In this document: positions 1 to 64,000 of the stretch, in pieces
Position numbering within the stretch: position 1 is the stretch's first letter
How the letters are laid out: every line of letters starts with the position of its first letter
Assembly (NCBI GenBank): GCA_037129925.1
Contig: JBAXTZ010000015.1
Coordinates: forward strand, 1 to 64,000
Length of the DNA: 64,000 nucleotides
Direction of reading: 5' to 3'
Source of the DNA: Bacillota bacterium
GTDB lineage: Bacteria; Bacillota; Negativicutes; JBAXTZ01
The notes under the pieces: generated by a model
Databases searched by the model: none
The model's input: only the letters and a program-made list of their open reading frames with translations
What the model was told of the DNA's origin: nothing
Made by a program: the position numbers and the translations under genes

Positions 1-400
1 CATGCTTGGTTTCCATCCGCACATAATCCATATCCGCAGGACCAATGCCAACATCTTCCGCAGTGATATACCGGCCACCGAGACTCTGGACGTAGCGTCC
101 AAACGATCTGAACAACGACTCGCTCTTATCTTTTTTGGAATTGCCGATAATAACAGCTTTGCCGCCGCCGAGATTCAATCCCGCGACTGCCGCTTTATAA
201 GTCATGCCGCGTGCCAACCGCAAAACGTCGGTTAGCGCGTCTTCCTCACATTCATAATCCCACATCCGGGTACCGCCTAACGCCGGTCCGAGCGTGGTAT
301 CGTGGATACAAATGATAGCTTTTAATCCTGAAGTCGCGTCATGACAAAACATCAGTTGCTCGTAATGATACTCCTGCAGTTTTTGAAAAATTTCCATCAT
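1..400 (-). CDS. Leucine dehydrogenase (Glu/Leu/Phe/Val dehydrogenase family), N-terminal ~133 aa; gene continues beyond the window start
   Basis: Minus-strand translation from 400 downward reads [86 protein letters not shown]..., which matches bacterial leucine dehydrogenase including the GGGK dinucleotide/active-site region. An AGGAG RBS (rc of 402-408) precedes the ATG. It is absent from the ORF track because it has no in-window stop. Confidence 0.8.
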
Positions 401-406
401 TTCTCC

Positions 407-1078
407 TTAGTATTGTCCGGCCTTGGCCTCGCCGGTAGTAACTAATGCAACACCGGAACTCGTTCCGAGACGGGTAGCTCCGGCTTCGACAAACGCTTCG
501 GCATCAGCCAAATTACGCACGCCGCCGGCAGCTTTGATTCCGATTTTTCCGCCGCAATGATCATTCATAATCTTTAACGCCGCCAAAGTTGCCCCGCCGG
601 TCGAGAAACCGGTCGAAGTTTTGATATAGTCAGCGCCGGATTCCAATACAATGTCCGCAACTTTATTTTGCTCTTCTTCGGTCAACAGGCAAACTTCAAC
701 GATAACTTTAAGAATTTTACCATGTTTATGAACGACATTGGCTACTGCAGTAATGTCTTCGAGAACATATTCCCACGCGCCGCCTTTGGCTGCGCCGATA
801 TTTATAACCATGTCGATTTCATCGGCGCCGTTCAAAATTGCATTTTCCGCTTCAAAAACTTTGGTGGCAATAGTATTCATGCCCAACGGGAAGCCGATAA
901 CTGTGCAAACTTTCACATCGCTGTCTTTCAACAGGTACGAACACATACCTACGAACGACGGATTGATGCATACTGCTGCAAAATTGTTTTCGATGGCCTC
1001 GTCGCAAAGTTTTTCAATTTTGTCGATAGTTGTTTCCGGTTTTAGCACGGTGTGGTCAATGTACTTGTTTAGTTCCAT
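407..1078 (-). CDS. deoC: Deoxyribose-phosphate aldolase
   Basis: 223 aa. The motifs CTVIGFPLG, VINIG and the IKTSTGF Schiff-base lysine region are typical of class I DeoC. Confidence 0.85.
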   Translation of the reverse strand: MELNKYIDHTVLKPETTIDKIEKLCDEAIENNFAAVCINPSFVGMCSYLLKDSDVKVCTVIGFPLGMNTIATKVFEAENAILNGADEIDMVINIGAAKGGAWEYVLEDITAVANVVHKHGKILKVIVEVCLLTEEEQNKVADIVLESGADYIKTSTGFSTGGATLAALKIMNDHCGGKIGIKAAGGVRNLADAEAFVEAGATRLGTSSGVALVTTGEAKAGQY

Positions 1079-1086
1079 TTTTCCTC

Positions 1087-3561
1087 CTAAAAATTATGTT
1101 TCGGTAATTTCCAGATTTTGCTGTTATATTCTTCGATTGTACGATCACTTGAGAACCAGCCGGCATTGGCGATGTTTAAGATTGCTTTACGCCACCACAA
1201 CTTCTTGTTTACGTAATCACGGGAAACTTGCGCCTGCGCTTTGACATATGGATCGAAATCAGCAAAATGATAGTACGGATCGGCATTCGGGGCTTTTAAC
1301 AGACTGTAGTACAAGTCTTGGAACAGATTTTCCGCCTCGCCTTCCAAATGCGCGCCACGCCACATTTGTTCCATCAACCGTTTTAGCGGCGGATTTCCGG
1401 CAACTATCTCTTTTGGGCGGTACGCCGAGCGATTCCGGTCATAGGCTTCGACCTCGTTGGCGCGCAATCCGAAGATGTAAATGTTTTCCTCGCCGACGCA
1501 GTCGTGCATTTCAACGTTAGCGCCATCCAGTGTTCCAATAGTAAGCGCGCCGTTTAGCATAAACTTCATGTTACCGGTTCCGCTTGCCTCTTTACCGGCA
1601 GTGGAAATTTGTTCAGACAAGTCTGTTGCCGGGATGATTTTTTCCGCCAGCGACACCCGGTAATTTTCCAAAAATACCACTTTGAGTTTGTCTTTTATCG
1701 ACTTGTCATTGTTGATTTTGGTTGCCAATGTATTGATTAATTTAATGATTTTCTTGGCTGCATAATAGGAAGGCGCCGCTTTTGCACCAAAAATAAACGT
1801 GCGCGGGTAAATAGGCAAATTCGGATTGTCGCGCAAGTGGTTATATAGATACATAATATGCATAGCGTTCAGTAATTGCCGCTTATATTCATGTAACCGC
1901 TTAATCTGGACATCAAAAATCGAATCCGGATCAACGACAATACCATTATGCCAGAGAATGTAATCGGCCATCTTCTTTTTGTTTTGATAGCGGATACCTG
2001 CCAACCGCCCTTGAACTTCGGTGTCATCGGCATAGCGCTCCATTTTTTTCAGCTCGGTCGCATCGGTTAACCACTTATCCGAACCAATGCACTCGGTCAG
2101 CATCGTAGCTAATTCCGGATTGGCTTTGGCCAGAAACCGGCGATGAGTTACACCGTTGGTTATGCCGATAATTTTGTTCGGATAAAAATCGTTGAAGTCT
2201 TTGAAAGTAATCGCCTTTAAGATGTCGGCGTGCAACCCGGAAACACCGTTGACCGAGAAGGCAGCGACAATCGCCATATTTGCCATTTTTATCTGTTCGT
2301 TGCTGATAATTGACATCGTTGACAACCGCTCATAATCGCCAGGGTACTGCTCCCAGATTTCATTGCAAAACCGCTCGTTTATTTCGCAAATAATCAGATA
2401 AATGCATGGCAACAGCTTTTCAAACAACTTTACCGGCCATTTTTCCAGCGCTTCGCTCATAACTGTATGATTAGTATAAGCAAATGTCTTAGTGGAAACC
2501 GTCCAAGCCTCATCCCAAGTCATTCCCTCTTCCATGAACAACCGCATCAATTCCGGCACAGCCAGCGTCGGATGGGTGTCGTTCATGTGAATGCAGGTGT
2601 GTTCATGGAACTCATACAACGACATCTCGGTAGTCTTGTATTTGCGAATCATGTTTTGCAATGCCGCTGAAACGAAGAAATACTGTTGTTTTAGCCGCAG
2701 CATTTTACCGAGCTCGTGTTCATCTGCAGGATACAGCACCCGCGAGATTACTTCCGCTAATTCTTTTTCAGCAATAGCGGTCATATAGTCGCCCTTGTTG
2801 AAGGAAGCCATATCGATTTCGTCATCATCGGAAATATCCGCGCTCCACAACCGCAGGGTATTTACCACCGATGACTTGTAGCCGACAATCGGCACATCGT
2901 GCGGCACCGCACGCACAAAATTATAGTCATAGTGCCGGAACGCCGGCCCGTTTTCAGTGTCGATACGTTCGGCATTACCGCCATAGCGAATGTTTTCTGA
3001 TTCCTCCGGTTTGGCTACTTCCCAAACGAAACCGTTACGCAACCAACTGTCCGGATGTTCTACCTGATAGCCGTCGACAATCCGCTGTTTGAACAAACCG
3101 TATTCATAGAGAATACCGTGTCCGTGTCCAACATAACCAAGCGTGGCAATCGAATCCAGAAAACAAGCTGCTAGTCGTCCCAAACCGCCATTTCCAAGTC
3201 CGGGGTCAGCTTCAGCTTCGCGGACGTCTTCAAAATCGATACCCAATTCGCGACAAGCTTCACAATATTCAGCCATCAACCCAAGATTCATTACGTTATT
3301 GCCGAGCAACCGCCCGGGTAAGAATTCCATTGATAAATAGTAAACGCGTTTTCCGCCGCGATCCATTATTTCATCTTTGGAATTTGCCCACAACTCCATA
3401 ATGTCCCGACGAACACAAGTTGCTACTGCTTTGAACTTTTGCAAACGCGACGCATTTTCGACATTTACGCCGTATACACCACGCAAATATTCAACGATTC
3501 GCTCCTTGAGTTGGCCGGACTTTAGTTTTGGATCAACGCTGTTGTTAAAATCTGCAATCAT
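1087..3561 (-). CDS. glgP: Glycogen/alpha-glucan phosphorylase
   Basis: 824 aa. The pyridoxal-phosphate site EASGTGNMKFMLNGALTIGTLDGANVEM is present and the N-terminal region is GT35-like. Confidence 0.9.
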   Translation of the reverse strand: MIADFNNSVDPKLKSGQLKERIVEYLRGVYGVNVENASRLQKFKAVATCVRRDIMELWANSKDEIMDRGGKRVYYLSMEFLPGRLLGNNVMNLGLMAEYCEACRELGIDFEDVREAEADPGLGNGGLGRLAACFLDSIATLGYVGHGHGILYEYGLFKQRIVDGYQVEHPDSWLRNGFVWEVAKPEESENIRYGGNAERIDTENGPAFRHYDYNFVRAVPHDVPIVGYKSSVVNTLRLWSADISDDDEIDMASFNKGDYMTAIAEKELAEVISRVLYPADEHELGKMLRLKQQYFFVSAALQNMIRKYKTTEMSLYEFHEHTCIHMNDTHPTLAVPELMRLFMEEGMTWDEAWTVSTKTFAYTNHTVMSEALEKWPVKLFEKLLPCIYLIICEINERFCNEIWEQYPGDYERLSTMSIISNEQIKMANMAIVAAFSVNGVSGLHADILKAITFKDFNDFYPNKIIGITNGVTHRRFLAKANPELATMLTECIGSDKWLTDATELKKMERYADDTEVQGRLAGIRYQNKKKMADYILWHNGIVVDPDSIFDVQIKRLHEYKRQLLNAMHIMYLYNHLRDNPNLPIYPRTFIFGAKAAPSYYAAKKIIKLINTLATKINNDKSIKDKLKVVFLENYRVSLAEKIIPATDLSEQISTAGKEASGTGNMKFMLNGALTIGTLDGANVEMHDCVGEENIYIFGLRANEVEAYDRNRSAYRPKEIVAGNPPLKRLMEQMWRGAHLEGEAENLFQDLYYSLLKAPNADPYYHFADFDPYVKAQAQVSRDYVNKKLWWRKAILNIANAGWFSSDRTIEEYNSKIWKLPKHNF

Positions 3562-3599
3562 TTCGAATTTTTTCTCCTATATTTCGTGACAAAATTGTT

Positions 3600-5036
3600 T
3601 TACGCGCAGGTCCAATCGTACAACTCAACGTACTCTTTCGCGGAATGTTTCCAGGAAAAATCGCTGTTCATTGCATTTTTTTGAATCTGTTCCCAATGAG
3701 CCGGATTATGGAAGAAGCTCACAGCGCGCCTGATAGTATATAACATATCGTGAGCATTTACAAATGCAAACGAGAAACCGTTGCCTTCGCCATTTTTTTC
3801 ATTATAAGCGCGAACAGTGTCACGCAGTCCGCCAGTTTCGCGCACGATTGGCACTGTACCATAGCGCATGGCCATAATCTGGCTCAATCCGCACGGCTCG
3901 TACAACGACGGCATCAAGAACAAATCGCAACCGGCGTATATTTGCTGGGCCAGTTTCGCGTCAAAATACATGTGAACCGACAATTTGTGCGGATACATGT
4001 TTTGGGCGTTGCGGAATAATTCTTCAAATTTCGGATCGCCGGTGCCAAGAATTACTAGCTGGACATTATCATACTCCATCATTTCCCACAGCACTTGCTC
4101 AACTAACCCAAACCCTTTGGCAGCAATCAAGCGGCTTACCATGCCAATAACTGGAATATCCTTATTGACTGGCAGTCCCAGTCGTTCCTGGAGCGCCAGC
4201 TTGTTCCCGACTTTTTTCTCCAGCGTGGTTACGTCATAATTGACCGCGATCATTTTATCGGTTTTAGGGTTGTACAAATCATAGTCGATACCATTGACGA
4301 TACCAAACAAATCATTGCTGCGCGCCCGCAACAAGCCCTCAAGTTTTTCGCCATATTGGGCTTCCTGAATTTCGTAAGCGTAGCTGTTGCTGACGGTGCT
4401 GATTATATCCGCGTAAGTAAGCCCGCCCTTCATGAAGCTGGCATTGCCATGGAACTCAAGCTTGTCAGCGGCTAACCATTCATTGCCAAAATGGAGCAGA
4501 TGGGTTGCCACTGTTGGCGCGCAAATACCTTGGTACTTCATGTTATGCACAGTGTATAAAGTACGAATATTGGCATAGAACGGATAGCGTTTGTAATGAG
4601 CGTGTAACAATGGCGGAACCATGCCGGTCTGCCAGTCGTTACAATGAATGAGATCCGGTTGAAAATCGACATGCGGTAAAAATTCCAAAATCGCCCGGCT
4701 GAAAAACGCAAACCGTTCGTAATCATCAGCATAACCATACAAATCCGGACGATCGAAATACTCCATATTGTCCAGAAAATAAAAGGTCACGCCCTCGTAT
4801 TCGTATTGCTCAATACCGCAATATTTCACTTCATGACCAAGCGGAATACCAATGTTTTTCTTCCAAACCATTGCGTTACGATACTTTTCGGGAATTTTCG
4901 AGTATTTCGGAATAACTACCCGAACATCAACGCCTTGCTTAATCAGTTCTTTTGGAAGGGCGCCAATGACATCTGCCAATCCGCCGGTTTTGACAAATGG
5001 CACACATTCTGCTCCGGCTAATAGTACTTTTTTCAT
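3600..5036 (-). CDS. glgA: Glycogen synthase (ADP-glucose type)
   Basis: 478 aa. The N-terminal KTGGLADV motif is present and the protein has a GT5 GT-B fold signature. Confidence 0.9.
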   Translation of the reverse strand: MKKVLLAGAECVPFVKTGGLADVIGALPKELIKQGVDVRVVIPKYSKIPEKYRNAMVWKKNIGIPLGHEVKYCGIEQYEYEGVTFYFLDNMEYFDRPDLYGYADDYERFAFFSRAILEFLPHVDFQPDLIHCNDWQTGMVPPLLHAHYKRYPFYANIRTLYTVHNMKYQGICAPTVATHLLHFGNEWLAADKLEFHGNASFMKGGLTYADIISTVSNSYAYEIQEAQYGEKLEGLLRARSNDLFGIVNGIDYDLYNPKTDKMIAVNYDVTTLEKKVGNKLALQERLGLPVNKDIPVIGMVSRLIAAKGFGLVEQVLWEMMEYDNVQLVILGTGDPKFEELFRNAQNMYPHKLSVHMYFDAKLAQQIYAGCDLFLMPSLYEPCGLSQIMAMRYGTVPIVRETGGLRDTVRAYNEKNGEGNGFSFAFVNAHDMLYTIRRAVSFFHNPAHWEQIQKNAMNSDFSWKHSAKEYVELYDWTCA

Positions 5037-5055
5037 ATATTATCCTTTCTTTCTT

Positions 5056-5148
5056 GAGGTAAGAAGTAGGAAGTAGGAGGTAGGATGTAAAAGGCATGAC
5101 GTGGAACTCTCCCAACATCTTACTTCTTACATCTTACTTCCTACTTCT
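5056..5148. promoter_or_regulatory. Long imperfect inverted repeat (about 32-nt arms built from AGTAGGA-like sub-repeats) in the glgD-glgA intergenic region
   Basis: The left arm is aagaagtaggaagtaggaggtaggatgtaa. The reverse complement of the right arm is agaagtaggaagtaagatgtaagaagtaaga, matching at about 26 of 31 positions. The loop is about 25 nt. Confidence 0.55.
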
Positions 5149-5152
5149 AATT

Positions 5153-6271
5153 TCAGATTATGTAGTTTTTCTCGATGACGATCGGCATGGTGGTTTCACC
5201 CTTCATGCTTCGACCGCTGGTTATTTGCACGTTTTTATCAAAGATTACGCGATCAATATAAGCATTTTCTTCGACGCGAACTTTTTGCATCAAAATACTG
5301 TTGCGCACCACCGCGCCGCGGGCAACGTGAACGCCACGGAACAATACGCTGTTTTCAACTGTTCCTTCGATATGGCAACCATTAGCGATAACCGAGTTAA
5401 TAACTTTGGCGCTCGACGAATATTTCGCCGGAGCTTCGGAACGGGTTTTAGTGTATATCAAGCCGTTCGAAAAATACAAGTCATTGCGAACTTCGGGGTT
5501 CAAGATGTCCATGTTGTGTTTGTAATAGCTATAGACTGAGTCAACGCGGCCGATATAGCCTTCATGCTCATAGCCATATACGCGGTAAGTGTCAAGGTTA
5601 CGCAAAATTCCGTCCATCGCCAAATTGTTTTGGCCCCTGGCGATACAGTTGTCGATTATTTCAATCAACACGGTGCGTTTCATGATATACATTTCCATTG
5701 CCAGACAATCATTATGAGTTTCGCGGGCGTTGTAAGCCATGTCAGTTACCCGACCGCGCTCATCAACTGCCATTGTCAGGGCGCCCTCTAACGGATAGTC
5801 ATTGCCAACGTTTTTGTATATCACAGTAATTTCAGCATCTTTTTCCAAATGATACATAAACGCTTTTTTGTAATTGATATTGCAAACAGTGCCAGCCGGT
5901 GAAATCACAATATATTCATGGCGGCAATTACGCAAATAGTTAATATTGGCATGGAAATTTTCCAAATCCTTAGACAGCTGACCACGGCGTTTTGCGTTAC
6001 CATCAGCCGCCGGCAAAATAAACAAACCATCTTGCTGACGGTCAAGATCCCACTCTTTCCCTGAGCGAATATGATCAATCAGCGGACCGAATTTCTCCGG
6101 CATCAAAATTCCCACGTTAATTATTCCCGAATTGACCAAGTTAGACAACGCGAAATCGATCAGCCGATAGCGGCCGCCAAACGGAATTGCGGAAACCGGA
6201 CGATGTTTAGTCAATTCGTATAAATTTTCTTCGTTCTCATTTAAGTTGAGAATCGCCATTACGTTTTTCAT
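5153..6271 (-). CDS. glgD: Glucose-1-phosphate adenylyltransferase regulatory subunit GlgD
   Basis: 372 aa. It is a paralog of GlgC that lacks the GGxGxRL motif (PFGGRYRLIDF is retained). It sits between glgC and glgA, as in Firmicutes glgBCDAP operons. Confidence 0.75.
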   Translation of the reverse strand: MKNVMAILNLNENEENLYELTKHRPVSAIPFGGRYRLIDFALSNLVNSGIINVGILMPEKFGPLIDHIRSGKEWDLDRQQDGLFILPAADGNAKRRGQLSKDLENFHANINYLRNCRHEYIVISPAGTVCNINYKKAFMYHLEKDAEITVIYKNVGNDYPLEGALTMAVDERGRVTDMAYNARETHNDCLAMEMYIMKRTVLIEIIDNCIARGQNNLAMDGILRNLDTYRVYGYEHEGYIGRVDSVYSYYKHNMDILNPEVRNDLYFSNGLIYTKTRSEAPAKYSSSAKVINSVIANGCHIEGTVENSVLFRGVHVARGAVVRNSILMQKVRVEENAYIDRVIFDKNVQITSGRSMKGETTMPIVIEKNYII

Positions 6272-6302
6272 ATGTTTATATACTCCTTATCATTAACAAT
6301 TC

Positions 6303-6323
6303 GGGCGATTCGTGAATCACCCC
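6303..6323. promoter_or_regulatory. Imperfect copy of the same palindrome (gggcgattcgtgaatcacccc) in the glgC-glgD intergenic leader
   Basis: It lies 32 nt upstream of the glgD start and is followed by an AAGGAG RBS. Confidence 0.45.
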
Positions 6324-6337
6324 TCCGATTATTTAAT

Positions 6338-7534
6338 CTAAACATTATCCTTGCCAACGGTGGCATCTTTACGAATTCTCGTTCCCGCCGGAATTTTTGT
6401 ATCTTCACCAATAAGCACTACTCCGCCGTTATCGCCAAACGGACCTTCGGCTGCATCGCGCCCGATGATACAAAACTCGCCCAACTCGGTATTTTCGGCA
6501 ACGATTGCTTTTTCGACATAAGCGCCTTTACGGACAATTGTTCCAGCGTATAGCACTGAATCTTTTACGACCGCGCCTTCTTCGATTACAACGTCACTAA
6601 ACAAGATCGAATGATCGACCTTGCCGTAAATCCGGCAACCTTCGCCGACCATCGAACGGTGTACTTCGCCAGTCACACCGACATAATGCGGCGGACGTAC
6701 CGGCGATACGGAAAAGATGCGCCATTTCGGGTCATAAAGATCAAACGCCGGAATATCTTCTAACAAGTCCATGTTTGCTTCCCATAAGCTGTCCACAGTT
6801 CCTACGTCTTTCCAATAGCCTTGGAACCGGAACGCGAACATCCGTTGAGCATCGGCTAACATATTCGGCAGGATATTTTTGCCAAAATCATGGTCGGTAT
6901 CCAGAGGTGCATCGGCGATAAGATACTCGCGCAATTTGGCGTAAGAGAAAATGTACACACCCATCGAAGCCAAGTTGCTTTTCGGCTCTTTTGGCTTCTC
7001 GGCAAATTCAACGATTGCGCCAGTTTCGTCAGTCGCCATAATTCCGAAACGGGAAGCTTCAGCCCACGGCACTTCAAAAACTGCTATCGTGCAATCGGCA
7101 TTTTTTTCTTTATGGGCTGCTAGCATTTCGCTATAGTCCATTTTGTAAATATGGTCGCCGGACAAAATCAATACATATTCCGGGTCCTGGATGTCCAGAA
7201 ACTCGATGTTTTGATAGATTGCGTCAGCAGTGCCTTTGTACCATTCGCCGCCTTTTTCGTCAGCATACGGTGGCAAAGTGTACACGCCGCCATAAGTGCG
7301 GTCGAGATCCCAGGCCGTGCCGGTACCGATATAACTATGCAGCGCAAACGGTTTGTACTGAGTGAGCACGCCGACTGTATCCATACCGGAATTTTGGCAG
7401 TTGGATAATGGAAAATCGATAATGCGATACCGACCGCCGAAGCCGACTGCCGGCTTGGCAATTTTTTTGGTCAGCAGCTTCAACCGCGCGCCTTGACCAC
7501 CTGCTAAGATCATTCCTAACCATTCTTTACGCAT
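6338..7534 (-). CDS. glgC: Glucose-1-phosphate adenylyltransferase
   Basis: 398 aa. It carries the [10 protein letters not shown] motif, [14 protein letters not shown], and a C-terminal left-handed beta-helix. Confidence 0.9.
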
Positions 7535-7568
7535 AAAACCCTCCTGAATTTTTGGAAATAATTATTCT

Positions 7569-9593
7569 TTACGGTAATTCGCTTATTTGCTTGGCATCGA
7601 CCAGATCCTTGGCTTTTTTGACTTCGGCAACCTGCGGTTTCGCCACAATTAATTTTTCCGGTTTGACTCGTTTGATGTTTTTCGGTTTGAAAATAACTGT
7701 TGCCAACGGCGGCACGGTGATTTTTATTTGGAATGCGTCAGCATTGAAATCGTGTTTCTCGGTTTCGATTTTTTGAGAGTTTTTTATATCCGAACCGCCA
7801 AACTTCTCCCAATCCGAGTTGATAAGTTCTTCGTATTCGCCCGGCCCCGGCACATCAAGCTTGTAGCCTTCGCGCACTACCGGAGTGAAATTGGTTATCA
7901 CTACCAAAAAGTCGCTATCGTCTTTTCCTAGTCGCAGATAACTGAGCGTACTGCCTTCGGCATCATTGGCATCCACCCACGAAAATCCATCCCAGCTTTG
8001 TTCAATTTCCCATAAACATTTATGTTCAAGATAAATATGATTGAGTTCACGCACATAATCCTGTAATTGACGATGCTTATCGTATAGACACAATTTCCAT
8101 TCCAGACCTTCGGCAAAGCGCCATTCCACGAACTGTCCGAACTCGCCGCCCATGAACAATAGCTTTTTGCCAGGCAACGTCATCATATAGCCGAACATCG
8201 ACCGCAAGCCGGCAAATTTACGCCAATAATCGCCGTTTTGTTTATCCACCAGCGAATATTTACCATGGACAACTTCATCATGCGACAGCGGTAAAACGAA
8301 ATTCTCGGAAAAAGCATACATCATTGAAAAGGTCAATAGATTATGATGCCAGCGGCGATAGATCGGATCCATTTTGATATATTTCAAAGTGTCGTTCATC
8401 CAACCCATATTCCACTTGTAGTCAAACCCCAATCCGCCGATATAAGTCGGACGGGTGACTTGCGGCCACTCGGTAGATTCTTCCGCCATTGTCAAAATGT
8501 CCGGAAACTCCTTGTGCAGTACCTCGTTCATTTTGCGCAAAAATGCTACAGACTCAATGTTTTCCTTGCCACCATAAATATTGGGCTCCCACTCGCCTTC
8601 TTTTTTGTTGAAGCTCAAATACAGCATATTAGCCACTGCATCAACGCGCAAGCCATCGACATGGAATTTTTCCATCCAGAAAATCGCATTGGAAATCAAG
8701 AAACACTGTACTTCTGGTTTGCCGTGATCAAAATTGGCAGTACCCCATTCATTATTATCGGCACGCCATGGCACCGACCACTCATATGTAGGCGTTCCGT
8801 CAAAATAATACAGCCCGTGTGCATCCCGGCAATAATGTCCCGGCACCCAATCCATCAGCACCCCGATACCGTTTTGGTGACACTGATCCACAAAATACAT
8901 GAAGTCTTTCGGATGTCCGAAACGTGCCGATGCCGCGTAATAGCCAGTGGCTTGGTAGCCCCAGGACGCGTCCAGCGGATGCTCGTTTATCGGCATGACT
9001 TCGATATGGGTATAGCCCATCTTTTTGACATATGGCACCATATCATCCGCCAGCTCGCGATAACTCAACATCAGTCCCTGTCCGTCATCATGACGTTTCC
9101 AAGATCCCATATGTACTTCGTAAATATTTATCGGACGAGTTTTACCGCGCAACGCTTTTTGGTCGGCGTACCACTGGGTATCACTCCACTCGTAGCCCTC
9201 AATATTTGCGACTTTCGATGCAGTATCCGGGCGTAGTTCGGCAAAAAAAGCATATGGATCGGCTTTTTTTAATACTACACCAGTTTTGGAATGGATTTCA
9301 TATTTGTACGTTGTATCAATCGCTAATTCCGGCTTGAAAATAGTCCATACTCCGGAGTGCCCCAAACGCTTCATCTCGCAATCTGGAGTGCCCAACCACT
9401 GGTTCCACATCCCGATTAAATAAACTTTATCGGCATTAGGCGCCCACACAGTAAAGCGAACACCATCAACATCGTTTTCGCGTTTGAGATGCGCGCCAAA
9501 CAAATTATATGCACGATAGTTTGTACCTTGATTAAACAGATGCACATCTTCTTGTGATACTGGCCATTTGTCTTTCTCTTTTGTTTTCTTCAT
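7569..9593 (-). CDS. glgB: 1,4-alpha-glucan branching enzyme with a lysine-rich C-terminal tail
   Basis: 674 aa. GH13 catalytic motifs are present (GVLMDWVPGH, FHVDGLRVDAV, EESTEW, LSHDEV), together with an N-terminal CBM48-like region. Confidence 0.9.
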   Translation of the reverse strand: MKKTKEKDKWPVSQEDVHLFNQGTNYRAYNLFGAHLKRENDVDGVRFTVWAPNADKVYLIGMWNQWLGTPDCEMKRLGHSGVWTIFKPELAIDTTYKYEIHSKTGVVLKKADPYAFFAELRPDTASKVANIEGYEWSDTQWYADQKALRGKTRPINIYEVHMGSWKRHDDGQGLMLSYRELADDMVPYVKKMGYTHIEVMPINEHPLDASWGYQATGYYAASARFGHPKDFMYFVDQCHQNGIGVLMDWVPGHYCRDAHGLYYFDGTPTYEWSVPWRADNNEWGTANFDHGKPEVQCFLISNAIFWMEKFHVDGLRVDAVANMLYLSFNKKEGEWEPNIYGGKENIESVAFLRKMNEVLHKEFPDILTMAEESTEWPQVTRPTYIGGLGFDYKWNMGWMNDTLKYIKMDPIYRRWHHNLLTFSMMYAFSENFVLPLSHDEVVHGKYSLVDKQNGDYWRKFAGLRSMFGYMMTLPGKKLLFMGGEFGQFVEWRFAEGLEWKLCLYDKHRQLQDYVRELNHIYLEHKCLWEIEQSWDGFSWVDANDAEGSTLSYLRLGKDDSDFLVVITNFTPVVREGYKLDVPGPGEYEELINSDWEKFGGSDIKNSQKIETEKHDFNADAFQIKITVPPLATVIFKPKNIKRVKPEKLIVAKPQVAEVKKAKDLVDAKQISELP

Positions 9594-9771
9594 AAATTGC
9601 CTCCTTTCTGAAAAAAGTATAATGATTACCTTCTTTTATTCGACAAGTTTTCCAAAACTCCTTCTTGTCGGCAAATATTTTCTCGCGAACGGTTAACCTT
9701 CTAAAATCTATTTCATATTAACTCAAGCGGAATTTTTGCGCAATACAAAAAAACTTATAAAACTACCGCAG

Positions 9772-9800
9772 TTGACTAAATATCGCTCATCTCTTACAAT
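9772..9800 (+). promoter_or_regulatory. Sigma-70-like promoter for the 9824 gene, with the divergent glgB promoter region on the other strand
   Basis: TTGACT (9772-9777), a 17-nt spacer, then TACAAT (9795-9800). A GAGGTG RBS at 9813-9818 precedes the ATG at 9824. Confidence 0.4.
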
Positions 9801-9823
9801 GAATAAAAAACCGAGGTGCAACC

Positions 9824-10780
9824 ATGTCAAAATATCAACAATTCGATTTTAGCAATATCAAATCCTGTAGCATTGCCGACCGTCAAAGCAAAGTGGATAT
9901 TGATAATTTTGCTTGCATACCTGCAGACAATTCAATGACAGCGTTCCTGGACAGTCTACCGGATATTTTATTTGGTAAACAGTTCAAAGAATTCGTCGCG
10001 ATTTACAAAAACGCCATCACCAATAAAAAACCGATAATCTGGATGATGGGGGCGCACGTCCTCAAGAGCGGGTTGTCGCCGCTGATTATCGACCTGATGC
10101 AAAAGAAATTAATCTCGCATTTGGCGCTAAATGGCGCCGGCGCGATTCACGATGTTGAAATCGCCATGTGGGGTCAGACCAGCGAAGATGTCGCCGTCGC
10201 ACTGCAAGACGGCTCGTTTGGAATGTGCCGGGAAACTGCCGCTTTTATTAACGATGAACTAAACCAGCACGCTGATGATGACCTCGGCTACGGCGAAGCG
10301 ATCGGCGAGAAGTTACTGCGACTAAACCCCGCCAATATTCATCTGAGCGTTGTGGCAAACTGTGTTAAAGAAAATATTCCCCTCAGCGTCCACTCGGCAA
10401 TCGGCACCGAAATCATTCAACAGCACCCGAATTTCAACGGCGCGTCCGCCGGAAAAAAAGCCGAAATTGATTTCAAAATATTTACCAATTCAGTGGCAAA
10501 ACTCACTAAAGATTCTTTGGTAATCAGTTTTGGCTCGGCGGTAATTTTACCGGAAGTCTTCCTCAAAGCGCTGACCGTCGTCCGCAATCTCGGTCATGAC
10601 GCGTTCGGGTTTAATACCGCGGTTTTCGACATGATCCGCCACTACCGGCCGTTTGAAAATATCGTCCATCGTCCGACAATTCCTAATGGCAAAGGCTATT
10701 ATTTCATCGGTTGTCACGAATTGATGCTGCCGTTGATATATAATTTGGTTAAGGACGAAAAGTCGAGTTCAGAGTCCTGA
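9824..10780 (+). CDS. Deoxyhypusine synthase-like protein (DHS-like NAD-binding fold); function unknown
   Basis: 318 aa. GAHVLKSGLSPLIIDLMQKKLISHLALNGAGAIHDVE aligns in pattern with eukaryotic/archaeal DHS ([35 protein letters not shown]). This is a weak but recurrent resemblance. Confidence 0.4.
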   Translation: MSKYQQFDFSNIKSCSIADRQSKVDIDNFACIPADNSMTAFLDSLPDILFGKQFKEFVAIYKNAITNKKPIIWMMGAHVLKSGLSPLIIDLMQKKLISHLALNGAGAIHDVEIAMWGQTSEDVAVALQDGSFGMCRETAAFINDELNQHADDDLGYGEAIGEKLLRLNPANIHLSVVANCVKENIPLSVHSAIGTEIIQQHPNFNGASAGKKAEIDFKIFTNSVAKLTKDSLVISFGSAVILPEVFLKALTVVRNLGHDAFGFNTAVFDMIRHYRPFENIVHRPTIPNGKGYYFIGCHELMLPLIYNLVKDEKSSSES

Positions 10781-10841
10781 GTCAAGAGTTCTGAGTTCAG
10801 AGTTCAGAGTTCAGAGTTCAGAGTCCTGAGTTTTGAGTTTA
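10765..10841 (+). repeat. Tandem heptanucleotide repeat (GAGTTCA-like, 11 units) spanning the stop codon of the 9824 gene
   Basis: Units read gagttca/gagtcct/gagtcaa/gagttct/gagttca x4/gagtcct/gagtttt/gagttta. The TGA stop at 10778-10780 lies inside unit 2. Confidence 0.8.
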
Positions 10842-10845
10842 CGTC

Positions 10846-10872
10846 GCGCAGAATTATTCTGCGCTTTTTTTT
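10846..10872 (+). terminator. Rho-independent terminator
   Basis: Stem gcgcagaa / ttctgcgc with a 3-nt loop, followed by T9. Confidence 0.75.
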
Positions 10873-10939
10873 ATTAGTTTTGCAGGAAATTGAAAATATT
10901 TGCCGAATATATTGCTTATCTTATTTTGGGAGAGAGAAT

Positions 10940-12439
10940 ATGAAAAAGCTTATTGCGCTACTCTTGATTTTGGCGCTCGCTACGACATTGCTGTCCGGCT
11001 GCGGAACCAGCGTCAAGAAGGATGATTTGAAAGATGAAGTCCACCTCATCTGGTACACGCTTGGCACCACTCCGGAAGATAATGCGCTCGTAACCGAGGA
11101 AGTCAACAAATACCTTAAAGGTAAAATCAACGCCACGATTGAATTTCGCTATATTGAATGGGGCGACTACGACCCGAAAATCAAAACCATCACCACGGCC
11201 GGCGAACCGTTTGATTTTATGTTCACCAGCACTTGGATAAACGACTTTACCCAAAACGTCGCTGCTGGAAAACTATTGCCGCTGAACGATTTAATTGACC
11301 AATATGGCAAAGAAATGAAAGCTGCCATCGACCCGGTATATCTTGAATACACTCGCATTAACGGCATTAATTACGCCATTCCGACCAATAAAGAGCAAGG
11401 CACCATCATGAACTACGCGCTCAACAAAAACATTGCCAGCAAATATAACATCGATATTACAAAAATACTAAAAACTGAGGATTGGGAGCCGGTATTTGCC
11501 AAGATAAAGCCTGACCACATTTATGGCTTCAGTATCGACAAGAACAACGGCTTTGTCATGCCGGAATACGATTTTATCATCGACTCCAAATACCCCGGCG
11601 CAGTTAGAATGGATGACCCGACTTGCAAGGTAATTAATCAATTTGAAAGTCCGGAATTTATTAACGAGTTGAAAACCTATCGAAGATTTTACCAAAAAGG
11701 CTACATCCGCCCAGATGCGTTCACAATCGATTGGGCAACAGCGATAAATGATTTTTCTACCGGTAAATCTGCCGTTATGTTTGCCGAAGATATTCATACC
11801 GCCATAGAACTTTTGCCAAACAATGTTGATTGGCTGGAAAAACAGCGCAAAGCGCCACTCGAGCTTCAACCCTGTTTCCCGAAACCGATTATCAACACCC
11901 GCTCGTTGTCAGTATCAATGATCGGAATTTCCGCGACCAGCCAGCATCCGGAGCGGGCGATGATGTTTTTGAACCTGCTAAACTCCGATAAATATCTCCG
12001 CAATCTGGTCGGCTTTGGCATTGAAAACGTGCATTATAAGAAAATCGATGCCGACACCATTGATTTGTTGCCACGTTCAACAAAGTACACCACTAACCAA
12101 GGCGCATTTGGCAACTGCTTAATTCTCTACGGCACACTGGACAGCAAAACCGGCAAGAAAACTTACGAGGGCGACTACAGCATCAAGGTTAAAGCCGTGA
12201 ATGCCAACAGCATAAAATCTCCATTGTTGGGATTTTATTTCAACCCCACTCCGGTAAAAACTGAAATCGCCGCCATCGTCAACAACGCTCATGAATTCAC
12301 TTCACCGCTCTATACCGGCGCCATTGATCCCGAAGAAGGCATCAAAAACTATATGGCAAAAGCCCGTGATGCCGGTATGGATAAAGTACTTGCCGAGATG
12401 CAAAAACAAATCGACGAGTGGAAAAAGACACGCAAGTAA
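10940..12439 (+). CDS. Extracellular solute-binding lipoprotein (ABC transporter substrate-binding protein, family 1-like)
   Basis: The lipoprotein signal MKKLIALLLILALATTLLSGCG follows a GGGAGAGAG RBS. The ORF track starts earlier, at 10880. The protein is about 500 aa with an SBP fold. Confidence 0.6.
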   Translation: MKKLIALLLILALATTLLSGCGTSVKKDDLKDEVHLIWYTLGTTPEDNALVTEEVNKYLKGKINATIEFRYIEWGDYDPKIKTITTAGEPFDFMFTSTWINDFTQNVAAGKLLPLNDLIDQYGKEMKAAIDPVYLEYTRINGINYAIPTNKEQGTIMNYALNKNIASKYNIDITKILKTEDWEPVFAKIKPDHIYGFSIDKNNGFVMPEYDFIIDSKYPGAVRMDDPTCKVINQFESPEFINELKTYRRFYQKGYIRPDAFTIDWATAINDFSTGKSAVMFAEDIHTAIELLPNNVDWLEKQRKAPLELQPCFPKPIINTRSLSVSMIGISATSQHPERAMMFLNLLNSDKYLRNLVGFGIENVHYKKIDADTIDLLPRSTKYTTNQGAFGNCLILYGTLDSKTGKKTYEGDYSIKVKAVNANSIKSPLLGFYFNPTPVKTEIAAIVNNAHEFTSPLYTGAIDPEEGIKNYMAKARDAGMDKVLAEMQKQIDEWKKTRK

Positions 12440-12444
12440 CGCTT

Positions 12445-12538
12445 GACAAGTTATCAAGTTATCAAGTTGTCAAGTTGTCGAGTTATCAAGTTATAAAGTT
12501 ATCGAGTTGTCGAGTAGTCGAGTAGTCGAGTGGTCGAT
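12445..12538 (+). repeat. Tandem octanucleotide repeat (CAAGTTAT-like, about 12 units) in a 3' intergenic region
   Basis: Units read caagttat/caagttat/caagttgt/caagttgt/cgagttat/caagttat/aaagttat/cgagttgt/cgagtagt/cgagtagt/cgagtggt. The tract begins 6 nt after the TAA stop. Confidence 0.8.
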
Positions 12539-12548
12539 AGAATTGGAA

Positions 12549-12594
12549 CATCCCCGACCGGTGCAAAATGCGGCGAGCGGGGATGTTTTTGTTT
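12549..12594. terminator. Bidirectional rho-independent terminator between convergent genes
   Basis: Stem catccccg...cggggatg, followed by TTTTTGTTT on the plus strand and an A/T run on the other. Confidence 0.65.
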
Positions 12595-14200
12595 AAAAAC
12601 TCTTGCCGAGCTGAATACCGAGACTATTCGCCGAATATGCGCCGCCGGTGTTTAGATAATCCACCTGCACTGAAAACCCGTCCGCCAGAATCAGCTTGCC
12701 GCCACCACCGGCAGTATAAATATACTGTCCGAGCGCCGCGCTTGCAGTTTCGTCAGTTACACTGATTGTTGCAGCATTGCCCAACCGGCTGGCAGCACTG
12801 GTATCCAGCCAGATACTTACGAGTTTACTGTCATTTCGATAGAAATCTTTCTGCAATTTGAGCCCGGCACCAGCCAGACCGGTGTTCCAGGTCGTGGTGT
12901 TTACCGTTGCACCAAGCCCATCTCCAAAAGCGCCGATATAATAATTATCCATCCCGGCAAACAGCTGCGGCTGCAGTAGCCAGCCGTTGCCAAAATCACA
13001 ATCCAGTCCGCCCTGAATTCCGGCGACAAAATGGTTACCGGAATAATTCACCGTGAAATTCTGCGCGCTACCACCACTCCAGCTGTTAACGGTATTGGAA
13101 AAAGAATTTCGTCCAAATGCCAGTTCGGCTGACAGATACGGCGATACCACCCGCTTCAACGGCGCCTGCCAAGCCAGATAAGCGCCACCGCGCCAGTCGT
13201 TTACCACGTTGTTGATAGTACCGCTGCTGTCAGTCTGATTGATATTGCCGTAATTAAAAAACACGCCGCTAAATACCGAACTGCGTTTATCGTCTTTGCC
13301 GGCAAGCTTGGCATCCCAACCGACAGTTACACCATAATCGTTGCTGTTATAGTTGAAGTTGCCGTTATAAGTACTCTTTTGAATATAATAGTTGGTGCCG
13401 ATTTTAATAACATTGCTGACTATCATCTCGTTGTTCGTGGCGTTGTCCGTGTAGGACGACTGGCTGCCATATAAAGATGCCCAGATGCCATCGGCGGTCA
13501 CACCATTGCGGCGTACCGAATCAACATGTCCGCGCACAACCACTTCAACATCGTCACTCAACAGTTGTGCGGCGTTAAGCGCTGATGCATAACTCTCCAA
13601 ATACGCCGGCGAGTACAGCGCATAGACCAGCCAACCGTTTATTTCCTTGCTATCGTTAAGTAACCAATACTGCGCCGGTCCGCCCGGACGCACCGTTCCG
13701 TCCGGCTCGGTGAACGCTGCGCCGGATCCGGTAATTATCAATTGTCCTGCTGGAATTTCTATCCAGTACATTCCCGTCATCGGATTATTCCATTGTTCCA
13801 GAACCGCCATATCCATACGCTGGTCGTATAGCGATTCATATTTCCCGCCATACCAGTGCCCCAATCCGTACTGCTTCGCTGCCTCATTATTTACTGACCG
13901 ACGGAATACTTTCATCGAATTAGAGGTTTCCATAATTTGAATTTTCGTATCCACAAACGAAGAAAAGTCACTAAAAGCACTATCGGTGCCGTTGAAAGTA
14001 AAACCAGCCGCAACCAGCACCGCTTTCTTGGCAGCTAGCATATCGGCGTAAACAATCGTCCCGTTCTTATATTGTTGATCCAGCGTCGTCAATTGCTGAT
14101 TCCAAACAGCAACCTGCGCCGGGGTGACCGGTCCGGGTTTCGCGTAGCACACGCTTGTAACAAATAGCACGAGCACAGTTATGCAAAGCCACTTTTTCAT
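12593..14200 (-). CDS. Outer-membrane beta-barrel protein (autotransporter-like), secreted
   Basis: 535 aa with a signal peptide (MKKWLCITVLVLFVTSVCYA). The C-terminal ~250 aa are rich in G/N/S/T/Y and end in ...GIQLGKSF, a C-terminal Phe typical of OM beta-barrels. Confidence 0.5.
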   Translation of the reverse strand: MKKWLCITVLVLFVTSVCYAKPGPVTPAQVAVWNQQLTTLDQQYKNGTIVYADMLAAKKAVLVAAGFTFNGTDSAFSDFSSFVDTKIQIMETSNSMKVFRRSVNNEAAKQYGLGHWYGGKYESLYDQRMDMAVLEQWNNPMTGMYWIEIPAGQLIITGSGAAFTEPDGTVRPGGPAQYWLLNDSKEINGWLVYALYSPAYLESYASALNAAQLLSDDVEVVVRGHVDSVRRNGVTADGIWASLYGSQSSYTDNATNNEMIVSNVIKIGTNYYIQKSTYNGNFNYNSNDYGVTVGWDAKLAGKDDKRSSVFSGVFFNYGNINQTDSSGTINNVVNDWRGGAYLAWQAPLKRVVSPYLSAELAFGRNSFSNTVNSWSGGSAQNFTVNYSGNHFVAGIQGGLDCDFGNGWLLQPQLFAGMDNYYIGAFGDGLGATVNTTTWNTGLAGAGLKLQKDFYRNDSKLVSIWLDTSAASRLGNAATISVTDETASAALGQYIYTAGGGGKLILADGFSVQVDYLNTGGAYSANSLGIQLGKSF

Positions 14201-14270
14201 GACGTTCCCCCGTTCGCGATTTTTTCACCTGCGTTACTCAAATTATATACCCACAGTTGCAGCTTTTCCA

Positions 14271-14906
14271 CTATTGCCACAGCAGTTGGATGCATTCCCA
14301 GAGAAATTTCAAAGCAAAAACGATTATCACCGCGCCACAGATTTTGTTAATGACACCAAAAATTCGCGCAGATATCAGATGCCGCAGTAGCGCGACCGCA
14401 ATAGTCAACCCCGCAAACCACAACAGCGAGGCGCTGCACATCCCGAGGAAGAAAACATTCTTCGCCGCTTCGGGCAATCCAGCGTTAACCGTCCCGAAAA
14501 GAATCGAGCCATCGATCAGTGCGTGCGGATTGAGCCAGGTTACGACGAACAAGTCACGACAGACACTCCAGAAGGAATAGTTTTTGGTACCGGCATCAGT
14601 TTTTATAACGACTGCTGTACGAATCAGCTTGATACCGATAATCAGCAACATTATAAATCCGGCAAACAAAATCAATGATTTCAGCCAGGAAAACCGATCA
14701 ATCAACGCGCCTAACCCAAGAAAACAAGCCGTCGCAAGCGAAATGTCCATAAACGAAACGATTAGTATGGTAATGATATGGCAACGCCAACCACCCCGCA
14801 GCGCCGCGTTAATCACATAAATATTCTGTAGACCAATCGGCACAACATAGGCGATGCCGAGTAAAAGACCTTGAAGAAAATACATAATTACTAAGTCCTC
14901 TATCAA
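14271..14906 (-). CDS. LysE/ArgO family amino-acid exporter
   Basis: 211 aa, six TM helices, and a LysE-type N-terminus (LLGIAYVVPIGLQNIYVINAALRGG). Confidence 0.75.
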   Translation of the reverse strand: MIEDLVIMYFLQGLLLGIAYVVPIGLQNIYVINAALRGGWRCHIITILIVSFMDISLATACFLGLGALIDRFSWLKSLILFAGFIMLLIIGIKLIRTAVVIKTDAGTKNYSFWSVCRDLFVVTWLNPHALIDGSILFGTVNAGLPEAAKNVFFLGMCSASLLWFAGLTIAVALLRHLISARIFGVINKICGAVIIVFALKFLWECIQLLWQ

Positions 14907-15008
14907 AAATCGGCTACACAGGTAATTCGCGTCTCATACTTTAAACACAATCAATTATTGACGTTTGCCATATATTCTTTGTTGTTTTGCCATTATCAAC
15001 TTGCGTAC

Positions 15009-15401
15009 TCATTTTTTCATACGATCACAGGCTTGCCACGCGACACAATAGACCACTACAGGAATAATGAACAACACTAAGTGTAGAAATTTATCCAAGT
15101 CATAAACACCTAGCCTCCAAACTGCCAGATAAAAAGTGTACAAGGAAAATACCGCTGCACCTACGATCGCTATTTTACTATTTTGATAGATTCCTATAGC
15201 TGTGCTCATAAGCAAAACCAGCGTGAAATACTCCAATAATCCTGCTGTGTGTAAATTAAAGAATACCAATAATACATATCCTACTACTAGGATAACGTTA
15301 TAGATAACTGCAGGAATTAACAACTGCTTGTTTTGCCAGTTTTGTTCTTCTTTCTTTTCTTCAAGCGTCAAATTAGCGAATTGTTTACGATATTCATTCA
15401 T
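15009..15401 (-). CDS. Membrane protein fragment homologous to the C-terminal module of the zinc-ribbon membrane protein family (split from the 15450..17669 ORF)
   Basis: 130 aa. NWQNKQLLIPAVIYNV...VVYCVAWQACDRMKK aligns with the C-terminus of the 25281..27155 protein (FRQNKQLLIPAILFNV...ITVYSVAWQAAGRIKK). Confidence 0.55.
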   Translation of the reverse strand: MNEYRKQFANLTLEEKKEEQNWQNKQLLIPAVIYNVILVVGYVLLVFFNLHTAGLLEYFTLVLLMSTAIGIYQNSKIAIVGAAVFSLYTFYLAVWRLGVYDLDKFLHLVLFIIPVVVYCVAWQACDRMKK

Positions 15402-15449
15402 CGATTTCCCGGCAAAAACTGCACTGATTATCCCGGCACATATAAATAC

Positions 15450-17669
15450 CTATCCCGTCACTACTCCAAAAGCCACAAACCCTGCCGCTGCACCGCAAAA
15501 GAGAAAAAAATAAGCCGGAAATATCACGACCGCAGCAATTTTGCTTTTTTCTATCAAACCAACATTAAGCATCAAAAGCAACAAAACAGAAACTATGAAA
15601 AACGCATTAACAAACTCCGTTTCCCGAAAAAACATCAAACCCGAACAAATAATCAAAATGCAATGATTTATCCAAACCGACCTTGATATTGCTAAGCGGT
15701 TTTTTAAAAAACTATCTACTGAATTAACTTGAACACCTTCAATTTCCGAAGAAACGTCCAGTTTGCTCGGTTTAATTAAAGTCGATTTTGCCTGAACCAC
15801 ATCTCTTACAGAAGCCATTTGCTTTTCCGTTTGAACATTATCAACTTTTAACATTTCATAAACTACTGCAAGTGTCGGTAAATAAAGCAAACAATACAAA
15901 ATATGTCCCAATATCAAAGAACAATACAAAAGTACTTTCAGCAGAATTTTCTCAACAGGACTTTTTTGAAAAAACAAAAATACTACTATCACGCCAATAA
16001 AAAACGCCGTACCTGCCGCAAGAACAGATGTAGCAACATAGCGTAAATTCAACAAGAATAGCTTCCACTTATACCCTTTCACGAGCCTGCGGCTTTCTTG
16101 CATACAATCATCGGACGACATTTCTGGACAATCATTCATAATAAAAACCGATAAAGAGTATTCAAGATACGCAACAATTCCCGGCACAACGAATAATACC
16201 GTCCAAAATGCCGTCTTGATAAACGTCGAAAAAACTATCAAAAAGGATTTACGAAAATCTTTTATTCCGACAAATAATACGCTATAAATTGGCAAGCTAT
16301 CTTTCGCAATTTTACTAAGTAAAATGGCATAGCCCTTACTACTGACTATAATAAAAAATAATGAGCACAAGAGCGAAATTAAAAATAGCGGAAACAACCA
16401 ACCATAAGGCAATTTGTCGCGAAATGTTGATGAAAAAAACAAAAGATAAATCACCGGCAAAAAAACAAACACTGATTGCAAGATGAAAATTGAAACCAAT
16501 CCTTTAAAATGCGATTTTGCCGCAAGCATCCCATTTTTTCGAATTTCCAAATTGTCTTTGTTTATCCAAACAGCACTACGCTTTGTTTGCAACACCACCT
16601 GTGAATCTAGCATTTCCAATGTTTCAATGCAATGTTTACTCTGCCGGGGTTCGATTTCACTCACGCCAATTTCGACAGCTTTCACGCCCTCTTTCAACAG
16701 TCTATGATATTCCCATGCTGCAATAATAGACCGATAATACAGAAAAGCCGAAGCAATTATCAAGACACTTGAACCAATCAAGACTGTCCATTTGCTGACG
16801 GCAACTAACGCTGCAAGTAGCAAAATATACATTAACGAGGAGATCAATACGCAAATTCGATTACCCCGGAATATCCCAAATCCAATTAAAGCAACACCAA
16901 CGGAGACTAATAACCCGCCGAGATATGCTCCCATGCTAATAATTGCATATCCGGCTATCCCCCAGTGCATGATGGCCAATATTTGGAAGGAATTTTTTAC
17001 AGCTCTAATGCGCACTTTGTACTCAGATCCCATGATGCTGGTTTCCGAAAAATCTACAGATTTACCGCAACGCACGCAGAACAATGCCGTCTGATCCGAG
17101 GTGTCTTTTGTTTGAATTATCTCAATAACGTAATAACAAACCAGAAGGCACACCGATGCTGAAAGAACAAACTGCCCTTGTCCGATACAAACTAGCAACA
17201 TAAAGATCGCTAAAACGCAAAAATATACAAATATCTTGAAGAAATTTGCGCCTTTAGCTAGCTGACCAGCTAAGCGTAATTGTTTTTCACTGGTTTGTAC
17301 ACTATGTCTTGCAAAATCATCTTCAACGCAGTCTCGACAAAACAACAAGAATACCTGCTTCCTGTTCTTGAACAGGGAGTAAATACATAAGCCAAGCATG
17401 ATGAACAGCAATAATACGTTCAAATACTCGTTCTTGGCTCCGATTGCTAACACAACCATAAGCATTGGCATCAGTACAAACGCCAACGCCAAAAATGAAC
17501 TCCTGCGATGTTCCTTGACCAATATATCAACGCCGTTGTTTTCTGCCATTATGCTAAAATCGCTGCTGGCAGTCAGGTCATTACCGCATTTCATACAACA
17601 CGTTGGATTATCGTCGATACCCGCACCGCATTTTATACAATACATTTTTCTCTCCATGATAGTTTTCAT
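15450..17669 (-). CDS. Zinc-ribbon polytopic membrane protein (paralog family, member 1); probably truncated/split
   Basis: 739 aa. An N-terminal C4 zinc ribbon (MYCIKCGAGIDDNPTCCMKCGND) is followed by more than 15 predicted TM helices with interspersed CxDC and CVRCG motifs. It is a paralog of the 25281, 24153, 22056 and 20590 ORFs. Confidence 0.6.
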   Translation of the reverse strand: MKTIMERKMYCIKCGAGIDDNPTCCMKCGNDLTASSDFSIMAENNGVDILVKEHRRSSFLALAFVLMPMLMVVLAIGAKNEYLNVLLLFIMLGLCIYSLFKNRKQVFLLFCRDCVEDDFARHSVQTSEKQLRLAGQLAKGANFFKIFVYFCVLAIFMLLVCIGQGQFVLSASVCLLVCYYVIEIIQTKDTSDQTALFCVRCGKSVDFSETSIMGSEYKVRIRAVKNSFQILAIMHWGIAGYAIISMGAYLGGLLVSVGVALIGFGIFRGNRICVLISSLMYILLLAALVAVSKWTVLIGSSVLIIASAFLYYRSIIAAWEYHRLLKEGVKAVEIGVSEIEPRQSKHCIETLEMLDSQVVLQTKRSAVWINKDNLEIRKNGMLAAKSHFKGLVSIFILQSVFVFLPVIYLLFFSSTFRDKLPYGWLFPLFLISLLCSLFFIIVSSKGYAILLSKIAKDSLPIYSVLFVGIKDFRKSFLIVFSTFIKTAFWTVLFVVPGIVAYLEYSLSVFIMNDCPEMSSDDCMQESRRLVKGYKWKLFLLNLRYVATSVLAAGTAFFIGVIVVFLFFQKSPVEKILLKVLLYCSLILGHILYCLLYLPTLAVVYEMLKVDNVQTEKQMASVRDVVQAKSTLIKPSKLDVSSEIEGVQVNSVDSFLKNRLAISRSVWINHCILIICSGLMFFRETEFVNAFFIVSVLLLLMLNVGLIEKSKIAAVVIFPAYFFLFCGAAAGFVAFGVVTG

Positions 17670-17680
17670 TTCCTCGTCGG

Positions 17681-18457
17681 CTATTTGCCCAATTTCGCCA
17701 CTGAATTCACCAACGCCTGCACTGATTTTGTTTCAATTACTACGCTGCAATTCAATTCCGAACTTAACGCTAGAAATTTTCGTAAATCAATCTCGCCCTC
17801 GAAAAATTCCAAATGGCATTTTTCGCCGATAGCATCGTGCAAATGGAAATGAGTGATTTTGTCAGAATACTTTTCAAACACTGCGCTATCAGAATAACCA
17901 GCCGCATGATCATGTCCGACATCCCAAGTCAAAAATACATTGTCGTATTCCAGCAATAATTCCAACGCTTTGCGAATGTGCGGCATAGAAAAATTCCCGG
18001 TGTTTTCAACGCAGATTTTCGCCCGTTTTTCACGGGCAACCGGCAGAATGATTTCCAGCGATTGCTGCAAGTTACGAATAAAATCATCGCAATATTCATC
18101 GTACAGCCATACTTTCTTGTCCGGCAACTTAAAATGAACCCCATTATTCAAATGAATATTCAAAATATCAATCATCCCGGTCGGAACAGCGTTCAAAGTA
18201 TTATTTAGCAAATTGACGAAGCCATTACGAATGTCATCGTGAAACGATGCCAGATCAAGTTCTTCCGGCGCATGGATATTAAACCGCACCCCCTGCTCAG
18301 CAAAATTACGATAGTCAATTTTCGCAAGGTTGGCAACCGAATAATCCGGCAGATTCATGTTCAGTTCAACAAAACTCAGCCCAAGCTGCTTGCATAAAGC
18401 CACCTGCTGTTGCAGGGTTTTTAACTCGATTAATGTTGGCATACCGAAGTGTTGCAT
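17681..18457 (-). CDS. Sugar phosphate isomerase/epimerase (xylose-isomerase-like TIM barrel)
   Basis: 258 aa with metal-binding His/Asp/Glu patterns (NIHAPEE, VENT, WDVGHD, FHLHDA). Confidence 0.6.
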   Translation of the reverse strand: MQHFGMPTLIELKTLQQQVALCKQLGLSFVELNMNLPDYSVANLAKIDYRNFAEQGVRFNIHAPEELDLASFHDDIRNGFVNLLNNTLNAVPTGMIDILNIHLNNGVHFKLPDKKVWLYDEYCDDFIRNLQQSLEIILPVAREKRAKICVENTGNFSMPHIRKALELLLEYDNVFLTWDVGHDHAAGYSDSAVFEKYSDKITHFHLHDAIGEKCHLEFFEGEIDLRKFLALSSELNCSVVIETKSVQALVNSVAKLGK

Positions 18458-18484
18458 AAATTAACTCCTTGTTTAGTCAATAGT

Positions 18485-19294
18485 TCACTGATTACAATCA
18501 ATTGCTCGTTTCAAATTCCGGGAGTGCGTAATCCGGTCCAACAGCCAACCGTCTGAGTGGCGGATGAAGCGCCACTCTTCTTCAAACCGCGTCGGTGCGG
18601 ATTTGTTGCCGTCGACAACTTCGTTCGTCTCTGTGTCAACGGTGTAGTCAATCATCTCGCCGAGGATGTACGCAGTAAAAGCGCTAATACCGTATTTCGG
18701 ATTGGACACCTTGATAATTTCGCACTTTAGCAGCCTGATATCTTTGAGAATGTTGTGCTCATGCTGATTGTCCATATCGCGGTATGAATCCTGCCATTCT
18801 TCCTGCAGCCGCTCCGTCATGCAATCACGCAGACAACGGTTATCATGTTTCGCCCAGGCATCCTGCGCTTTAAAATAAGTATCGGTCACAACCTCAATCA
18901 GATATTGTTTGTCCCAGTTGATATCGGCTGCTGCATGACGTTGCAGCCGAAAATGACTCCACCTGCTTTGCAGTGGCCGGAGCATTTTGGCAACCGTCTG
19001 GCTAGTGCGGGTTTTGTACCAGATATAAAACGCAACCATCAGAAAAAAGATAATTATGAGCAGATAATCAAATGGCGTCCACGGTCCTGTCGAGCCTCCT
19101 GCGCCACCAGCATGTCCGCCAACAAAACCGCCGCCAAAACCGTGCGACCCACCACCGCCGCCATGTCCACCGCCCCCGCCACCGTGACCACCGCCACCGC
19201 CGCGGGCGAAGACAGACGAAGAACTTATTTTTAAAAAACCCAACAGAACCCAAGCATTAACATAGTATCTGATTGTTTTCATTATTTTCACCAT
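18485..19294 (-). CDS. Tim44-like (NTF2-fold) membrane-anchored protein with a Gly/His-rich segment
   Basis: Signal peptide, then GGGGGHGGGGGGHGGGGGSHGFGGG, one TM helix, and a C-terminal Tim44-like region (WRFIRHSDGWLLDRI). Confidence 0.45.
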   Translation of the reverse strand: MVKIMKTIRYYVNAWVLLGFLKISSSSVFARGGGGGHGGGGGGHGGGGGSHGFGGGFVGGHAGGAGGSTGPWTPFDYLLIIIFFLMVAFYIWYKTRTSQTVAKMLRPLQSRWSHFRLQRHAAADINWDKQYLIEVVTDTYFKAQDAWAKHDNRCLRDCMTERLQEEWQDSYRDMDNQHEHNILKDIRLLKCEIIKVSNPKYGISAFTAYILGEMIDYTVDTETNEVVDGNKSAPTRFEEEWRFIRHSDGWLLDRITHSRNLKRAIDCNQ

Positions 19295-19303
19295 TACATA
19301 ATT

Positions 19304-20566
19304 CTATAGCCCGTAGCGAAGAACGACCAGTAACTGCCATATGCCATCCAACGCTACAAAATTTCTCGACCAATTATCTACTTCCACGCCTATCCCCTCA
19401 AAAACCATTTTGCTGGCTTTGTTCTTGTCAGTATCCATTTTCCAAACCACTCCAACAGATTTTGGATAGAAGAACCCGCAACCGCTGTTGGATGTAATCC
19501 AGCCATTGTTGTTTTGCATGCCGGATGCGGCAAAGCCACCGAGACCAAAGCCAAAATAGGCATCAACATCTCCGATATGTATACCAGCCAACCCCTCAAC
19601 TGCTAATGTGCCCAACACCAAATCTGTAGTTATTTCATTATTGCGAGTTGATGCAATTGTATTAGGGAATAATCCATAAAAAAGTGTCGTATAAAATCCT
19701 GCTGTAGCGCGGGCACCAGCATAAAAACCGGGAGCGAGTTCAGTTTCATGGACCAAACCAACACGCACTCCCGCAGGCAAAGGATCAAAACCAACCTCAA
19801 GATAGTTGACGGATGCTTTGCTTTTCGGATCGGTTTTTGCTATTACTTTCTTGTCATCAGTCGACAAAATAGATTCTACTACAGCCAGTTTGGTTTGAGC
19901 TTCTGTTGATTCAGGATTTATTTTCAACACCGACTTATAATCAGCACTGGCTTTTTCGTATTCCCACAGACCATATTCGGCATTGGCTTTTTCCAGCAAC
20001 GCACCTGGCGCGCGCGGGTCTATTTTCAGCGCATCTTCGCAATCTGTCAATGCTTCCGAATACTGCAATAGCAGATTATGTAACCGGGCAAGTTTGATAT
20101 AGGCTTGAGCGTTGGTTTTATCAGCAGCGACAATGACATAAAAGTCTCCCAGCGCAACATAATATTTTTTCATTTCCATATAAGTACAACCGCGATAATA
20201 GCGTGCGTCGTTATTTGCGCCATCTTTCGCAAGCAACATAGAAAAATCTTTTATTGCTGAATCATATTCGCCCAACCAGTAATAAGCTTGTCCGCGGATG
20301 TTCAGCGCTTGAATATTACTAGCATCAATTGCCAAAATGCGATCAGCGAAATTTATCGCGTGACGATAGTTTCCTGCCACTATATTGTCGCGTGCATTTT
20401 CGCAATATTGTGCAATTTTGTTCTGTTGCTCCACAGCATCAATCGTATTGCCGTTTTCGGACACAAAAGCATGATTGGAAAATATTATCAAACATAATGC
20501 CAGTAATATACATGTTCGCAACATACTACCTCCAGAGCCGTCTATCTTCATGATATTGCCAACCAT
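19304..20566 (-). CDS. Secreted TPR-repeat protein
   Basis: 420 aa with a signal peptide and multiple TPR units (AQAYIKLARLHN, YYRGCTYMEMKKYYVALGDF). Confidence 0.6.
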   Translation of the reverse strand: MVGNIMKIDGSGGSMLRTCILLALCLIIFSNHAFVSENGNTIDAVEQQNKIAQYCENARDNIVAGNYRHAINFADRILAIDASNIQALNIRGQAYYWLGEYDSAIKDFSMLLAKDGANNDARYYRGCTYMEMKKYYVALGDFYVIVAADKTNAQAYIKLARLHNLLLQYSEALTDCEDALKIDPRAPGALLEKANAEYGLWEYEKASADYKSVLKINPESTEAQTKLAVVESILSTDDKKVIAKTDPKSKASVNYLEVGFDPLPAGVRVGLVHETELAPGFYAGARATAGFYTTLFYGLFPNTIASTRNNEITTDLVLGTLAVEGLAGIHIGDVDAYFGFGLGGFAASGMQNNNGWITSNSGCGFFYPKSVGVVWKMDTDKNKASKMVFEGIGVEVDNWSRNFVALDGIWQLLVVLRYGL

Positions 20567-20589
20567 TTATTTTTTGTTAGCTTCCGAAG

Positions 20590-22074
20590 CTACATTTCGT
20601 CCCGGTTATTCGCGTCCCGACAAAGATACTTCTTCCACACCGCAAAAACGAGTAAAACCGATGCTACCATCACTAAATCGCTACGCCAACCAGAAACATC
20701 CAGAAAGTATTCCTTTGTTTGTGTTCTGTCCAAAATCGCGAGCGCTTGCGAAAAATTCCAGCCAAACGCTATTCCGATAGCAGCCGCTAGATGCTTGGTC
20801 TTAAATACAGCAAGCACAATAAACATTGCAAATAAATACTGACCAATCCAATCTAATACAGTGTAATAATCAGAGAAGCAAACATTTAAAATCATAAAAA
20901 ATGACGCTACTATGAATGCCGCGCCGTACTTACTAAAGCCTTTTCGCTGAATGCTTGCAACGAAAGAAAACATCCCAATGCCTACAAGAATCGAAGCGGA
21001 CAAATAATAAATAAACGAAAGGCCAAAATATTTCCAGAAATTCACGCCGCTGTAATCAGGAAGATGCGTACTGCTAACAAACGCTAATCTTCCAAGAAAA
21101 CTAAGTGCAAAGACGGCAAATCCTAATAACGTGTATATCAGTAATATTCTCCACGCCCTTTTATTGTCGAAAAACACATAGCTTGGGCTACCGTTCTGAC
21201 GGTGCTCAAACCACATTACACAAATAACGCCACCAGCTATCGCAAACCAGTTCTCACCTAACATCCTAAACAAAGCCAAATATTCCACAGAAGTTTTGCT
21301 GAATTTCAGAACGTCAAAAGTGACTTTTTTTAATCCGAACAGTGAAAAGATCAGACTCACTGCAATACTTATAACAGAAAAAATGACGATAAATAACAGA
21401 CTTTTGCCAATCGCTTTTAATGCAGCCCGGTTATTCTTTTCTGGAACTGCAACCAGCTCATCCTTTGTTGACACTTCAACAGTGTTTTTGCTTATTGCAG
21501 TTTGAACCGAGTTGTTTTGTTCTTCTTCAAATGCTATTTGATTTTTGATTTCTTTTGCCAGTCTGTCATAGACTAAACTAGCCTTTATTCCCTTATAATA
21601 GCAGTAGACAATAAAAAAGATAATAGTAATCTGAATCCAAATTAGTCCGGAGGTCGCGGCAGTTAATCCGGCCAACAACACAATGAACACCAATAACGAC
21701 AGGAACAATGCGGTTTGATATTTGCGATATATACCCCACCCCAGTATCAAAAAAATCAACCCAACCACTATATCGAACATTTGTCCATCACAGTCGTAAA
21801 CAAACCACCAGGCAAGAAACCAATTCATCCAAGCTAAACTCTTCAACTTTGCAATCGCTTCTTTGAGCTGCGCTTTCTTATTCGAACCAAGAATTCGCGC
21901 TTCGGAGTAATCAATCTCCTGACCGCAGCGAACACAGTATATCGCTTGCTGATTTTTTGGTTTTCTGGTTCTTCTATACTCAGAATAAGCAAAAGCAAAA
22001 TAAATCAATGCCGTCACGGCGGCAAAATAATAGCCAGTCACTATGTCCACAATAATTATTCCGACGGCAAACAT
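20590..22074 (-). CDS. Polytopic membrane protein, paralog-family member (distal part; probably one gene with the 22056..22502 ORF)
   Basis: 494 aa. It contains the family motif AIYCVRCGQEIDYSEARILGS about 45 aa from its N-terminus. It overlaps the upstream ORF by 19 nt in a different frame. Confidence 0.5.
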   Translation of the reverse strand: MFAVGIIIVDIVTGYYFAAVTALIYFAFAYSEYRRTRKPKNQQAIYCVRCGQEIDYSEARILGSNKKAQLKEAIAKLKSLAWMNWFLAWWFVYDCDGQMFDIVVGLIFLILGWGIYRKYQTALFLSLLVFIVLLAGLTAATSGLIWIQITIIFFIVYCYYKGIKASLVYDRLAKEIKNQIAFEEEQNNSVQTAISKNTVEVSTKDELVAVPEKNNRAALKAIGKSLLFIVIFSVISIAVSLIFSLFGLKKVTFDVLKFSKTSVEYLALFRMLGENWFAIAGGVICVMWFEHRQNGSPSYVFFDNKRAWRILLIYTLLGFAVFALSFLGRLAFVSSTHLPDYSGVNFWKYFGLSFIYYLSASILVGIGMFSFVASIQRKGFSKYGAAFIVASFFMILNVCFSDYYTVLDWIGQYLFAMFIVLAVFKTKHLAAAIGIAFGWNFSQALAILDRTQTKEYFLDVSGWRSDLVMVASVLLVFAVWKKYLCRDANNRDEM

Positions 22075-22502
22075 TGAAAACAGAACGCAGGCCTCAGAAT
22101 ATTGAATTTTTTATGAAATGCTCCGGCTTTTCGAAACAGCCGTTCACTGACCACCACATTATGATGCTGCAAATCTGCAGTCACACAGTCTTTGCAATAC
22201 ATCAGTAACTCATGCTCAGGATGTTTAAACCTCGAATTAATAAGTATTCCTAGCAAATATACTACACATAGTGTGGTAGCAATGATATTTTTAAATATTA
22301 TCGGTGCGATCACAGCAAACATCGCCAATAGCTCCAACATAATGGTCAACAGCCAATGTTCGGAACTGCAGCTGATTATTTTTAATACACCGTTCGTCGC
22401 CACCGCATTGCAAAAATCATGGCTGGCTGTCATATCGTTGCCGCATTTCTCACAATATAGTGAATTAGAATCAACAACACAGCCGCATTTTATGCAATAC
22501 AC
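22056..22502 (-). CDS. Zinc-ribbon membrane protein, paralog-family member (proximal part)
   Basis: 148 aa. It carries MYCIKCGCVVDSNSLYCEKCGNDMTASHDF, two TM helices and a CKDC motif, co-linear with the first 150 aa of the 15450..17669 protein. Confidence 0.6.
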   Translation of the reverse strand: MYCIKCGCVVDSNSLYCEKCGNDMTASHDFCNAVATNGVLKIISCSSEHWLLTIMLELLAMFAVIAPIIFKNIIATTLCVVYLLGILINSRFKHPEHELLMYCKDCVTADLQHHNVVVSERLFRKAGAFHKKFNILRPAFCFQCLPSE

Positions 22503-22529
22503 GCTTCTCTCCTTTAGCTTGTCATACGA

Positions 22530-22640
22530 TTATTTCTTTTCATCTACAACCGGCGCAGCAATTTCCTTCACGCCCGATTTCTTATCCATCAACGTCGAAA
22601 TATACGCCGTCAGCATACCAATGCCACCGTTGTCGTGCTC
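22530..22640 (-). pseudogene. Remnant of an SPFH/flotillin gene 3' end (duplicate of 27181..27290)
   Basis: About 90% nucleotide identity to the 3' end of the SPFH gene. It would encode ...NGGIGMLTAYISTLMDKKSGVKEIAAPVVDEKK*, versus ...GGMGMLTAYISTLMDKKSGATEIVAPVMDEKK* in the intact gene. Confidence 0.7.
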
Positions 22641-22745
22641 CTAAATCTTCCTTAAATTCCGGATTTAAGTACCTTGAGAGAAAACTTCTGGCAATTCTCC
22701 GCTATCGCTTTGGCCGCATCAGAATCATAAAGTTCGTTATTAATT

Positions 22746-23882
22746 TCATTTAACCAAAAAATCATACCAATTTTTGCGATCAATACATACTACATTCGCA
22801 TTTTCGTAAGCATCCAGAAACTCTTGCGGCGCACGGAACGCCCGCGATGGTGCGCTCCACTTGAATTCATAGCCGTGTAGTTGCCCGTCACGTTCTTCGA
22901 TATAATCAATCTCTTTGCCGGCATGGGTGCGCCAGAAATAACTGTTAACCAAATAATTACAGTTGATGTTGCGTTTCATCCGCTCGGCGATACAGAAATT
23001 TTCCCATAGCGCGCCTTTATCATTGCGCAGTTCCGGCGGCGCAAAATTCTGAATCAGGCTGTTTCGCACGCCGATATCATAGAAGTAAATTTTCTTTTTG
23101 CGACTCAGTTCATTGCGCAGATTTCTTGAAAACGGCGACAAGCGGAAAATCACAAAACACTTTTCCAACAAATCGATATAGTTTTCAACAATAGTCTTGG
23201 AAACTCCCAGCAAACCGCAAAGCTCATTGACCGAAACCTCGCTGCCAATTTGCAGTGCTAGCGCTTGTAATAATTTTAACAGGATTTCCGGCCGCCTGAC
23301 CCGTTCGTGTTCCAATACATCTTTGTATAAATAACCGCCGGTCAATTCATCCAACTCCTGCCGCGCTTCATCATCGCTGCTGGTAAATATTTGCGGATAA
23401 AAGCCAAAGCGCATTATTTTGTCACTCACAGCTTCAAACGGTAATATTTGCACCTGACTCTCAATTTCAGCCAGAGCCAGCGGCGGCAACAAAAAGTGTC
23501 GCGCCCTGCCGGTAAGCGGTTCGCCGGTTTTATTCGCCAGGTCGAAGCTGGACGAACCAGTTGCAATAACCTGAATATCTGGCAGTTCATCCGCGATGAT
23601 CTTCAAAATCATCCCGATGTTTTCTACCCGCTGCGCTTCATCAAGAACAATCAGCCGGTAGTTCCCCAAATAATCCCGCAGTGTTTCTTTATTCTGATTA
23701 GCAAGCGCAATCTGGTTCGGCAATAGGTCACAGTTGATATAACGGCTGGTGCCTGGATGTTTGGCGAGAATCGACTTGACAAGTGTGGTTTTCCCCACGC
23801 GCCGCGCACCAAACAGCACTACAACGCGGCCTTTGAATAATTGTTTCTCAATCTGAACGCCAAGCAATCTTTCAAAAAACAT
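22746..23882 (-). CDS. AAA ATPase, AAA_14 + DUF4143 family
   Basis: 378 aa. It has a Walker A (GARRVGKTT) and Walker B (LIVLDEAQ), and a C-terminal DUF4143-like region. Confidence 0.7.
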   Translation of the reverse strand: MFFERLLGVQIEKQLFKGRVVVLFGARRVGKTTLVKSILAKHPGTSRYINCDLLPNQIALANQNKETLRDYLGNYRLIVLDEAQRVENIGMILKIIADELPDIQVIATGSSSFDLANKTGEPLTGRARHFLLPPLALAEIESQVQILPFEAVSDKIMRFGFYPQIFTSSDDEARQELDELTGGYLYKDVLEHERVRRPEILLKLLQALALQIGSEVSVNELCGLLGVSKTIVENYIDLLEKCFVIFRLSPFSRNLRNELSRKKKIYFYDIGVRNSLIQNFAPPELRNDKGALWENFCIAERMKRNINCNYLVNSYFWRTHAGKEIDYIEERDGQLHGYEFKWSAPSRAFRAPQEFLDAYENANVVCIDRKNWYDFLVK

Positions 23883-23980
23883 TTGTCTTTCTCCGATATT
23901 ATGTCAAATTTGGGATTTATACATCCCGAATTCATTATAATTTAGATCGTTTGATTGTTCAAACAAAATCGCCTGACGGA

Positions 23981-24049
23981 TTACCACCACCGTCGCATTG
24001 CAAAAATCACGGCTGGCGGCTGGTCATTGCCGCATTTCAAGCAATACAT
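23981..24049 (-). pseudogene. 22-aa remnant of a zinc-ribbon family gene 5' end
   Basis: The minus strand reads MYCLKCGNDQPPAVIFAMRRWW*. Its nucleotide sequence matches the conserved 5' ends of the zinc-ribbon paralogs, with an internal deletion fusing the first CxxC to the CGND half-site. Confidence 0.55.
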
Positions 24050-24152
24050 ACAATCTCCATAATTTGATTTGCGTCGCCAACACTTATTTCAAGCTTTCTT
24101 CAGGTAGAACCATAAATTTCCCGCCCGCTTCAAGGTGGTTTTCCAGAAACCA

Positions 24153-25262
24153 TCAAATCTCTTTATCGATAATTATTTTTCGATAGACATCTCGCTTTAG
24201 ATTTTTGTATCGAGCATAAGACTTTAATCCTCGCACATAGGTCAAAACAATAACTGCCTTTAGAAAGATTACACTATTAAAAATATAAACAATGCCGGTC
24301 GCTTTGACCATTACCCAAGCATAAAAAATAACCATAACCAACGAAACTATCATTGCTATTCGGGAAAACTTGGATATTCTCCAAGCTAGCAAACCGAAAA
24401 GTAACGCAGTCACTAATTCAACGACTCTCAGCTGCTCCCCTGATATTAACGCGTAAAACATGAATGCCACATTGAATAGAGCTAAAATCTTCATGTTCCA
24501 CGCTTCATACATACTACTATCCAGTTTGTCTGGATCAATGTATTCAAGACCTTCAAGCGTCACAAATCGACCGCAGGCACAACAATGAGTCGCAACCGCA
24601 TCCTTTTGTATCCGTTGTAATTTTTGACGCTCCAGAGCTTTGAAAGTGGTCAGCATGTTCTTATTATCAAATACCAAATACATCATCAGTAATAAACATG
24701 GTGCATACAATGATAAACTTTGCAAGCTGAAAAGGCTGTCGTAACGCCAGCCATATTTCAAGTTTTCATAAAAAAAATCAAACATTACGACAAAGACTAT
24801 CACCAAATATTCTAAATTGCTTTTGTATGAATATAAATTGTCGTAATACCATTCAACATATTTTTTCTCAACATTAATAATATTTTTTGCCACAGCCCCG
24901 CTCAATTTGCTTTTAAAACAATCCGGGCAGACCATCAGCGGCTCTTGAAACCTTAGTTTTCCACGCGATACAACCGCCAGCAATATCACCAAATACACGG
25001 TTAGGAGTATCGAAAGATAAACATTGATATAACACCAATTCAGAATCAATGCGCCAATTGCGCTGAAAATAATCCATTTCTTTTCAGCACTCTTATGCTT
25101 TACAGTAGTGTACATTTCACTTGGCGTTGAAATCAGAAATTTTTCCAGGCATCGCTTAGCGACTCGCAAATCGGTTCCGCACTGAACACAATTAATTGCT
25201 TCAACTGAATTTTCACTTCCACATTCAGGACAATACATACCGCACCTCATCAAACTTGTCAA
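24153..25262 (-). CDS. Zinc-ribbon polytopic membrane protein (paralog family)
   Basis: 369 aa. It carries MYCPECGSENSVEAINCVQCGTDL, a CPDC motif and CCACGRFVTLEGLEYIDPD between TM helices. Confidence 0.6.
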   Translation of the reverse strand: MTSLMRCGMYCPECGSENSVEAINCVQCGTDLRVAKRCLEKFLISTPSEMYTTVKHKSAEKKWIIFSAIGALILNWCYINVYLSILLTVYLVILLAVVSRGKLRFQEPLMVCPDCFKSKLSGAVAKNIINVEKKYVEWYYDNLYSYKSNLEYLVIVFVVMFDFFYENLKYGWRYDSLFSLQSLSLYAPCLLLMMYLVFDNKNMLTTFKALERQKLQRIQKDAVATHCCACGRFVTLEGLEYIDPDKLDSSMYEAWNMKILALFNVAFMFYALISGEQLRVVELVTALLFGLLAWRISKFSRIAMIVSLVMVIFYAWVMVKATGIVYIFNSVIFLKAVIVLTYVRGLKSYARYKNLKRDVYRKIIIDKEI

Positions 25263-25280
25263 CTCTGGCTGTCCATAACA

Positions 25281-27155
25281 TTACCCGTTCTCTGACGCAT
25301 TGATCTTTTTAATCCGCCCAGCTGCCTGCCATGCAACCGAGTACACCGTAATCGGAATAAGAAACAGCGCCAACTCCAGATAATATTCTGGATGATGTAT
25401 TATTATTCCGATGTCGAAATAATCACGGACAAACGTGTACGCAAGGAAGGCAGCCGAAGCTACAACACAAATCCTCATTCTGCGACAGATTCCAAACGCC
25501 GCCACTAAAAACAACGCTGCAACCAGATAATAGAAGTCGAATATTCCCACACGCTCATAGACTGCCGCAACAATATACCACGTCGCATATACCACGTTGA
25601 ACAGTATCGCCGGTATCAGCAACTGTTTGTTTTGCCGGAATTGCAGTTCATGTTGCTCTGATTCGGTTAATTGCGGAAACAACAGCTTATATTCTAGTAG
25701 TGCCTTGATGGCAGCTATCCCCGCGACCGCTCCTATCGCCGTGAATGCAACACCGAAGATTAAAGCTTTTGGATGAAAGACCTGAATCGATCCAACAAGC
25801 AGGATTAAATAAGTTGGTAATAGCGCGTATGCGCTTAATTTGCTTTTCTGCAACAAGCCAATATTTGTAATCATCAACAAACTTACAGCAAAGAAAAATA
25901 AGGTGTCCGAAAACTGCCTGCTCCAGAAATACATCAAGCAGGCGCAAACGGTGAGAATGAAATAATTTATCCGGACAGTTTTTTCGACATCCCTTGAACA
26001 ACGAGTTGCTTTACTGTAAACACTGTCAATGGCGTTTTCTCTAGTGCTTCCCATGGCGCTCTTTGCGTTCCCGCTATACCATAACGCTTTGATCGCCCGA
26101 TAGTAGCCAACAGCCATAGCAACTGTCAACGATAGTTCCAATGGCAGGTTTCCTTTTATTGCAAAACTTACCGCCATCAATAAAAATATAATCAAGAATA
26201 CAACCGCGGAAATAGCAACACAAACCCGCTTACGGCGATAAATACCAAAACCGCAAGCGGCGATTATTGCAGCAATACCAATTTCCAGAATATCAACCTT
26301 TACGAAGACCGACAGTAATATCCATACAGCTATGCCCCAGTGTGCATAAGCCAAAAATCGCGTCTCGTTGCCTTTTTCGGAATCATCCGTTTCGCTCGCA
26401 CCATCAACTTCTGTTTCCTCTGTTTCTTGAATGTCGTCAATTCCTGATTCTTTCTTTTTGCGCTCGATGCTGCTTTCCAAATCGTTCAGTTTGCAAAGAC
26501 TACCCGCTTCCGAATAATCTGCTGGCATACCGCACTTCATACAGTATAGCGCGAGCATCTCTTCATATCTTTTGGAGTTTTTCCGATATAAATACAGATA
26601 CGCAAAAAACAACAGCCCCGGCAACGCGTCTAAAAAGTATTCTTCTATAAAAAGTGTTATGATTGGCAAGTGATTATAAAAATATGTGGTTACAATAATC
26701 ACAAATACTATTGGCAGAATAATTCCCAAAATTGACACATTGCCGCTGCACTTCGAATACAAATTGCGCCAGTCGCTCAGGTTTGATGCGATGTCGCTAT
26801 TCGCGACACCGCATCTTTTCAATTCGACCACAGCACAGTTCGGACATAATAGAAGCGGATAGTATCCCGGCAATTTGTTCAAAACGGCGAGAAACGCCAA
26901 AACCAACATGCCAAGACAATAGCACAACGACACAATTTCGTTGTGTGCTAACCAGGGAACGATTACCGCCGAGGCTGCGATTGCCACCACCACTAATCTT
27001 GTTGTGCAGTTTTTTTTGTTTACGCGCAACATATCTGCAACATTAACTGAATCCGCTGTCTCATAGTATGTACGCTGTTCAGCCAATGCATAGCCGCACT
27101 TCGAACAACTAAGACTCATATAGCTGGTGCTAGCGCCGCATTTTATGCAATACAT
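25281..27155 (-). CDS. Zinc-ribbon polytopic membrane protein, apparent full-length family member
   Basis: 624 aa. It carries MYCIKCGASTSYMSLSCSKCGYAL, CPNC and YCMKCGMPADYSEAGS motifs and an acidic loop (ETEETEVDGASETDDSE). Its C-terminal module is homologous to the separate 15009..15401 ORF. Confidence 0.65.
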   Translation of the reverse strand: MYCIKCGASTSYMSLSCSKCGYALAEQRTYYETADSVNVADMLRVNKKNCTTRLVVVAIAASAVIVPWLAHNEIVSLCYCLGMLVLAFLAVLNKLPGYYPLLLCPNCAVVELKRCGVANSDIASNLSDWRNLYSKCSGNVSILGIILPIVFVIIVTTYFYNHLPIITLFIEEYFLDALPGLLFFAYLYLYRKNSKRYEEMLALYCMKCGMPADYSEAGSLCKLNDLESSIERKKKESGIDDIQETEETEVDGASETDDSEKGNETRFLAYAHWGIAVWILLSVFVKVDILEIGIAAIIAACGFGIYRRKRVCVAISAVVFLIIFLLMAVSFAIKGNLPLELSLTVAMAVGYYRAIKALWYSGNAKSAMGSTRENAIDSVYSKATRCSRDVEKTVRINYFILTVCACLMYFWSRQFSDTLFFFAVSLLMITNIGLLQKSKLSAYALLPTYLILLVGSIQVFHPKALIFGVAFTAIGAVAGIAAIKALLEYKLLFPQLTESEQHELQFRQNKQLLIPAILFNVVYATWYIVAAVYERVGIFDFYYLVAALFLVAAFGICRRMRICVVASAAFLAYTFVRDYFDIGIIIHHPEYYLELALFLIPITVYSVAWQAAGRIKKINASENG

Positions 27156-27180
27156 TTTTCCTCACACCATCCGAATCAGA

Positions 27181-29280
27181 TTATTTCTTTTCGTCCATAA
27201 CCGGCGCAACAATTTCCGTCGCGCCCGATTTCTTATCCATCAGCGTCGAAATATACGCCGTCAGCATCCCCATGCCACCCTCTTGTCCTTGCACGAGAAT
27301 GTCCGGCACGATTTTTATATTACTGTCGGAGATGCGTTTGAACACTTCGATTACGGTAACATTTTCCGGCGATATTGCTTCGCACTGTTTGCGGTAGGCT
27401 TCGGCGGTCGAGTTACCGATGGCGAGGATTTTCTGGGCCTCGGCGTCACCGATGGCTTTGATTCCGGCGGCTTCACCTTCGGCGGTTAGTTTTCTGGATT
27501 CCTTGGCGCCCTCGGCTTTTTTGATCGACGACAGTTTTTCCTGTTCGGCTATTTTCACGCCGATTTCGGCTTGCATAAGATTCTTTTGCTGATCAGCTTC
27601 GGCGCGGGATTTCTCAGTCGCAATCCGGGTTTGCTCGGCGAGTTGCTGTTCCTTGTACATTTCCTTGCGCTGCTCGGCGATAATCCGCATGGTCTGGGTT
27701 TCCATCAATTCCTGCGGCAACTGAATCTGACAGATCAGCACCGAAACACACTCCACATGATAATCGGTCAACTCCTGACGCGCATGTAATTCGGCTTTTT
27801 TCTGTTCCTCCTGCCGGTCTTGCAGGAAGCTCATGGCTTTGGTCGATGACGCCTGGTTACGGAACGACGAGTCAATCATCGGATGAATAACATGGTCGAT
27901 GAGATTTTCTACCGAGCCGATTTTTGCCACCATGTACGGCGCCTGATCCGGACGCACCCGGATAATTACTTTCACCGATACCATAATCAGGAAGCCGTCT
28001 TTAGATGTAACTTGCAACGAATTGAATTTGGTGTCCTTATCGTTGTCGTTCCAGTCGATTGTGATATTGGTAGTGTTTACAACGTATGGAATAAATGCCA
28101 GCGGATTGAGATAGTATATTCCCGGCCCGACTACTTCGCGCTGAATACCGCGATAGCCCTGCGGCACTACATAGCGCTCGATACCCGGCAACAACTGAAC
28201 TTCCGGCTTGCCTGCTTCCGTTCCCATTTCGGTTTGATCCGGTTCCCGGCCGACATTGGAAACGATTACTGCGACCTCGCCGCGTTCAACCTTGGCAACA
28301 TTATGCAACTGAACGGAAAACATGTAGGGATTGATATAGTAAGTACCGGGGCGCAGAACTTCCAATTGCGGTCCACGCTGACCGCCTGCGTTCAGAAAAG
28401 CCGAAGCATTCTGGAAATTATCATGTTCACAGACACTGGCAGCAACATATTCGTTGGGCGGCAATTCCTTACCGTCCAGCGCTGTAACCAAACCGACCTT
28501 TTCCGAAGGCACGATCAGCGCATCAGCTACCGCTACCACAAACAATGAAGTGTTCACCCGATAGGTTCCGGGAAACATGATGTTAATTTGCGGGCCTTTT
28601 TGGCCGCCCGCTGCCAGGAAAGTTTCGCCGTCCTGAAAGGACTTGTGTCCTTCCACGCTCTTGGCCAATAACCGGCCGCTGTCAATCGGCAATCCGTCCA
28701 TCGCCGTCACAATTCCGATTTTACCTTTGGGGATATGCAGCGAATTAATCTTGTTTACGCGAAACAACACCGGGTTTATCCGATATTGTCCCGGTGTCAG
28801 ATATTCAATCTGTGGACCTTTCTGACCACCGTTGTTGAGAAACGCCTCGGCATCTTGAAACGAATTGTGACCGCTGATAACCTTGGCAAATATTCGGTCC
28901 GGCGGTAGTGATTCGCCGTCAATTGCTTCGACCAAACCGACTTCGTCTTCGGCAATTTCTACGAAACCACTTTTATTGGTTACGTACAAAAACGGTATCA
29001 GAAAATGCAAGCCCGGTCCCAAAGTTTTCGCGCGTACGCCGACCTCACTGTTACGGGCTACAACCTGACCGCTGGGCATTTTTTTACCGAACCAACGGCG
29101 CTCAATGATTGCAATCTGACGGCCGTTGACCACCACGATAGAATTTCTTATGATGATCAACAGCACAATCAACGCTACAACCACCCAGATAATCGTGAAG
29201 ATTGTTGACAATGAGAGTGTTCCATTAAGTAGTGATGACATTTTTTCCTCCTCGAATTTTATTAATCCTTCCATAGCCAA
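27181..29280 (-). CDS. SPFH/band-7 (flotillin/YqiK-like) membrane protein with a triplicated N-terminal repeat
   Basis: 699 aa. An N-terminal TM helix is followed by three ~75-aa repeats (HNSFQDAEAFLNNGGQKGPQ / HKSFQDGETFLAAGGQKGPQ / HDNFQNASAFLNAGGQRGPQ), an SPFH core, and a flotillin-like EA-rich coiled coil. Confidence 0.8.
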   Translation of the reverse strand: MAMEGLIKFEEEKMSSLLNGTLSLSTIFTIIWVVVALIVLLIIIRNSIVVVNGRQIAIIERRWFGKKMPSGQVVARNSEVGVRAKTLGPGLHFLIPFLYVTNKSGFVEIAEDEVGLVEAIDGESLPPDRIFAKVISGHNSFQDAEAFLNNGGQKGPQIEYLTPGQYRINPVLFRVNKINSLHIPKGKIGIVTAMDGLPIDSGRLLAKSVEGHKSFQDGETFLAAGGQKGPQINIMFPGTYRVNTSLFVVAVADALIVPSEKVGLVTALDGKELPPNEYVAASVCEHDNFQNASAFLNAGGQRGPQLEVLRPGTYYINPYMFSVQLHNVAKVERGEVAVIVSNVGREPDQTEMGTEAGKPEVQLLPGIERYVVPQGYRGIQREVVGPGIYYLNPLAFIPYVVNTTNITIDWNDNDKDTKFNSLQVTSKDGFLIMVSVKVIIRVRPDQAPYMVAKIGSVENLIDHVIHPMIDSSFRNQASSTKAMSFLQDRQEEQKKAELHARQELTDYHVECVSVLICQIQLPQELMETQTMRIIAEQRKEMYKEQQLAEQTRIATEKSRAEADQQKNLMQAEIGVKIAEQEKLSSIKKAEGAKESRKLTAEGEAAGIKAIGDAEAQKILAIGNSTAEAYRKQCEAISPENVTVIEVFKRISDSNIKIVPDILVQGQEGGMGMLTAYISTLMDKKSGATEIVAPVMDEKK

Positions 29281-29297
29281 AATATTAAGGTTTTTAT

Positions 29298-30695
29298 CTA
29301 TAGTTCACAAAGCGCCAGCAACCATAGCGGTACGACTGAAACGGCGCCAGCCAGCCGAAATTCCCGCTTGCTGACCATAAGTGCTTCGGGCGCGGCAAAT
29401 TCGGTGGCGAATGCATTCAACCCGCGCAGGTCTTTGGTAGTCACTTCATTGCGATATTTTGTTTCTACCGGAACCAGCCGGTTGCGTTTGCAAATCACCG
29501 CATCCACCTCGTATGTCTTTTCGCGCCAATAATATGTCTTGAAGAATTTCTTCTCGGCATAGTCCACTGCCATCCGGGCAACAACGGTTTCAGCGAGCAT
29601 TCCCTCGCGAACGGAGTCGAATTCCGTCTCCCGCACAATGGCATTCCGCAATCCATTGTCAATCACAAATATTTTTCGGTTTTTCCGGATGACTTTTCCG
29701 GTATTTGGCGAATAATTTTCCAAAGAGCACAGCAAACAGGCGCGTTCTAAATAACCGGCATAATTCATCGCAGTTATTGTTTCTACACCGACGGTTTGCC
29801 CAATCGATGCCCAGGAAAACGCCTGACCGTTGTTTGCTGCAACATAAGCTATAATTCTTTCGAGTACCAACGGGCTTTTTACATCAAAGAAACTTACAAT
29901 ATCCCGATACAGACCCGATGCCAAAATATCCACAGCCAGACGGTTTTGCCATAGGTCGATATTCTTGTGTTCAAAGTATTCCGGATATCCGCCTGCCAAT
30001 AAATATTCCTGCAACAAATTAGTTGTCTGGTTTTCAAATAATGATAATTTGAGATAATCAGGCGCGATCGTCTGATAGAAAGCCGCCGGGCTGTCGAAAC
30101 AGCAGGGAGCGACTACTTCTGGCAGCGCTTCGGACTGCTTATACCGGCTGTGAAAACGTGCGAACTGCCGGAAATTCAGCGGAAATATATGCAAGTAATC
30201 GATTCTGCCCAAAAGCGATTCTTTAGCGCCTTCGAACAAGTGTGCTGCCGAAGAACCACTAACTACAAATTTTATATCGAACTGTTTGTCGTAATAACTC
30301 TTGATATAGGTTTGCCAGCCAGTAAGTTGATGCACTTCATCAATAAACACGTAGATCTTGGCGCTCAACATCCGGACATCTTCACCAACTATTTCGCGTA
30401 AAAACAGCTCAATTACAGTTGCCAAATCGTTCTTGGCATTGAAAATCAGCGGATCGTCACCGCTAAACAGCAAAATCCGTCGCGGTTCAATACCGGACGC
30501 AATGAGTTTTTGGATCGCCTGAAAAATCAGCGTCGATTTACCAACCCGGCGCGGCCCGCTGATTGCCAGGATCCGCCGCTCGCTAAAATGCGTTTGAATA
30601 TCTTGCAGTTCGGAGCGTTCAATTTTGTCAGCCAACTCTTTGTTTGGCGGTAACCCAACCCACCACGGATTGCTGCGCGCTAAAAATTCCAACAT
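29298..30695 (-). CDS. AAA ATPase, AAA_14 + DUF4143 family
   Basis: 465 aa. It has a Walker A (GPRRVGKST) and Walker B (VFIDEVHQ), and a DUF4143-like C-terminal domain. Confidence 0.7.
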   Translation of the reverse strand: MLEFLARSNPWWVGLPPNKELADKIERSELQDIQTHFSERRILAISGPRRVGKSTLIFQAIQKLIASGIEPRRILLFSGDDPLIFNAKNDLATVIELFLREIVGEDVRMLSAKIYVFIDEVHQLTGWQTYIKSYYDKQFDIKFVVSGSSAAHLFEGAKESLLGRIDYLHIFPLNFRQFARFHSRYKQSEALPEVVAPCCFDSPAAFYQTIAPDYLKLSLFENQTTNLLQEYLLAGGYPEYFEHKNIDLWQNRLAVDILASGLYRDIVSFFDVKSPLVLERIIAYVAANNGQAFSWASIGQTVGVETITAMNYAGYLERACLLCSLENYSPNTGKVIRKNRKIFVIDNGLRNAIVRETEFDSVREGMLAETVVARMAVDYAEKKFFKTYYWREKTYEVDAVICKRNRLVPVETKYRNEVTTKDLRGLNAFATEFAAPEALMVSKREFRLAGAVSVVPLWLLALCEL

Positions 30696-30858
30696 CTCAA
30701 TACCGCCTTTTTGTCTAGTGTACTACACATATTTTACGTTTTTTGTGTAGCGCAGTCAACATAATCGCGAATTTGGTCGTAACAGTCAGTCTGAACTGTG
30801 CAATTCATACTCAATTCCAATCTGAACTTCTTGTAATATTGAATTGCGATATGCCTCA

Positions 30859-32478
30859 TTATTCACTTAATTTTGCATCGCCATATGGCTGACTGGCCGG
30901 TGAATTTTCAATCAAAATCAAATACTGTCCAACTGTGCTTGCCGCTGGATTGCTGGTACGTTCAGCATAATCAAAATCCCGAATCACCGTATATGCCGGA
31001 ATTTCGAAAAACGGAGAGTGAGCTGAGTTTAACTTAAACAGTGTCAATTTTCCGAGACTGTTGTTTGTGAAAGGATCAATATATGTTGATTCCTCTTTCC
31101 CACTGTAATATTTGCCATTGACGGAATACATTCCATAACTATCCTTCGACAAAGAGTTGCAGACGATAACTTTTCCCTTCACAGGTGACAGCGGCTCATC
31201 AGCAATCATTTCTGCGAATCGGGCGCTATTCGGAGTTTTTAGAATTGTATGATAACTGCCGAACTGTCCACACCATTTTTCGCCCGGATATTTGGCAATA
31301 TTGCGCATAAAGCTAGTAAACATAAAATTATCGCGTAAATCGCTGACGTCCTGTTCCCGGGCATAAAAATCATAGGCTTGCTTGCAAGCGTCCACAATCA
31401 GGGAAGTCTCAAACCATTTATCACCCAGCATAGTTCGATACAACCCAGCGTGTTCTGAATTCATGTCGGCCTGTAATATTTCGATCGCTTCCCGGCCATT
31501 GTTATCATCTGTGACGCTGCGAACCGTAGCGACATTCTGGGCAATCGGCGCCGGAATACTATCACAAGCCAGCAATTCATTGAGACAAGCAAATCCGGTA
31601 GAAAGCTGATGCTGGACATCGAGACCGGCTATACACAGCTTGCTGTTCGGCGGCAGGTTGTCATTATAAATTTTCAGTTTTAACCAGAATTCATAGTTGT
31701 CCTTGTTATACGCCGATGTTTCACAATAATTTGCGAACACCAGCTTGAGCGCAGCCGTATCCCCAGTGCGCAGAAATTTATTATAGTAGTAACTGTCTGC
31801 CGGTCCCATCTCCATAAGTATTCGCTGAATTCCGGCTTTCTCATTGAAATATTTGATCGCAGCTAATTCCAGCTCATAGGCTTCGCGTGTACCGTGAAAT
31901 TCACCCAACAGAAACACGCGGTTCGTAACAATATCGCTATCCATCAACTTAAACCCGCTCTGAGCGATGCTATCCGACGCGCCGATCTTCCCACGATTCT
32001 TTGACAGATACTCACTAACAAGTTCTTGCTGATTATTCCACCAGCTATTTTCACTAACTGCTTTCTTAATGATATTATTGTCTTTGCGCGATGACTGATA
32101 AAATTGTTTCGTTTGTGCGTCAAATACAATCCAGTTCATATCCTGATAAGGATCGCTGCTTACAAATCCCTGATCGAAATTCAACTTGTAAAATTCGCCA
32201 GTAGTGTCAGCCTGGTGATAGCGGACATTTTTATAATCGACATACTTAAGCAGATGATATTCACCGGGCGAGGTTATTAATAGCCGGGCTATTCCCTGCG
32301 CGTCGGCGACATAGCTTTTGGTGACTCCGTCAGGAAATTGAAGATACCAGGTAATTCCGGCAATCGGTTGATTATCCGCCGGAGACAACGCATACAAATC
32401 CAGTTCACCGGCACTAACCATAGCGGTACCGATGCTGATTGCAAATATTAGTAACATTGACGCTAACAGTTTTTTCAT
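30859..32478 (-). CDS. Secreted protein with a C-terminal erythromycin-esterase/ChaN-like domain
   Basis: 539 aa with a signal peptide. LLGEFHGTREAYELELAAIKYF resembles the Ere/ChaN family motif GEATHGT.EF. Confidence 0.35.
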   Translation of the reverse strand: MKKLLASMLLIFAISIGTAMVSAGELDLYALSPADNQPIAGITWYLQFPDGVTKSYVADAQGIARLLITSPGEYHLLKYVDYKNVRYHQADTTGEFYKLNFDQGFVSSDPYQDMNWIVFDAQTKQFYQSSRKDNNIIKKAVSENSWWNNQQELVSEYLSKNRGKIGASDSIAQSGFKLMDSDIVTNRVFLLGEFHGTREAYELELAAIKYFNEKAGIQRILMEMGPADSYYYNKFLRTGDTAALKLVFANYCETSAYNKDNYEFWLKLKIYNDNLPPNSKLCIAGLDVQHQLSTGFACLNELLACDSIPAPIAQNVATVRSVTDDNNGREAIEILQADMNSEHAGLYRTMLGDKWFETSLIVDACKQAYDFYAREQDVSDLRDNFMFTSFMRNIAKYPGEKWCGQFGSYHTILKTPNSARFAEMIADEPLSPVKGKVIVCNSLSKDSYGMYSVNGKYYSGKEESTYIDPFTNNSLGKLTLFKLNSAHSPFFEIPAYTVIRDFDYAERTSNPAASTVGQYLILIENSPASQPYGDAKLSE

Positions 32479-32502
32479 AACGGCTCCTTTAATTATTTGC
32501 GC

Positions 32503-32522
32503 GGGCGATTCGCGAATCGCCC
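32503..32522. promoter_or_regulatory. Perfect 10+10 palindrome gggcgattcg/cgaatcgccc in the 5' leader of the 30859..32478 gene
   Basis: It lies 25 nt upstream of the start codon, followed by an AAGGAG RBS. A near-identical motif occurs at 6303..6323. Confidence 0.5.
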
Positions 32523-32718
32523 CGTGTCAAATACAAATTTATTTTACTGTTTATATTTTATTGTGTCAATTTATACTTTCGCAACATATTTTTACAAGAG
32601 CCACGATGTTTAGCCCGCCATATACAATAAGGCTGCACCTGACCTGTACAGGAGACAAAAAAAATACCGCCGGCATTGCAAATTTTGCAAAACCGACGGC
32701 ACCGTTTTTGGTGTCCAT

Positions 32719-34413
32719 TTACTGGACTATATCAATTTTACCTTTACCACTCACAATTAGCACCAACGTTTTAACGATTTTGCCGTTATGATATTTTTCA
32801 ACATACGCTGCGCGGTAATTTTCGGCTTGAATTTCTGCTTCGGCAACCACCCGTTCGTATTCCTTAAGCGTTTTTTTCTTGAGATATTTCAGTTCGATAA
32901 CCCACTCATAGTTCGAGCTGCCAGGATTCGCCGGATTTTCTTGCAAAAGGATATCGGCGTAGCCACCGCCCAGTTCACGCTCACTGTCTACGAGATAATC
33001 TCCGATTGTAAATAGCAGCGCCAACAGTGCCATTTTGATATGTTTTTCGTCAATCGCGATAAGATCGCGAAACGACAGCGCCTTGGTAAGCAGTTTGCCA
33101 AACGCTCCGATAAACTCGGCCGCGTCACCTGTCAACCGCATCTTGCGCATTGAATCATAATATTCCGCCGGGCGGAGAATTTTCTTGTCCGCGCTCATCC
33201 GCATCGCGAAGTTTTCCCAAAACATCGACTTTATGGCATAATTCGGCACAGCTAACTCAACTTTAGCAATATCAGCGCTTTTTATCGTTAGCAACCCCAA
33301 ATAATACATCAACGACCAGTAGTTTTCCTGACTTTCATAGATGGTATTCAAGTCAAAGCGGTCTACCAGCCGGGTCATTATCGTACCGCCACTAGCGATT
33401 TGCTGCAAACTTTCGTAAGCGTCAAACTTCCGGGCGAGCATTTCGGTCTTGCGATAATCGGTCACGACATTGCGGTCCAGAATATATTGCGGATAGATAC
33501 CGTGCTGTCTAACGGCTTCGAGAAAATATATCACCATATTAGTGTTATATACTCGTTCGCTAGCACGCGTTGAAAACTTGTAACCGTTAAAATATTCCCG
33601 AAGATCGTCCTGCAACTTTTGCAAGCCCATGCTCGCGGCACATACCTCGGCGGCCAGCGCTTGCACTTCTGTTTCGGTTAATCCCAACATCGCATTCAAT
33701 GCCGGTTCCAAGGTAAGATTGCTGGTGATATTAAAACCACTGGTCAAGTCGTCCAGCATGACCGGACTGACCCCGGTCATGAACAGCCGCTCAATACTCG
33801 AAGAAGTTCCTTCTTTAATAGCCTTGTAGAACGCTTTTACATATCCCTCGCCACTGATAAGATCATAATACATAGCTTTGTCGTCGCTGGCGATTAACTC
33901 GTTGGCAAAATTATCGTATTCGTCGATAATCAGATAGATATTCTTTGAAAGTGTCCGTGTCAAATCAAAACACATCCGGAGCGACTGAATCGCCGACAGT
34001 TTTCCAACTTCCCGGTCAGGTGAATACCTGTCGAAAAAATCTCGCGCCCCCTCGCGCACCGCACCGTCGAAATCGCTAACCAGCACGTCTTGGCCTTTAT
34101 CTGTCGTAATTCCGGCGAAACTAAGCCGCAATATCAGAAAACTGTTTTTCAAAGCCGTTGGCTGCTTGCCGATATATAAATCACCGAATAGTGCGTCAAA
34201 CTTATCTGCCCTGTTAATATCATAATAATTTTCCAGCACCGACAGCCACAGCGTTTTTCCAAACCGCCGCGGGCGAATAAAAAACTGAAACTTTGGTTGT
34301 TGTTCCAACTCCGCGATATATTTAGTTTTATCGACAAAAACCGACCCTTCGGCTCTAATGATCTCGAAATTCGTCTCGCCATAAGGAAATCTGCGCATCG
34401 CACACCTCAACAA
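32719..34413 (-). CDS. AAA-ATPase_like domain protein with a C-terminal PD-(D/E)XK nuclease-like domain (DUF1703 type)
   Basis: 564 aa. An N-terminal FVDKTKYI...RPRRFGKT P-loop region and the overall architecture are typical of the predicted AAA-ATPase family. Confidence 0.6.
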   Translation of the reverse strand: MLRCAMRRFPYGETNFEIIRAEGSVFVDKTKYIAELEQQPKFQFFIRPRRFGKTLWLSVLENYYDINRADKFDALFGDLYIGKQPTALKNSFLILRLSFAGITTDKGQDVLVSDFDGAVREGARDFFDRYSPDREVGKLSAIQSLRMCFDLTRTLSKNIYLIIDEYDNFANELIASDDKAMYYDLISGEGYVKAFYKAIKEGTSSSIERLFMTGVSPVMLDDLTSGFNITSNLTLEPALNAMLGLTETEVQALAAEVCAASMGLQKLQDDLREYFNGYKFSTRASERVYNTNMVIYFLEAVRQHGIYPQYILDRNVVTDYRKTEMLARKFDAYESLQQIASGGTIMTRLVDRFDLNTIYESQENYWSLMYYLGLLTIKSADIAKVELAVPNYAIKSMFWENFAMRMSADKKILRPAEYYDSMRKMRLTGDAAEFIGAFGKLLTKALSFRDLIAIDEKHIKMALLALLFTIGDYLVDSERELGGGYADILLQENPANPGSSNYEWVIELKYLKKKTLKEYERVVAEAEIQAENYRAAYVEKYHNGKIVKTLVLIVSGKGKIDIVQ

Positions 34414-34515
34414 AAAATAGCAACAACTTTAGTTGCTGCTATTTTAGCATAATCAAAATTATTTAGCTATCGTCGTGATTGCAAACGAAGTTGCAACGAA
34501 GAAAATGCGCGTTTT

Positions 34516-35301
34516 TCAGCGGTTTATCAAGTCTTTTACGACTTCGCCGGCCAAAATCAACCCACACACCGCCGGTACAAAAGATATACTGCCAGGTATC
34601 TTCCGCCTAGTAGTACATTTCCGGGTCGTACCCGGCGGGCAGACACAATTAATCGCGCAACTGGTTTCATCTGATTCCTGCGGTTCGAGCGGCAGTTCTT
34701 CGGAGTAGACGACTTTTAACGCTTTGATGCCCCGCTTACGTAATTCTTGGCGCATTATCCGCGCCAACGGGCAACTGGTAGTTTTGTAGATATCGGTAAC
34801 CTTGAAGCCGCTAGCCTCGATTTTGTTCCCGGCGCCCATGCTGCTGATGATCGGAATCCCCAGTTCCTGGGCGGTCACGACCAGCGAGATTTTCCCGGTC
34901 ATCGTGTCGATAGCATCGACAATGTAATCATAATCGCTGCGAATAAGTTGCCGGGGATTATCCGGCAGGTAAAATTCTTGAAATATCTCCACTTCGGCCT
35001 TGGGATTAATTTCCAAAATCCGCTCACGCATCGCTTCAACTTTTGGCTGGCCAATAGTTTTGCGGGTGGCGTGCAACTGGCGGTTGATATTGGTCAGGCA
35101 GATGCAATCATCGTCTATCAACACCAACTTGCCGACACCGGCACGCACCAAGCCCTCGACGACATAAGTGCCGACACCGCCGATTCCGAATACCGCCACC
35201 CGGCTGTGCTTTAACTTTTCTAAAGCAAGTTTTCCAATCAATAGTTCCGTCCGTGAAAATTCATGTAACATTTCTACCTCATTATTTTTGCCAGTTTTCA
35301 A
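34516..35301 (-). CDS. tcdA: tRNA threonylcarbamoyladenosine dehydratase (ThiF/MoeB E1-like)
   Basis: A Rossmann motif (VAVFGIGGVGTYVVEGLVRAGVGKLVLIDDD) is present and the length is right for the TcdA/CsdL family. Confidence 0.7.
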   Translation of the reverse strand: MKTGKNNEVEMLHEFSRTELLIGKLALEKLKHSRVAVFGIGGVGTYVVEGLVRAGVGKLVLIDDDCICLTNINRQLHATRKTIGQPKVEAMRERILEINPKAEVEIFQEFYLPDNPRQLIRSDYDYIVDAIDTMTGKISLVVTAQELGIPIISSMGAGNKIEASGFKVTDIYKTTSCPLARIMRQELRKRGIKALKVVYSEELPLEPQESDETSCAINCVCPPGTTRKCTTRRKIPGSISFVPAVCGLILAGEVVKDLINR

Positions 35302-36649
35302 TAGCTTTTGCGTACAGCCGCAAAAAGAATTCCGTAGCCGTCAATAACACCCGCTCGTCAAAATCAAACAATTTGTTGTGATGACCGCCACTTGTCGCTG
35401 TGGCAAACACCGCAAATAACGCTTGTCCGCCCCGGGCCTTGGTCTGTTCCATAAAATATGTCGCATCTTCTGAACCTTCGAACGTTGCCAGTCTGACGGC
35501 GTGTTCTGCGCCAATGGTTTCGACCGCCACGCCGAACGCCAGTTCAACGAGTTCCGGCGAATTTGTTGATGTAACCAACTCAGCCTCGGGTCTGATTTCA
35601 CATTCCAGCTCATACATCACCGCAGCAGACTTAATAACTATTAGCGCCCGCTCTGCCATATATTCACAAACTTCCTTAGTCGCGCCGCGCACCTCTACCG
35701 TGAAATAGGCCTGCTCAGCAACCACGTTCCACTCACTGCCGGCTTGCAGTTTCCCAATATTTAGCTGCGTCGAGCCATTACCATGCCGGGAAATAGCGTA
35801 GATATTTTGTGTGGCGACACAGGCGGCCAGTAACGCGTTCCGTCCGAAATGCGGATTGTTAGCAGCATGTGCCGCGCGGCCGGTATAACGGACTTCATAG
35901 CGTTTGACGGCCATGATGCCGCGCGGATCAACGACAATAACATCATCAACTGTCGGTACAATCCCGATATGACCGCAGAAAAAAAAGTTGGCATCGTCCA
36001 CCAGCCCGGCAGAAGTCATCGTACCGGCGCCAACGCCGCCTTCTTCGCCCGGTTGGAAAATCAACCGCACAGTACCGGTAATATCATTGCGATGCTCGGC
36101 AAACCATTTAGCCAGCAATAAACCATAAGCCATGTGACCGTCATGCCCGCAAGCGTGCATATAGCCGGGAATTAACGAGCCAAAACCCTCACGAACCGGC
36201 AAATGTTCCGCGCTGTCACTCTCAGTTATTGTCAACCCGTCAATGTCAAAGCGAAAGACCACAACCGGACCGGGCTGAGCGCCTGTCAGTTCAGCGACCA
36301 AACCAGTGTAGCCGCCCCGTCCCGGTCCAATAAACCGTTCCTCGATACCAGCCGCCAATGCTCGTTGATATTCGTCCTCGATTATTTCTGCGGCTGGCAA
36401 CTTGAACCGTTTTGCCGCGCCATGAATAGTCTCCCCTAATTTGATATTGTAACCCCATTTTTCCAGCAACTGTGCAATGTAGCCAGTGGCATAGAACTCA
36501 GTCCAGGCTACTTGCGGGAATTTGTGCAAATCGCGTCGCCAACTGACCATCTCGTTTTTGTTTGTCACCAGCCATGTTTCCAAATTCATATCAACCTCCA
36601 AAACAGCACAGCTCTCCAAATGCGCAATCGCGATTGAAGAGCTGTTCAA
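35282..36649 (-). CDS. M20D family amidohydrolase (hippurate hydrolase / AbgB-like)
   Basis: Metal-binding motifs (MHACGHDGH, GEEGG) are present. The likely start is at MNLETW (36589). Confidence 0.7.
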   Translation of the reverse strand: MNSSSIAIAHLESCAVLEVDMNLETWLVTNKNEMVSWRRDLHKFPQVAWTEFYATGYIAQLLEKWGYNIKLGETIHGAAKRFKLPAAEIIEDEYQRALAAGIEERFIGPGRGGYTGLVAELTGAQPGPVVVFRFDIDGLTITESDSAEHLPVREGFGSLIPGYMHACGHDGHMAYGLLLAKWFAEHRNDITGTVRLIFQPGEEGGVGAGTMTSAGLVDDANFFFCGHIGIVPTVDDVIVVDPRGIMAVKRYEVRYTGRAAHAANNPHFGRNALLAACVATQNIYAISRHGNGSTQLNIGKLQAGSEWNVVAEQAYFTVEVRGATKEVCEYMAERALIVIKSAAVMYELECEIRPEAELVTSTNSPELVELAFGVAVETIGAEHAVRLATFEGSEDATYFMEQTKARGGQALFAVFATATSGGHHNKLFDFDERVLLTATEFFLRLYAKAIENWQK

Positions 36650-37876
36650 TTATATTCGATTAATCACCATACCATCCCGCAACTTCGGTTCGAACCAAGT
36701 TGACTTTGGCGGCATGATTTCATTATTGTCGGCAATTGCCAGTAATTCATCCATTGATGGCGGAAACAACGAAAATGCCACCGCGTAGTCGCCGCTATCG
36801 ACCAGTTTTTCTAGTTCGCTCATGCCGCGGATACCACCGACAAAATCGATGCGCTTGGCAGTGCGCGGGTCGTCGATCGCTAACAGCGGTTGTAAAATGT
36901 TACGTTGGAGAATATTGACATCCAACCGCGCCTGACAATCATTTTCATCGACGATATCACTGTTAGCACGCAATACGTACCACTCGTTATCAATATACAT
37001 TCCGAATACATGTCGGGTCTGTGGTTTTCCGGATACATCGCTACCCTTACCAATGTTGCTCACCCGGAAATTTTCCGCTACGGCCGCCATAAATTCAGCC
37101 TTGGTCAGACCGTTTAAGTCCTTGACCACCCGGTTATAGTCCATGATTGCCAATTGGTCATGAGGAAAGGCTACCGCCAAAAACACTTGCGCGGCAGCAT
37201 TTTCTGGTTGCTGACCGGCCAGCAATACGGCAGCCGCTGAGCGATGATGCCCGTCGGCGATATATAAGTCCGGAATGTTGGCAAACGCCGTTTTAATATT
37301 GCTGCAGTCTTCCGGCGCATCAACCACCCACATAGTGTGGCGAACGCCGTCTTCGGCAACAAAATCATACTCGGGTATACGGCAGGTAAACCCGGCAACC
37401 AGGTCGTCTAGTTTCGCTTCGGCGCGATACGCCAAAAATACCGGTCCGGTCTGGGCCCGGGTAATGCGGATATGCATGGCCCGGTCATTTTCTTTGTCGG
37501 GGCGGGTCAACTCGTGTTTCTTGATTTTATTGCCGCGATATTCAGCAGCCGAATAAGCGGCGGCAATGCCCGTCTGGCGGTGCGCCCCCTTGGTCAACCG
37601 GTAGATGTAGTATGCCGGTTGAGCTTCTTCAAACAACAGCTCCGCTTCAACCATCGCTTGCAGACGGTCGGCCGCGCATTTATATATCTCCGGCGCGTAC
37701 GGGTCAACATTTGGATGTTCAGCCTCAGCTTTGGTCACCCGCAATAAACTACTCGGGTTAACGGCGATTTTCGCCGCCGCCTCAAGGCTGTTCATAACAT
37801 CATAGGGCGGCGCCGAAACCTCAGCGACTTTATCTTTTGCCGAGCGCAATGCCCGAAACGGTAATACTTGTGCCAT
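36650..37876 (-). CDS. DUF1015 family protein
   Basis: 408 aa. DUF1015 proteins frequently neighbour serA, which is the case here. Confidence 0.55.
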   Translation of the reverse strand: MAQVLPFRALRSAKDKVAEVSAPPYDVMNSLEAAAKIAVNPSSLLRVTKAEAEHPNVDPYAPEIYKCAADRLQAMVEAELLFEEAQPAYYIYRLTKGAHRQTGIAAAYSAAEYRGNKIKKHELTRPDKENDRAMHIRITRAQTGPVFLAYRAEAKLDDLVAGFTCRIPEYDFVAEDGVRHTMWVVDAPEDCSNIKTAFANIPDLYIADGHHRSAAAVLLAGQQPENAAAQVFLAVAFPHDQLAIMDYNRVVKDLNGLTKAEFMAAVAENFRVSNIGKGSDVSGKPQTRHVFGMYIDNEWYVLRANSDIVDENDCQARLDVNILQRNILQPLLAIDDPRTAKRIDFVGGIRGMSELEKLVDSGDYAVAFSLFPPSMDELLAIADNNEIMPPKSTWFEPKLRDGMVINRI

Positions 37877-39507
37877 TAAAATATAATCACTTTCGGCTGA
37901 GCCACACCGTCAATCGCGGCAATCATTTGCAACACTTCCTCGCCTGGTTCAACTTCCAGAGCGATCAGCATGATATTATTCCCCGGTATCGCCATCTGCT
38001 CCAGCTGCATCCCGCCAATGTTGATTTTGTTCTGACCAAGAACAGTAGCTACTTTACCAATCATTCCCGGACGGTTGACGTGCGGGCAGATCAGCAATAT
38101 GCCTTTGGGCGCAATATCCACCCGGTAGTTATCCAGACGGACAATTCGCGCATCGCGTTCACCCAACAGCGTCCCTGCCACAACATGGCGGTTTTCCGCT
38201 GAACCGACGGCTACGGTGATTAAATTGGCAAATTCCTTTTTGTCTTCGCTCTTAATTTCACGGACATGGATGCCGCGGTCTTTTGCCAAATGATAGGCGT
38301 TTACAAAATTCACACTATCCTCGGTCATCGGCGCTAACACACCTTTGATAACCGCTGCCGTCAGCAATCGCAAATCATAGCCGCCGACTTCGCCATTATA
38401 CTCAACTTGAATTTCTTCAACGCCGCCTTCGAGTAATTGAACTGCTAACGTTCCCATTTTCTCAGCCAGTGTAAAATACGGTTTAATAGCATCAAGCGTG
38501 GCGCTCGAAACCATTGCCATGTTGACGGCGGTCTGCGCGGTTTTGCCTTTGAGCACCTGAATAATGCCGTGCGCTACATCTACCGAAACACCCACTTGCG
38601 CCTCTTCAGTCGATGCGCCGAGGTGCGGGGTGAACAAAATCCGTTCCGCTGTTAACAACGGGTTGTCGGCCAAGATTGGCTCTTTGGAAAAAACGTCGAC
38701 TGCCGCTCCGGCGATTTGGCCGCTATTCAATGCCGCAGCCAAATCGGCTTCATTTACTACGCCACCCCGGGCGCAATTGACGATTCGCGCCGTCGGTTTC
38801 ATTTTGGCAAATGCTGCCTTGTTCAACATTCCTTTAGTATCCGGGGTCTGCGGGAGATGCAACGTAATAAAGTCCGCTTCGGCGAAAATTTCCGCCAATT
38901 GGGCTTTTTTGATTCCGGCAATCCGCGCTTGTTCTTCGGTTACGTAAGGATCATAGCCAAGAATCTTCATTTCCATCGCCGCAGCGCGTTTGGCAACACC
39001 CCGTCCGATGCGTCCCAGTCCGAGGATACCAATCGTCTTACCACGCAATTCCACGCCGACAAATTTAGCCCGTTCCCACTTGCCTTCTTTCATCGACATA
39101 TACGCTTGGGGAATGTTGCGGGCAAGCGCCAGCATCATCGCCATCGTGTGTTCTGTCGCAGCGATCGTATTCCCTTCCGGCGCGTTCAGAACGACAATTC
39201 CTTTTTGAGTAGCAGCTTCAACATCAATATTATCGATACCAACACCGGCACGGCCAATGGCTTTGAGCTTATCGGCTTTGGCGATAATATTCTTTGTAAC
39301 TTTCGTTTCACTGCGGACGACCAACGCGTCATATTGACCAATAATTTCGATTAGTTGTTCTTCGGTTTGCTTGATGATAATATCCACCTGATGGTCAATT
39401 TTCAGGATATCAATCCCCTCTTGAGCCACCGGATCAGCGATTAAAATTCTCATGGTCAGTCTCCTTATCATTGTAAAAATTGTACCTATTATCTCTGAAA
39501 AAGCCAA
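37876..39507 (-). CDS. serA: D-3-phosphoglycerate dehydrogenase with a C-terminal ACT domain
   Basis: A 2-hydroxyacid dehydrogenase NAD site (GILGLGRIGRGVAKRA) is present, together with catalytic R/E/H residues and a C-terminal ACT domain. The true start is probably MRILIADP (about 39453). Confidence 0.85.
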   Translation of the reverse strand: MAFSEIIGTIFTMIRRLTMRILIADPVAQEGIDILKIDHQVDIIIKQTEEQLIEIIGQYDALVVRSETKVTKNIIAKADKLKAIGRAGVGIDNIDVEAATQKGIVVLNAPEGNTIAATEHTMAMMLALARNIPQAYMSMKEGKWERAKFVGVELRGKTIGILGLGRIGRGVAKRAAAMEMKILGYDPYVTEEQARIAGIKKAQLAEIFAEADFITLHLPQTPDTKGMLNKAAFAKMKPTARIVNCARGGVVNEADLAAALNSGQIAGAAVDVFSKEPILADNPLLTAERILFTPHLGASTEEAQVGVSVDVAHGIIQVLKGKTAQTAVNMAMVSSATLDAIKPYFTLAEKMGTLAVQLLEGGVEEIQVEYNGEVGGYDLRLLTAAVIKGVLAPMTEDSVNFVNAYHLAKDRGIHVREIKSEDKKEFANLITVAVGSAENRHVVAGTLLGERDARIVRLDNYRVDIAPKGILLICPHVNRPGMIGKVATVLGQNKINIGGMQLEQMAIPGNNIMLIALEVEPGEEVLQMIAAIDGVAQPKVIIF

Positions 39508-40747
39508 TTAACGCAAGTCCAAGCCGGTCGGCCAATTCTACTGCGGCATAACTCGGAGCGCTTACGGCGCACACCAGTCCCACTGGTACACGGCGAATTT
39601 TTTCCAGCAGTTCGACACTGACGCGCGACGATAACAACAGGATTTTCGCCTCCTGAACAACATCGTTGATAACCAAAGCACCGATTGCCTTATCGAGCGC
39701 GTTATGCCGGCCGATATCTTCAAAAAAACTTAACAAATTCCCCTTATCGTCAAAAAAACCAGCGGCGTGGGCAGCGCCGGTACGGCGAAAAATCACTTGC
39801 TGCTCAAAAAACTTTTGTTGAAGTTGTTGCATAAAAGAAATTTCCGGACGGATAAATTCACGAGGACGTTCCAACAGCTCCTGCTCGTTACGAAATAACG
39901 CCTGATATTCGCAGTTGTTATTCCGTTCCAAGTGCATTATATCTTTCATATCCGCCAACCGCCCTGTTGAATAACCCCAGCCAATCAGCAGTTCGCGGAC
40001 ATTTACCGGCGTACATAAAAACCGCTGTTCGTCCGGTGTGTGGAGTACTACCGTTTGTTCGACAATCAATTCATCCTGCGCAACCGTTGTTATGCCGTTC
40101 CGGTAGCGACTGATTTTGCGGGCGACAACCGCTGACGGTTCAGCTTGACAAAAGTTGTTGTAATCAGCTGGCGTATTAATATTTTCGATACTGCGCCCGT
40201 TTTGCAAGACAACACGCTTGACCAAGCCGCTGTCAGCAAGCGCCTTCGCCCGGCGAATGTTGTTCTGCATCAATTCATTGATAACCACTAGCGACCGTTT
40301 GCTATATAGCGCATATAACGGTTCCAAACGACCATTGTTTTCCGGCATAACCGCGATACAATCGCAGGTATTTGCCGCTAACAGCTGTTTGAACAAACTC
40401 ACGTCGATTTTCGGCGAGTCCACGGCTACGACAAACACCGTTTCGTGCTTTGCCGCCCGCAATCCAGCGCTCATTCCTGCAAGTGGTCCAAAATCAACCC
40501 GCTCATCAACCACCATTCGACAACCTGCAACCACGAAATTCTGGTTTTGATTGATACTTATTATAATGTCCGTAAACAAGCTTTTTAATTGCTCGCTCAG
40601 GTATTCTACCGCAATTTTACCATCGTATTCCAACAGCGCTTTGTCGCTCCCCATCCGTGAGCTTCGCCCGCCAGCGAGAATGACTACTGAGCAATTATCG
40701 AAAGCTAACATTTTGCACGCTCCAATAAAATAATAAAGCAACGCCAA
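39434..40747 (-). CDS. fdhD: MobA-like molybdenum-cofactor guanylyltransferase fused to formate dehydrogenase accessory sulfurtransferase FdhD
   Basis: The N-terminus is MobA-like (VVILAGGRSSRMGSDKALL). The C-terminus is FdhD-like (EDIGRHNALDKAIG and the Cys-containing loop FLCTPVNV). Confidence 0.7.
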   Translation of the reverse strand: MALLYYFIGACKMLAFDNCSVVILAGGRSSRMGSDKALLEYDGKIAVEYLSEQLKSLFTDIIISINQNQNFVVAGCRMVVDERVDFGPLAGMSAGLRAAKHETVFVVAVDSPKIDVSLFKQLLAANTCDCIAVMPENNGRLEPLYALYSKRSLVVINELMQNNIRRAKALADSGLVKRVVLQNGRSIENINTPADYNNFCQAEPSAVVARKISRYRNGITTVAQDELIVEQTVVLHTPDEQRFLCTPVNVRELLIGWGYSTGRLADMKDIMHLERNNNCEYQALFRNEQELLERPREFIRPEISFMQQLQQKFFEQQVIFRRTGAAHAAGFFDDKGNLLSFFEDIGRHNALDKAIGALVINDVVQEAKILLLSSRVSVELLEKIRRVPVGLVCAVSAPSYAAVELADRLGLALIGFFRDNRYNFYNDKETDHENFNR

Positions 40748-40865
40748 TGATCTACAGCATCAGCGTTGCAATTACTAGCTTCTTATACTTGCAGTTCTTT
40801 AACCAGTCTCTTGCGTTTCTGCTTTCAACTTTTACATATCAGCTTTTATCATGCTTTCAGTATTA

Positions 40866-42017
40866 TTATGCTTGCAGCCATTCTATCTGCGCTGCCCGCA
40901 CACCGGCACCCAGTTCAATTTTTTCGCCCAATTCCAGCAAGGTCATTTCTAACATCGTAATCGTCACCATCACATCACTGATAGCGCAAAAACCCATATG
41001 CCCGATGCGGAAAATTTTGCCTTCCAAGGCCTTTTGACCGCCCGCCATCGTCACGCCATAAGTTTCCCGCATGATTTTTTGGATTTTTTTGGCTTCGATA
41101 CCTACCGGCGGATAGATGCCGGTAACAGCGTTCGACGCGCAATAATCTTCGGCGAGCAATCGCAACCCGAGCGCTTTGGCAGCGGCGCGGATACAGTTGC
41201 GCAATTTACGATGACGCAAGAAAATCGTTGTCAGCCCTTCTTCTTCAATCATTTTTAAGGCTTCTTGCAAACCAAACAGCAAACTGACCGGCGGCGTGTA
41301 GGGGTTTTGCCATTTTTCCAGCGCCTTACGCGCCGCTTTGGCATCCCAATAAAATTTAGGATTGTCCGTGGCATCAGCCTTAGTCCAAGCTTTGGCGCTG
41401 ACCGCCATAACACCAATACCCGGAGGAATCATCAACGATTTCTGACTGCCGGCTACCACAACATCCAAGTTCCAATCATCCATTTTTAACTCAATCGCGC
41501 CCAGACCGCTCACCGAATCGACCATAAACAGCGCCGGATGCTGACCGCGTGCCGCGCTAATCGCTTGGACATCATTAGTAACCGATGCCGAAGTTTCGTT
41601 ATGTGTAACCAAAATTACTTTGATTTCATGGTTGGTATCCGCTGCCAAGCGAGCGGCAACCGCCTTGGGGTCAATCGCCTGACCGACTTCGACCGACATT
41701 ACTTCGACATCCGCGCCATAGCGCCGGGCAATTTCCGCCCAGCGGTCACCAAATACACCGACCGTTAACGCCAGCACTTTTTCATTCTTGCCGACAAAAT
41801 TAGCAATCGCCGCTTCCATCACGCCGGTGCCGCTTGACGGAAACAATATTACATCGTTATTCGTCTGATAAACCGCCTTCAGGCGCGTGGTGCAGTCTTT
41901 GAGCAACCCTTCAAATAAAACACCGCGATGGTTAATAACCGGACGGGTCATTGCCTGAATCACTCGTTCCGGAACCATCGTCGGACCGGGAATCATCAAA
42001 AATTGTTTTTTTAGCAC
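40866..42017 (-). CDS. Class V aminotransferase (serine-pyruvate / alanine-glyoxylate / phosphoserine aminotransferase-like)
   Basis: 383 aa with a PLP-lysine region (VVAGSQKSLMIPPG), positioned next to serA. Confidence 0.75.
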   Translation of the reverse strand: MLKKQFLMIPGPTMVPERVIQAMTRPVINHRGVLFEGLLKDCTTRLKAVYQTNNDVILFPSSGTGVMEAAIANFVGKNEKVLALTVGVFGDRWAEIARRYGADVEVMSVEVGQAIDPKAVAARLAADTNHEIKVILVTHNETSASVTNDVQAISAARGQHPALFMVDSVSGLGAIELKMDDWNLDVVVAGSQKSLMIPPGIGVMAVSAKAWTKADATDNPKFYWDAKAARKALEKWQNPYTPPVSLLFGLQEALKMIEEEGLTTIFLRHRKLRNCIRAAAKALGLRLLAEDYCASNAVTGIYPPVGIEAKKIQKIMRETYGVTMAGGQKALEGKIFRIGHMGFCAISDVMVTITMLEMTLLELGEKIELGAGVRAAQIEWLQA

Positions 42018-42162
42018 TTAATTCTTCAGCTCCTATCATTAATTTTTACCCGCGCATTATATCATTCAAGAAGATTTTTTGCAAACCAAGCAATAGCTTG
42101 CAGGAATAACCGCTCTTGATATAGAATATAACTATGACAAAATTTTCGAGAGGAGTTTAGTA

Positions 42163-42855
42163 ATGAATTATTCACACGAAGTTGAACAAATGATTTGTGT
42201 TGCCAAAGGCTGCAAACACGATTCAGCGCCAATTCCCCAAGAAGGAAAATGGACGGTATCCCGGGAAATCAAAGACATCAACGGTCTGACCCACGGTGTG
42301 GGCTGGTGCGCTCCCCAACAAGGCGCATGTAAGTTAACCTTAAACGTAAAAGAAGGCATCATTCAGGAAGCGCTTATTGAAACCTTAGGTTGTTCAGGCA
42401 TGACCCACTCCGCGGCAATGGCAGCGGAAATTATGCCCGGTAAAACTATTTTGGAAGCATTAAATACTGACTTGGTCTGTGATGCCATCAATACCGCTAT
42501 GCGCGAATTGTTTTTGCAAATCGCTTATGGTCGCACGCAAACTGCTTTTTCGGATGACGGACTGCCAATCGGCGCCGGCTTGGAAGATTTAGGCAAAGGC
42601 TTGCGCAGCCAAATTGGCACTACCTATGGGACTATCGCCAAAGGTCCGCGCTATTTGGAATTAGCTGAAGGCTACATTACCGAAATCGGACTAGATGAAG
42701 AAGATCAAATCATCGGTTATCGGTTCGTCAATCTGGGCAAAATGATGGAAAGCATCCATAAAGGCGTTGACGCCAACGAAGCTTTGACTAAGGCATCCGG
42801 AAAATACGGCCGCATTGATGAAGCTGTTAAGACTATCGACCCGAGACATAAATAA
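42163..42855 (+). CDS. NifU/IscU-like Fe-S scaffold-domain protein
   Basis: The three-Cys pattern of the IscU fold is present (GWCAPQQGACKL, TLGCSGMTHSAAMAAE, LVCDAINTA). A C-terminal extension of about 100 aa follows. Confidence 0.5.
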   Translation: MNYSHEVEQMICVAKGCKHDSAPIPQEGKWTVSREIKDINGLTHGVGWCAPQQGACKLTLNVKEGIIQEALIETLGCSGMTHSAAMAAEIMPGKTILEALNTDLVCDAINTAMRELFLQIAYGRTQTAFSDDGLPIGAGLEDLGKGLRSQIGTTYGTIAKGPRYLELAEGYITEIGLDEEDQIIGYRFVNLGKMMESIHKGVDANEALTKASGKYGRIDEAVKTIDPRHK

Positions 42856-42880
42856 TTCGAAAGTGAAGGAGTGAAATATA

Positions 42881-43879
42881 ATGGCATTGTTCGAAAGTTA
42901 TGACCGCCGCATTGCGACCATCCAAAAAACTTTGGATAAGTATGGCATTGCCTCATTAGAAGAAGCCCGACAAATTTGCACTGATAAAGGTATGGACGTT
43001 TACAATATCGTCAAAAACATTCAGCCAATCTGCTTTGAAAACGCCTGCTGGGCATACATTCTCGGCGCAGCAATCGCAGTAAAAAAAGGCTGTACCAAAG
43101 CCGCTGATGCCGCTGTTGCACTCGGCGAAGGTTTGCAAGCATTCTGTATCCCCGGTTCAGTAGCCGATAGCCGCAAAGTCGGTATCGGACATGGTAATCT
43201 TGCCGCGATGTTGTTGCGCGAAGAAACCCTCTGTTTTGCTTTCCTTGCCGGTCACGAATCATTCGCTGCCGCTGAAGGCGCGATTGGTATCGCCCGCTCG
43301 GCAAACAAAGTTCGCACCGCGCCGCTCAAAGTTATTTTGAACGGTCTTGGCAAAGATGCCGCGATGGTTATCGCCCGCATCAATGGTTTCACCTATGTAC
43401 AAACTAAATTCGATTATTATACCAGCACCCTGAACATCGTTCGTGAAATCAGCTATTCCAAAGGCGAACGCGCATTAGTCCGTTGCTACGGCGCCGACGA
43501 CGTTATGGAAGGCGTTGCCATCATGACCCTGGAAGATGTCGACGTATCCATCACCGGTAACTCCACTAACCCAACCCGCTTCCAGCATCCGGTCGCTGGT
43601 ACCTACAAAAAAGAATCCAACGAGCGCGGCAAAAAATATTTCTCAGTAGCTTCCGGCGGCGGTACCGGTCGCACTCTGCACCCAGATAACATGGCAGCTG
43701 GTCCGGCATCCTACGGTATGACCGACACCATGGGTCGGATGCACTCAGATGCCCAATTTGCCGGTTCATCTTCAGTACCGGCACACGTTGAAATGATGGG
43801 ACTGATCGGCATGGGTAACAACCCGATGGTCGGCGCCAGTGTTTCCGTAGCCGTGGCAATTGAAGAGGCTTCACGCTAA
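42881..43879 (+). CDS. GGGtGRT family protein (function unknown)
   Basis: 332 aa containing the eponymous motif FSVASGGGTGRTLHPDNMAAG. Confidence 0.7.
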   Translation: MALFESYDRRIATIQKTLDKYGIASLEEARQICTDKGMDVYNIVKNIQPICFENACWAYILGAAIAVKKGCTKAADAAVALGEGLQAFCIPGSVADSRKVGIGHGNLAAMLLREETLCFAFLAGHESFAAAEGAIGIARSANKVRTAPLKVILNGLGKDAAMVIARINGFTYVQTKFDYYTSTLNIVREISYSKGERALVRCYGADDVMEGVAIMTLEDVDVSITGNSTNPTRFQHPVAGTYKKESNERGKKYFSVASGGGTGRTLHPDNMAAGPASYGMTDTMGRMHSDAQFAGSSSVPAHVEMMGLIGMGNNPMVGASVSVAVAIEEASR

Positions 43880-43911
43880 CAGCCAAAAGGCTTCAAACCA
43901 CAATTTGCAAA

Positions 43912-43957
43912 ACATTATTCTACAGAGTATAATTCTCTGTAGAATAATGTTTTTTTG
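43912..43957 (+). terminator. Rho-independent terminator (perfect 15-16 bp stem plus T7)
   Basis: acattattctacagag / ctctgtagaataatgt, followed by TTTTTTT. It ends 8 nt before the GGAGG RBS of the next gene. Confidence 0.75.
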
Positions 43958-43968
43958 TTGGAGGCTGT

Positions 43969-45387
43969 ATGAAATTCATAAACCGCGAGCGCGAACTGGC
44001 TTTTTTGGAAAGTGAATTCCACCGCGAAGGTTCCTCGCTGGTAATAATCTATGGACGGCGGCGGTTGGGAAAGACTACGCTTATCAAGGAGTTTTTGCGT
44101 GGCAAACGCGCCGGTTTTTTTCTGGCAACTGAGGAACTAGAGAACGATAACCGCGCATCGTTCCGGCAGATAATCGCCGATTTGACCGGCAACGATTTGT
44201 TGCGTAACAGCATTGCCAGCTGGGAAGATATATTCAAGGTGATTTCCGACAGTTCGCCGGACGAAAAACTGATTGTAGTAATCGATGAGTTTCAAAATCT
44301 TGGCAAATCCAATCCGGCATTTCCGTCGATAATGCAAAAAGTCTGGGATAATTTGCTGATAAATTCGAACATCATGCTGATACTATGCGGTTCGTTAATC
44401 AGCATGATGGAAAGTCAGACGTTAAACTATACCAGTCCACTCTACGGGCGGCGCACCGGACAAATAAAACTAAAACAAATTGAATATCGTTTTTTCCATA
44501 AATTCTTCGAGAAAAAAACCAATCAAGAATTACTCGATATTTACGCCGTCACCGGCGGCGTGCCAAAATATGCCGAAATGTTCCCGATGCGCGCGGGCGT
44601 TGATTTGTTTACCACGCTGCGGCAGGCGGTGCTGTCGCCGGATGCGATGCTGTATGACGAACCGGTGTTTTTGCTCAGCCAAGAGCTGACCGACAGCCGA
44701 ACCTACTTCTCGATCCTCAAAGCGCTGGCGGCCGGAAATCGCAAAATAAGTTCGTTAGCGACAATATTGGAAATAAAGCAGACCAGTCTTCCAAAATACC
44801 TGAAAACGTTAATCGAGCTGGATGTGTTAGAACGACGCACGCCGGTCACCGAAGTATCTCCGGAAAAGAGCAAGCGTGGTTTGTACTATTTCAAGGACAA
44901 TTTCCTGGAGTTTTGGTTCAAATTCGTGTTCCCGCGCAAAAGTGACCTCGAAGCCGGTTATGTGGACGATGTCGAAAACGGCATCAAGCAGCGTTTTGCA
45001 GAAAACCACGTTGCATTTGTTTTCGAAGAAATTTGTCGGAAATATGCGCAGCAGTTGAGCGCTTGCGGAAAGCTGCCATTCAAATTAGCGAAAGTCGGTG
45101 CATGGTGGAACAATAACGCCGAGATTGACATCGTCGGTTTTGACGAGACTCGTTCGGCTTGGTTGTTCGGTGAATGTAAATACACGAACGAGCCAGTCAG
45201 CGAACGAGTGTTATATGCGCTGATCGACAAGTGTGCGCTACAGTCAATCTGCCCCGACACTGCAGAAAAAGTTTACGTTCTGTTTGCCAAAACCGGTTTT
45301 ACCAAAAAACTGGCGTCATTGGCTAAAGAGCGCAAAGATGTGCTTCTGATAGCACTTGAAACTATGGATTTTGAGCGGGCGGTTTAA
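43969..45387 (+). CDS. ATPase of the 'archaeal ATPase' (PF01637-like) + DUF234 family
   Basis: 472 aa. Walker A (GRRRLGKTT), Walker B (IVVIDEFQ) and a C-terminal DUF234-like region. Confidence 0.6.
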   Translation: MKFINRERELAFLESEFHREGSSLVIIYGRRRLGKTTLIKEFLRGKRAGFFLATEELENDNRASFRQIIADLTGNDLLRNSIASWEDIFKVISDSSPDEKLIVVIDEFQNLGKSNPAFPSIMQKVWDNLLINSNIMLILCGSLISMMESQTLNYTSPLYGRRTGQIKLKQIEYRFFHKFFEKKTNQELLDIYAVTGGVPKYAEMFPMRAGVDLFTTLRQAVLSPDAMLYDEPVFLLSQELTDSRTYFSILKALAAGNRKISSLATILEIKQTSLPKYLKTLIELDVLERRTPVTEVSPEKSKRGLYYFKDNFLEFWFKFVFPRKSDLEAGYVDDVENGIKQRFAENHVAFVFEEICRKYAQQLSACGKLPFKLAKVGAWWNNNAEIDIVGFDETRSAWLFGECKYTNEPVSERVLYALIDKCALQSICPDTAEKVYVLFAKTGFTKKLASLAKERKDVLLIALETMDFERAV

Positions 45388-45432
45388 CGCAGCAAACTCT
45401 ACCGCCGGATGAATATATGAGTCATCAACAAT

Positions 45433-45475
45433 AACGCCGCCTGAACGATTAATTTCGTCCGAGCGGCGTTTTTAC
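45433..45475. terminator. Bidirectional terminator between convergent genes
   Basis: Stem aacgccgc...gcggcgtt, followed by TTTT on the plus strand. Confidence 0.55.
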
Positions 45476-45486
45476 GCTTACAATAC

Positions 45487-46803
45487 CTATTCGTTACCGT
45501 TCACCAATTTAAAACAATACTTTTCCAATTCTTCTGCAACCTTTTCCAGCGGTGTGTCCCAGTCTCCCGGCGTCGGCTGGCGGAATATCCGCATTATCGG
45601 GTACCAGTAGCTTTTATCAGTGTTTAATCCCCAGCGCCATTCCGACTCATAAAACAACAACAGCCAGACCGGTTTACCCATTGCTCCGGCCAAATGTGCA
45701 ATCGCCGTATCAACAGTGATTATCAGATCACAGGCATCGACTAGCGCTGCAGTATCGTTGAAATTCTGAGATAATCCGATCTCGTTGACTACATTCGGAC
45801 CGAAGTCACGCTCTTTCAAATTCATGTTGAGGTTGACCCAGCAGTAACCTTCTTTGCCGATAAGTTTCAGGGAATATTCTAGAGGACAATCTCGCCATAG
45901 GGTATCCTGCTTCGTAGGCCTTCCGCTGGAACAAAAACCGATTTTCGGTTTATCGATCAATATCAATCTTGCAACAACTGTAGCAATTTCCGGACAAATT
46001 TCTTCTTCGCCAACTGCGAGATATTTGTCAATCGAATAATCTTCAAAAGGTACGTTCATTTTGAATGGCAAACTCATTATTGCTACCGCATAATCATATC
46101 TGCAGATATTCCGAAATTCCACGCCAGCGCGGAGTTCCATGATTTCATCCTCCTTCACCAATTGCTTGAGTAGCGAAACTAGGGGCTTTTTCACCACCAG
46201 AATTATCCTGCCGCCAAACATTTTTTTTACCAGTGGCACAAATCGAGCAAACTGAATTACATCACCCATACCCTGCTCATGATAAATTATCAATGTTTTA
46301 ACGTGTGAATTTTCCCCCTGCCACTGAGGCAAATGCTTAGGACATAGTTGTATTGCCTTTTCGTAATCTAACCGCGCTTCGTACAATTTGCGGCCTTCAA
46401 CATTTTCTCCCAACAGACACAGAAATACACTGTACTCCCATAACAATTGAGCTTCATCCGAGGATCCTTTTACCAGCGCGATTGCGCTTCTAAAAGCTGA
46501 CATAGCATCCGAAATAAAACCATTATTCAAGAGCGCTCTCGCGGCCTCCGCAAGAAATAAATAATTCCTTGGCATCATGTCAAGCACCCGCTGATATGCT
46601 CTCGCTGCAGCAGATATGTTCCTGGCGTTTGCATAACACACGGCGATATCTCGTTGTAAATCAACATTATCCGGAAATAATTTATCCAGAGCAACCAAAA
46701 ACTCACCGGCCATAATCCATTCACCTGCCTTTGCAGCTTCTATTGCCTGACTTTTCAGCTTTTCGCTTTGTTCAATTGGCTTCTCTGTTACGCAAAATAT
46801 CAT
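45487..46803 (-). CDS. TPR-repeat protein fused to a glycosyltransferase family 9 (heptosyltransferase-like) domain
   Basis: N-terminal TPRs are followed by GT9-like motifs (TLIIYHEQGMGDVIQFARF, VDTAIAHLAGAMGKPVWLLL). Confidence 0.6.
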   Translation of the reverse strand: MIFCVTEKPIEQSEKLKSQAIEAAKAGEWIMAGEFLVALDKLFPDNVDLQRDIAVCYANARNISAAARAYQRVLDMMPRNYLFLAEAARALLNNGFISDAMSAFRSAIALVKGSSDEAQLLWEYSVFLCLLGENVEGRKLYEARLDYEKAIQLCPKHLPQWQGENSHVKTLIIYHEQGMGDVIQFARFVPLVKKMFGGRIILVVKKPLVSLLKQLVKEDEIMELRAGVEFRNICRYDYAVAIMSLPFKMNVPFEDYSIDKYLAVGEEEICPEIATVVARLILIDKPKIGFCSSGRPTKQDTLWRDCPLEYSLKLIGKEGYCWVNLNMNLKERDFGPNVVNEIGLSQNFNDTAALVDACDLIITVDTAIAHLAGAMGKPVWLLLFYESEWRWGLNTDKSYWYPIMRIFRQPTPGDWDTPLEKVAEELEKYCFKLVNGNE

Positions 46804-47003
46804 TCATGCACCATCACAGATAACAACATGAAAAAGTATTGCATCTATCCACCTATTATCCTACATAAATTTGCAAATGTTTTGATTGTTTCCTAGTTTT
46901 CAATTACTGTACTAAACTACTGCCGCTTATCGTCGCATTACTAACCGTAGCATCGCTGAGTAATTTGAAATCGCGTATTATTTGCACAAACTTCTTTTTG
47001 TTC

Positions 47004-47039
47004 ATTTAAATAATGTTTCATGTGAAACATTATTTAAAT
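47004..47039. promoter_or_regulatory. Perfect AT-rich palindrome (17-bp arms, 2-nt spacer)
   Basis: atttaaataatgtttca tg tgaaacattatttaaat. It is not followed by a T-tract on either strand. It lies between the manA stop and the promoter region of the TPR-GT9 gene. Confidence 0.5.
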
Positions 47040-47048
47040 ATCTTGTCA

Positions 47049-47969
47049 TTAGTTTGCCCGCAAAATTTTCATGTTGCCGTGCAACTGAACTGCACCGACT
47101 GCCGCCGGGATTAGTATTGTTTCGCCTTTAGTCAGGTTTTCAGTTTCACCGACATTCCAGGAAATAGTACCGCAACCATCCAGAACTATATAGATCAGGT
47201 AACCGCCGTTGGTGTTGTCGCTATGCTCACCATCTACTACAATTTCTCCCATCGAAAAAAACGGTGTCAGAATGGATCGCTTAGAAAAATCAACCGCTGG
47301 TTGCTCGCCGAAATCAATAACTCGTAGCGCTGCATCAACGTGTAGTTCGCGGCCTTTGCCGTCCGTGCCAACGCGGTTATAATCATAGATGCGGTAAGTA
47401 GTGTCCGAATTCTGTTGAACTTCGGCGACAACCACGCCGCTGGTCAGCGCATGTACGATGCCCGCCGGAACTGAGATAATATCACCAGTTTTCACTGGCA
47501 CCTGACGTAACGCCTGTTCAACCGAGCCAGTAGCCACCAACGCAGCAAACTGCTCTTTGGTCGTGCCGTCGATTAGACCAAAAATCAACTTCGCGCCCGG
47601 CTCCGCTGCCAAAATATACCAAGCCTCGGTTTTACCATTCTCGCCTTTGGCGCGGTCGGCATTATCATCGTTAGGATGAACCTGTACCGACAAATTATCG
47701 TTCGCATCAATCAATTTTACCAGTAGCGGAAACTGCTTGGGCTGGGCACCGCTGCCAAATATTTCTTGCGGGTACTCGGCCAGTAATTGCTCCAGCGTCT
47801 TACCGGCCAATGCGCCGTTGCTGACAACACTCATGCCGCTGCGGTGACAGCTCAAGTCCCAGCTTTCGCCGGTATCGGCGCCGGGAATTTCCCGATTATA
47901 TAACGACTGAAATTTGCTTCCACCCCAGAGCATTTGTTTGTAGATCGGTTGAAATTTTAATGGATACAT
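47049..47969 (-). CDS. manA: Mannose-6-phosphate isomerase, class I (cupin)
   Basis: PIYKQMLWGG, the QVHPND zinc site and GKTEAWYIL are present. Confidence 0.7.
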   Translation of the reverse strand: MYPLKFQPIYKQMLWGGSKFQSLYNREIPGADTGESWDLSCHRSGMSVVSNGALAGKTLEQLLAEYPQEIFGSGAQPKQFPLLVKLIDANDNLSVQVHPNDDNADRAKGENGKTEAWYILAAEPGAKLIFGLIDGTTKEQFAALVATGSVEQALRQVPVKTGDIISVPAGIVHALTSGVVVAEVQQNSDTTYRIYDYNRVGTDGKGRELHVDAALRVIDFGEQPAVDFSKRSILTPFFSMGEIVVDGEHSDNTNGGYLIYIVLDGCGTISWNVGETENLTKGETILIPAAVGAVQLHGNMKILRAN

Positions 47970-48046
47970 CTTGCCTCCAAAATCGATATTTGTGAATAGT
48001 TAAATTGTGGGTAGTGAAAGTTTGCAGTAGTAAACTAAAGCGAATC

Positions 48047-48448
48047 CTACAGCTTCGTCGCGACATACATTCCCAAAAGCGTCAGCCCAAACCCGACGAC
48101 CATATTAAAGCCGATATTCAGCCCGCCCAGCCAAAATTCGCCGCTTTGAATTAATCGCAACGACTCGTAGCTAAATGACGAAAACGTTGTCAGTCCGCCG
48201 CAAAACCCAGTCACTACTAACAGTCGCCAATAGGGACTGATTTCCAAACGCTCTAGCACCAGCGTCATGAACAAACCGATAATAAAACAGCCGACGAAGT
48301 TCGCTACCATCGTACCATAGGGAAACATTGCCCCCCAGCGCCCGACAGCCAGCAGTCCGATCAAGTAGCGACTGACAGCTCCGAGCGCGCCGCCGATTGC
48401 TACTACTGCCAGCTCAGACATGTTTATCCAGGAAACTGTGCGCGCCAT
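48047..48448 (-). CDS. crcB: Fluoride ion channel CrcB/Fluc
   Basis: 133 aa, four TM helices, and a GGLTTFSSF motif. Confidence 0.8.
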   Translation of the reverse strand: MARTVSWINMSELAVVAIGGALGAVSRYLIGLLAVGRWGAMFPYGTMVANFVGCFIIGLFMTLVLERLEISPYWRLLVVTGFCGGLTTFSSFSYESLRLIQSGEFWLGGLNIGFNMVVGFGLTLLGMYVATKL

Positions 48449-48770
48449 AGCGAATGACTTGCACTTGGTCGATAGTCACCAGCCCCTGGGTGACCGCCTC
48501 GTTCACAAATGGAACGATCTTGGCAATATGCTCGGGATTATCAATGATTTCAATCACTATCGGTAAATCGGCTATCACATCGGCAAGGATATTTGTCTGC
48601 ATCCGTTCTTCATGCGCAAATCCCGCGACACCGCGAAATACTGAGCATCCCGCCAAGTCGAGCTCTTTCGCCTTTTGCATAATATACTTATACACTATTT
48701 TGCCTTGATATTTGTCGCGTTCGCCGACGTATATCCGCAACCGCTCGCAGTGCATCGCAATTTTCGACAT
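48414..48770 (-). CDS. DUF190 (PII-like) protein commonly paired with crcB
   Basis: 118 aa. Its 3' end overlaps the crcB start. Confidence 0.55.
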   Translation of the reverse strand: MSKIAMHCERLRIYVGERDKYQGKIVYKYIMQKAKELDLAGCSVFRGVAGFAHEERMQTNILADVIADLPIVIEIIDNPEHIAKIVPFVNEAVTQGLVTIDQVQVIRYGAHSFLDKHV

Positions 48771-48798
48771 CCACTCCCCCTGTCTTAAAGAACTTTAG

Positions 48799-49434
48799 CT
48801 ACGCTTCAATTTGCTTAACCATTCTCACAAAAACGATTCCATTTTCGACAGACCGCTCCCCCATTCGGACAAAACCCAAATGTTCATAGGCCGCAATGGC
48901 ATATAACGAGGAATTGACCGAAATTTCACTACAACCTTTTTTGCGGGCGCGTTTGACCACAAAATCCAGCAACTGGCGGGCGACACCCTGTTTTTGCATA
49001 TGCAACGTTACATATAACAGCGAAATGTGATTTACATTTCTGGCATTTATCAAACCGACGATTTTGCCTTTGTTGATAGCAACATAAGTATAGTTGTCAC
49101 ACAACCGCGCATGAAACTGCTCCGGTGTAGTGTATTTCATAAACTCTTCGCGTCCGAGCGGTTTAAGTGACGGAGCAATGAACATTCGGAACACTCCGCG
49201 AACGAATATTGATGCTTCTTCAGTTTCAGTTTTCTTCAAAACCCGATAGCGAATGTAATCAGCCGCCTCGACTTCAACAGCAGGCTCCGTTTCAATTTGA
49301 TTATCTTCAATTTCAAGTGCCTCCATCTCAGCTTCATCAACCGCTATTTCTAGTAGCTCGACCGCTGCCGCTTTTTCCCTGCGGGGCGGCTTGAAATATA
49401 CTGTTTTCATTATCGGTTCACGTGGATCTCTCAT
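48799..49434 (-). CDS. GNAT family N-acetyltransferase with an acidic N-terminal extension
   Basis: A GNAT core is present (LLYVTLHMQKQGVARQLL). Confidence 0.6.
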   Translation of the reverse strand: MRDPREPIMKTVYFKPPRREKAAAVELLEIAVDEAEMEALEIEDNQIETEPAVEVEAADYIRYRVLKKTETEEASIFVRGVFRMFIAPSLKPLGREEFMKYTTPEQFHARLCDNYTYVAINKGKIVGLINARNVNHISLLYVTLHMQKQGVARQLLDFVVKRARKKGCSEISVNSSLYAIAAYEHLGFVRMGERSVENGIVFVRMVKQIEA

Positions 49435-49439
49435 TCACT

Positions 49440-50282
49440 TTACCCCAATTCAAACGTTGTTACGCCAAAAATTTTTTCAATAGCCAACGCCGGTTCGCCA
49501 TTATTATACATTCGCGCAGTCGCAAATACCGGTTGCAACTGGTGCTGCTCCGCCAATTTTACCGCTGCCGCGTTGGTTTCCGGTACATCGAGAAATATCT
49601 GTTCCCCGGACCTGTCTTTGGTCAGCGCCAAAAACAACTGTTCGGCAATATCCGCATTATCGGCGAATAGCGGTCCGATTTTATAGCCACTGCGGCACCG
49701 GCGAATAACGCCATAACCGCAAATGCCGTCATCTATATACACAACAGTCTGTGTTCCCGGTTGGCAAAACCACTTATCGAGAAAACTCTCCCGCCCTGCC
49801 GGAAAACACTGGCGATCGTAAGCACAAATATCAGCAAAGTTTTCTTGCCCGATTACCCGAACTGCCGGGTTTTGAAAGCTGGTAGAATTACCCGCCAGCC
49901 CGCCATAACGAAAATTGCTATAAGCCAATTTGAAACCGGCGGTAGCATAGTTTTTCACCTTCGCCAGCACTCCGTCTTGACCGATATTATAGCCGTGCAA
50001 ATATTTTAACGCCACTTCGGCTAACGCCGGACCAACCGTTCCGCCGCGCTTATCACTTACGACAATAAAAAAACCAACGAAACCAAATTTTTCCGGGCCA
50101 TAGCGCACCGCCGAAATCGCCCCGATTGGCCGCTCGTCTTCCCACGCCATGAAAAATCCGTTCGGGTCGGTCGCAAAAAATACTTCCGCGTCAGATAGTC
50201 CGGGATTCCAGCCCTCAGTTGCCGCCCAATCAATGGCAACATCCATGTCGGCTCTGGTCATGTTTTTAATAGTAAAGCTCAT
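49440..50282 (-). CDS. GNAT family acetyltransferase (two-domain, YitH-like)
   Basis: 280 aa with GNAT motifs in the N-terminal half. Confidence 0.5.
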   Translation of the reverse strand: MSFTIKNMTRADMDVAIDWAATEGWNPGLSDAEVFFATDPNGFFMAWEDERPIGAISAVRYGPEKFGFVGFFIVVSDKRGGTVGPALAEVALKYLHGYNIGQDGVLAKVKNYATAGFKLAYSNFRYGGLAGNSTSFQNPAVRVIGQENFADICAYDRQCFPAGRESFLDKWFCQPGTQTVVYIDDGICGYGVIRRCRSGYKIGPLFADNADIAEQLFLALTKDRSGEQIFLDVPETNAAAVKLAEQHQLQPVFATARMYNNGEPALAIEKIFGVTTFELG

Positions 50283-50390
50283 GTTAACCTCGAATTTTCC
50301 TTTTCATTATAGCATTATCCACCCCGAACGACTTCTTTTTTTTACAGTAATGCTATATAATGATGGAGAAATAATTTGAAGTGAGGAAAA

Positions 50391-50813
50391 ATGAAAAAAA
50401 TAATTGCACTTATCCTGTTTTGTTTATTCGCTTTTTCAACAACAGCAGTATTCGCCGAAAGCCCGACCATAGGCTATATGAATCGCGAAACCATTATTTC
50501 CCAAAGCAAACGAATCAGTGCAGGCGCTCAAGAACTAATTAACTTTAGTAATCAAATGGTAGCTGATTTTGAACGTGAGAAAGTCGGTTTATCCAATAGT
50601 GACTTGCAAGTAAAAGCTCAAGCCTATCAAGCTCAAATCGATATGCATGTTCAAGCCGCTGAAGAGCAACTAAACATCAACCTGCGCATGGCTTCGAGAA
50701 CAGTTGCCAAGAAACTTGGTTTAAGCGTAGTTACCGTAGCGAGCGTCATGGTATATGGTGGACGCGATATTACTCAGGATATAATCGACACGATTGATGC
50801 CGTACAGGATTAA
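50391..50813 (+). CDS. skp: OmpH/Skp-like periplasmic chaperone
   Basis: 140 aa with a signal peptide and a coiled-coil-rich OmpH-like sequence. Confidence 0.6.
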   Translation: MKKIIALILFCLFAFSTTAVFAESPTIGYMNRETIISQSKRISAGAQELINFSNQMVADFEREKVGLSNSDLQVKAQAYQAQIDMHVQAAEEQLNINLRMASRTVAKKLGLSVVTVASVMVYGGRDITQDIIDTIDAVQD

Positions 50814-50826
50814 TGCCAAAATAAAT

Positions 50827-50862
50827 CCCGCTTTGAAAAAATCAAAGCGGGTATTTTTTTTT
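50827..50862 (+). terminator. Rho-independent terminator
   Basis: cccgctttga aaaaa tcaaagcggg, followed by T10. Confidence 0.8.
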
Positions 50863-50881
50863 GTTGCACAAGTACGGGTAT

Positions 50882-51901
50882 TTATTTCGGGGTATATAGC
50901 ACCTCGTTTACCAAAGGTCGGCCATCGATATAACAGCGGATATTCTCCATCGTAGTATCGGCGATGTTCGTTAACGCTTCCTGGGTGAAGAAGGCTTGAT
51001 GCGCGGTTACGATAACATTTGGAAAGGTCATCAGCCGCGACAACACGTCGTCGGTGATAACGTCATCCGAGCAGTCTTCAAAAAAATAATCGCTCTCTTC
51101 TTCATAAACATCCAATCCGGCAGCGCCGATTGCGCCGCTTTTCAAACCTTCGACAAAATCTTTCGTATTGACTAATTGGCCGCGACTGGTATTGATGAGC
51201 ATAACGCCCGGTTTCATCTTGCTGATGCTTTCAGCGCTGACCAGATATTCCGTTTCTTTAGTCAGTGGGCAGTGCAGACTGATAATGTCCGAATCGCGAT
51301 ATAGCTCCGGCAACGTAACATACTCAAAGCCAATAGCTTTGGCGGCTTGCTCATCCGGATAAACATCATAGCCCAGCACTTTCACGCCTAAGCCGACCAA
51401 ACTCTTAATCAACACTTTGGCAATCTTGCCGGTGCCGATAATCCCGCAGGTTTTGCCATTCATATCAAACCCCAGCAACCCACCCAACGCAAAGTTCCCT
51501 TCCCGGGTACGGTTGTAGGCGCGATGGATGTGGCGGTTGAGCGCCAACATCAAACAAAGCGCGTGTTCGGCAACCGCATACGGCGAGTATGCCGGCACTC
51601 GCACGATTTTTAGTTTATTTTGCGCCGCCCGTAAGCTAACATTGTTAAAACCGGCGCAGCGCAGCGCCAAAATCCGCACGCCATTCGCATAAAGCGCATC
51701 GACTATCTCACGGTCCACCCGGTCGTTTACAAACACGCACACCGCGTCACTGCCTTTAGCTAACGATACGTTGTCCAGACTCAAACGACCTTCGAAAAAC
51801 TTAAAGGAAAACCCATAGCTGGCATTTTCTGGCGCATCCAACTGCTTCTTGAAAAACTCAATATCATACTGTTTACTGCTGAAAAATGTTACCTTAAACA
51901 T
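50882..51901 (-). CDS. ldhA: D-lactate dehydrogenase / D-isomer-specific 2-hydroxyacid dehydrogenase
   Basis: 339 aa. It has an NAD site (GIIGTGKIAKVLIKSL) and the catalytic Arg/Glu/His triad (INTSRG...AHQA). Confidence 0.7.
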   Translation of the reverse strand: MFKVTFFSSKQYDIEFFKKQLDAPENASYGFSFKFFEGRLSLDNVSLAKGSDAVCVFVNDRVDREIVDALYANGVRILALRCAGFNNVSLRAAQNKLKIVRVPAYSPYAVAEHALCLMLALNRHIHRAYNRTREGNFALGGLLGFDMNGKTCGIIGTGKIAKVLIKSLVGLGVKVLGYDVYPDEQAAKAIGFEYVTLPELYRDSDIISLHCPLTKETEYLVSAESISKMKPGVMLINTSRGQLVNTKDFVEGLKSGAIGAAGLDVYEEESDYFFEDCSDDVITDDVLSRLMTFPNVIVTAHQAFFTQEALTNIADTTMENIRCYIDGRPLVNEVLYTPK

Positions 51902-51917
51902 ATCGGCCCCCCCAAAA

Positions 51918-52718
51918 TTATTTCACGTAGCTTTTGTAGATTTTAGTGTATGTACCGTCACTTTTAATTTTCAATAACGCCTCGTCAATTTTATCAATCA
52001 ACTCCTGATCTGCTTTGGCACTTTTCTTGGAAAAAGCGATGAAAAATTTAACAGCTGGACTTGCCGACGGGGTCAGTTTTTTTAACGTATTGACCGGTTT
52101 ATCCATTGCCTGAATTTCAAATTCGTAAGCCATGTCATATTCCAATAGCATATCGGCTTGTTTATCAACCACTTTTTGGATGTTTTCGCGCAGCGAGTTG
52201 CTTTGTTCTACATGAATAATACCATCATCGATGGCGCTGTCGCAAGCCCCGTTGCCAAAACAATAGCCCTTAATCGTAGCCACTTTGTTATTTCCCAGTT
52301 TCGTAAAATCGCCGCTGAAACTGATTTTCGAATCTGGAAGTACAAAGAAACTGGCATTATCTTCGGCCAAAGCGGTTTTAGTATAAGTCATAAACGTAGC
52401 GCGCTCATCGGTATATACCGGACTTAACAAACCGTCGATTTCACCAGCCTGCGCCATCCGCATCAAGTCAGCCCATGGGTAGAGTTTGAAGTTAACTTCC
52501 ACACCGACACGCTTACAAGCTTCGGTTACTGTTTCCACAAATACGCCTTTCGCCACGCCGTCTGTTGTATAGGTAAACGGCTTGGAATCTTCAATTCCTA
52601 CAAGCAGCGTTACCGGTTTTGACGTAACATCCGGCACCGTGCCGCAGCCCGCCAGTATTGCAACGCAACAACAAACAGCCATCAATCCCAGCCATAACGA
52701 ATATGGTTTTTTAGTCAC
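51918..52718 (-). CDS. Amino-acid ABC transporter substrate-binding lipoprotein (family 3)
   Basis: A GTG start is proposed at rc 52716-52718, preceded by a GGAGGA RBS. The lipobox LAGCG is present. The ORF track extends to 52820. Confidence 0.55.
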   Translation of the reverse strand: MTKKPYSLWLGLMAVCCCVAILAGCGTVPDVTSKPVTLLVGIEDSKPFTYTTDGVAKGVFVETVTEACKRVGVEVNFKLYPWADLMRMAQAGEIDGLLSPVYTDERATFMTYTKTALAEDNASFFVLPDSKISFSGDFTKLGNNKVATIKGYCFGNGACDSAIDDGIIHVEQSNSLRENIQKVVDKQADMLLEYDMAYEFEIQAMDKPVNTLKKLTPSASPAVKFFIAFSKKSAKADQELIDKIDEALLKIKSDGTYTKIYKSYVK

Positions 52719-52752
52719 GATAATCTTCCTCCATTTCCGCAATCTATTTGAT

Positions 52753-55437
52753 TCATGATTGGATTTTTTCGATACGCACTGCGCAGACCTTGTATTCGGG
52801 AATTTTGGCGATTGGATCAATTGTTGAATTGGTCAGCACATTCGCGCTACCTTGGGCAAAATGAAATGGCATAAACACAATGTCTTGTTCAATAATATCC
52901 GTAACTCGTACAGTTGTTTCAATCTGCCCGCGCCGGGACAGTACCCGCACCAATTCACCGTCAATCAAGCCCATTTTGCCGGCTGTCGCCGGATTGATTT
53001 CAATATAGGAAGCTGGCGACAACTCGTTCAATCCGGCAACTCTGCCAGTCATCGAGCGGGTATGGTAGTGGTAGAGATTTCTTCCGGTTGTCAATAGAAG
53101 CGGATATTCAGCGTCCGGCAATTCTTTACTTGGAACATATTCAGCCGGAACAAATACGCCTTTACCACGCGAAAAACTACCGACATGCAAAACCTTTGTC
53201 CCCTTGTGCTGTTTGTCCGGGCAGGGCCACTGTAAACCCTTTTGCTCCAACCGGTGATAGTTTATGCCGCCGTAAATTGGCGTGAGCGCGGCAATTTCAT
53301 CCATGATTTCCGAGGCATCGGCGTATTCCGTCGGATAGCCGAGCGCGTTCATCAATTCAATAAGAATCCGATAATCAGTTTTCGCGGTGCCGGGCGGCAA
53401 CACTGCCGGGCGTATTTTCTGCACCCGCCGTTCAGTGTTGGTAAATGTTCCGTCTTTTTCCGCCCAAACCGCTGCCGGCAATACCACATCGGCTAACTTT
53501 GCGGTCTCGGTCAGGAAGATGTCTTGTACTACCAGAAGCTCCAAAGCTCCCAGTGCCTTCGCCACATGGTTAGTGTCCGGATCGGATACCATCGGATTTT
53601 CACCCATGATATATAACAATTTAATCTCACCCTGTACCGCAGCCGTCAACATTTCCGTTAAGGTCAATCCGGGGACGCCAGATAAGTTCACACTCCAGGC
53701 TTGTGCGAATTTTGCCAGAACTTCCGGATTCGCCACTTTTTGATAACCCGGAAAATCACCCGGTAACGCGCCCATATCGCATGACCCTTGCACGTTATTC
53801 TGTCCCCGTAATGGATTAACACCAGAATATTCTTTGCCGATCTGCCCGCAGAGCAGCGCCAGATTAGAAGTCGACATTACCCCCTGGGTACCGGTAGAAT
53901 GTTGAGTTATGCCCATAGCATAATAGATTGCAGCATTGTTAGCAGTGGCATACATAATCGCCGCTTCACGCAACTTGGCTTCATCGATCCCGCAAATTTC
54001 CGCGACAAGTTCCGGCGGGTAGTTCTTGACAATCGCCTCAAGTTCAGAAAAATTTTCGGTTCGCTCGGCGATAAATTGCCGGTTGTGCAAGTTTTCTGCG
54101 ATGATAATATTCATCAGACCATTAAATAGCGCAACATTTGTTCCCGGCCTGATTTGCAAAAACACATCGGCATTTTCCGCCAGTTCGATTTTTCGCGGTT
54201 CAGCGACGATTAATTTTGCGCCGCGTTTCTTGGCTTGTTTTATCTTGGCGCCAATTACCGGATGAGTTTCGGTCGTATTCGAGCCGCAGACAAAAATCAC
54301 ATCCGCGCCGGTAACTTCCTCGATGCTGTTAGTCATTGCGCCGCTGCCCAGAGTAGTTGCCAGACCGGCTACGGTCGACGCGTGGCACAACCGGGCGCAA
54401 TGATCGACGTTGTTTGTACCAATGACCGCGCGAAATAATTTCTGGAACAAATAGTTTTCTTCATTAGTAACCCGCGCCGAAGACAATCCGGCACAGGCAT
54501 CCGCGCCATTCGCCTGCTTAATACTACGGATTTTTTTTACCACCAGTTCCAGCGCTTCTTCCCAGCTACTTTCTTCGAGAACGCCATTTTTCCGAATCAG
54601 CGGCTGTGTCAGCCGATCCGGATGGTTGATAAATTCATAGCCAAACTTGCCTTTGACACACAACATTCCATTGTTCGCCGGGCCATTCGCCGGAACAACA
54701 TCGACCACCGTATTGCCTTTTACCCGCAGATACAGTTCACAACCGACACCGCAGTATGGGCAAATTGTCCGGGTTGATTTCACTTCCCATTCGCGAAACT
54801 TGGTTTTTTTCTTGGGACTGAGCGCCCCGACCGGGCAATTGGAGACACAGTTACCACAGGATACGCAAGTAGATTGTTCAATATTTTTATCATTATCGGC
54901 GCCGACAAAGGTGTCGAAGCCGCGGTTCACCAAACCAATGGCATTAGAGCATTGCAACGACGAGCAGACAGCGACACAGCGCTGGCAGAGTATGCATTTG
55001 TTGTTGTCGCGAAAATAAAACGGATTACTGCTGTCTATAGCATACTCAATATTTTTGCCGGAATAAACAACGGTATCTACCTCGTACTCATAACAGTAAT
55101 CCTGCAATTTGCAATTACCGGCTTTTTCACAGGTCAAACAGTCGATTTTATGAGTGGACATAATCAGTTGCAACACATTTTTGCGGGCGTTCCGCACCGC
55201 CACAGTGTCGGTATGCACAACCATATTAGCGCTCACCGGATAAACGCAAGCCGTTTGGAAGCCGCGCACCCCCTCAACTTCTACGATACACATCCGGCAG
55301 GCGCCGATTTCGTTAATATCTTTTAAGTAACACAAAGTCGGAATACCGATACCGGCGCTACCGGCGGCACGCAGTACTGTATAGTCCGCTGGTACCGAAA
55401 GCATCCTTCCGTCTATTTCTATTGATACTTTATTCAT
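52753..55437 (-). CDS. fdhA: Formate dehydrogenase catalytic (alpha) subunit, Cys-type, molybdopterin/tungstopterin
   Basis: An N-terminal 2Fe-2S region plus 4Fe-4S clusters, and the NVDHCARLCHASTVAG motif with Cys where FdhF carries Sec. The likely start is MNKVSIEIDG (55437) after a GGAGG RBS. Confidence 0.85.
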   Translation of the reverse strand: MNKVSIEIDGRMLSVPADYTVLRAAGSAGIGIPTLCYLKDINEIGACRMCIVEVEGVRGFQTACVYPVSANMVVHTDTVAVRNARKNVLQLIMSTHKIDCLTCEKAGNCKLQDYCYEYEVDTVVYSGKNIEYAIDSSNPFYFRDNNKCILCQRCVAVCSSLQCSNAIGLVNRGFDTFVGADNDKNIEQSTCVSCGNCVSNCPVGALSPKKKTKFREWEVKSTRTICPYCGVGCELYLRVKGNTVVDVVPANGPANNGMLCVKGKFGYEFINHPDRLTQPLIRKNGVLEESSWEEALELVVKKIRSIKQANGADACAGLSSARVTNEENYLFQKLFRAVIGTNNVDHCARLCHASTVAGLATTLGSGAMTNSIEEVTGADVIFVCGSNTTETHPVIGAKIKQAKKRGAKLIVAEPRKIELAENADVFLQIRPGTNVALFNGLMNIIIAENLHNRQFIAERTENFSELEAIVKNYPPELVAEICGIDEAKLREAAIMYATANNAAIYYAMGITQHSTGTQGVMSTSNLALLCGQIGKEYSGVNPLRGQNNVQGSCDMGALPGDFPGYQKVANPEVLAKFAQAWSVNLSGVPGLTLTEMLTAAVQGEIKLLYIMGENPMVSDPDTNHVAKALGALELLVVQDIFLTETAKLADVVLPAAVWAEKDGTFTNTERRVQKIRPAVLPPGTAKTDYRILIELMNALGYPTEYADASEIMDEIAALTPIYGGINYHRLEQKGLQWPCPDKQHKGTKVLHVGSFSRGKGVFVPAEYVPSKELPDAEYPLLLTTGRNLYHYHTRSMTGRVAGLNELSPASYIEINPATAGKMGLIDGELVRVLSRRGQIETTVRVTDIIEQDIVFMPFHFAQGSANVLTNSTIDPIAKIPEYKVCAVRIEKIQS

Positions 55438-55448
55438 CTTCGCCTCCG

Positions 55449-57338
55449 TCAATTTATCTCGATAGCTTTCGGCGGGCATTTGCCGATACATACACCGCAC
55501 TTCACACACTTATGGGTATCAATTAAATAACCGCGCTCGCGGTCACCGCTGATCGCGCCGACTGGACAGAACTTGGCGCACAGACCGCATTTTTTGCATG
55601 TTTCGGCAATTATCCGGTAATTGATCAACTGCTTGCATACTTTAGCAACGCACTTCCGGTCGTTGATGTGCTGCTCATATTCATCGCGAAAAAATCGCAG
55701 GGTACTCAACACCGGATTTGGCGCTGTTTGTCCAAGTCCGCACAACGAGGTTGATTTGATAACTTCGGCAAGTTCTTGCAAACTCTCAATGTCACCGGCT
55801 TTACCTTCGCCGTTGGTAATTCGCTCCAGTATTTCCAGCATCCGCTTAATCCCAATCCGGCACGGCGGACACTTCCCGCAGGATTCCTCGACAGTAAACT
55901 CCAAAAAGAATTTGGCGATATCCACCATACAGGTATCTTCGTCCATAACTATCAAGCCGCCCGAACCCATCATCGAACCGATAGCTATAAGCGAATCATA
56001 ATCCATCGGCGTGTCCAGCAATGCCGCTGGAATACAACCGCCGGACGGGCCGCCGGTTTGCGCCGCTTTAAATTGCTTACCATTCGGAATGCCGCCGCCG
56101 ATATCAAAAATAATTTCCCGCAAGGTCGTACCCATGGGTATTTCTACCAAACCGGTATTATTTATTTTACCACCGACTGCAAAAACTTTGGTTCCTTTGC
56201 TTGTTTCTGTCCCAAAAGCGCTGTACCACTGGCTGCCCCGCAGGATAATACTGGCAATATTGGCATAAGTTTCGACGTTGTTAATCAACGTCGGCTTTTG
56301 CCATAACCCCTTAATCGCCGGGAAAGGCGGGCGCGGGCGCGGCGTTCCCCGCTGGCCTTCAATCGAAGCAATGAGCGCCGTTTCTTCACCACAGACGAAT
56401 GCTCCAGCGCCCAATCGGATGCCCAGATTAAAAGCAAAGCCTGAACCCATAATATTATCGCCCAGTAAGCCATAGTTTTTGGCTTGAAGAATGGCAAGAC
56501 TTAAGCGCTCCAGTGCAATCGGATACTCAATCCGCACATAAACATAACCCTGATGCGCCCCAATTGCATAACCGGCAAGAATCATTGCCTCAATCAACGC
56601 GTGCGGGTCGCCTTCAAGTACGCTGCGATCCATGAATGCACCCGGGTCGCCCTCGTCAGCGTTGCAAAGCACAAACTTCTCACTTGCACTGCTATTTGCG
56701 GCAAATTGCCATTTTCGGCCGGTCGGAAAACCACCGCCGCCCCGACCGCGCAGCCCGGATGCTGATATTTCCTCAATAACCGCAGCCGGAGTCATGGCAA
56801 ATAGCGCTTTTGCCAGCGCCTTGTAACCGTCAAAAGCAATATATTCATCGATATTTTCCGGATTTATCAGTCCGCAGTTTTTCAACGCCACGCGCATTTG
56901 GTTACTGAAAAATTTGGTGATTTCTGTAGGGTGCTCTGTTTCATCGAGATGCCCGCCGAAGATTCGCTGTACCGGCTGACCGTTTAGCAAATGTTTTTCA
57001 ACGATCTCAGCGACATCGGCAACTTGAACCATTTTATACAGGCAATTTTCCGGATAGATAATAACTACCGGCCCTTGGGCGCACAGCCCCAGACAGCCGC
57101 ATTTTACGATCGCGATACGGTCAGCCAACCCGTGTTTTACAATCTGTTGATTAAATTCATCGATGATTGCCGCCGAATTAGATGAGGCGCAACCAGTACC
57201 GGCGCAAACCATGATATGCGACAAACCATTTGCGGCGATCGTACCGGTTGTACCATCAATAATCGCTTGCGCTCGTCTCAGACCGATTACGGCAAGTGTT
57301 TCACGGCGAATGGTCTCTAATTGTTGTTGTGTTTTCAT
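55449..57338 (-). CDS. NuoF-like flavoprotein (beta) subunit with an N-terminal thioredoxin-like 2Fe-2S domain and a C-terminal 2x[4Fe-4S] domain
   Basis: GGGGFPTG FMN/NADH motifs, the SLCGLG 4Fe-4S region, and a C-terminal CKKCGLCAKFCP...CVKCGVCIGKCP. The likely start is MKTQQQ (57338) after AGGGGGA. Confidence 0.8.
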   Translation of the reverse strand: MKTQQQLETIRRETLAVIGLRRAQAIIDGTTGTIAANGLSHIMVCAGTGCASSNSAAIIDEFNQQIVKHGLADRIAIVKCGCLGLCAQGPVVIIYPENCLYKMVQVADVAEIVEKHLLNGQPVQRIFGGHLDETEHPTEITKFFSNQMRVALKNCGLINPENIDEYIAFDGYKALAKALFAMTPAAVIEEISASGLRGRGGGGFPTGRKWQFAANSSASEKFVLCNADEGDPGAFMDRSVLEGDPHALIEAMILAGYAIGAHQGYVYVRIEYPIALERLSLAILQAKNYGLLGDNIMGSGFAFNLGIRLGAGAFVCGEETALIASIEGQRGTPRPRPPFPAIKGLWQKPTLINNVETYANIASIILRGSQWYSAFGTETSKGTKVFAVGGKINNTGLVEIPMGTTLREIIFDIGGGIPNGKQFKAAQTGGPSGGCIPAALLDTPMDYDSLIAIGSMMGSGGLIVMDEDTCMVDIAKFFLEFTVEESCGKCPPCRIGIKRMLEILERITNGEGKAGDIESLQELAEVIKSTSLCGLGQTAPNPVLSTLRFFRDEYEQHINDRKCVAKVCKQLINYRIIAETCKKCGLCAKFCPVGAISGDRERGYLIDTHKCVKCGVCIGKCPPKAIEIN

Positions 57339-57372
57339 CTGTTCCCCCTGTTTCTCACAAACGCTATCCGGA

Positions 57373-57855
57373 TCATTCATAAAGAGCGAGTATTCGGTCG
57401 ACATCTTTGGGTTCCAACCGTCCATGCACATCTTTGTTTATCGTCAAAACCGGCGCCAAACCACAGGCGCCGATGCACCGGCAAGCTTCGAGCGAAAACT
57501 TTTTGTCCGGCGTGCAATCGCCAACGTTGATACCGAGTTTCTCTTTGAATTTATCCAGCAACGGACCGGAGCCTTTTACATAACAAGCCGTTCCCATACA
57601 AACCGAAATTCGATACTTACCTTTTTCTTTCAATGAAAACTGGCCATAGAAAGTTATGACCCCATATATCTCCGTCATCGGCACGCCATAATGCTCCGAG
57701 ATTATTTCCTGCGCCTCAACCGGCAAATAGCCATACAGCTCTTGCGCCTCGTGTAACACCGCAATCAAGGAGCCTTTGGTGCTTTTGTAGTTTTTGGCAA
57801 TTTCAATCAGTCTTGCCTTTCGTTCATCATAAGTATTTTTACAACAGCAACTCAT
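57373..57855 (-). CDS. NuoE-like 2Fe-2S (gamma) subunit
   Basis: 160 aa with CMGTACYVKG...CRCIGACGLAPV. Confidence 0.8.
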   Translation of the reverse strand: MSCCCKNTYDERKARLIEIAKNYKSTKGSLIAVLHEAQELYGYLPVEAQEIISEHYGVPMTEIYGVITFYGQFSLKEKGKYRISVCMGTACYVKGSGPLLDKFKEKLGINVGDCTPDKKFSLEACRCIGACGLAPVLTINKDVHGRLEPKDVDRILALYE

Positions 57856-57870
57856 TTGTTCACCTTCACA

Positions 57871-59103
57871 TTAATTTTGTTCGGTAGCTACTAGTTTTTT
57901 ACCCCGCCCGACTAGTAACGGGAAGACCATGGCAATGATCAGCGATACACCAGTGATCACGAAAGCTGTCGAATAACCATAAGAACCATGCATACTCGAA
58001 TAAAGAATCGGACCGACAATTGAGCCAACACTCCAAGCAGTCAGGATAAACCCGTAAATTGTACCAAGATATTTGCTGCCGAAGGAATCGGCGACAAATG
58101 CCGGCATCGTCGAAAAACCACCACCATAGCAAGAGTAAATGTAGCAAGCCACGACCATAAAGACCGCGAGATTGGAAATATAGGGCAGCACCAAGAACAG
58201 TAGCGCTTGTGATGCAAAGAAAATCAAAAACACATTTCTACGCCCAATCGCATCCGACATCCACGACCAGAACAAGCGTCCCAGTCCGTTAAATACTGAG
58301 AATACGCCGATGATGATGCCGGCTTGAGTGGGCGTTTGTTTGAATATCTCCTGAACCATCGGTGATGCTTGTGAGATTAAAGCAATTCCCGCCGAGATAT
58401 TCAAAAACAATGTTATCCAAAACAACCAAAAATCTTTGGATGCGACTGCAACAGCTGGTTTGACCGAGGCTGCGGTCGCTATTTTCTTTTTCCCAGCCGG
58501 TGCCGCTACCGCATAGCCTTCCGGTGGATTAACCATGAATTGCGCGGCAATCAATGTCAGCACAACGAAGATTGCACCGAGCAAGTAAAAAGTCGCGCTC
58601 ATCCCGATAACTTTCAGTACCATCGGCACCAAAGTTGTCATAATAAAAGCGCCGATCCCAAAACCCATGACCGCGATACCGGTAATCATCCCGCGCTTAT
58701 CCGGGAACCACTTGACCAAGACCGATATCGGTGTGATGTAACAAAGTCCGTTACCTAAACCGGCCAGTACACCGTAGGCAATATAAATCGTCCAAATCGA
58801 AACATTGGTAACGCCCCAACCAGTTAGCAGCGTACCCAATCCAAACAGCAGCGCGCCGATTGTTGCCACAAACCGCGGCCCTTTTCTGTCGACAACCATT
58901 CCGCCAAGTGCGGCAGCTATTCCCAAACTTCCGATAGCGATTGTAAAAACTATCGTAACCTCAGTCAGCGACCAGTGTCCCAACTGTTGCAACGGCTTGG
59001 TGAAAATGCTCCAACCATATACCGTACCGAGACAAATTTGCATTATCACTCCGAATGTTGCTATCAGCCAGCGATTGGGGTAGCTTTTGTTGTTTTTATC
59101 CAC
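57871..59103 (-). CDS. MFS transporter, oxalate/formate antiporter (OFA) family
   Basis: 410 aa, 12 TM helices, and an OFA-like N-terminus. Confidence 0.65.
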   Translation of the reverse strand: MDKNNKSYPNRWLIATFGVIMQICLGTVYGWSIFTKPLQQLGHWSLTEVTIVFTIAIGSLGIAAALGGMVVDRKGPRFVATIGALLFGLGTLLTGWGVTNVSIWTIYIAYGVLAGLGNGLCYITPISVLVKWFPDKRGMITGIAVMGFGIGAFIMTTLVPMVLKVIGMSATFYLLGAIFVVLTLIAAQFMVNPPEGYAVAAPAGKKKIATAASVKPAVAVASKDFWLFWITLFLNISAGIALISQASPMVQEIFKQTPTQAGIIIGVFSVFNGLGRLFWSWMSDAIGRRNVFLIFFASQALLFLVLPYISNLAVFMVVACYIYSCYGGGFSTMPAFVADSFGSKYLGTIYGFILTAWSVGSIVGPILYSSMHGSYGYSTAFVITGVSLIIAMVFPLLVGRGKKLVATEQN

Positions 59104-59288
59104 GTCATTTTCTCCTTTGTTTATGGATTGTTAATCCTTTGTCCAAATTGTAGCACAAGCCACTCAACAAATTCTCAACAACAACAAAACTCACATAAAT
59201 CAGCAGTATTAATGAGAACGCTTTCATTTACTGAAGATTTTCTGTGAGTTTTCGGTATCGGTATAACTGCGAACAACCGCCCGTCAAG

Positions 59289-60458
59289 CTAAAAAAATTC
59301 AGCTTCGACTTTCTTCAGGTGCTTTTCCGTTAATAATTTAATCATCTTTTTAACAACAGTTTTTCTGATTTCCAGCTCGATCGGCAAATCCGGGTCAAAA
59401 TGCGACATATTGAACTTGGCACCGACCAAAAACTCAATACAATCCGAATTAAGCAACAAGTTACACAGCAAACCTGCCGGATCCTCATTGTTTTCAATTC
59501 CGTTTTCCAAGTAGTCAGCAGTACGGCTCAAGGTCAGTATTCCTTCGGTAACCAAATCGATTCCGTCGATTAGCGAACAGGGCGGCAAATCGCCAACTCC
59601 GCGCACCATCCCTTTTATCGGCCGCTTCAACTCGCGGGCGATCATATTGGCGGTCGAACCGCCGCACACTGCCTTTTTGCCTTGAAAGTCAGCCAACCGT
59701 TCGGCATATTCGCTGTCCCGGCTTTCATAATACGGTAAGCCGGTAAACACCATCGCTTTACGCGGCTGGCGAAAATGCAACACCATCGCCGCGGCATCGT
59801 CTTTGAGCTTATAATCTCTTTCTTTTGTAGTAGCTGTTTCCACCATTGCTTTAGCCAGCTGATTACTGGGTACAAATGGATTCTTAATTATTTCCTCGAC
59901 TAAAAACCTGATCAAACCTTCCCGCTTCCAGCCAAGTGGTAGCGCCCGGCTACCCATACCGGCTTGAGTCACGCCGTCCGAACAAAAAATCAATCGGTCG
60001 CCCGGCTGTAACTGGAGACGATAGAGTTGTAATTGGCGATTGGAAAAATTTTTAGATTCAATTATTTCGGCTTCCGGTTCAAACACCGAGGCGCCGCGCA
60101 GCCAAATAAACTGCGGATTGCCTTCCTCGATTATACGGACAGCGCCATTATCATAACAATCGATAATTGAAAAAGTGGCGTAACTAATTTTCCGCACCTG
60201 ACAAATTGGCAGCGAGTTCATTATTACTTCGGATGCCCGCAAAATATCTTTACCAGCCGCGACAAATTTCAGTAACATCGTCGCGGTCATCTGCGACAAA
60301 ATATTAGCCTTGATTCCCGAACCCAGACCATCGGACAAAGTTGCAATCAACCGGCCTTGTTCGGGGTATCTTTTGGACATATAGGTATCGCCAAAGGCGT
60401 TTTGCCCCCACTTTTTGAGTTGATAACAACTAATATCAATAAATAGCGGTTCTTTCAT
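59289..60458 (-). CDS. PP2C/SpoIIE-like serine phosphatase with a C-terminal uncharacterised domain (HfsC-like)
   Basis: The N-terminal 230 aa are a PP2C fold (ATLSDGLGSG, FCSDGV). The C-terminal ~150 aa are unknown. Confidence 0.5.
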   Translation of the reverse strand: MKEPLFIDISCYQLKKWGQNAFGDTYMSKRYPEQGRLIATLSDGLGSGIKANILSQMTATMLLKFVAAGKDILRASEVIMNSLPICQVRKISYATFSIIDCYDNGAVRIIEEGNPQFIWLRGASVFEPEAEIIESKNFSNRQLQLYRLQLQPGDRLIFCSDGVTQAGMGSRALPLGWKREGLIRFLVEEIIKNPFVPSNQLAKAMVETATTKERDYKLKDDAAAMVLHFRQPRKAMVFTGLPYYESRDSEYAERLADFQGKKAVCGGSTANMIARELKRPIKGMVRGVGDLPPCSLIDGIDLVTEGILTLSRTADYLENGIENNEDPAGLLCNLLLNSDCIEFLVGAKFNMSHFDPDLPIELEIRKTVVKKMIKLLTEKHLKKVEAEFF

Positions 60459-60466
60459 AACGGCGA

Positions 60467-60973
60467 TTAACTCTCCTTATCAGAATCGTAGCTCTCAGCT
60501 ATCGAACTAAGCAGCAGTTCGGTATCAACCATATGCTCACCTAATAAAAATGCGATATTCTGAACCACCGCGATGTTCTTGGCGATAACTTCGCGGGCTT
60601 GCTTGGCAATTTCTTCGCGGGGTTGCTCAAATTTGGTGATGTCGGTAGCTTGAATACCGACTATCCGGTTTAACTCAATGGAGAATATCTTTAAATCATA
60701 TATTTTGTCGTTATAGCTATAGCGCTTTATGTGGATATTTTCACCGGTAGCCAGCACTTCACGCAAATTATCTACACTGGGAAATATTCGTTCGACTGAA
60801 GCTCCCTGAATTCCTTCATCGAACGAATTAAAAACATCCAGCATATCAATCGCCCACATTTTCACAAACGCCTCGTTGGCTTCGATTACTTTAAGTCGTT
60901 CATCTACAACCACCATCGCTGACGGGATTTTTTGCAACAAAGCCGAGGAATAATCGTCAAAGTCTTTTTTCAT
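60467..60973 (-). CDS. PAS-domain sensor protein (no kinase domain)
   Basis: 168 aa with an N-terminal PAS-like fold. Its start overlaps the upstream ferredoxin gene by 4 nt. Confidence 0.45.
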   Translation of the reverse strand: MKKDFDDYSSALLQKIPSAMVVVDERLKVIEANEAFVKMWAIDMLDVFNSFDEGIQGASVERIFPSVDNLREVLATGENIHIKRYSYNDKIYDLKIFSIELNRIVGIQATDITKFEQPREEIAKQAREVIAKNIAVVQNIAFLLGEHMVDTELLLSSIAESYDSDKES

Positions 60974-61221
60974 TTCCGCCTCAATTCTTCAAATATTTCT
61001 TCTAACTTAAGGGCATCCACCTCGAAAAACTCCTTTTGATTTACGGTAATATACGGCCCTTTATCACATTTGCCGGTGCATAACGAGCCGACGAGATCGA
61101 TTGCGATATTCAGTTTGTTGGCGCTGATAAAGTCCTCGATCATTTTCAGGTTTTCGGCATTGCCCCGCGCATAGCAAGCGCTACCAAGGCAAATTGATAT
61201 TTCACTTTTTTCAATACTCAT
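60970..61221 (-). CDS. Thioredoxin-like [2Fe-2S] ferredoxin (NuoE-fold, HfsA-like)
   Basis: 83 aa with CLGSACYARG...CTGKCDKGP. Confidence 0.6.
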   Translation of the reverse strand: MSIEKSEISICLGSACYARGNAENLKMIEDFISANKLNIAIDLVGSLCTGKCDKGPYITVNQKEFFEVDALKLEEIFEELRRK

Positions 61222-61300
61222 TTACTCACTCCTAAATTTATTTGCCTAACGGTCGGTCTACTGCACAAATTATAACAAAATATATTTATTGGTTCAATCA

Positions 61301-62260
61301 TTATTGGCCGGTTATTTCAGTGGTACGCTGGGTTATTCCAACAGCAGCACGACTATCGTTGGATGCCGAAAAATACTCCGCGATGGATTTCGAAAACTGA
61401 CGATACTGATTTTCCAGCGCCAACTTAATTTTTCTCGCCCATGGATAGTGCTTGTCCGCCAAAAATTGACCGGTATAGGTATAAAATGCTTGCACCGCCT
61501 GCTCAACATTGTCGGGGTCGATAACGCCAAAACGGTCTACCGCCTCGACAAAGTTGCGACAATCTAACTTTATCCCGGCGCTTGACAGTTTATATTCACC
61601 ATCGGCTATTGCAAGGGCGCTGGCAAAACCATAATTCATTAACTCTTTTTTGACATAATAGATATTAAGCTGCAATAATTTTTCCGCTTTATCGTCTTCC
61701 TGGTCAGCAAACAAATCAGCGATTATTTGTTGTTTGGATGCAGTTTGGTTATAAAGCAAATATATCAACAACTCCTCGGCTTTAGGCGTCCAGGCTATCG
61801 ACTGCTCAACACCATTTATTGAGTAAGCGGTATATCCAAAAGTCTTTATTTCTAATATTTTTCGTCGCCGGGTGACACTAGTATCACTGTTTTTCCCCAG
61901 CAATCGCCCCAGCCGCTCTAACACTGGCGCCAATTTGCCCGGTTCAAGCGGCTTCATTAAATAACTGATAGCGTTTAATTCAAACGCTTCGATTACAAAC
62001 TGATTGTGCGCGGTTACAAAAACTATTTCTATCTGCTCGAGTGCTGAAAGTAATGCTGCCGCCAATTCCAGACCAGTCATATGCGGCATGTCGATGTCTA
62101 GGAAAGCCACATCGGCGACCAAGCCGTTGTTCACTTCTTTCAACGCTTTAGTCGGACTAATAAATCTACCCACAATCTCCACTAAACCAGTTCGCATTAA
62201 ATGAAAACATAAAAATTCCATTGCGATTGGCTCGTCATCAACTACTATTGCCCTGATCAT
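61301..62260 (-). CDS. Response regulator (CheY-like receiver) with an uncharacterised C-terminal output domain
   Basis: The receiver domain has DD...D...K residues (VVDDEP, FLDIDMP). The C-terminal 190 aa are not recognised. Confidence 0.6.
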   Translation of the reverse strand: MIRAIVVDDEPIAMEFLCFHLMRTGLVEIVGRFISPTKALKEVNNGLVADVAFLDIDMPHMTGLELAAALLSALEQIEIVFVTAHNQFVIEAFELNAISYLMKPLEPGKLAPVLERLGRLLGKNSDTSVTRRRKILEIKTFGYTAYSINGVEQSIAWTPKAEELLIYLLYNQTASKQQIIADLFADQEDDKAEKLLQLNIYYVKKELMNYGFASALAIADGEYKLSSAGIKLDCRNFVEAVDRFGVIDPDNVEQAVQAFYTYTGQFLADKHYPWARKIKLALENQYRQFSKSIAEYFSASNDSRAAVGITQRTTEITGQ

Positions 62261-62303
62261 TGCTCCTCCACTGTTAACTATTTACTGACAACTGCTAACC
62301 GGC

Positions 62304-64000
62304 TCAGCACATCGGTATTTTAGGGTCGCAAGGTGGTTTCAGGCAGCATTTGCCACGAGTGCGGATCCAGGCAACGCGTTGTTGAACGTTTTGCGATGGT
62401 TCGATATTATAATGGCTGGCGCTGTAGTCGGCGTTCTCAACCGGATTGATTGTATTTCCCACGGCAACTGCCGCCATTGGCGCCGAACTGCGCATCATCC
62501 GCGAACGTTGTGTGCCATTACCCGAATTGTCGTCTTCTTCCGTACCGTTGTTGGAATTGTTATTGCTGTCAGCAGCGGCGCTCAAGGTCATTAATCCGGG
62601 AACCGGGTCACTGCCCCCCGATGGTGTCGCGCCGACAACGGTCAAGGAGCCGTTGACATAGTTAAAAGCGTAATTCGGCGAACCCGCGCCTTCGGGCGTG
62701 ATGGCATAGCGTCCGGCGCCGCTGGATTGGCTGGCAGTTGTGGAGAACTGCACTTGAGGATCCAGGTCGGACGGTCCGTCACCGTTCACAAAACCATTGT
62801 AGCTGGCGCTAAACTGCGGATTTGGGTAACCAACCAACCGTAATGCGTTATTCGCAGTAACTGTAAGCGTTGCCGGGGTTACCGTAAACTGAGCCGCTAC
62901 GCCACCGATTGTATAATATTCTGCGCTTAGACCACTAATATATGTTGTATCATATTTACCGGCATTGGTAGTCTGAGCAATTTCCGTAGTGTAAACCGGC
63001 GAACCGCTGGCAGTTATCGTCTCGAGCGTAACCGGGTCAACCACTTTGTAGCCGGTGCCTTGAAGATGTAGTCGGTCATAAATAGTGCTGTCGCCATAAA
63101 CCGAAGTGCTGATAAGCGGCATAAATTCCGCCAGCTCCAGCGCGGTAGCCGAATACTGATATATTCCCTCGGCTCCGGCGGTTCCGGGATGATTATTGAC
63201 ATAAGTAGCCATATTAGCAATCGCCGAACCCAGTGTCCGGGCGCCGGTTTTGCCATAGTCAGTTGCCGTTAACGACTGGCTAAATGCGCTATTTGCGGTA
63301 GCATCTTCATAGATGAACAACACTCCGCCAGCGCTCCTGGTAACAGTGCCATAATTTTCGTGATTAGCGAAAACCAGTCCATTTGCAGTGCCGTTCAAAT
63401 CAGTAGTTGTTGCCAATAAAATGTTGTTAGTGGCACCAGTCGCGGTAATTGCAGCTCCGTTAGCAACAATAATGCTGTCATCTGCCTTCAGCGTAATGTT
63501 ACCAGCGGCAGTAAGCGTACCGTCAACTCTGACACTCCCAGTTGTTGCTCCGGTTTGGGCAGTGAGTGTCAGCGCTTTTACAGCGCTAACATCATTAATT
63601 TCAACGTCCCCGCTGTTAGAAATAGTGAGATTTCCGGCTGAACTAATATTTAATTCTTCACCGGCGCTAATATTGTTCAGTGTGATATCGCCAGTTGTCG
63701 ATGAAAGGTTTATGTATCCGGATAAATTGCGATTGCTCAGACTTATGCTGGCAGAAGTTATTGAAAGATTGGTAGTGGTTTGAATTGCTTCGTAGTTATC
63801 AAATGAAGCTGTTTGGATAATTGCCGAGTCGGCGCTGACGATCTTTCCGGCGGCAACATCCAAGCTGTTGTTGGCGGTCAGCGCTACATTCGCCAATGAT
63901 GACAGATCGTCAGTAACATTAATATCATTCGCTATTAAGTTGACATTTCCAGTAAAAGGCACATGATTCGCTAATCCTAGATTAGTCGTATCGATAGTGT
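62304..64000 (-). CDS. Large repetitive secreted/surface protein (C-terminal part; gene continues beyond the window end), with a filamentous-haemagglutinin-like repeat region and a Cys-rich C-terminal tail
   Basis: The reading frame stays open to the window edge. It has degenerate Thr/Ser/Asn/Gly-rich repeats (NITLKADDSIIVANGAAITATG...) and ends ...RTRGKCCLKPPCDPKIPMC. Confidence 0.4.
   Translation of the reverse strand, partial: TIDTTNLGLANHVPFTGNVNLIANDINVTDDLSSLANVALTANNSLDVAAGKIVSADSAIIQTASFDNYEAIQTTTNLSITSASISLSNRNLSGYINLSSTTGDITLNNISAGEELNISSAGNLTISNSGDVEINDVSAVKALTLTAQTGATTGSVRVDGTLTAAGNITLKADDSIIVANGAAITATGATNNILLATTTDLNGTANGLVFANHENYGTVTRSAGGVLFIYEDATANSAFSQSLTATDYGKTGARTLGSAIANMATYVNNHPGTAGAEGIYQYSATALELAEFMPLISTSVYGDSTIYDRLHLQGTGYKVVDPVTLETITASGSPVYTTEIAQTTNAGKYDTTYISGLSAEYYTIGGVAAQFTVTPATLTVTANNALRLVGYPNPQFSASYNGFVNGDGPSDLDPQVQFSTTASQSSGAGRYAITPEGAGSPNYAFNYVNGSLTVVGATPSGGSDPVPGLMTLSAAADSNNNSNNGTEEDDNSGNGTQRSRMMRSSAPMAAVAVGNTINPVENADYSASHYNIEPSQNVQQRVAWIRTRGKCCLKPPCDPKIPMC

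What the first reader, a model, noticed from the sequence alone, without database searches (positions are those of the whole stretch)
22530..22640. Truncated duplicate of the SPFH gene 3' end beside the decayed cassette
The 110 nt at 22530-22640 are about 90% identical to 27181-27290 (the last 33 codons plus the stop of the SPFH gene). They retain an in-frame ...GMLTAYISTLMDKKSG...DEKK*. They sit in the same position relative to a zinc-ribbon gene as the intact SPFH does relative to the 25281 gene. This is direct evidence that the cassette was duplicated as a unit and that most of the SPFH gene was then deleted, possibly when the DUF4143 ATPase gene 22746..23882 was acquired.
Basis: seen in the sequence. 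Interest (0 to 1): 0.55.

Follow-up and report, generated by a model that had tools for sequence, protein, structure and literature searches.

The report
Leftover SPFH gene tail beside insertion
This is a real 99-base leftover of the end of an SPFH membrane-scaffold gene, stranded when about 4.65 kb of extra genes came to lie between that gene and its original downstream partner; it is an ordinary genomic scar that helps date and map the rearrangement.

Summary
Window 22530-22628 (- strand: 32 codons plus stop) matches the 3' end of the intact SPFH gene (27181-27279) at 90/99 bases. No other place in the window exceeds 47/101. The match ends at 22628/27279, not 22640/27290.

In a related strain (L028) a full SPFH gene is followed directly by a 637-aa zinc-ribbon membrane gene, a TPR gene and a Tim44-like gene. 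That block aligns colinearly with window 22625-18506. So the fragment is the tail of an SPFH gene that once headed this operon.

The two "cassettes" are not copies from one duplication:
- The two zinc-ribbon genes share about 25% of residues, and the two DUF4143 ATPases 22%.
- Each zinc-ribbon type sits alone behind a full SPFH gene in some relative.
- The fragment is only 9% diverged from the intact tail.

The best reading is a 4,651-bp block (two zinc-ribbon genes, a second small gene relic, a PDC-S01-type ATPase) bounded by about 148-nt direct repeats. The fragment is the displaced, non-functional repeat.

This is a known kind of scar and of low interest. The recombining, lineage-specific zinc-ribbon gene family around it is mildly interesting.

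The parts
22530..22628 (-). SPFH 3'-end relic: 32 codons plus stop, with no start codon and an in-frame stop just upstream
   Evidence: 90/99 identical to 27181-27279. It is colinear with the 3' end of the full SPFH gene of L028.
22482..22628 (-). Downstream direct repeat (DR2): the relic, the canonical 27-nt intergenic region with its ribosome-binding site, and the first 21 nt of the type-B zinc-ribbon ORF
   Evidence: blastn gives 82% over 148 nt against 27135-27279. Its intergenic region matches those of L027 and L028.
27135..27279 (-). Upstream direct repeat (DR1): the 3' end of the intact SPFH gene, a divergent 25-nt intergenic region, and the first 21 nt of the type-A zinc-ribbon ORF
27181..29280 (-). 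Intact SPFH/Band 7 gene, YqiK-like, with three internal N-terminal repeats. The probable start is the ATG at 29241, giving 686 aa.
   Evidence: Pfam PF01145, E 1.8e-25. The 686-aa form is identical to P0121 / MEI6286091.1. dN/dS is 0.02-0.03 against relatives.
25281..27155 (-). Za: type-A zinc-ribbon polytopic membrane protein, 624 aa
   Evidence: It shares 25-27% of residues with Zb. L027 carries the same type behind its SPFH gene. Only 4 relatives were found among 1.84 billion representatives.
24153..25262 (-). Zc: a third zinc-ribbon membrane paralogue. The ORF is 369 aa; the probable start is at 25238, giving 361 aa.
   Evidence: Pfam zinc-ribbon hits. It is 24% identical to Za. The 361-aa form is called as a gene in 5 contigs.
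23988..24049 (-). z'b: relic of the 5' end of a type-B zinc-ribbon gene. It is frameshifted and lacks the 42 nt between the two YCxKCG knuckles.
   Evidence: 81% to 22404-22457. 91% to L028 12143-12187.
22746..23882 (-). ATP378: AAA_14 + DUF4143 ATPase of the PADLOC candidate-defence type PDC-S01. A promoter-like site lies upstream at 23962-23934.
   Evidence: Pfam. PADLOC PDLC04789, E 8.6e-144. The nearest homologue outside this strain is 66% identical. Promoter scan.
22629..22745 (-). 117-nt spacer between the ATPase stop codon and the relic. It matches nothing in the relatives.
20590..22502 (-). Zb: type-B zinc-ribbon membrane gene, split into 148-aa and 494-aa ORFs by a 1-nt deletion near 22095. 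It starts with GTG.
   Evidence: 82% nt identity, with a single gap, to the intact 637-aa gene of L028. The same frameshift is present in L032, L033 and L036.
18485..20566 (-). Intact TPR gene (19304-20566) and Tim44-like gene (18485-19294), the rest of the ancestral operon
   Evidence: Pfam. Colinear with L028 14023-16091. dN/dS is 0.24 and 0.12.
29298..30695 (-). ATP465: a second, distantly related PDC-S01-type ATPase directly upstream of SPFH
   Evidence: Pfam and PADLOC. It is 22% identical to ATP378. L019 keeps only its last 46 codons.

Best explanation
The fragment is a non-functional scar. It is the original, or displaced, 3' end of an SPFH gene that once ran directly into the operon Zb (zinc-ribbon membrane protein), TPR, Tim44-like, as it still does in strain L028.

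A 4,651-bp block now lies between the intact SPFH body and that tail. The block holds a replacement SPFH tail with its own intergenic region, the paralogous zinc-ribbon genes Za and Zc, a small relic of a Zb-type 5' end, and a horizontally mobile PDC-S01-type ATPase gene with its own promoter. It is bounded by two direct repeats of about 148 nt, DR1 at 27279-27135 and DR2 at 22628-22482.

The event was an insertion or rearrangement that duplicated only the SPFH-tail/zinc-ribbon-start junction, not a duplication of whole cassettes. Three mechanisms fit and cannot be told apart here:
- recombination anchored in SPFH homology on one side with an illegitimate join on the other;
- single-crossover integration of a circle that carried the tail;
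- template switching during replication.

Shown: the homology, its breakpoints, colinearity with L028, the uneven divergence, and the reality of the structure. Inferred: the direction of the event (insertion rather than deletion), the mechanism, and the lack of function.
For: 1. L028 11966-16091 aligns as one block (80.4%, 4,145 nt) to window 22625-18506. This runs from the SPFH tail through Zb, TPR and Tim44-like.
2. The intergenic region behind the relic is the canonical one shared by L027 and L028. The one behind the window's intact SPFH gene is divergent.
3. Type A (L027) and type B (L028) zinc-ribbon genes each follow a full SPFH gene directly. They diverge right after a shared ATGTATTGCATAAAATGCGGC.
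4. Za and Zb share 25-27% of residues and ATP378 and ATP465 share 22%. The relic differs from the intact tail at only 9 of 99 bases. SPFH dS between strains is 0.52-0.94.
5. The relic differs from the window SPFH tail at 9 positions, from L019 at 10, and from L027 and L028 at 16 and 15. It therefore groups by lineage, not with the SPFH copy linked to Zb in L028.
6. ATP378 has no homologue above 66% identity outside this strain. Published work reports that PDC-S01 genes are frequently transferred (PMC12988326).
7. A second, independent case exists in relative L034. There a 96-nt, 95.8% direct repeat of a gene's 3' end flanks a 1.75-kb insertion.
8. The structure is identical in four other assemblies.
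9. Displacement that leaves a piece of the conserved upstream gene is a documented pattern (PMC5361080).
Against: - Only five related haplotypes were recovered. The Za-type relatives (L027, L029-31) end at an IS right after the Za 5' end, so the putative donor arrangement has not been seen.
- The insert contains its own Zb-type 5' relic. This forces either a donor with a prior rearrangement or a two-step history.
- L028 carries a relic of an ATP378-like 5' end about 2 kb downstream of its operon. The ATPase may therefore be an old resident of the neighbourhood rather than foreign.
- Deletion-type 3' relics also occur at this locus: L019 keeps 46 codons of ATP465. A deleted second SPFH copy cannot be excluded.
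- The dN/dS on 32 codons (0.078/0.177) is too noisy to prove neutrality.
Confidence: 0.62

Rival explanations
1. A whole SPFH/zinc-ribbon cassette, perhaps with an upstream ATPase, was duplicated in tandem. The second SPFH copy then lost its first ~1,960 nt by deletion, possibly when the ATPase gene arrived, leaving only the tail.
For: - Gene order repeats: ATPase, SPFH, zinc-ribbon gene, then ATPase, SPFH tail, zinc-ribbon gene.
- Deletions that leave 3' relics do occur here: the ATP465 tail in L019.
- L028 has a zinc-ribbon-tail-like 88-aa ORF upstream of its SPFH gene, which hints at older tandem units.
Against: - The supposed co-duplicated partners are 22-27% identical, while the SPFH tails are 91% identical.
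- No relative has two SPFH genes.
- The relic groups with its own genome's SPFH tail, not with the L028 copy linked to the same zinc-ribbon type.
- The 117-nt spacer has no similarity to the SPFH 5' end or its upstream region.
Confidence: 0.22
2. The fragment is kept because it does something. It could be a homology handle that lets RecA delete the 4.65-kb block and re-fuse SPFH to Zb, switching cassettes as orphan modules do in Rhs/CDI loci. It could also supply an internal promoter, or a 28-codon upstream ORF (MLTAY...EKK) that supports expression of Zb-TPR-Tim44.
For: - The reading frame has no stops or indels over 32 codons.
- Exact runs of 24 and 21 nt are shared with the intact gene.
- The ribosome-binding region behind the relic is canonical.
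- A weak promoter-like site lies at 22627-22599.
- TPR and Tim44-like remain under purifying selection and need to be transcribed.
- Zinc-ribbon 5' ends visibly recombine in this lineage: the L034 chimera and the z'b deletion.
Against: - Three substitutions are unique to the relic, including Met to Ile at a position invariant in the other four close copies compared.
- The relic's dN/dS against the intact tail is about 0.44, compared with 0.02-0.03 for the gene as a whole.
- The gene it would reactivate is frameshifted.
- The promoter match is 9/12 and no better than shuffled sequence gives.
- No pop-out haplotype was found among contigs of this strain.
- An intact frame over 99 nt with 9 substitutions is expected by chance.
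Confidence: 0.1
3. The tandem arrangement is a metagenome mis-assembly that joins two strains at a shared repeat, or the similarity is due to chance.
For: - The source is a MAG contig.
- Related strains with either zinc-ribbon type exist.
- Contigs from three samples end at 24081 or 24044, next to the block.
Against: - Identity is 92/101 against a background maximum of 47/101.
- The relic is preceded by unique sequence. A repeat-mediated chimera would switch inside the repeat and would not create a truncated copy.
- Independent assemblies from other runs cover the ATPase-spacer-relic-Zb stretch at 100% identity.
Confidence: 0.02

Closest known systems
Displaced 3' ends and orphan modules in polymorphic loci: Rhs C-terminal displacement, CDI orphan cdiA-CT/cdiI, and the Vibrio cholerae T6SS effector-immunity arrays described as 'sequential displacement' (PMC5361080)
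   Same: - A new module arrives attached to homology with the conserved upstream gene.
- The old downstream gene is pushed back but kept, still preceded by a stub of the conserved gene.
- Alternative downstream types occupy the same position in different strains.
- Homology-facilitated illegitimate recombination is the proposed route.
   Different: - Nothing here looks like a toxin or an immunity protein.
- The conserved gene is an SPFH scaffold, and the variable unit is a separate downstream gene rather than the C-terminus of the same protein.
- There is only one stub, not an array.
- The displaced gene is frameshifted.
attL/attR repeats of integrative elements that insert into the 3' end of a gene and bring a replacement 3' end with them
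   Same: - Direct repeats bound the insert.
- The target gene stays intact because the insert supplies a new tail.
- The original tail is left at the far end.
   Different: - There is no integrase, transposase or other recombinase in or next to the 4.65-kb block.
- The repeats are 91% identical and about 100-148 nt long, not an exact core.
Ordinary gene remnants left by deletion, for example the ATP465 3' relic upstream of SPFH in strain L019
   Same: A short in-frame 3' piece of a gene with no start codon and a sharp breakpoint.
   Different: For the L019 relic the full gene is seen at the same place in a relative. For the SPFH relic, the full gene at the orthologous place (L028) is that genome's only SPFH copy.

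Membership tests
Gene remnant (truncated pseudogene fragment) | Significant nucleotide similarity to part of an intact gene | tested here: met
   92/101 identical against a background maximum of 47/101; E about 1e-32
Gene remnant (truncated pseudogene fragment) | Lacks the rest of the gene and a usable start, with a sharp breakpoint | tested here: met
   Homology begins at GGTGGC (22628). An in-frame TAG lies six codons upstream of that point.
Gene remnant (truncated pseudogene fragment) | A full-length gene occupies the orthologous position in a relative | tested here: met
   L028 has SPFH 10001-12061 followed by Zb-TPR-Tim44, colinear with window 22625-18506.
Gene remnant (truncated pseudogene fragment) | Evolves without purifying selection | tested here: inconclusive
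   dN 0.078 and dS 0.177 on 32 codons. Three substitutions are unique to the relic and three to the intact tail. The sites are too few.
Orphan or displaced modules of polymorphic toxin loci (Rhs/CDI/T6SS effector-immunity) | A stub of the conserved upstream gene precedes the displaced downstream gene | tested here: met
Orphan or displaced modules of polymorphic toxin loci (Rhs/CDI/T6SS effector-immunity) | Alternative downstream types at the same position in different strains | tested here: met
   Type A in L027 and type B in L028, both directly behind SPFH
Orphan or displaced modules of polymorphic toxin loci (Rhs/CDI/T6SS effector-immunity) | The variable genes encode toxin domains and cognate immunity proteins | tested here: not met
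   Pfam, NCBIfam and PADLOC give only zinc-ribbon hits for Za, Zb and Zc.
Orphan or displaced modules of polymorphic toxin loci (Rhs/CDI/T6SS effector-immunity) | Recombination between the stub and the main gene switches the expressed module | not testable with these tools
   This needs read-level or experimental data. No pop-out contig was found.
Integrase-borne island in the 3' end of a gene | Direct repeats flank the insert, one of them inside the intact target gene | tested here: met
   DR1 27279-27135 and DR2 22628-22482
Integrase-borne island in the 3' end of a gene | A site-specific recombinase gene in or beside the insert | tested here: not met
   None of the ORFs from 18485 to 32478 has a recombinase domain. 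There are no terminal inverted repeats.
PADLOC PDC-S01 (AAA_14 + DUF4143 ATPase), for gene 22746-23882 | Full-length match to the family profile | tested here: met
   PDLC04789, E 8.6e-144, residues 1-376. Pfam AAA_14 plus DUF4143.
PADLOC PDC-S01 (AAA_14 + DUF4143 ATPase), for gene 22746-23882 | Protects against phage | not testable with these tools
SPFH/Band 7 (YqiK-like), for gene 27181-29280 | Band_7 domain above the Pfam gathering score | tested here: met
   PF01145, 90.5 bits against a cut-off of 23.6. JGI names homologues YqiK/HflC-like.

The most novel reading that the evidence does not exclude
The conserved SPFH tail, together with the near-identical first 21 nt of the zinc-ribbon ORFs, could act as a recombination handle for a lineage-specific set of swappable zinc-ribbon membrane partners of an SPFH scaffold (Za, Zb, Zc, Zd). 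In that reading the stub and its frameshifted gene are a stored alternative cassette. The design would be analogous to orphan modules of polymorphic toxin loci but would operate on a membrane-microdomain system, in a variable region that also collects three ATPase-nuclease candidate defence genes.
Probability: 0.08. Interest if true: 0.55.

Novelty: new member of a known kind. Interest (0 to 1): 0.22.

Why it matters
The scar gives a dated, breakpoint-resolved record of how a variable region in an uncultivated Bacillota lineage is built. A candidate defence ATPase and two lineage-specific membrane-protein genes were placed inside a conserved operon without disrupting its SPFH gene, and roughly 100-150 nt of the junction was duplicated.

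A second example in a relative (a 96-nt repeat in L034) suggests this is a recurrent mode of gene gain in the lineage. For annotation, it means two things:
- 22530-22628 should be marked as a pseudogene fragment.
- 22502-20590 should be marked as one frameshifted gene rather than two ORFs.

It does not open a new biological question by itself.

Tried and rejected
1. **A third SPFH-tail relic upstream of the z'b relic (24051-24152).** Local alignment scores equal those of shuffled sequence. Rejected.
2. **An IS or MITE carrying ATP378.** There are no terminal inverted repeats and no transposase or integrase. The two AT-rich hairpins on either side of the gene (22650-22668, 23907-23932) resemble each other only at 12/14 nt, which is chance level.
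3. **A structured RNA in or near the relic.** No Rfam match in 18000-31000 apart from a sub-threshold NiCo hit inside ATP465.
4. **The antisense ORF 22192-22644 (+, 150 aa) as a real gene.** It lies opposite a region that is coding on the - strand in L028 and L034. Not pursued.
5. **More haplotypes from JGI metagenomes.** A degenerate 32-nt SPFH-tail pattern gave 0 hits. A Zb protein scan gave one locus, L034.
6. **The genome collection.** It holds no close relative; the best SPFH hit is 63% identical. Distant SPFH homologues there lack zinc-ribbon neighbours.
7. **A homologue search with Za.** It found only Za itself. The exhaustive search found 4 proteins.
8. **A crossover signature inside the repeat.** Relic-unique changes lie at columns 11, 39 and 86. 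Changes unique to the intact tail lie at 64, 84 and 89, and its intergenic region is divergent. This is compatible with a single crossover near columns 40-64, but six sites are too few to claim it.
9. **A mosaic break inside the SPFH gene.** Sliding identity against L019, L027 and L028 shows no clear break.

Full report
**Observation**

All genes in the region are on the - strand. Window 22528-22628 and 27179-27279 form an ungapped 101-nt repeat of 91% identity. blastn extends the match to 22482-22628 vs 27135-27279, 82% over 148 nt, E about 1e-32. Sliding the 101-mer over both strands of the window gives 92/101 at the fragment and at most 47/101 elsewhere.

The fragment keeps the frame NGGIGMLTAYISTLMDKKSGVKEIAAPVVDEKK*. 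The intact gene reads EGGMGMLTAYISTLMDKKSGATEIVAPVMDEKK*. An in-frame TAG lies six codons upstream of the first shared glycine codon, GGT. It resumes after a poorly conserved intergenic stretch, in the first 21 nt of the two downstream ORFs.

The structure is identical in four other assemblies, including two other sequencing runs.

**Anatomy of the region**

Read along the - strand, the order is:
- ATP465 (30695-29298; AAA_14 + DUF4143)
- SPFH (29280-27181; Band_7)
- Za (27155-25281; 624-aa zinc-ribbon membrane protein)
- Zc (25262-24153)
- z'b, a short relic of a zinc-ribbon gene 5' end (24049-23988)
- ATP378 (23882-22746; AAA_14 + DUF4143)
- a 117-nt spacer
- the SPFH relic (22628-22530)
- Zb (22502-20590, read as 148-aa and 494-aa ORFs)
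- TPR (20566-19304)
- Tim44-like (19294-18485)

Both ATPases match PADLOC's candidate system PDC-S01; ATP378 does so at E 8.6e-144. PDC-S01 is described as a very common, frequently transferred and not yet validated ATPase/PD-(D/E)XK candidate (PMC12988326). ATP378 has a promoter-like TTGAAC-17-TATAAT site at 23962-23934. No recombinase, transposase or terminal inverted repeat is present.

**Source and relatives**

The SPFH protein equals MEI6286091.1 from a 'Bacillota bacterium' MAG, on a contig of 67,859 nt. Contigs carrying other members of the same 90% protein cluster give four related haplotypes. A scan of JGI metagenomes adds a fifth, L034, which has no SPFH gene in the stretch fetched.
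- **L019** is syntenic at 85-91% nt identity. Unrelated genes follow its SPFH gene, and it keeps only the last 46 codons of ATP465 upstream.
- **L027 and L029-31** have SPFH followed by the 5' end of a Za-type gene, then an IS and the end of the contig.
- **L028** has SPFH, then an intact 637-aa zinc-ribbon gene, then TPR, then Tim44-like.
- **L034** has an intact Zb-type gene elsewhere in a syntenic region.

**What the fragment is**

L028 11966-16091 aligns as a single block (80.4%, 4,145 nt) with window 22625-18506. The block runs from the last 32 codons of SPFH through Zb, TPR and Tim44-like. The window's 148-aa and 494-aa ORFs are one orthologue of the L028 637-aa gene, broken by a single 1-nt deletion near 22095.

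The intergenic region behind the relic (TAATCGTATGACAAGCTAAAGGAGAGAAGCGTG) is the canonical one, also seen in L027 and L028. The one behind the window's intact SPFH gene is divergent. The fragment is therefore the tail of an SPFH gene that once headed the Zb-TPR-Tim44 operon.

**Why 'the cassette was duplicated as a unit' fails**

- Za and Zb share 25-27% of residues, Zc and Za 24%, and ATP378 and ATP465 22%. There is no DNA similarity beyond the shared ATGTATTGCATAAAATGCGGC.
- The relic differs from the intact tail at only 9 of 99 positions.
- SPFH dS between the window and L019, L027 and L028 is 0.52, 0.75 and 0.94, with dN/dS of 0.02-0.03. A freely evolving stub only 9% diverged must be younger than these strain splits. 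The zinc-ribbon paralogues are far older.
- The two zinc-ribbon types are alternative occupants of the same position behind SPFH: type A in L027 and type B in L028.
- The relic's tail differs from the window SPFH at 9 positions and from L019 at 10, but from L027 and L028 at 16 and 15. It groups by lineage, not by linked zinc-ribbon type.

What was duplicated is only the junction, about 148 nt. It bounds a 4,651-bp block (27279 to 22629).

**Most likely history and mechanism (inferred)**

An L028-like operon SPFH-Zb-TPR-Tim44 acquired, 99 nt before the SPFH stop codon, a block with a replacement tail, Za, Zc, z'b and ATP378. Three routes fit:
- recombination anchored in SPFH homology on one side and illegitimate on the other, as proposed for displaced modules in T6SS and Rhs loci (PMC5361080);
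- single-crossover integration of a circle carrying the tail;
- template switching.

The distribution of unique substitutions is compatible with a crossover inside the repeat, but it rests on six sites.

Two observations complicate a one-step story. The block contains its own Zb-type 5' relic, which is 91% identical to L028 Zb and has a 42-nt deletion between the two YCxKCG knuckles. L028 also carries an ATP378-like 5' relic about 2 kb downstream of its operon. A deleted full second SPFH copy cannot be excluded, because L019 shows that deletion relics occur here, but nothing requires one.

A second case in L034 suggests that duplication of a gene's 3' end around inserts recurs in this lineage. 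There, a 96-nt, 95.8% direct repeat of the AP_endonuc_2 gene's 3' end flanks a 1.75-kb insertion with a 515-aa gene.

**Function**

Nothing indicates that the fragment is functional.
- It has no start codon.
- It carries a Met-to-Ile change at a position invariant in the other four close copies compared.
- Its dN/dS against the intact tail is about 0.44, compared with 0.02-0.03 for the whole gene.
- Its only promoter-like match is weak.
- No Rfam family matches.

Its practical effects are passive. It preserves the canonical ribosome-binding region in front of Zb. It also leaves 24-nt and 21-nt exact matches to the intact gene, which could occasionally mediate loss of the 4.65-kb block. No such haplotype was found.

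**Context worth noting**

The zinc-ribbon membrane family is essentially confined to this lineage. A word-indexed search with Za found only Za itself. An exhaustive search of 1.84 billion representatives found four proteins.

The window has four members plus a relic: Za, Zc, Zb, z'b and Zd (17669-15450; DUF975 plus zinc ribbon). Their conserved 5' zinc-ribbon codons are visible recombination points:
- the A/B switch point;
- the z'b internal deletion;
- a chimeric L034 gene with the Zd leader and the Zb body.

Three ATPase-nuclease genes lie within 12 kb. The most novel reading still allowed is a cassette-swapping design for SPFH partners. I put it at about 8%.

**Verdict**

This is a real, well-delimited gene relic and a known kind of scar. 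Interest is low, at about 0.2.

Noticed in passing
window 23988-24049 (-): A second small relic lies directly upstream of the ATP378 promoter region. It is the 5' end of a type-B zinc-ribbon gene (MYCLKCGND...), frameshifted, and lacks the 42 nt between the two YCxKCG knuckles.
   Followed up: yes
window 20590-22502 (-), near 22095: The 148-aa and 494-aa ORFs are one 637-aa gene broken by a 1-nt deletion in an A-rich stretch. The same break is seen in the other assemblies. dN/dS against L028 (0.19-0.31) suggests the break is recent.
   Followed up: yes
L034 6015-6110 and 7860-7955: A 96-nt, 95.8% direct repeat of the 3' end of the AP_endonuc_2 gene flanks a 1.75-kb insertion that carries a 515-aa secreted-looking protein (weak PEGA hit). 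This is the same kind of scar as the SPFH relic, in another strain.
   Followed up: partly
L034 7977-9914; window 17578-17780: The L034 zinc-ribbon gene is a chimera. Its upstream region and MKTIMDRK leader match the window's Zd gene (15450-17669), while its body is Zb-type. The junction lies inside the zinc-ribbon codons.
   Followed up: partly
L019 9802-9939: L019 keeps only the last 46 codons of ATP465 (91% aa identity) in front of SPFH. It lacks the 539-aa gene and the rest of the ATPase, so this is a deletion-type 3' relic at the same locus.
   Followed up: partly
L028 9663-9929 and 18036-18210: An 88-aa ORF just upstream of the L028 SPFH gene resembles the C-terminal end of Zb (32% over 65 aa). 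A relic of an ATP378-like promoter and first 35 codons lies about 2 kb downstream of the operon, next to a Phage_rep_org_N gene.
   Followed up: no
window 32719-34413 (-), 29298-30695 (-), 22746-23882 (-): Three ATPase-nuclease fusion genes lie within 12 kb: AAA-ATPase_like + PDDEXK_9, and two AAA_14 + DUF4143 genes of PDC-S01 type. Relatives carry different genes at these positions, so this looks like a variable, defence-island-like stretch.
   Followed up: partly
window 24044 and 24081 (ends of L037, L038, L039): Contigs from three different samples that carry Za and Zc at 99.96-100% identity all stop within about 35 nt of the z'b relic. This may mark a strain-level polymorphism or an assembly break at that point.
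   Followed up: no
window 27156-27180: The 25-nt intergenic region between the window's intact SPFH gene and Za differs strongly from the one shared by L027, L028 and the relic. Its origin is unknown.
   Followed up: no
window 28340-28941 (-): The SPFH protein has three internal N-terminal repeats of about 75 aa (...GGQKGPQ...PG.YRINP...), visible as DNA self-similarity of 58-63%.
   Followed up: no
L027 12437-12628; L029, L030: In the Za-type strains an IS (HTH_Tnp_1 transposase) follows a 106-aa truncated Za ORF. All their contigs end there.
   Followed up: no
window 18485-19294 (-): The Tim44-like protein has an N-terminal Gly/His-rich low-complexity stretch (GGGGGHGGGGGGHGGGGGSHG...) between a signal-like segment and a transmembrane segment.
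   Followed up: no

What the first reader, a model, noticed from the sequence alone, without database searches (positions are those of the whole stretch)
42163..43879. Conserved uncharacterised gene pair: IscU-like Fe-S scaffold-domain protein + GGGtGRT protein, bracketed by a strong terminator
The first ORF keeps the three Cys ligands of the IscU/NifU fold but has a long C-terminal extension. The second carries the GGGTGRT signature of a family with no assigned function. The pair has its own RBSs and is followed by a perfect-stem terminator. The neighbours are Fe-S- and Mo-cofactor-related (FdhD-MobA at 39434, serine/glyoxylate aminotransferase), which hints at a role in metallocluster or cofactor handling in anaerobes.
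Basis: partly seen in the sequence, partly recalled or inferred. Interest (0 to 1): 0.55.

Follow-up and report, generated by a model that had tools for sequence, protein, structure and literature searches.

The report
Ultra-conserved NifU-like / GGGtGRT gene pair
This is a real two-gene operon for an iron-sulfur-type protein and its fixed partner (GGGtGRT), found next to each other in bacteria of at least ten phyla and kept more constant than the glycolytic enzyme enolase, yet nobody knows what it does.

Summary
ORF1 (42163-42855, 230 aa) and ORF2 (42881-43879, 332 aa) each have a strong ribosome-binding site. A perfect 19-bp hairpin terminator follows ORF2. ORF2 is a full-length PF14057 GGGtGRT protein (642 bits). 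ORF1 is only marginally IscU-like (Pfam 22.8 vs cut-off 22) and fails all IscU/NifU/SufU equivalog models.

The pairing is strict: every locus with enough upstream DNA to test (77 of 80 genomes, plus Vibrio and a 50%-identity clade) has ORF1 directly upstream of ORF2. Both proteins stay about 75-85% identical across at least 10 phyla, while synonymous sites are saturated and GC3 tracks the host. This is extreme purifying selection, not recent transfer.

The FdhD-MobA and aminotransferase neighbours are lineage-specific, so they do not support a cofactor-handling role. No cysteine desulfurase accompanies the pair.

Minority contexts (gpmI, apgM, eno), a B. thetaiotaomicron screen, repression under iron starvation and high abundance suggest a dedicated Fe-S enzyme complex tied to central carbon metabolism. 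An Fe-S scaffold or reservoir role is almost as likely. The biochemical function remains unknown.

The parts
42098..42127 (+). Putative sigma-70-type promoter of the bicistronic operon: TTGCAG, 18-nt spacer, TAGAAT
   Evidence: Read by eye. The same stretch is nearly identical in the 96%-identical relative L098. The consensus scan lists an overlapping weaker site at 42116-42143. Function is inferred, not shown.
42150..42155 (+). Shine-Dalgarno sequence GAGGAG of ORF1, 7 nt before the ATG
   Evidence: Sequence.
42163..42855 (+). ORF1, 230 aa. It has an IscU-fold core (about aa 30-122) with Cys49, Cys77 and Cys106 invariant in every clade and Cys56 nearly so, followed by a family-specific C-terminal extension of about 110 aa.
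   Evidence: Homologues have a constant length of about 230 aa and are 70-82% identical over the full length in 77 loci.
42865..42871 (+). Shine-Dalgarno sequence GAAGGAG of ORF2, 9 nt before the ATG. The intergenic gap is 25 nt.
   Evidence: Sequence. The gap is 4-46 nt in 69 of 70 other loci, and the two genes overlap in the divergent clade.
42881..43879 (+). ORF2, 332 aa, GGGtGRT protein (PF14057). It has an N-terminal helical domain (aa 1-112) and a Rossmann-like alpha/beta domain (aa 118-257). Invariant Gly/His/Ser-rich loops follow: TGNST 225-229, SGGGTGRT 258-265, QFAGSSSVP 292-300 and GNNPxVG 312-318.
   Evidence: Its codon bias ranks 2nd of 44 genes in the window (ENC 41.4).
43909..43959 (+). 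Intrinsic terminator: a perfect 19-bp stem, a 7-nt loop and a T-run
   Evidence: z = -7.0. The relative L098 has a different, GC-rich terminator at the same place, so the operon ends after ORF2 in both.

Best explanation
The two genes encode the two subunits of one dedicated, abundant iron-sulfur protein complex.

ORF1 is an IscU-fold protein that holds a cluster on Cys49, Cys77 and Cys106, probably helped by Cys56, Asp107 or His44. I think the cluster is a resident prosthetic group rather than a transient scaffold intermediate.

ORF2 supplies a Rossmann-like pocket that binds a phosphate or nucleoside diphosphate: a beta-strand followed by the SGGGTGRT loop. It also supplies invariant His, Arg, Lys, Asp, Glu, Ser and Thr loops. 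These loops are disordered when ORF2 is modelled alone and probably close over ORF1 and its cluster to form the active site.

The complex would act as a cytoplasmic enzyme on a phosphorylated intermediate of central carbon metabolism, most plausibly at the 3-phosphoglycerate / 2-phosphoglycerate / PEP stage. It would be an iron-costly activity that cells switch off when iron is scarce.

Shown here: the operon structure, strict synteny, extreme purifying selection, the IscU-like fold, the conserved Cys triad and the Rossmann-like core. Inferred: cluster binding, formation of a heteromeric complex, and an enzymatic role. The substrate is a guess.
For: Strict pairing. ORF1 lies immediately upstream of ORF2 on the same strand in 77 of 80 genome loci. 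The other 3 loci are cut at a contig end. The pairing also holds in the clade at about 50% identity, where the genes overlap, and in Vibrio.

Correlated divergence of the two proteins: r = 0.71, Mantel p = 0.001.

Extreme constraint. Between the same genomes, ORF2 is 80% identical and ORF1 75-79%, against 58% for enolase. Synonymous sites are saturated (third-position identity 0.35) and GC3 tracks the host (r = 0.97), so this is selection, not recent transfer.

The cluster looks resident rather than transient. In the alignments the IscU Cys37 position is Gln, Asp39 falls in a gap and the LPPVK region is missing. No class V desulfurase appears among 152 flanking genes. SUF genes lie nearby in only 1 of about 100 loci.

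Iron dependence and abundance. BT0173-74 falls 11-13-fold in iron-starved B. thetaiotaomicron (PMC10434189). The protein is 7-fold higher with iron in C. pasteurianum (PMC5395762). It is highly expressed in vivo (PMC11204068), and its codon bias ranks 2nd of 44 genes in the window.

Link to central carbon metabolism:
- The pair sits inside gap-pgk-tpi-gpmI-[pair]-eno in 5 Clostridia loci.
- Enolase is nearby in Myxococcales and in L079.
- A bona fide ApgM, passing its equivalog cut-off (499.7 and 496.2 bits vs 489), lies directly upstream in 2 of 4 divergent-clade loci, with HAD and His_Phos_1 phosphatases.
- iPGM is the most frequent family at the second flanking position.
- A DeoC-family (PF01791) aldolase lies upstream in another lineage.
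- Transposon insertions in BT0173-4 came out of the same B. thetaiotaomicron screen as pfkA; the same study later showed that deleting pyruvate kinase also derepresses Cur (bioRxiv 10.64898/2026.04.10.717545).
Against: To my knowledge no IscU-fold protein is known as a permanent enzyme subunit, so homology alone favours cluster assembly.

Most loci show the pair as a stand-alone operon in unrelated neighbourhoods. An independent sample of 4 more species had no core glycolytic gene next to it.

In the Clostridia clade an unrelated YezG-like immunity gene is inserted at the same gpmI-eno site. That site may simply tolerate insertions.

The B. thetaiotaomicron phenotype is only 2-fold, was not followed up, and the mutants grow normally on glucose.

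Identity of about 80% across phyla is unusual for a metabolic enzyme and fits a hub protein better.

The ORF1 model is poor (pLDDT 50), and the most conserved part of ORF2 is not modelled (pLDDT below 50 at aa 227-246 and 257-307). No complex could be predicted.
Confidence: 0.35

Rival explanations
1. The pair is a specialised Fe-S cluster assembly, carrier or reservoir system for iron-replete, low-oxygen life. ORF1 is a true scaffold that builds or stores a cluster without a dedicated cysteine desulfurase, using ambient sulfide. ORF2 is its nucleotide- or iron-binding partner that loads or releases the cluster to many client proteins.
For: The only detectable homology and fold similarity of ORF1 is to IscU/NifU/SufU, with a conserved three-Cys site. 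The whole-length constraint of 75-85% identity across phyla, with saturated synonymous sites, is what one expects of a hub that touches many partners. IscU itself is among the most conserved proteins (my own knowledge). Repression under iron starvation parallels the E. coli ISC system (my own knowledge). In Collinsella aerofaciens the pair lies just downstream of sufB-sufD-sufS-sufU. The scattered, pathway-independent neighbourhoods fit a general housekeeping role. The B. thetaiotaomicron mutants are viable, as expected if SUF is also present.
Against: About 100 loci show no desulfurase, chaperone, ferredoxin or A-type carrier, apart from one SUF-adjacent case and two distant class V genes. 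ORF1 fails all IscU/NifU/SufU equivalog models and lacks the Asp39 and LPPVK features. ORF2 has no invariant Cys. A 12-fold shut-off in iron starvation and immunodominant abundance look more like sparing of an abundant iron protein than like assembly machinery. The apgM, gpmI and eno contexts are unexplained.
Confidence: 0.28
2. The pair is a redox-stress or detoxification enzyme of anaerobes, for example a reductase for oxygen, peroxide, nitrosative or persulfide species. ORF1's cluster passes electrons to a His/Asp/Glu metal site in ORF2.
For: In Parabacteroides distasonis the pair lies between TlpA and OsmC upstream and a nitroreductase downstream. It is reported alongside rubrerythrins as highly expressed in vivo (PMC11204068). 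It is iron-responsive together with rubrerythrin in C. pasteurianum. ORF2 has four invariant His plus invariant Glu and Asp. Most hosts are anaerobes or facultative anaerobes.
Against: The redox neighbourhood is seen in one lineage only; B. finegoldii lacks it. There is no recognisable di-iron, flavin or NAD(P)H motif and no structural match to known detoxifying enzymes. It does not explain the phosphoglycerate-mutase contexts or the Cur screen.
Confidence: 0.12
3. One reading: the pair handles Mo-cofactor or another cofactor together with the neighbouring FdhD-MobA and aminotransferase genes.
For: The adjacency exists in the window and in 96%-identical relatives.
Against: The adjacency is lost at 89% identity and in all other lineages. 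The genes are divergently transcribed. The aminotransferase, the FdhD-MobA fusion and serA form their own overlapping operon on the other strand.
Confidence: 0.03

Closest known systems
IscU / NifU N-terminal domain Fe-S scaffold (PF01592)
   Different: ORF1 is 230 aa, not about 130, with a conserved C-terminal extension of about 110 aa that has no Pfam match. The first Cys is displaced: Gln occupies the Cys37 position, with C49 and C56 on either side. Asp39, His105 and the LPPVK segment are absent. It scores 21-27 bits against equivalog cut-offs of 188-192. It is never next to a cysteine desulfurase and always next to GGGtGRT.
SufU (Zn-dependent sulfurtransferase)
   Same: It is a distant IscU-fold relative (18 bits; PDB E about 0.04-0.6). 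A Cys3 site could also bind Zn.
   Different: No SufS partner is present. Collinsella has a separate canonical SufU beside its SufS and still has the pair as well. Expression depends on iron.
PF14057 GGGtGRT family, for example B. thetaiotaomicron BT0173 with the NifU homologue BT0174
   Same: ORF2 is a full-length member (642 bits). The same two-gene arrangement is reported in B. thetaiotaomicron.
   Different: Nothing differs in kind. The family itself has no assigned function and no solved structure.
Two-subunit Fe-S hydro-lyases (L-serine dehydratase SdaAB/SdaAA, class I fumarase or tartrate dehydratase alpha/beta). This is a working analogy from my own knowledge, not homology.
   Same: They are also small and large subunits encoded by adjacent genes, oxygen-sensitive, iron-dependent, abundant in anaerobes and dispensable when iron-free isozymes exist. 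A three-Cys cluster would leave one Fe free for a substrate hydroxyl.
   Different: No sequence or fold similarity was detected. In those enzymes the cluster sits in the catalytic subunit, not in an IscU-fold partner.
C-terminal nucleotide-diphosphate-binding Rossmann domain of GT-B glycosyltransferases
   Different: ORF2 has one Rossmann-like domain, not the twin-domain GT-B fold. Sequence identity is 6-17%. Foldseek finds nothing significant (best E = 0.17, TM 0.24 or lower). SDR, ALDH, amino-acid kinase and USP domains score nearly as well, so the match is generic.

Membership tests
PF14057 GGGtGRT | Full-length match to the family HMM above the gathering score | tested here: met
   642.3 bits against a cut-off of 27; profile positions 1-327 of 327 are matched.
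PF14057 GGGtGRT | GGGTGRT signature motif | tested here: met
   aa 259-265. The motif is invariant in 70 main-clade and 4 divergent-clade sequences.
IscU/NifU_N scaffold | Pfam NifU_N HMM above the gathering score | tested here: inconclusive
   22.8 bits against a cut-off of 22, and only 59 of 127 profile positions are matched. Most homologues carry no precomputed PF01592 hit. The divergent-clade member scores 16.8, below the cut-off.
IscU/NifU_N scaffold | Equivalog-level match (TIGR01999 IscU, TIGR03419 NifU_clost, TIGR01994 SufU) | tested here: not met
   21.4 vs 192.4, 27.2 vs 187.9 and 18.1 vs 92.5 bits.
IscU/NifU_N scaffold | Three cluster-ligand cysteines at the canonical positions (E. 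coli Cys37, Cys63, Cys106) | tested here: inconclusive
   C77 aligns with Cys63. The Cys37 column is Gln53, with C49 and C56 flanking it. C106 is not aligned by HMMs but sits before a predicted helix as in IscU. C49, C77 and C106 are invariant.
IscU/NifU_N scaffold | Asp39, His105 and the LPPVK chaperone-binding motif | tested here: not met
   The alignments end at aa 103-112. Only 3 residues separate 'NTD' from Cys106, against about 14 in IscU. Val precedes Cys106.
IscU/NifU_N scaffold | Genomic partnership with a cysteine desulfurase (IscS, NifS or SufS) | tested here: not met
   No Aminotran_5 family appears among the top families of 152 flanking genes. A tblastn search with SufS finds a SUF operon near the pair only in Collinsella, plus two distant class V genes 4-6 kb away. 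The class V enzyme in the window is a transaminase.
IscU/NifU_N scaffold | Binds and transfers a labile Fe-S cluster | not testable with these tools
   This needs anaerobic purification, spectroscopy and cluster-transfer assays.
Rho-independent terminator | Stable stem-loop followed by a T-run directly after the last gene | tested here: met
   Perfect 19-bp stem and T-run, z = -7.0.

The most novel reading that the evidence does not exclude
The pair is a previously unrecognised iron-sulfur enzyme of central carbon metabolism, for example an iron-dependent activity at the phosphoglycerate/PEP node that works in series or in parallel with phosphoglycerate mutase and enolase. It would use an IscU-fold protein as a permanent catalytic-cluster subunit, a role not known for that fold. 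That would make one of the most abundant and most conserved proteins of gut, rumen and sediment anaerobes a missing piece of core metabolism. The nearly equally novel alternative is a new desulfurase-independent Fe-S cluster supply system.
Probability: 0.3. Interest if true: 0.85.

Novelty: new member of a known kind. Interest (0 to 1): 0.62.

Why it matters
GGGtGRT and its NifU-like partner are catalogued but unexplained. They rank among the highly expressed proteins of Bacteroides, Prevotella/Segatella, Megasphaera, Blautia and rumen Firmicutes. They fall about 12-fold on iron starvation. As shown here, they are under stronger purifying selection than enolase across at least ten phyla.

A function that is this constrained, this abundant and still unknown in the dominant gut anaerobes is a clear gap in the map of anaerobic physiology. 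Resolving it would add either an enzyme to central metabolism or a machine to Fe-S biogenesis. It would also explain a hit in the B. thetaiotaomicron glucose-signalling screen.

The analysis gives testable handles: the Cys49/77/106 triad, the invariant His/Arg/Lys loops of ORF2, and the phosphoglycerate-mutase contexts.

Tried and rejected
No complex model was obtained.
- The afdb50 fold library was unavailable.
- Natural ORF1-ORF2 fusions were sought among over-long database proteins. All are metagenome assembly chimeras with internal duplications or unrelated N-termini.
- The 1.84-billion-protein representative search showed essentially one 50%-identity cluster plus fragments, and one divergent lineage.
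- Rfam found no leader or riboswitch.
- The 'plasmid' hits are non-mobilizable chromids or mis-labelled chromosome pieces, so there is no evidence for plasmid spread.
- Recent horizontal transfer as the cause of the high identity was rejected.
- Motif ideas considered by eye and dropped. Walker A needs a Lys and different spacing. The PEP-utilizer phosphohistidine signature has Arg where His is needed. The Met-rich copper-binding idea fails because the Met residues are not conserved in the divergent clade. The similarity of 'GSSSVPAH' to the serine dehydratase 'GPSSSHT' motif has no supporting homology.
- The literature held in the library assigns no function, and cluster names give no alternative annotation.
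Full report
**Observation**

The window carries two same-strand ORFs, 42163-42855 (230 aa) and 42881-43879 (332 aa). Each is preceded by a strong Shine-Dalgarno sequence: GAGGAG 7 nt before the first ATG and GAAGGAG 9 nt before the second. A perfect 19-bp hairpin at 43909-43953 with a T-run follows ORF2. It folds at -35.5 kcal/mol, z = -7.0 against shuffles. A sigma-70-like TTGCAG-18-TAGAAT lies about 35 nt upstream of the ORF1 ATG and is conserved in a 96%-identical relative. That relative ends the operon with a different, GC-rich terminator at the same place. Rfam finds no leader RNA. The unit is a self-contained bicistronic operon.

**Identity of the proteins**

ORF2 matches Pfam PF14057 (GGGtGRT) over its full length at 642 bits. 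No NCBIfam model covers it.

C77 aligns with IscU Cys63. The Cys37 column is Gln53, flanked by C49 and C56, and Asp39 falls in a gap. The region containing LPPVK and His105 is deleted, leaving C106 three residues after the 'NTD' motif at the start of a predicted helix. The C-terminal 110 residues match no family.

**Co-conservation**

A scan of one genome per species returned more than 590 relatives of ORF2. In the best 80, an ORF1 homologue covering the full 230 residues at 70-82% identity lies immediately upstream on the same strand in 77. The other three loci are cut by a contig end within 125 nt of ORF2. The intergenic gap is 4-46 nt in 69 of 70 complete pairs.

The hosts span Bacillota (Clostridia, Negativicutes, Bacilli), Bacteroidota, Fibrobacterota, Spirochaetota, Lentisphaerota/Verrucomicrobiota, Myxococcota, Desulfobacterota, Acidobacteriota, Actinomycetota and Pseudomonadota.

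An exhaustive phmmer search of 1.84 billion cluster representatives showed that the family is essentially a single 50%-identity cluster plus fragments and chimeras, with one genuinely divergent lineage (P0268, 53% identity). That lineage also keeps the pair, with overlapping genes and an ORF1 homologue at 50% identity. A Vibrio chromosome-2 copy at 68% identity keeps it too.

Across all of these, C49, C77 and C106 of ORF1 never change. C56 is replaced by Ala only in Vibrio. ORF2 has no invariant Cys but 98 invariant positions. They include H104, H267, H288, H302, E126, E210, D178, K158, K244, R145, R166, R264 and R286, and the motifs TGNST, SGGGTGRT, QFAGSSSVP and GNNPxVG. Divergence of the two proteins is correlated (r = 0.71, Mantel p = 0.001).

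**Strength of selection**

Between the same Myxococcales and Clostridia genomes, enolase is 58% identical, ORF2 is 80% and ORF1 is 75-79%. The GC3 of the pair ranges from 0.10 to 0.88 and follows the flanking host genes (r = 0.97). Third-position identity at conserved four-fold codons averages 0.35, which means saturation. The high identity is therefore long-term purifying selection, not recent transfer. In the window, ORF2 has the second strongest codon bias of 44 genes (ENC 41.4, median 50.6), consistent with high expression.

**Structure**

AlphaFold2 on ORF2 (46 sequences) gives pTM 0.80. The model has a confident N-terminal helical domain (1-112), a Rossmann-like alpha/beta domain (118-257) and C-terminal helices. 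The most conserved stretch (227-246 and 257-307, including GGGTGRT) has pLDDT below 50.

My reading, which is inference, is that the beta-strand plus SGGGTGRT loop binds a phosphate or nucleotide, and that the unmodelled loops order only on the partner, cluster or ligand. The ORF1 model is poor (pLDDT 50).

**Genomic context**

They are replaced by a DeoC-family (PF01791) aldolase and PrpD at 89% identity, and they are unrelated to the pair elsewhere. They form their own overlapping operon on the opposite strand. The aminotransferase is BhcA-like (362 bits), not a desulfurase.

A census of 152 genes at the first and second flanking positions shows no universally conserved neighbour and no cysteine desulfurase. 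The most frequent families are iPGM (5), phage integrase (4) and a YezG-like immunity protein (3). Enolase, PEPCK, PFK, a PEP-utilising enzyme, PFOR and GlgB also appear.

Five Clostridia loci place the pair inside gap-pgk-tpi-gpmI-[YezG]-pair-(eno). Enolase is nearby in Myxococcales and in L079.

In the divergent clade, two of four loci read HTH-ApgM-(HAD phosphatase or membrane protein)-pair-(membrane protein)-His_Phos_1. Their ApgM proteins pass the equivalog cut-off, at 499.7 and 496.2 bits against 489.

Other contexts point elsewhere. Parabacteroides has TlpA, OsmC and a nitroreductase. Collinsella has sufBDSU, the only SUF-adjacent case in about 100 loci. Four further species sampled as a replication show no core glycolytic neighbour, only GlgB and mannose-6-phosphate isomerase. 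The central-carbon signal is therefore recurrent and arises in independent lineages, but it is a minority pattern. The co-inserted YezG gene weakens the Clostridia case.

**Literature**

No paper in the searchable library assigns a function.
- B. thetaiotaomicron BT0173 (GGGtGRT) and BT0174 (NifU homologue) are down 11-13-fold in iron deficiency (PMC10434189).
- The C. pasteurianum protein is up to 7-fold higher with iron (PMC5395762).
- It is the antigen of a monoclonal antibody raised against Segatella copri (PMC12078515).
- It co-varies with NifU, GAPDH and PEPCK in the rumen metaproteome (PMC7035244).
- In a 2026 preprint, a screen for loss of glucose-dependent Cur inhibition in B. thetaiotaomicron hit three loci: pfkA, the M16 peptidase locus BT3802-3, and BT0173-4. 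The BT0173-4 insertions gave a 2-fold effect and normal growth. The peptidase acts in part through pyruvate kinase abundance, and deleting pyruvate kinase also derepresses Cur (bioRxiv 10.64898/2026.04.10.717545).

**Interpretation**

What is solid: this is an obligate two-gene module. One protein has an IscU-type fold with a conserved Cys triad. The other has a Rossmann-like core and a very polar, glycine-rich invariant surface. The module is abundant, iron-responsive and under exceptional constraint.

I favour, at about 0.35, a dedicated heteromeric Fe-S enzyme in which ORF1 is a resident cluster subunit and ORF2 binds a phosphorylated substrate or nucleotide. It would act in central carbon metabolism, plausibly at the phosphoglycerate/PEP stage. 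The grounds are:
- the absence of any desulfurase or chaperone partner and of the IscU transfer features;
- the enzyme-like conservation pattern of ORF2;
- iron-sparing-type repression and high abundance;
- the gpmI, apgM and eno contexts;
- the B. thetaiotaomicron screen.

Nearly as likely, at about 0.28, is a desulfurase-independent Fe-S scaffold, carrier or reservoir system. That reading best explains the homology, the hub-like whole-length conservation and the pathway-independent neighbourhoods. The remaining probability covers functions not considered here.

**Novelty and verdict**

The families and their adjacency in B. thetaiotaomicron are already on record, so the window holds a new member of a known but functionally blank kind.

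New here are:
- the demonstration that the synteny is universal, down to 50% identity;
- the measurement that both proteins are more constrained than enolase, with saturated synonymous sites;
- the definition of the invariant Cys triad and of the ORF2 motifs;
- the lack of any solved structural relative;
- the rejection of the Mo-cofactor neighbourhood argument;
- the recurrent association with phosphoglycerate mutase and enolase.

Interest is moderate to high because this is a prominent known unknown of anaerobe physiology that is now directly testable.

Noticed in passing
window 37876-42017 (minus strand): The class V aminotransferase, a MobA-FdhD fusion protein and serA form one overlapping minus-strand operon. 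The serA ORF as listed (543 aa, TTG start) is probably 18 codons too long. Starting at MRILIADP (about 39453) gives the 525 aa of the relative and a 20-nt overlap with the MobA-FdhD stop, as in L098. A Moco/formate-dehydrogenase maturation fusion sitting inside a serine-biosynthesis operon is odd.
   Followed up: partly
window 43969-46803 compared with L098 7000-8000: Directly after the terminator, the window carries an ATPase_2 + DUF234 (archaeal-type AAA) gene and a TPR/glycosyltransferase-9 gene. The 96%-identical relative has a DUF975 gene there instead. This is a variable, possibly inserted segment. A TTTGCA-18-TATAAT promoter-like site for the ATPase gene lies inside the terminator hairpin (43904-43933).
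   Followed up: partly
P0001, P0003, P0008-P0012, P0121, P0128, P0241, P0252, P0273, P0311: Many over-long 'proteins' of both families in public metagenome catalogues are assembly chimeras. They have internal tandem duplications or unrelated N-termini, probably because near-identical strain variants of these very conserved genes collapse during assembly. They inflate cluster counts and top the hit lists.
   Followed up: yes
L024, L034, L042, L053 (between gpmI and the ORF1 homologue): A YezG-like immunity protein gene (PF04634) is inserted in the glycolytic operon of a gut Clostridia clade, right beside the pair. Phage integrases flank the pair in 4 other loci.
   Followed up: partly
L087 6992-7972, L091 2839-3837, L092 4528-5631: In the divergent clade, a predicted membrane protein of 326-367 aa with no family match follows ORF2 directly in three of four loci. 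It may be a third component specific to that clade.
   Followed up: no
L093 8257-8976 (Vibrio sp. THAF191d, second replicon): The Vibrio ORF1 homologue has Ala in place of Cys56, the only loss of that Cys seen. It also has a longer N-terminus (239 aa). The record is labelled a plasmid but is a 1.85-Mb chromid.
   Followed up: partly
L094 7800-7991 (Parabacteroides distasonis): RefSeq annotates a 63-aa hypothetical ORF in an unusually long (about 190 nt) spacer between the NifU-like gene and GGGtGRT. B. finegoldii has the usual short spacer instead.
   Followed up: no
window 47049-47969; L098 8240-9160; L104 8044-9108: A type I mannose-6-phosphate isomerase gene lies 1-3 kb downstream of the pair on the opposite strand in the window, in its close relatives and in an 84%-identical lineage. 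In L098, crcB (fluoride channel) and DUF190 follow it.
   Followed up: no
L078 (contig binned as Methanobrevibacter) and L077 (binned as Akkermansia): The pair occurs on contigs assigned to a methanogen MAG and an Akkermansia MAG at about 80% identity to bacterial copies. This could be mis-binning and was not checked.
   Followed up: no

Follow-up and report, generated by a model that had tools for sequence, protein, structure and literature searches.

Within the window, that is, the whole 64-kb stretch of DNA from an uncultured Negativicutes bacterium that was analysed, we found a formate dehydrogenase (FDH) operon comprising genes for a HydC/HydB-type NADH/ferredoxin module, a Cys-type FdhA and, in front of them, a monocarboxylate MFS transporter. 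With moderate confidence, we interpret it as being preceded by a degenerate hfs/HydS-type sensory cassette, of which the three remaining genes would still constitute a signalling unit. Judged by gene content and order, this trio, which encodes a ferredoxin, a PAS protein and a PP2C phosphatase, is a cut-down copy of the widespread five-gene hfs/HydS cassette, with the signalling half kept and every hydrogenase part lost.

Gene organization of the locus

The preliminary description had placed eight genes on the minus strand in the order response regulator (RR), ferredoxin, PAS protein, PP2C phosphatase, MFS transporter, NuoE-like subunit, NuoF-like subunit and FdhA; all eight were found there, and both their coordinates and their order were confirmed. 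Three putative elements lie in the spacers.

61301..62260, minus strand: RR with a REC domain (Pfam Response_reg), a weak OmpR-type winged helix and a truncated BTAD
61269..61297, minus strand: predicted sigma-70-type promoter-like site, TTGAAC-17 nt-TGTTATAAT (consensus scan)
60970..61221, minus strand: 83-aa Trx-like [2Fe-2S] ferredoxin (Pfam PF01257, 2Fe-2S_thioredx)
60467..60973, minus strand: 168-aa PAS protein, C-terminal HydS/HfsB part (Pfam PAS_8 and HydS alignment)
59289..60458, minus strand: 389-aa PP2C (SpoIIE-type) phosphatase, ortholog of HfsC (Pfam SpoIIE/PP2C)
59186..59252, minus strand: long hairpin with a U-rich tract, putative terminator or attenuator (MFE fold and conservation in the sister locus L083)
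59147..59155, minus strand: predicted extended -10 promoter-like element, TGcTACAAT (sequence reading)
57871..59103, minus strand: OFA-family MFS transporter of the monocarboxylate (SfMCT) type (NCBIfam NF049980)
57373..57855, minus strand: NuoE/HydC-type [2Fe-2S] subunit (Pfam PF01257, full length)
55449..57338, minus strand: NuoF/HydB-type flavin subunit (Pfam and PDB matches)
52753..55437, minus strand: FdhA, Cys-type, with a NuoG-like N-terminal Fe-S domain (TIGR01591 and PDB match)

The genes of the trio are tightly packed, with a 4-bp overlap followed by an 8-bp gap: the ferredoxin stop codon overlaps the PAS start codon (ATGA, with GAGG upstream), the PP2C gene starts 8 nt past the PAS stop codon, and ribosome-binding sites are present in the trio.

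Comparison with canonical hfs/HydS cassettes

The trio was compared with about 90 related loci, in which a conserved five-gene cassette encodes a Trx-like ferredoxin, the sensory [FeFe] hydrogenase HydS, a PP2C phosphatase, a second Trx-like ferredoxin and a ferredoxin-dependent hydrogenase. Throughout this set, with L083 as the sole exception, ~1.25 kb separate the ferredoxin match from the PAS match downstream of it, and this interval holds an H-cluster domain; the canonical intervening gene encodes a HydS of 572-583 aa carrying Fer4, Fe_hyd_lg_C, FeS (PF04060) and PAS domains. The second Trx-like ferredoxin and a 486-489-aa [FeFe] hydrogenase come next on the same strand in about 70 of the about 90 loci. 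In two loci the cassette is trailed by same-strand genes for NuoE, NuoF and HydA, directly in one (L069) and past the second ferredoxin and the hydrogenase in the other. In the window, the downstream second Trx-like ferredoxin and the HfsD/HydA2-type hydrogenase are absent, and their place is taken by the transporter, NuoE, NuoF and FdhA genes. The resemblance of the trio to the regulatory set of sensory hydrogenases, which had been noticed beforehand, is thus one of both homology and order. The labels "HfsA/C/D-like" attached to it were wrong, as the counterpart of the PAS protein is HfsB/HydS in its C-terminal part, and that of the PP2C is HfsC.

The 83-aa ferredoxin, in which a four-Cys pattern can be read, is orthologous to the small ferredoxin encoded upstream of HydS, with 32-53% identity in most of ~80 loci. 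The phosphatase is 55-63% identical over its full length to the cassette phosphatases, and it is an HfsC-type PP2C of ~388 aa located directly 3′ of the PAS gene. It has the PPM fold and the metal-binding Asp motifs of PP2C/SpoIIE phosphatases, with invariant acidic motifs, and carries a conserved Rossmann-like C-terminal domain to which no Pfam family corresponds. Among the nine genes that span the RR and a solute-binding lipoprotein, Pfam detected neither a kinase nor a STAS-type partner nor any other substrate for the phosphatase. Similarly, neither a STAS substrate nor a HATPase_c anti-sigma kinase was found by Pfam in the genes between 50882 and 62260, or among the called genes of four canonical loci (L084, L086, L087 and L088).

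The PAS protein as a HydS remnant

The 168 aa of the PAS protein match the C-terminal end of the 572-583-aa HydS (its last 168 residues, ~403-570) at 50-54% identity, and the start of the protein corresponds to a conserved internal Met of HydS, three residues past the last (fourth) Cys of the C-terminal [4Fe-4S] motif. Both proteins share the C-terminal LGEHMVDTELLLSSIAE motif, and the predicted structure of the PAS protein, which matched PAS structures, consists of a PAS core and two C-terminal helices, that is, the HydS C-terminal PAS domain with its conserved output helix. Both the N-terminal 2x[4Fe-4S] domain and the C-terminal four-Cys [4Fe-4S] motif (PF04060) are missing, Pfam gives PAS_8 alone and no H-cluster domain (Fe_hyd_lg_C) in the protein, and it contains no Cys at all. 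This alignment shows that, of the hydS gene, the C-terminal PAS and output-helix module alone is left; since the predicted product has no metal-binding Cys, it cannot bind H2 or any Fe-S cluster. A degenerate HydS that still holds an H-cluster was therefore rejected: the protein is a HydS remnant, but one without the H-cluster domain and without Cys. The ratio of PAS to PP2C identity is 0.85 between the window and canonical loci, compared with 1.06-1.10 in three canonical pairs at a similar PP2C identity (63%). The PAS part has thus diverged from the canonical forms beyond expectation, which fits a re-adaptation following domain loss.

By tblastn with three HydS, two HfsD-type hydrogenases and one HydA as queries, no H-cluster homology was found in any of the six frames of the 64-kb window. 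Apart from the PAS region (60973-60473), the queries hit nothing but 4Fe-4S motifs of a generic kind in the NuoF and FdhA genes. This agrees with the earlier claim that no H-cluster protein is present at the locus. An H-cluster protein encoded outside the window could act in trans with the PAS protein.

Selection on the trio and deletion in a sister lineage

L083 is the sister of the window locus, with the same architecture and 84% nucleotide identity, and despite the 16% nucleotide difference the ORFs are uninterrupted and equally long in both. The dN/dS values between the two were 0.032 for the ferredoxin, 0.024 for PAS and 0.022 for PP2C at a dS of 0.7-1.3, which is near saturation for some genes and makes these values approximate; the same dS excludes that the two loci are recombinant copies of one recent sequence. 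By these estimates, the three remaining genes are under strong purifying selection across two species-level lineages, which shows a remnant that is not decaying. In another sister lineage (L089/L090), the genes from the RR through the MFS transporter were deleted in one 4.4-kb event, and the FDH genes remain intact and under purifying selection (dN/dS 0.05-0.07). As this lineage dropped the RR through the MFS gene and kept its FDH, the formate dehydrogenase is, on this comparative evidence, independent of the sensory module.

Transporter and formate dehydrogenase

The MFS protein (dN/dS 0.029) scores 390 bits against the NCBIfam equivalog for the SfMCT L-lactate transporter (NF049980, cutoff 320) and falls below the cutoff of TIGR00890. 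It is not an OxlT by the TIGR04259 model (192 bits, cutoff 335) and has no second basic substrate-binding residue. Its PDB matches to SfMCT (142 bits) and OxlT (136 bits) are about equal, and the TM8 Arg that aligns in both is conserved. In the "AAKATAS" segment, a Trp aligns with the Lys of OxlT, which we take to be K355, the second oxalate-binding residue; divalent oxalate is therefore an unlikely substrate, and formate, lactate or another monocarboxylate could be transported. Thus, of the "OFA formate/oxalate MFS transporter" initially described, the OFA family assignment stands and the oxalate/formate antiporter does not, a monocarboxylate transporter being the better description.

The NuoE-like subunit matches the NCBIfam HoxE/NuoE models below their cutoffs. 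In the NuoF-like subunit, Pfam identified an N-terminal Trx-like 2Fe-2S domain and two C-terminal 4Fe-4S motifs, and in the PDB it is closest to the HydB subunits of electron-bifurcating hydrogenases, aligning across residues 40-624 with that of A. woodii (7q4v_B) at 935 bits, as compared with 381-418 bits for FdsB-type subunits, which cover neither end. Extensions like those of bifurcating HydB had also been noted in the preliminary description. With a HydB-type subunit (Trx-like [2Fe-2S], FMN/NADH site and 2x[4Fe-4S]) next to a HydC-type one, the flavin module is of HydC/HydB (bifurcating-type) architecture.

FdhA contains the Pfam domains Fer2_4, NADH-G_4Fe-4S_3, Molybdop_Fe4S4, Molybdopterin and Molydop_binding, and scores 884 bits against the formate dehydrogenase alpha subunit equivalog TIGR01591 (cutoff 666). 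Its best PDB match is Rhodobacter capsulatus FdsA (783 bits), and the Cys of its CARLCH motif aligns with that of CARVCH in FdsA. This Cys is presumably the Mo ligand, equivalent to the Sec position of Sec-type enzymes, and the reading frame is continuous with no in-frame TGA. The preliminary description had likewise noted Cys in place of Sec.

Intergenic elements

The promoter-like site in the 79-bp gap between the RR and ferredoxin genes has 10 of 12 consensus matches with a TG in the consensus scan, and this block is kept in L083 while its flanks diverge. The spacer between the PP2C and MFS genes is 91% identical between the window and L083, versus 84% for the locus, and its hairpin (MFE fold z -1.97) retains 25 pairs, 3 with compensatory changes and 0 broken, with no match in Rfam. 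The extended -10 element lies 44 nt upstream of the MFS start codon and reads TGaTACAAT in L083. A conserved hairpin with a U-rich tail, together with a separate promoter-like element between PP2C and MFS, suggests that the trio and the MFS-FDH genes form separate transcripts, the independent transcription that the preliminary description had named as a refuting case; their adjacency may then be historical rather than regulatory.

Proposed function and alternative explanations

In the reading that we favour, the trio would still be a signalling unit, itself blind to H2. Its input would most likely be the cellular redox state, which could be read via the [2Fe-2S] protein, via a ligand bound by PAS or via the phosphatase's Rossmann-like domain, and its output would be the Ser/Thr dephosphorylation of a target encoded elsewhere. 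The likely object of control would be the downstream electron-sink module, namely CO2 reduction to formate and export, because, by analogy, HydS-PP2C cassettes are believed to regulate the hydrogenase gene downstream of them, as in the literature model of HydS/PP2C acting on the adjacent hydrogenase (PMC6776011, PMC10055695, PMC5707799, PMC11837493). Such control would be dispensable for the FDH enzyme. A more specific proposal, to which we give little credence, is that the H2-sensing cassette was rewired into a hydrogenase-free redox/formate sensor, in which the ferredoxin would be charged by the FDH module or the ferredoxin/NADH pool and would signal through PAS to PP2C, tuning formate production and export. 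If true, this would be a natural case of a sensory-hydrogenase circuit that has exchanged H2 for formate at its input as well as at its output, with the transducer kept.

A functional trio could instead regulate other targets, for example global fermentation/redox genes such as adhE, as in the case of hfsB in Thermoanaerobacterium, with its adjacency to FDH left over from the hydrogenase site; we regard this as possible though doubtful. In T. saccharolyticum, deletion of hfsA or hfsB raised the adhE transcript two- to threefold (PMC5707799), and the strong purifying selection on the trio, the putative terminator-like hairpin and separate promoter-like element ahead of MFS, and the intact FDH genes of the lineage without the module all speak for such a role. 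Nevertheless, the cassette lies directly upstream of a same-strand catalytic hydrogenase in about 70 of about 90 loci, which argues for a local functional link that FDH could have inherited, and the L089 deletion, having taken the MFS gene together with the regulators, says little about which genes the trio serves. It is scarcely credible that a hydrogenase cassette is being lost here and has left PAS and ferredoxin genes without function as its debris. Two H-cluster genes of the cassette are indeed gone and the remainder was deleted in the sister lineage, but a dN/dS of 0.02-0.03 contradicts decay, the ORFs keep equal length across two lineages 16% apart, and the start/stop coupling, the ribosome-binding sites and the promoter-like element are conserved.

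The preliminary description proposed that the trio may sense redox or formate and control FDH transcription via the adjacent RR through a phosphatase-RR interaction, which we consider improbable. The RR does adjoin the trio in the same orientation, and its receiver matches Response_reg with D8, D9, D55, T83 and K103 present (all invariant in the alignment except T83), which we take to be the key positions. The single L089 deletion also removed it along with the trio and MFS, and its truncation and the cassette are both common to the window and L083. Nevertheless, co-deletion reflects only physical contiguity, and this RR was found in none of the about 90 canonical cassettes. PP2C enzymes act on phospho-Ser/Thr, not on receiver phospho-Asp, and between the RR and the trio lies the conserved promoter-like site. 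Moreover, at 319 aa, compared with 362-372 aa in homologs with BTAD, the RR stops ~50 aa short of the end of its BTAD domain, no BTAD was detected in it by Pfam, its winged helix gave a weak Trans_reg_C match (E 0.007), and no histidine kinase was found among the genes between 50882 and 63962, so that the complete BTAD and, within that span, the cognate kinase of REC-wHTH-BTAD regulators are missing. Its dN/dS of 0.14 corresponds to evolution about 5 times faster than that of the trio. The RR therefore adjoins the module but is probably not part of the circuit that we favour for the trio.

Comparison with known systems

The closest counterparts of the trio are the Thermoanaerobacterium hfsABCD and Ruminococcus albus hydS-PP2C-hydA2 (group C) cassettes, with which it shares the same ~388-aa PP2C family including the C-terminal domain, a homolog of the HfsB/HydS C-terminus (PAS and output helix), and the order, strand and position of catalytic redox-enzyme genes directly downstream (PMC11837493, PMC6776011). 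A small Trx-like [2Fe-2S] gene in front is likewise shared with the metagenomic and MAG loci compared. The window differs from these cassettes in having neither the HydS N-terminal 2x[4Fe-4S], H-cluster and C-terminal [4Fe-4S] nor the second ferredoxin and HfsD/HydA2, and in carrying MFS and the NuoE/NuoF/FdhA formate dehydrogenase instead. In the characterised group C enzyme of Thermotoga maritima (TmHydS), the PAS domain follows the C-terminal cluster motif and is the presumed signal carrier (PMC10055695, PMC13104023); the window protein shares this domain and starts past the cluster motif. Unlike the partner-switching modules SpoIIE-SpoIIAA-SpoIIAB and RsbU-RsbV-RsbW, neither the locus genes nor the canonical five-gene cassettes include a STAS antagonist or HATPase_c kinase, and the window PP2C has the extra Rossmann-like C-terminal domain.

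As for the downstream genes, the transporter resembles both SfMCT (L-lactate) and OxlT (oxalate:formate antiporter), including the TM8 Arg, and differs from the latter by its Trp in place of the Lys taken as K355. In the flavin subunit every HydB domain is present, as in Bfu-family (HydBC-type) FDHs such as the electron-bifurcating FDH of Clostridium acidurici, and the catalytic subunit is closest to FdsA of the NAD-dependent FdsGBA of R. capsulatus, with Cys at the CARVCH position. Fdh-containing Bfu clusters have already been catalogued (82 sequences; PMC9304861); what distinguishes the window from these and from FdsGBA is the combination of a HydB-type beta with an FdsA-like alpha subunit, and an MFS transporter gene that comes first in the gene run.

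Gene run and enzyme genes

All eight minus-strand genes that the preliminary description had listed for 52753–62260 are present, and in the order given there:

61301–62260, minus strand: response regulator (RR)
60970–61221, minus strand: thioredoxin-like [2Fe-2S] ferredoxin, 83 aa
60467–60973, minus strand: PAS protein, 168 aa
59289–60458, minus strand: SpoIIE/PP2C phosphatase, 389 aa
57871–59103, minus strand: MFS transporter
57373–57855, minus strand: NuoE-like gene
55449–57338, minus strand: NuoF-like gene; Trx-like domain at the N-terminus, two 4Fe-4S motifs at the C-terminus
52753–55437, minus strand: FdhA

FdhA scored above the NCBIfam Fdh-alpha equivalog cutoff (884 against 666 bits), and its closest solved relative is FdsA of Rhodobacter capsulatus, with the Cys of CARLCH, which we take to be the Mo ligand, aligned with that of CARVCH. 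The suggested likeness of the NuoF-like subunit to bifurcating HydB was borne out by its closest solved structures, the beta subunits of electron-bifurcating hydrogenases: it matched Acetobacterium woodii HydB with 935 bits over residues 40–624, whereas FdsB-type subunits, which lack both of its terminal extensions, reached only 381–418 bits. The NuoE/NuoF/FdhA formate dehydrogenase (FDH) is a typical representative of the already catalogued Fdh-Bfu class (PMC9304861). Close relatives of the window carry the label Negativicutes, and the window's own MAG is labelled "Bacillota bacterium". The MFS protein exceeded the cutoff of the SfMCT L-lactate-transporter model and has a Trp at the position aligned with a Lys of the oxalate:formate antiporter OxlT, presumably K355.

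Directly past FdhA (50882–52718) lie an SBP_bac_3 lipoprotein gene and then, as the second gene, one for a D-2-hydroxyacid (lactate-type) dehydrogenase. With this dehydrogenase behind FdhA and an upstream MFS that fits the L-lactate-transporter model, the cluster may bring together electron sinks of both the formate and the lactate type. A MobA-FdhD fusion gene (molybdenum cofactor guanylyltransferase and FDH sulfurtransferase, respectively) sits at 39434–40747, 12 kb away from the FDH genes, and the same fusion occurs in the related scaffold L089. On the other side, directly upstream of the RR, 62304–64000 holds the 3′-terminal part of a very large gene that runs on beyond the window and appears to encode a filamentous-hemagglutinin-type secreted protein; its counterpart in L089 (1–3825) has TPS and MBG_2 domains and >2300 aa.

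The PAS protein corresponds to the C-terminus of a sensory hydrogenase

For comparison, about 90 loci encoding relatives of the phosphatase were fetched; this family (~388 aa, >7000 clusters) is highly conserved, with 55–63% full-length identity for the 15 relatives aligned. Apart from the sister locus L083, all loci whose upstream sequence reaches far enough have the ferredoxin match ~1.25 kb upstream of the PAS match with an H-cluster domain between them, and the gene between ferredoxin and PP2C encodes a 572–583-aa sensory [FeFe] hydrogenase (HydS) with 2x[4Fe-4S], Fe_hyd_lg_C, PF04060 four-Cys motif and PAS domains. A second Trx-like ferredoxin and a 486–489-aa [FeFe] hydrogenase follow the phosphatase in about 70 of the ~90 loci. 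NuoE, NuoF and HydA genes stand on the same strand past the cassette in two loci, in one (L069) directly past the phosphatase and in the other past the second ferredoxin and hydrogenase. Across L003–L082 and L084–L088 there is hardly any variation in the five-gene cassette (Trx-like ferredoxin, HydS, PP2C, Trx-like ferredoxin, ~488-aa [FeFe] hydrogenase), whose bearers include MAGs labelled Gastranaerophilales/Melainabacteria, Alphaproteobacteria (several from rumen samples), Margulisiibacteriota and Spirochaetia, among others. Both small ferredoxins are constant parts of it, and no account of either was found in the hfs literature consulted.

Over its full length, the window's PAS protein aligns with the C-terminal 168 residues of HydS. 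Its Met1 is a conserved internal HydS Met in "...SMCVSYMRK...", three residues past the fourth Cys of the C-terminal cluster motif, and the protein is entirely devoid of Cys; at its C-terminus, the LGEHMVDTELLLSSIAE segment differs hardly at all from its counterpart in full-length HydS. Structure prediction gave a PAS core (pLDDT 83–94) followed by two long helices, with matches to PAS sensors whose signalling helices are C-terminal (for example Aer2, YF1 and FixL). No trace of an H-cluster domain, a second ferredoxin or an HfsD hydrogenase was found in any frame of the 64 kb, which agrees with the H-cluster protein having been reported absent. The likeness of the ferredoxin–PAS–PP2C trio to the regulatory set of sensory hydrogenases therefore stands insofar as the three proteins match the hfs/HydS cassette, but the PAS component is the HydS C-terminus itself, with the hydrogenase parts gone. 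The locus is thus very probably an hfs-type cassette that has lost all H-cluster parts and kept its transducer genes under selection, and that now precedes a transporter and a HydBC-type FDH.

The three genes are tightly packed: the ferredoxin stop overlaps the PAS start (ATGA) with GAGG upstream, and the phosphatase gene begins 8 nt past the PAS stop, behind AAGGAG. The second, Rossmann-like domain of PP2C gave nothing meaningful in Pfam at E up to 10; it has a near-invariant "GKKA-x-CGGTTAN" loop with invariant K262, A263, G266, G267, T269, A270 and N271, and our guess would be a nucleotide-type ligand.

The PAS-only variant is rare, and no further complete PAS-only HydS remnant was verified beyond the window's own cluster. 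A word-indexed search gave 17 matches, of which all except that cluster were on contigs of at most ~6 kb, mostly <3 kb; 1.84 billion representatives, scanned in full with HMMER, yielded 341, the best 150 of which were mostly HydS of 560–630 aa. Two short candidates checked, P0367 and P0307, were rejected as fragments starting at the edges of contigs <1 kb. JGI metagenome contigs scanned with PP2C yielded only 6 distant loci (52–55% identity) and no intermediates.

Selection on the trio and its deletion in relatives

The sister locus L083 (a JGI metagenome contig) is 84% identical at the nucleotide level and has the same architecture and ORFs of identical length. In the comparison of the two, the ferredoxin, PAS and PP2C genes were as constrained as the enzyme genes, by dN/dS ratios that are approximate because dS (0.7–1.3) is near saturation.

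Table. Approximate dN/dS (Nei-Gojobori), window versus L083
Ferredoxin: 0.032
PAS: 0.024
PP2C: 0.022
MFS: 0.029
NuoE: 0.053
RR: 0.14

Against the three closest canonical cassettes, PAS is more diverged than the phosphatase predicts: the PAS/PP2C identity ratio is 0.85 for the window and 1.06–1.10 for three canonical pairs at about the same PP2C identity. This difference suggests that PAS went through a burst of change once the domains were lost and then came under constraint again.

Two ENA scaffolds, L089 and L090 (83–87% nucleotide identity), are syntenic with the window on both sides, and in them the hemagglutinin-like gene is directly followed by NuoE, NuoF, FdhA, the solute-binding lipoprotein and the 2-hydroxyacid dehydrogenase. 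Window positions 57925–62293 (4369 bp, RR through MFS) correspond there to only 140 bp; these, together with the bases after them, hold an in-frame fusion, 29 codons long, of RR codons 1–8 with the last ~19 MFS codons (3943–4029 in L089; also in L090). A single deletion event removed RR, ferredoxin, PAS, PP2C and MFS and left the FDH genes in place; insertion of the block in the window lineage was rejected, since L089 retains this in-frame scar. Between the window and the L089/L090 lineage the FDH genes are under purifying selection (dN/dS 0.05–0.07), and FDH probably does not depend on the trio.

Response regulator and transcription signals

The RR belongs to a REC-wHTH-BTAD family with members of 362–372 aa; at 319 aa it lacks the last ~50 residues, so that its C-terminus is about 50 aa shorter than in every homolog found, a truncation shared with L083. 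A full-length paralog (46% identity) lies on another contig of GCA_964573965.1, an assembly in which L002, almost identical to the window locus, is also found. The G+C content of the RR-to-PAS stretch (60001–62000) is 42.4%, against 47–49% in the flanking 2-kb windows, and the regulatory block may be of foreign origin.

Promoter and terminator consensus sites were used only where also conserved in L083, and the scan overall was not above chance (21 sites against 16.4 expected, and 18 against 13.6). In the 79-bp gap between RR and ferredoxin, a predicted promoter-like TTGAAC-17-TGTTATAAT is kept in L083 amid diverged flanks. The 185-bp PP2C–MFS spacer, at 91% identity between the two loci against 84% locus-wide, is more conserved than the surrounding coding DNA, and has two predicted elements:

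59186–59252, minus strand: predicted long hairpin followed by a U-rich tail; 25 pairs, three compensatory changes relative to L083 and no broken pair
59147–59155, minus strand: predicted extended −10 element TGcTACAAT, 44 nt before the MFS start

As Rfam gave no match in 50000–64000 at E 0.1 or better, the hairpin lies outside any described RNA family. Given these predicted elements between PP2C and MFS, the regulatory genes and the MFS–FDH genes may form separate transcription units.

Proposed mechanism and alternatives

We propose that the ferredoxin, the PAS protein and PP2C would form a complex reporting redox state or a small ligand, which would signal by dephosphorylating a Ser/Thr phosphoprotein, and that, by analogy with HydS cassettes, the trio might tune the downstream electron-sink genes or enzymes. 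That trio and FDH are linked in this way is a tentative proposal drawn from the analogy. The preliminary description had routed such control through the RR, the sole positive evidence for which is adjacency and co-deletion. PP2C enzymes act on phospho-Ser/Thr and not on receiver phospho-Asp, and no RR-type gene occurs in canonical cassettes among the ~90 loci compared; the wiring is therefore without support, and the RR was rejected as a cassette member.

The main alternative, that the trio regulates something elsewhere and stands beside FDH for historical reasons, seems somewhat less likely than such a link to FDH. An H-domain protein encoded elsewhere in the genome, beyond the 64 kb, could also act in trans with the trio. 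Under the reading of a reduced cassette, the persistence of selection on the trio after the hydrogen-binding parts had gone suggests that it is a transducer whose function is independent of H2 sensing.

Comparison with known sensory hydrogenase systems

The searched literature yielded no description of a HydS-derived module free of an H-cluster, or of an hfs-type cassette before a formate dehydrogenase. Recent work on putative sensory [FeFe] hydrogenases argues against the C-terminal cluster as signal relay (PMC13104023). The locus is a natural deletion experiment, with the trio under strong selection after loss of every hydrogen-binding part; it singles out three parts for study, namely the small ferredoxin, the C-terminal helices of PAS and the phosphatase's Rossmann-like domain.

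The gene cluster of the relatives is of the hfs/HydS type of Thermoanaerobacterium (hfsABCD) and Ruminococcus albus, for which the published model places the adjacent ferredoxin-dependent hydrogenase under the control of a PAS-carrying hydrogenase and a Ser/Thr phosphatase (PMC11837493, PMC5707799, PMC6776011, PMC10055695). Set beside these systems, the locus shows that one regulatory cassette can be followed by an electron-sink enzyme for H2 or, in exchange, by one for formate, which fits the view of H2 and formate as interchangeable electron carriers in anoxic communities, and represents a natural minimal version of the signalling system.
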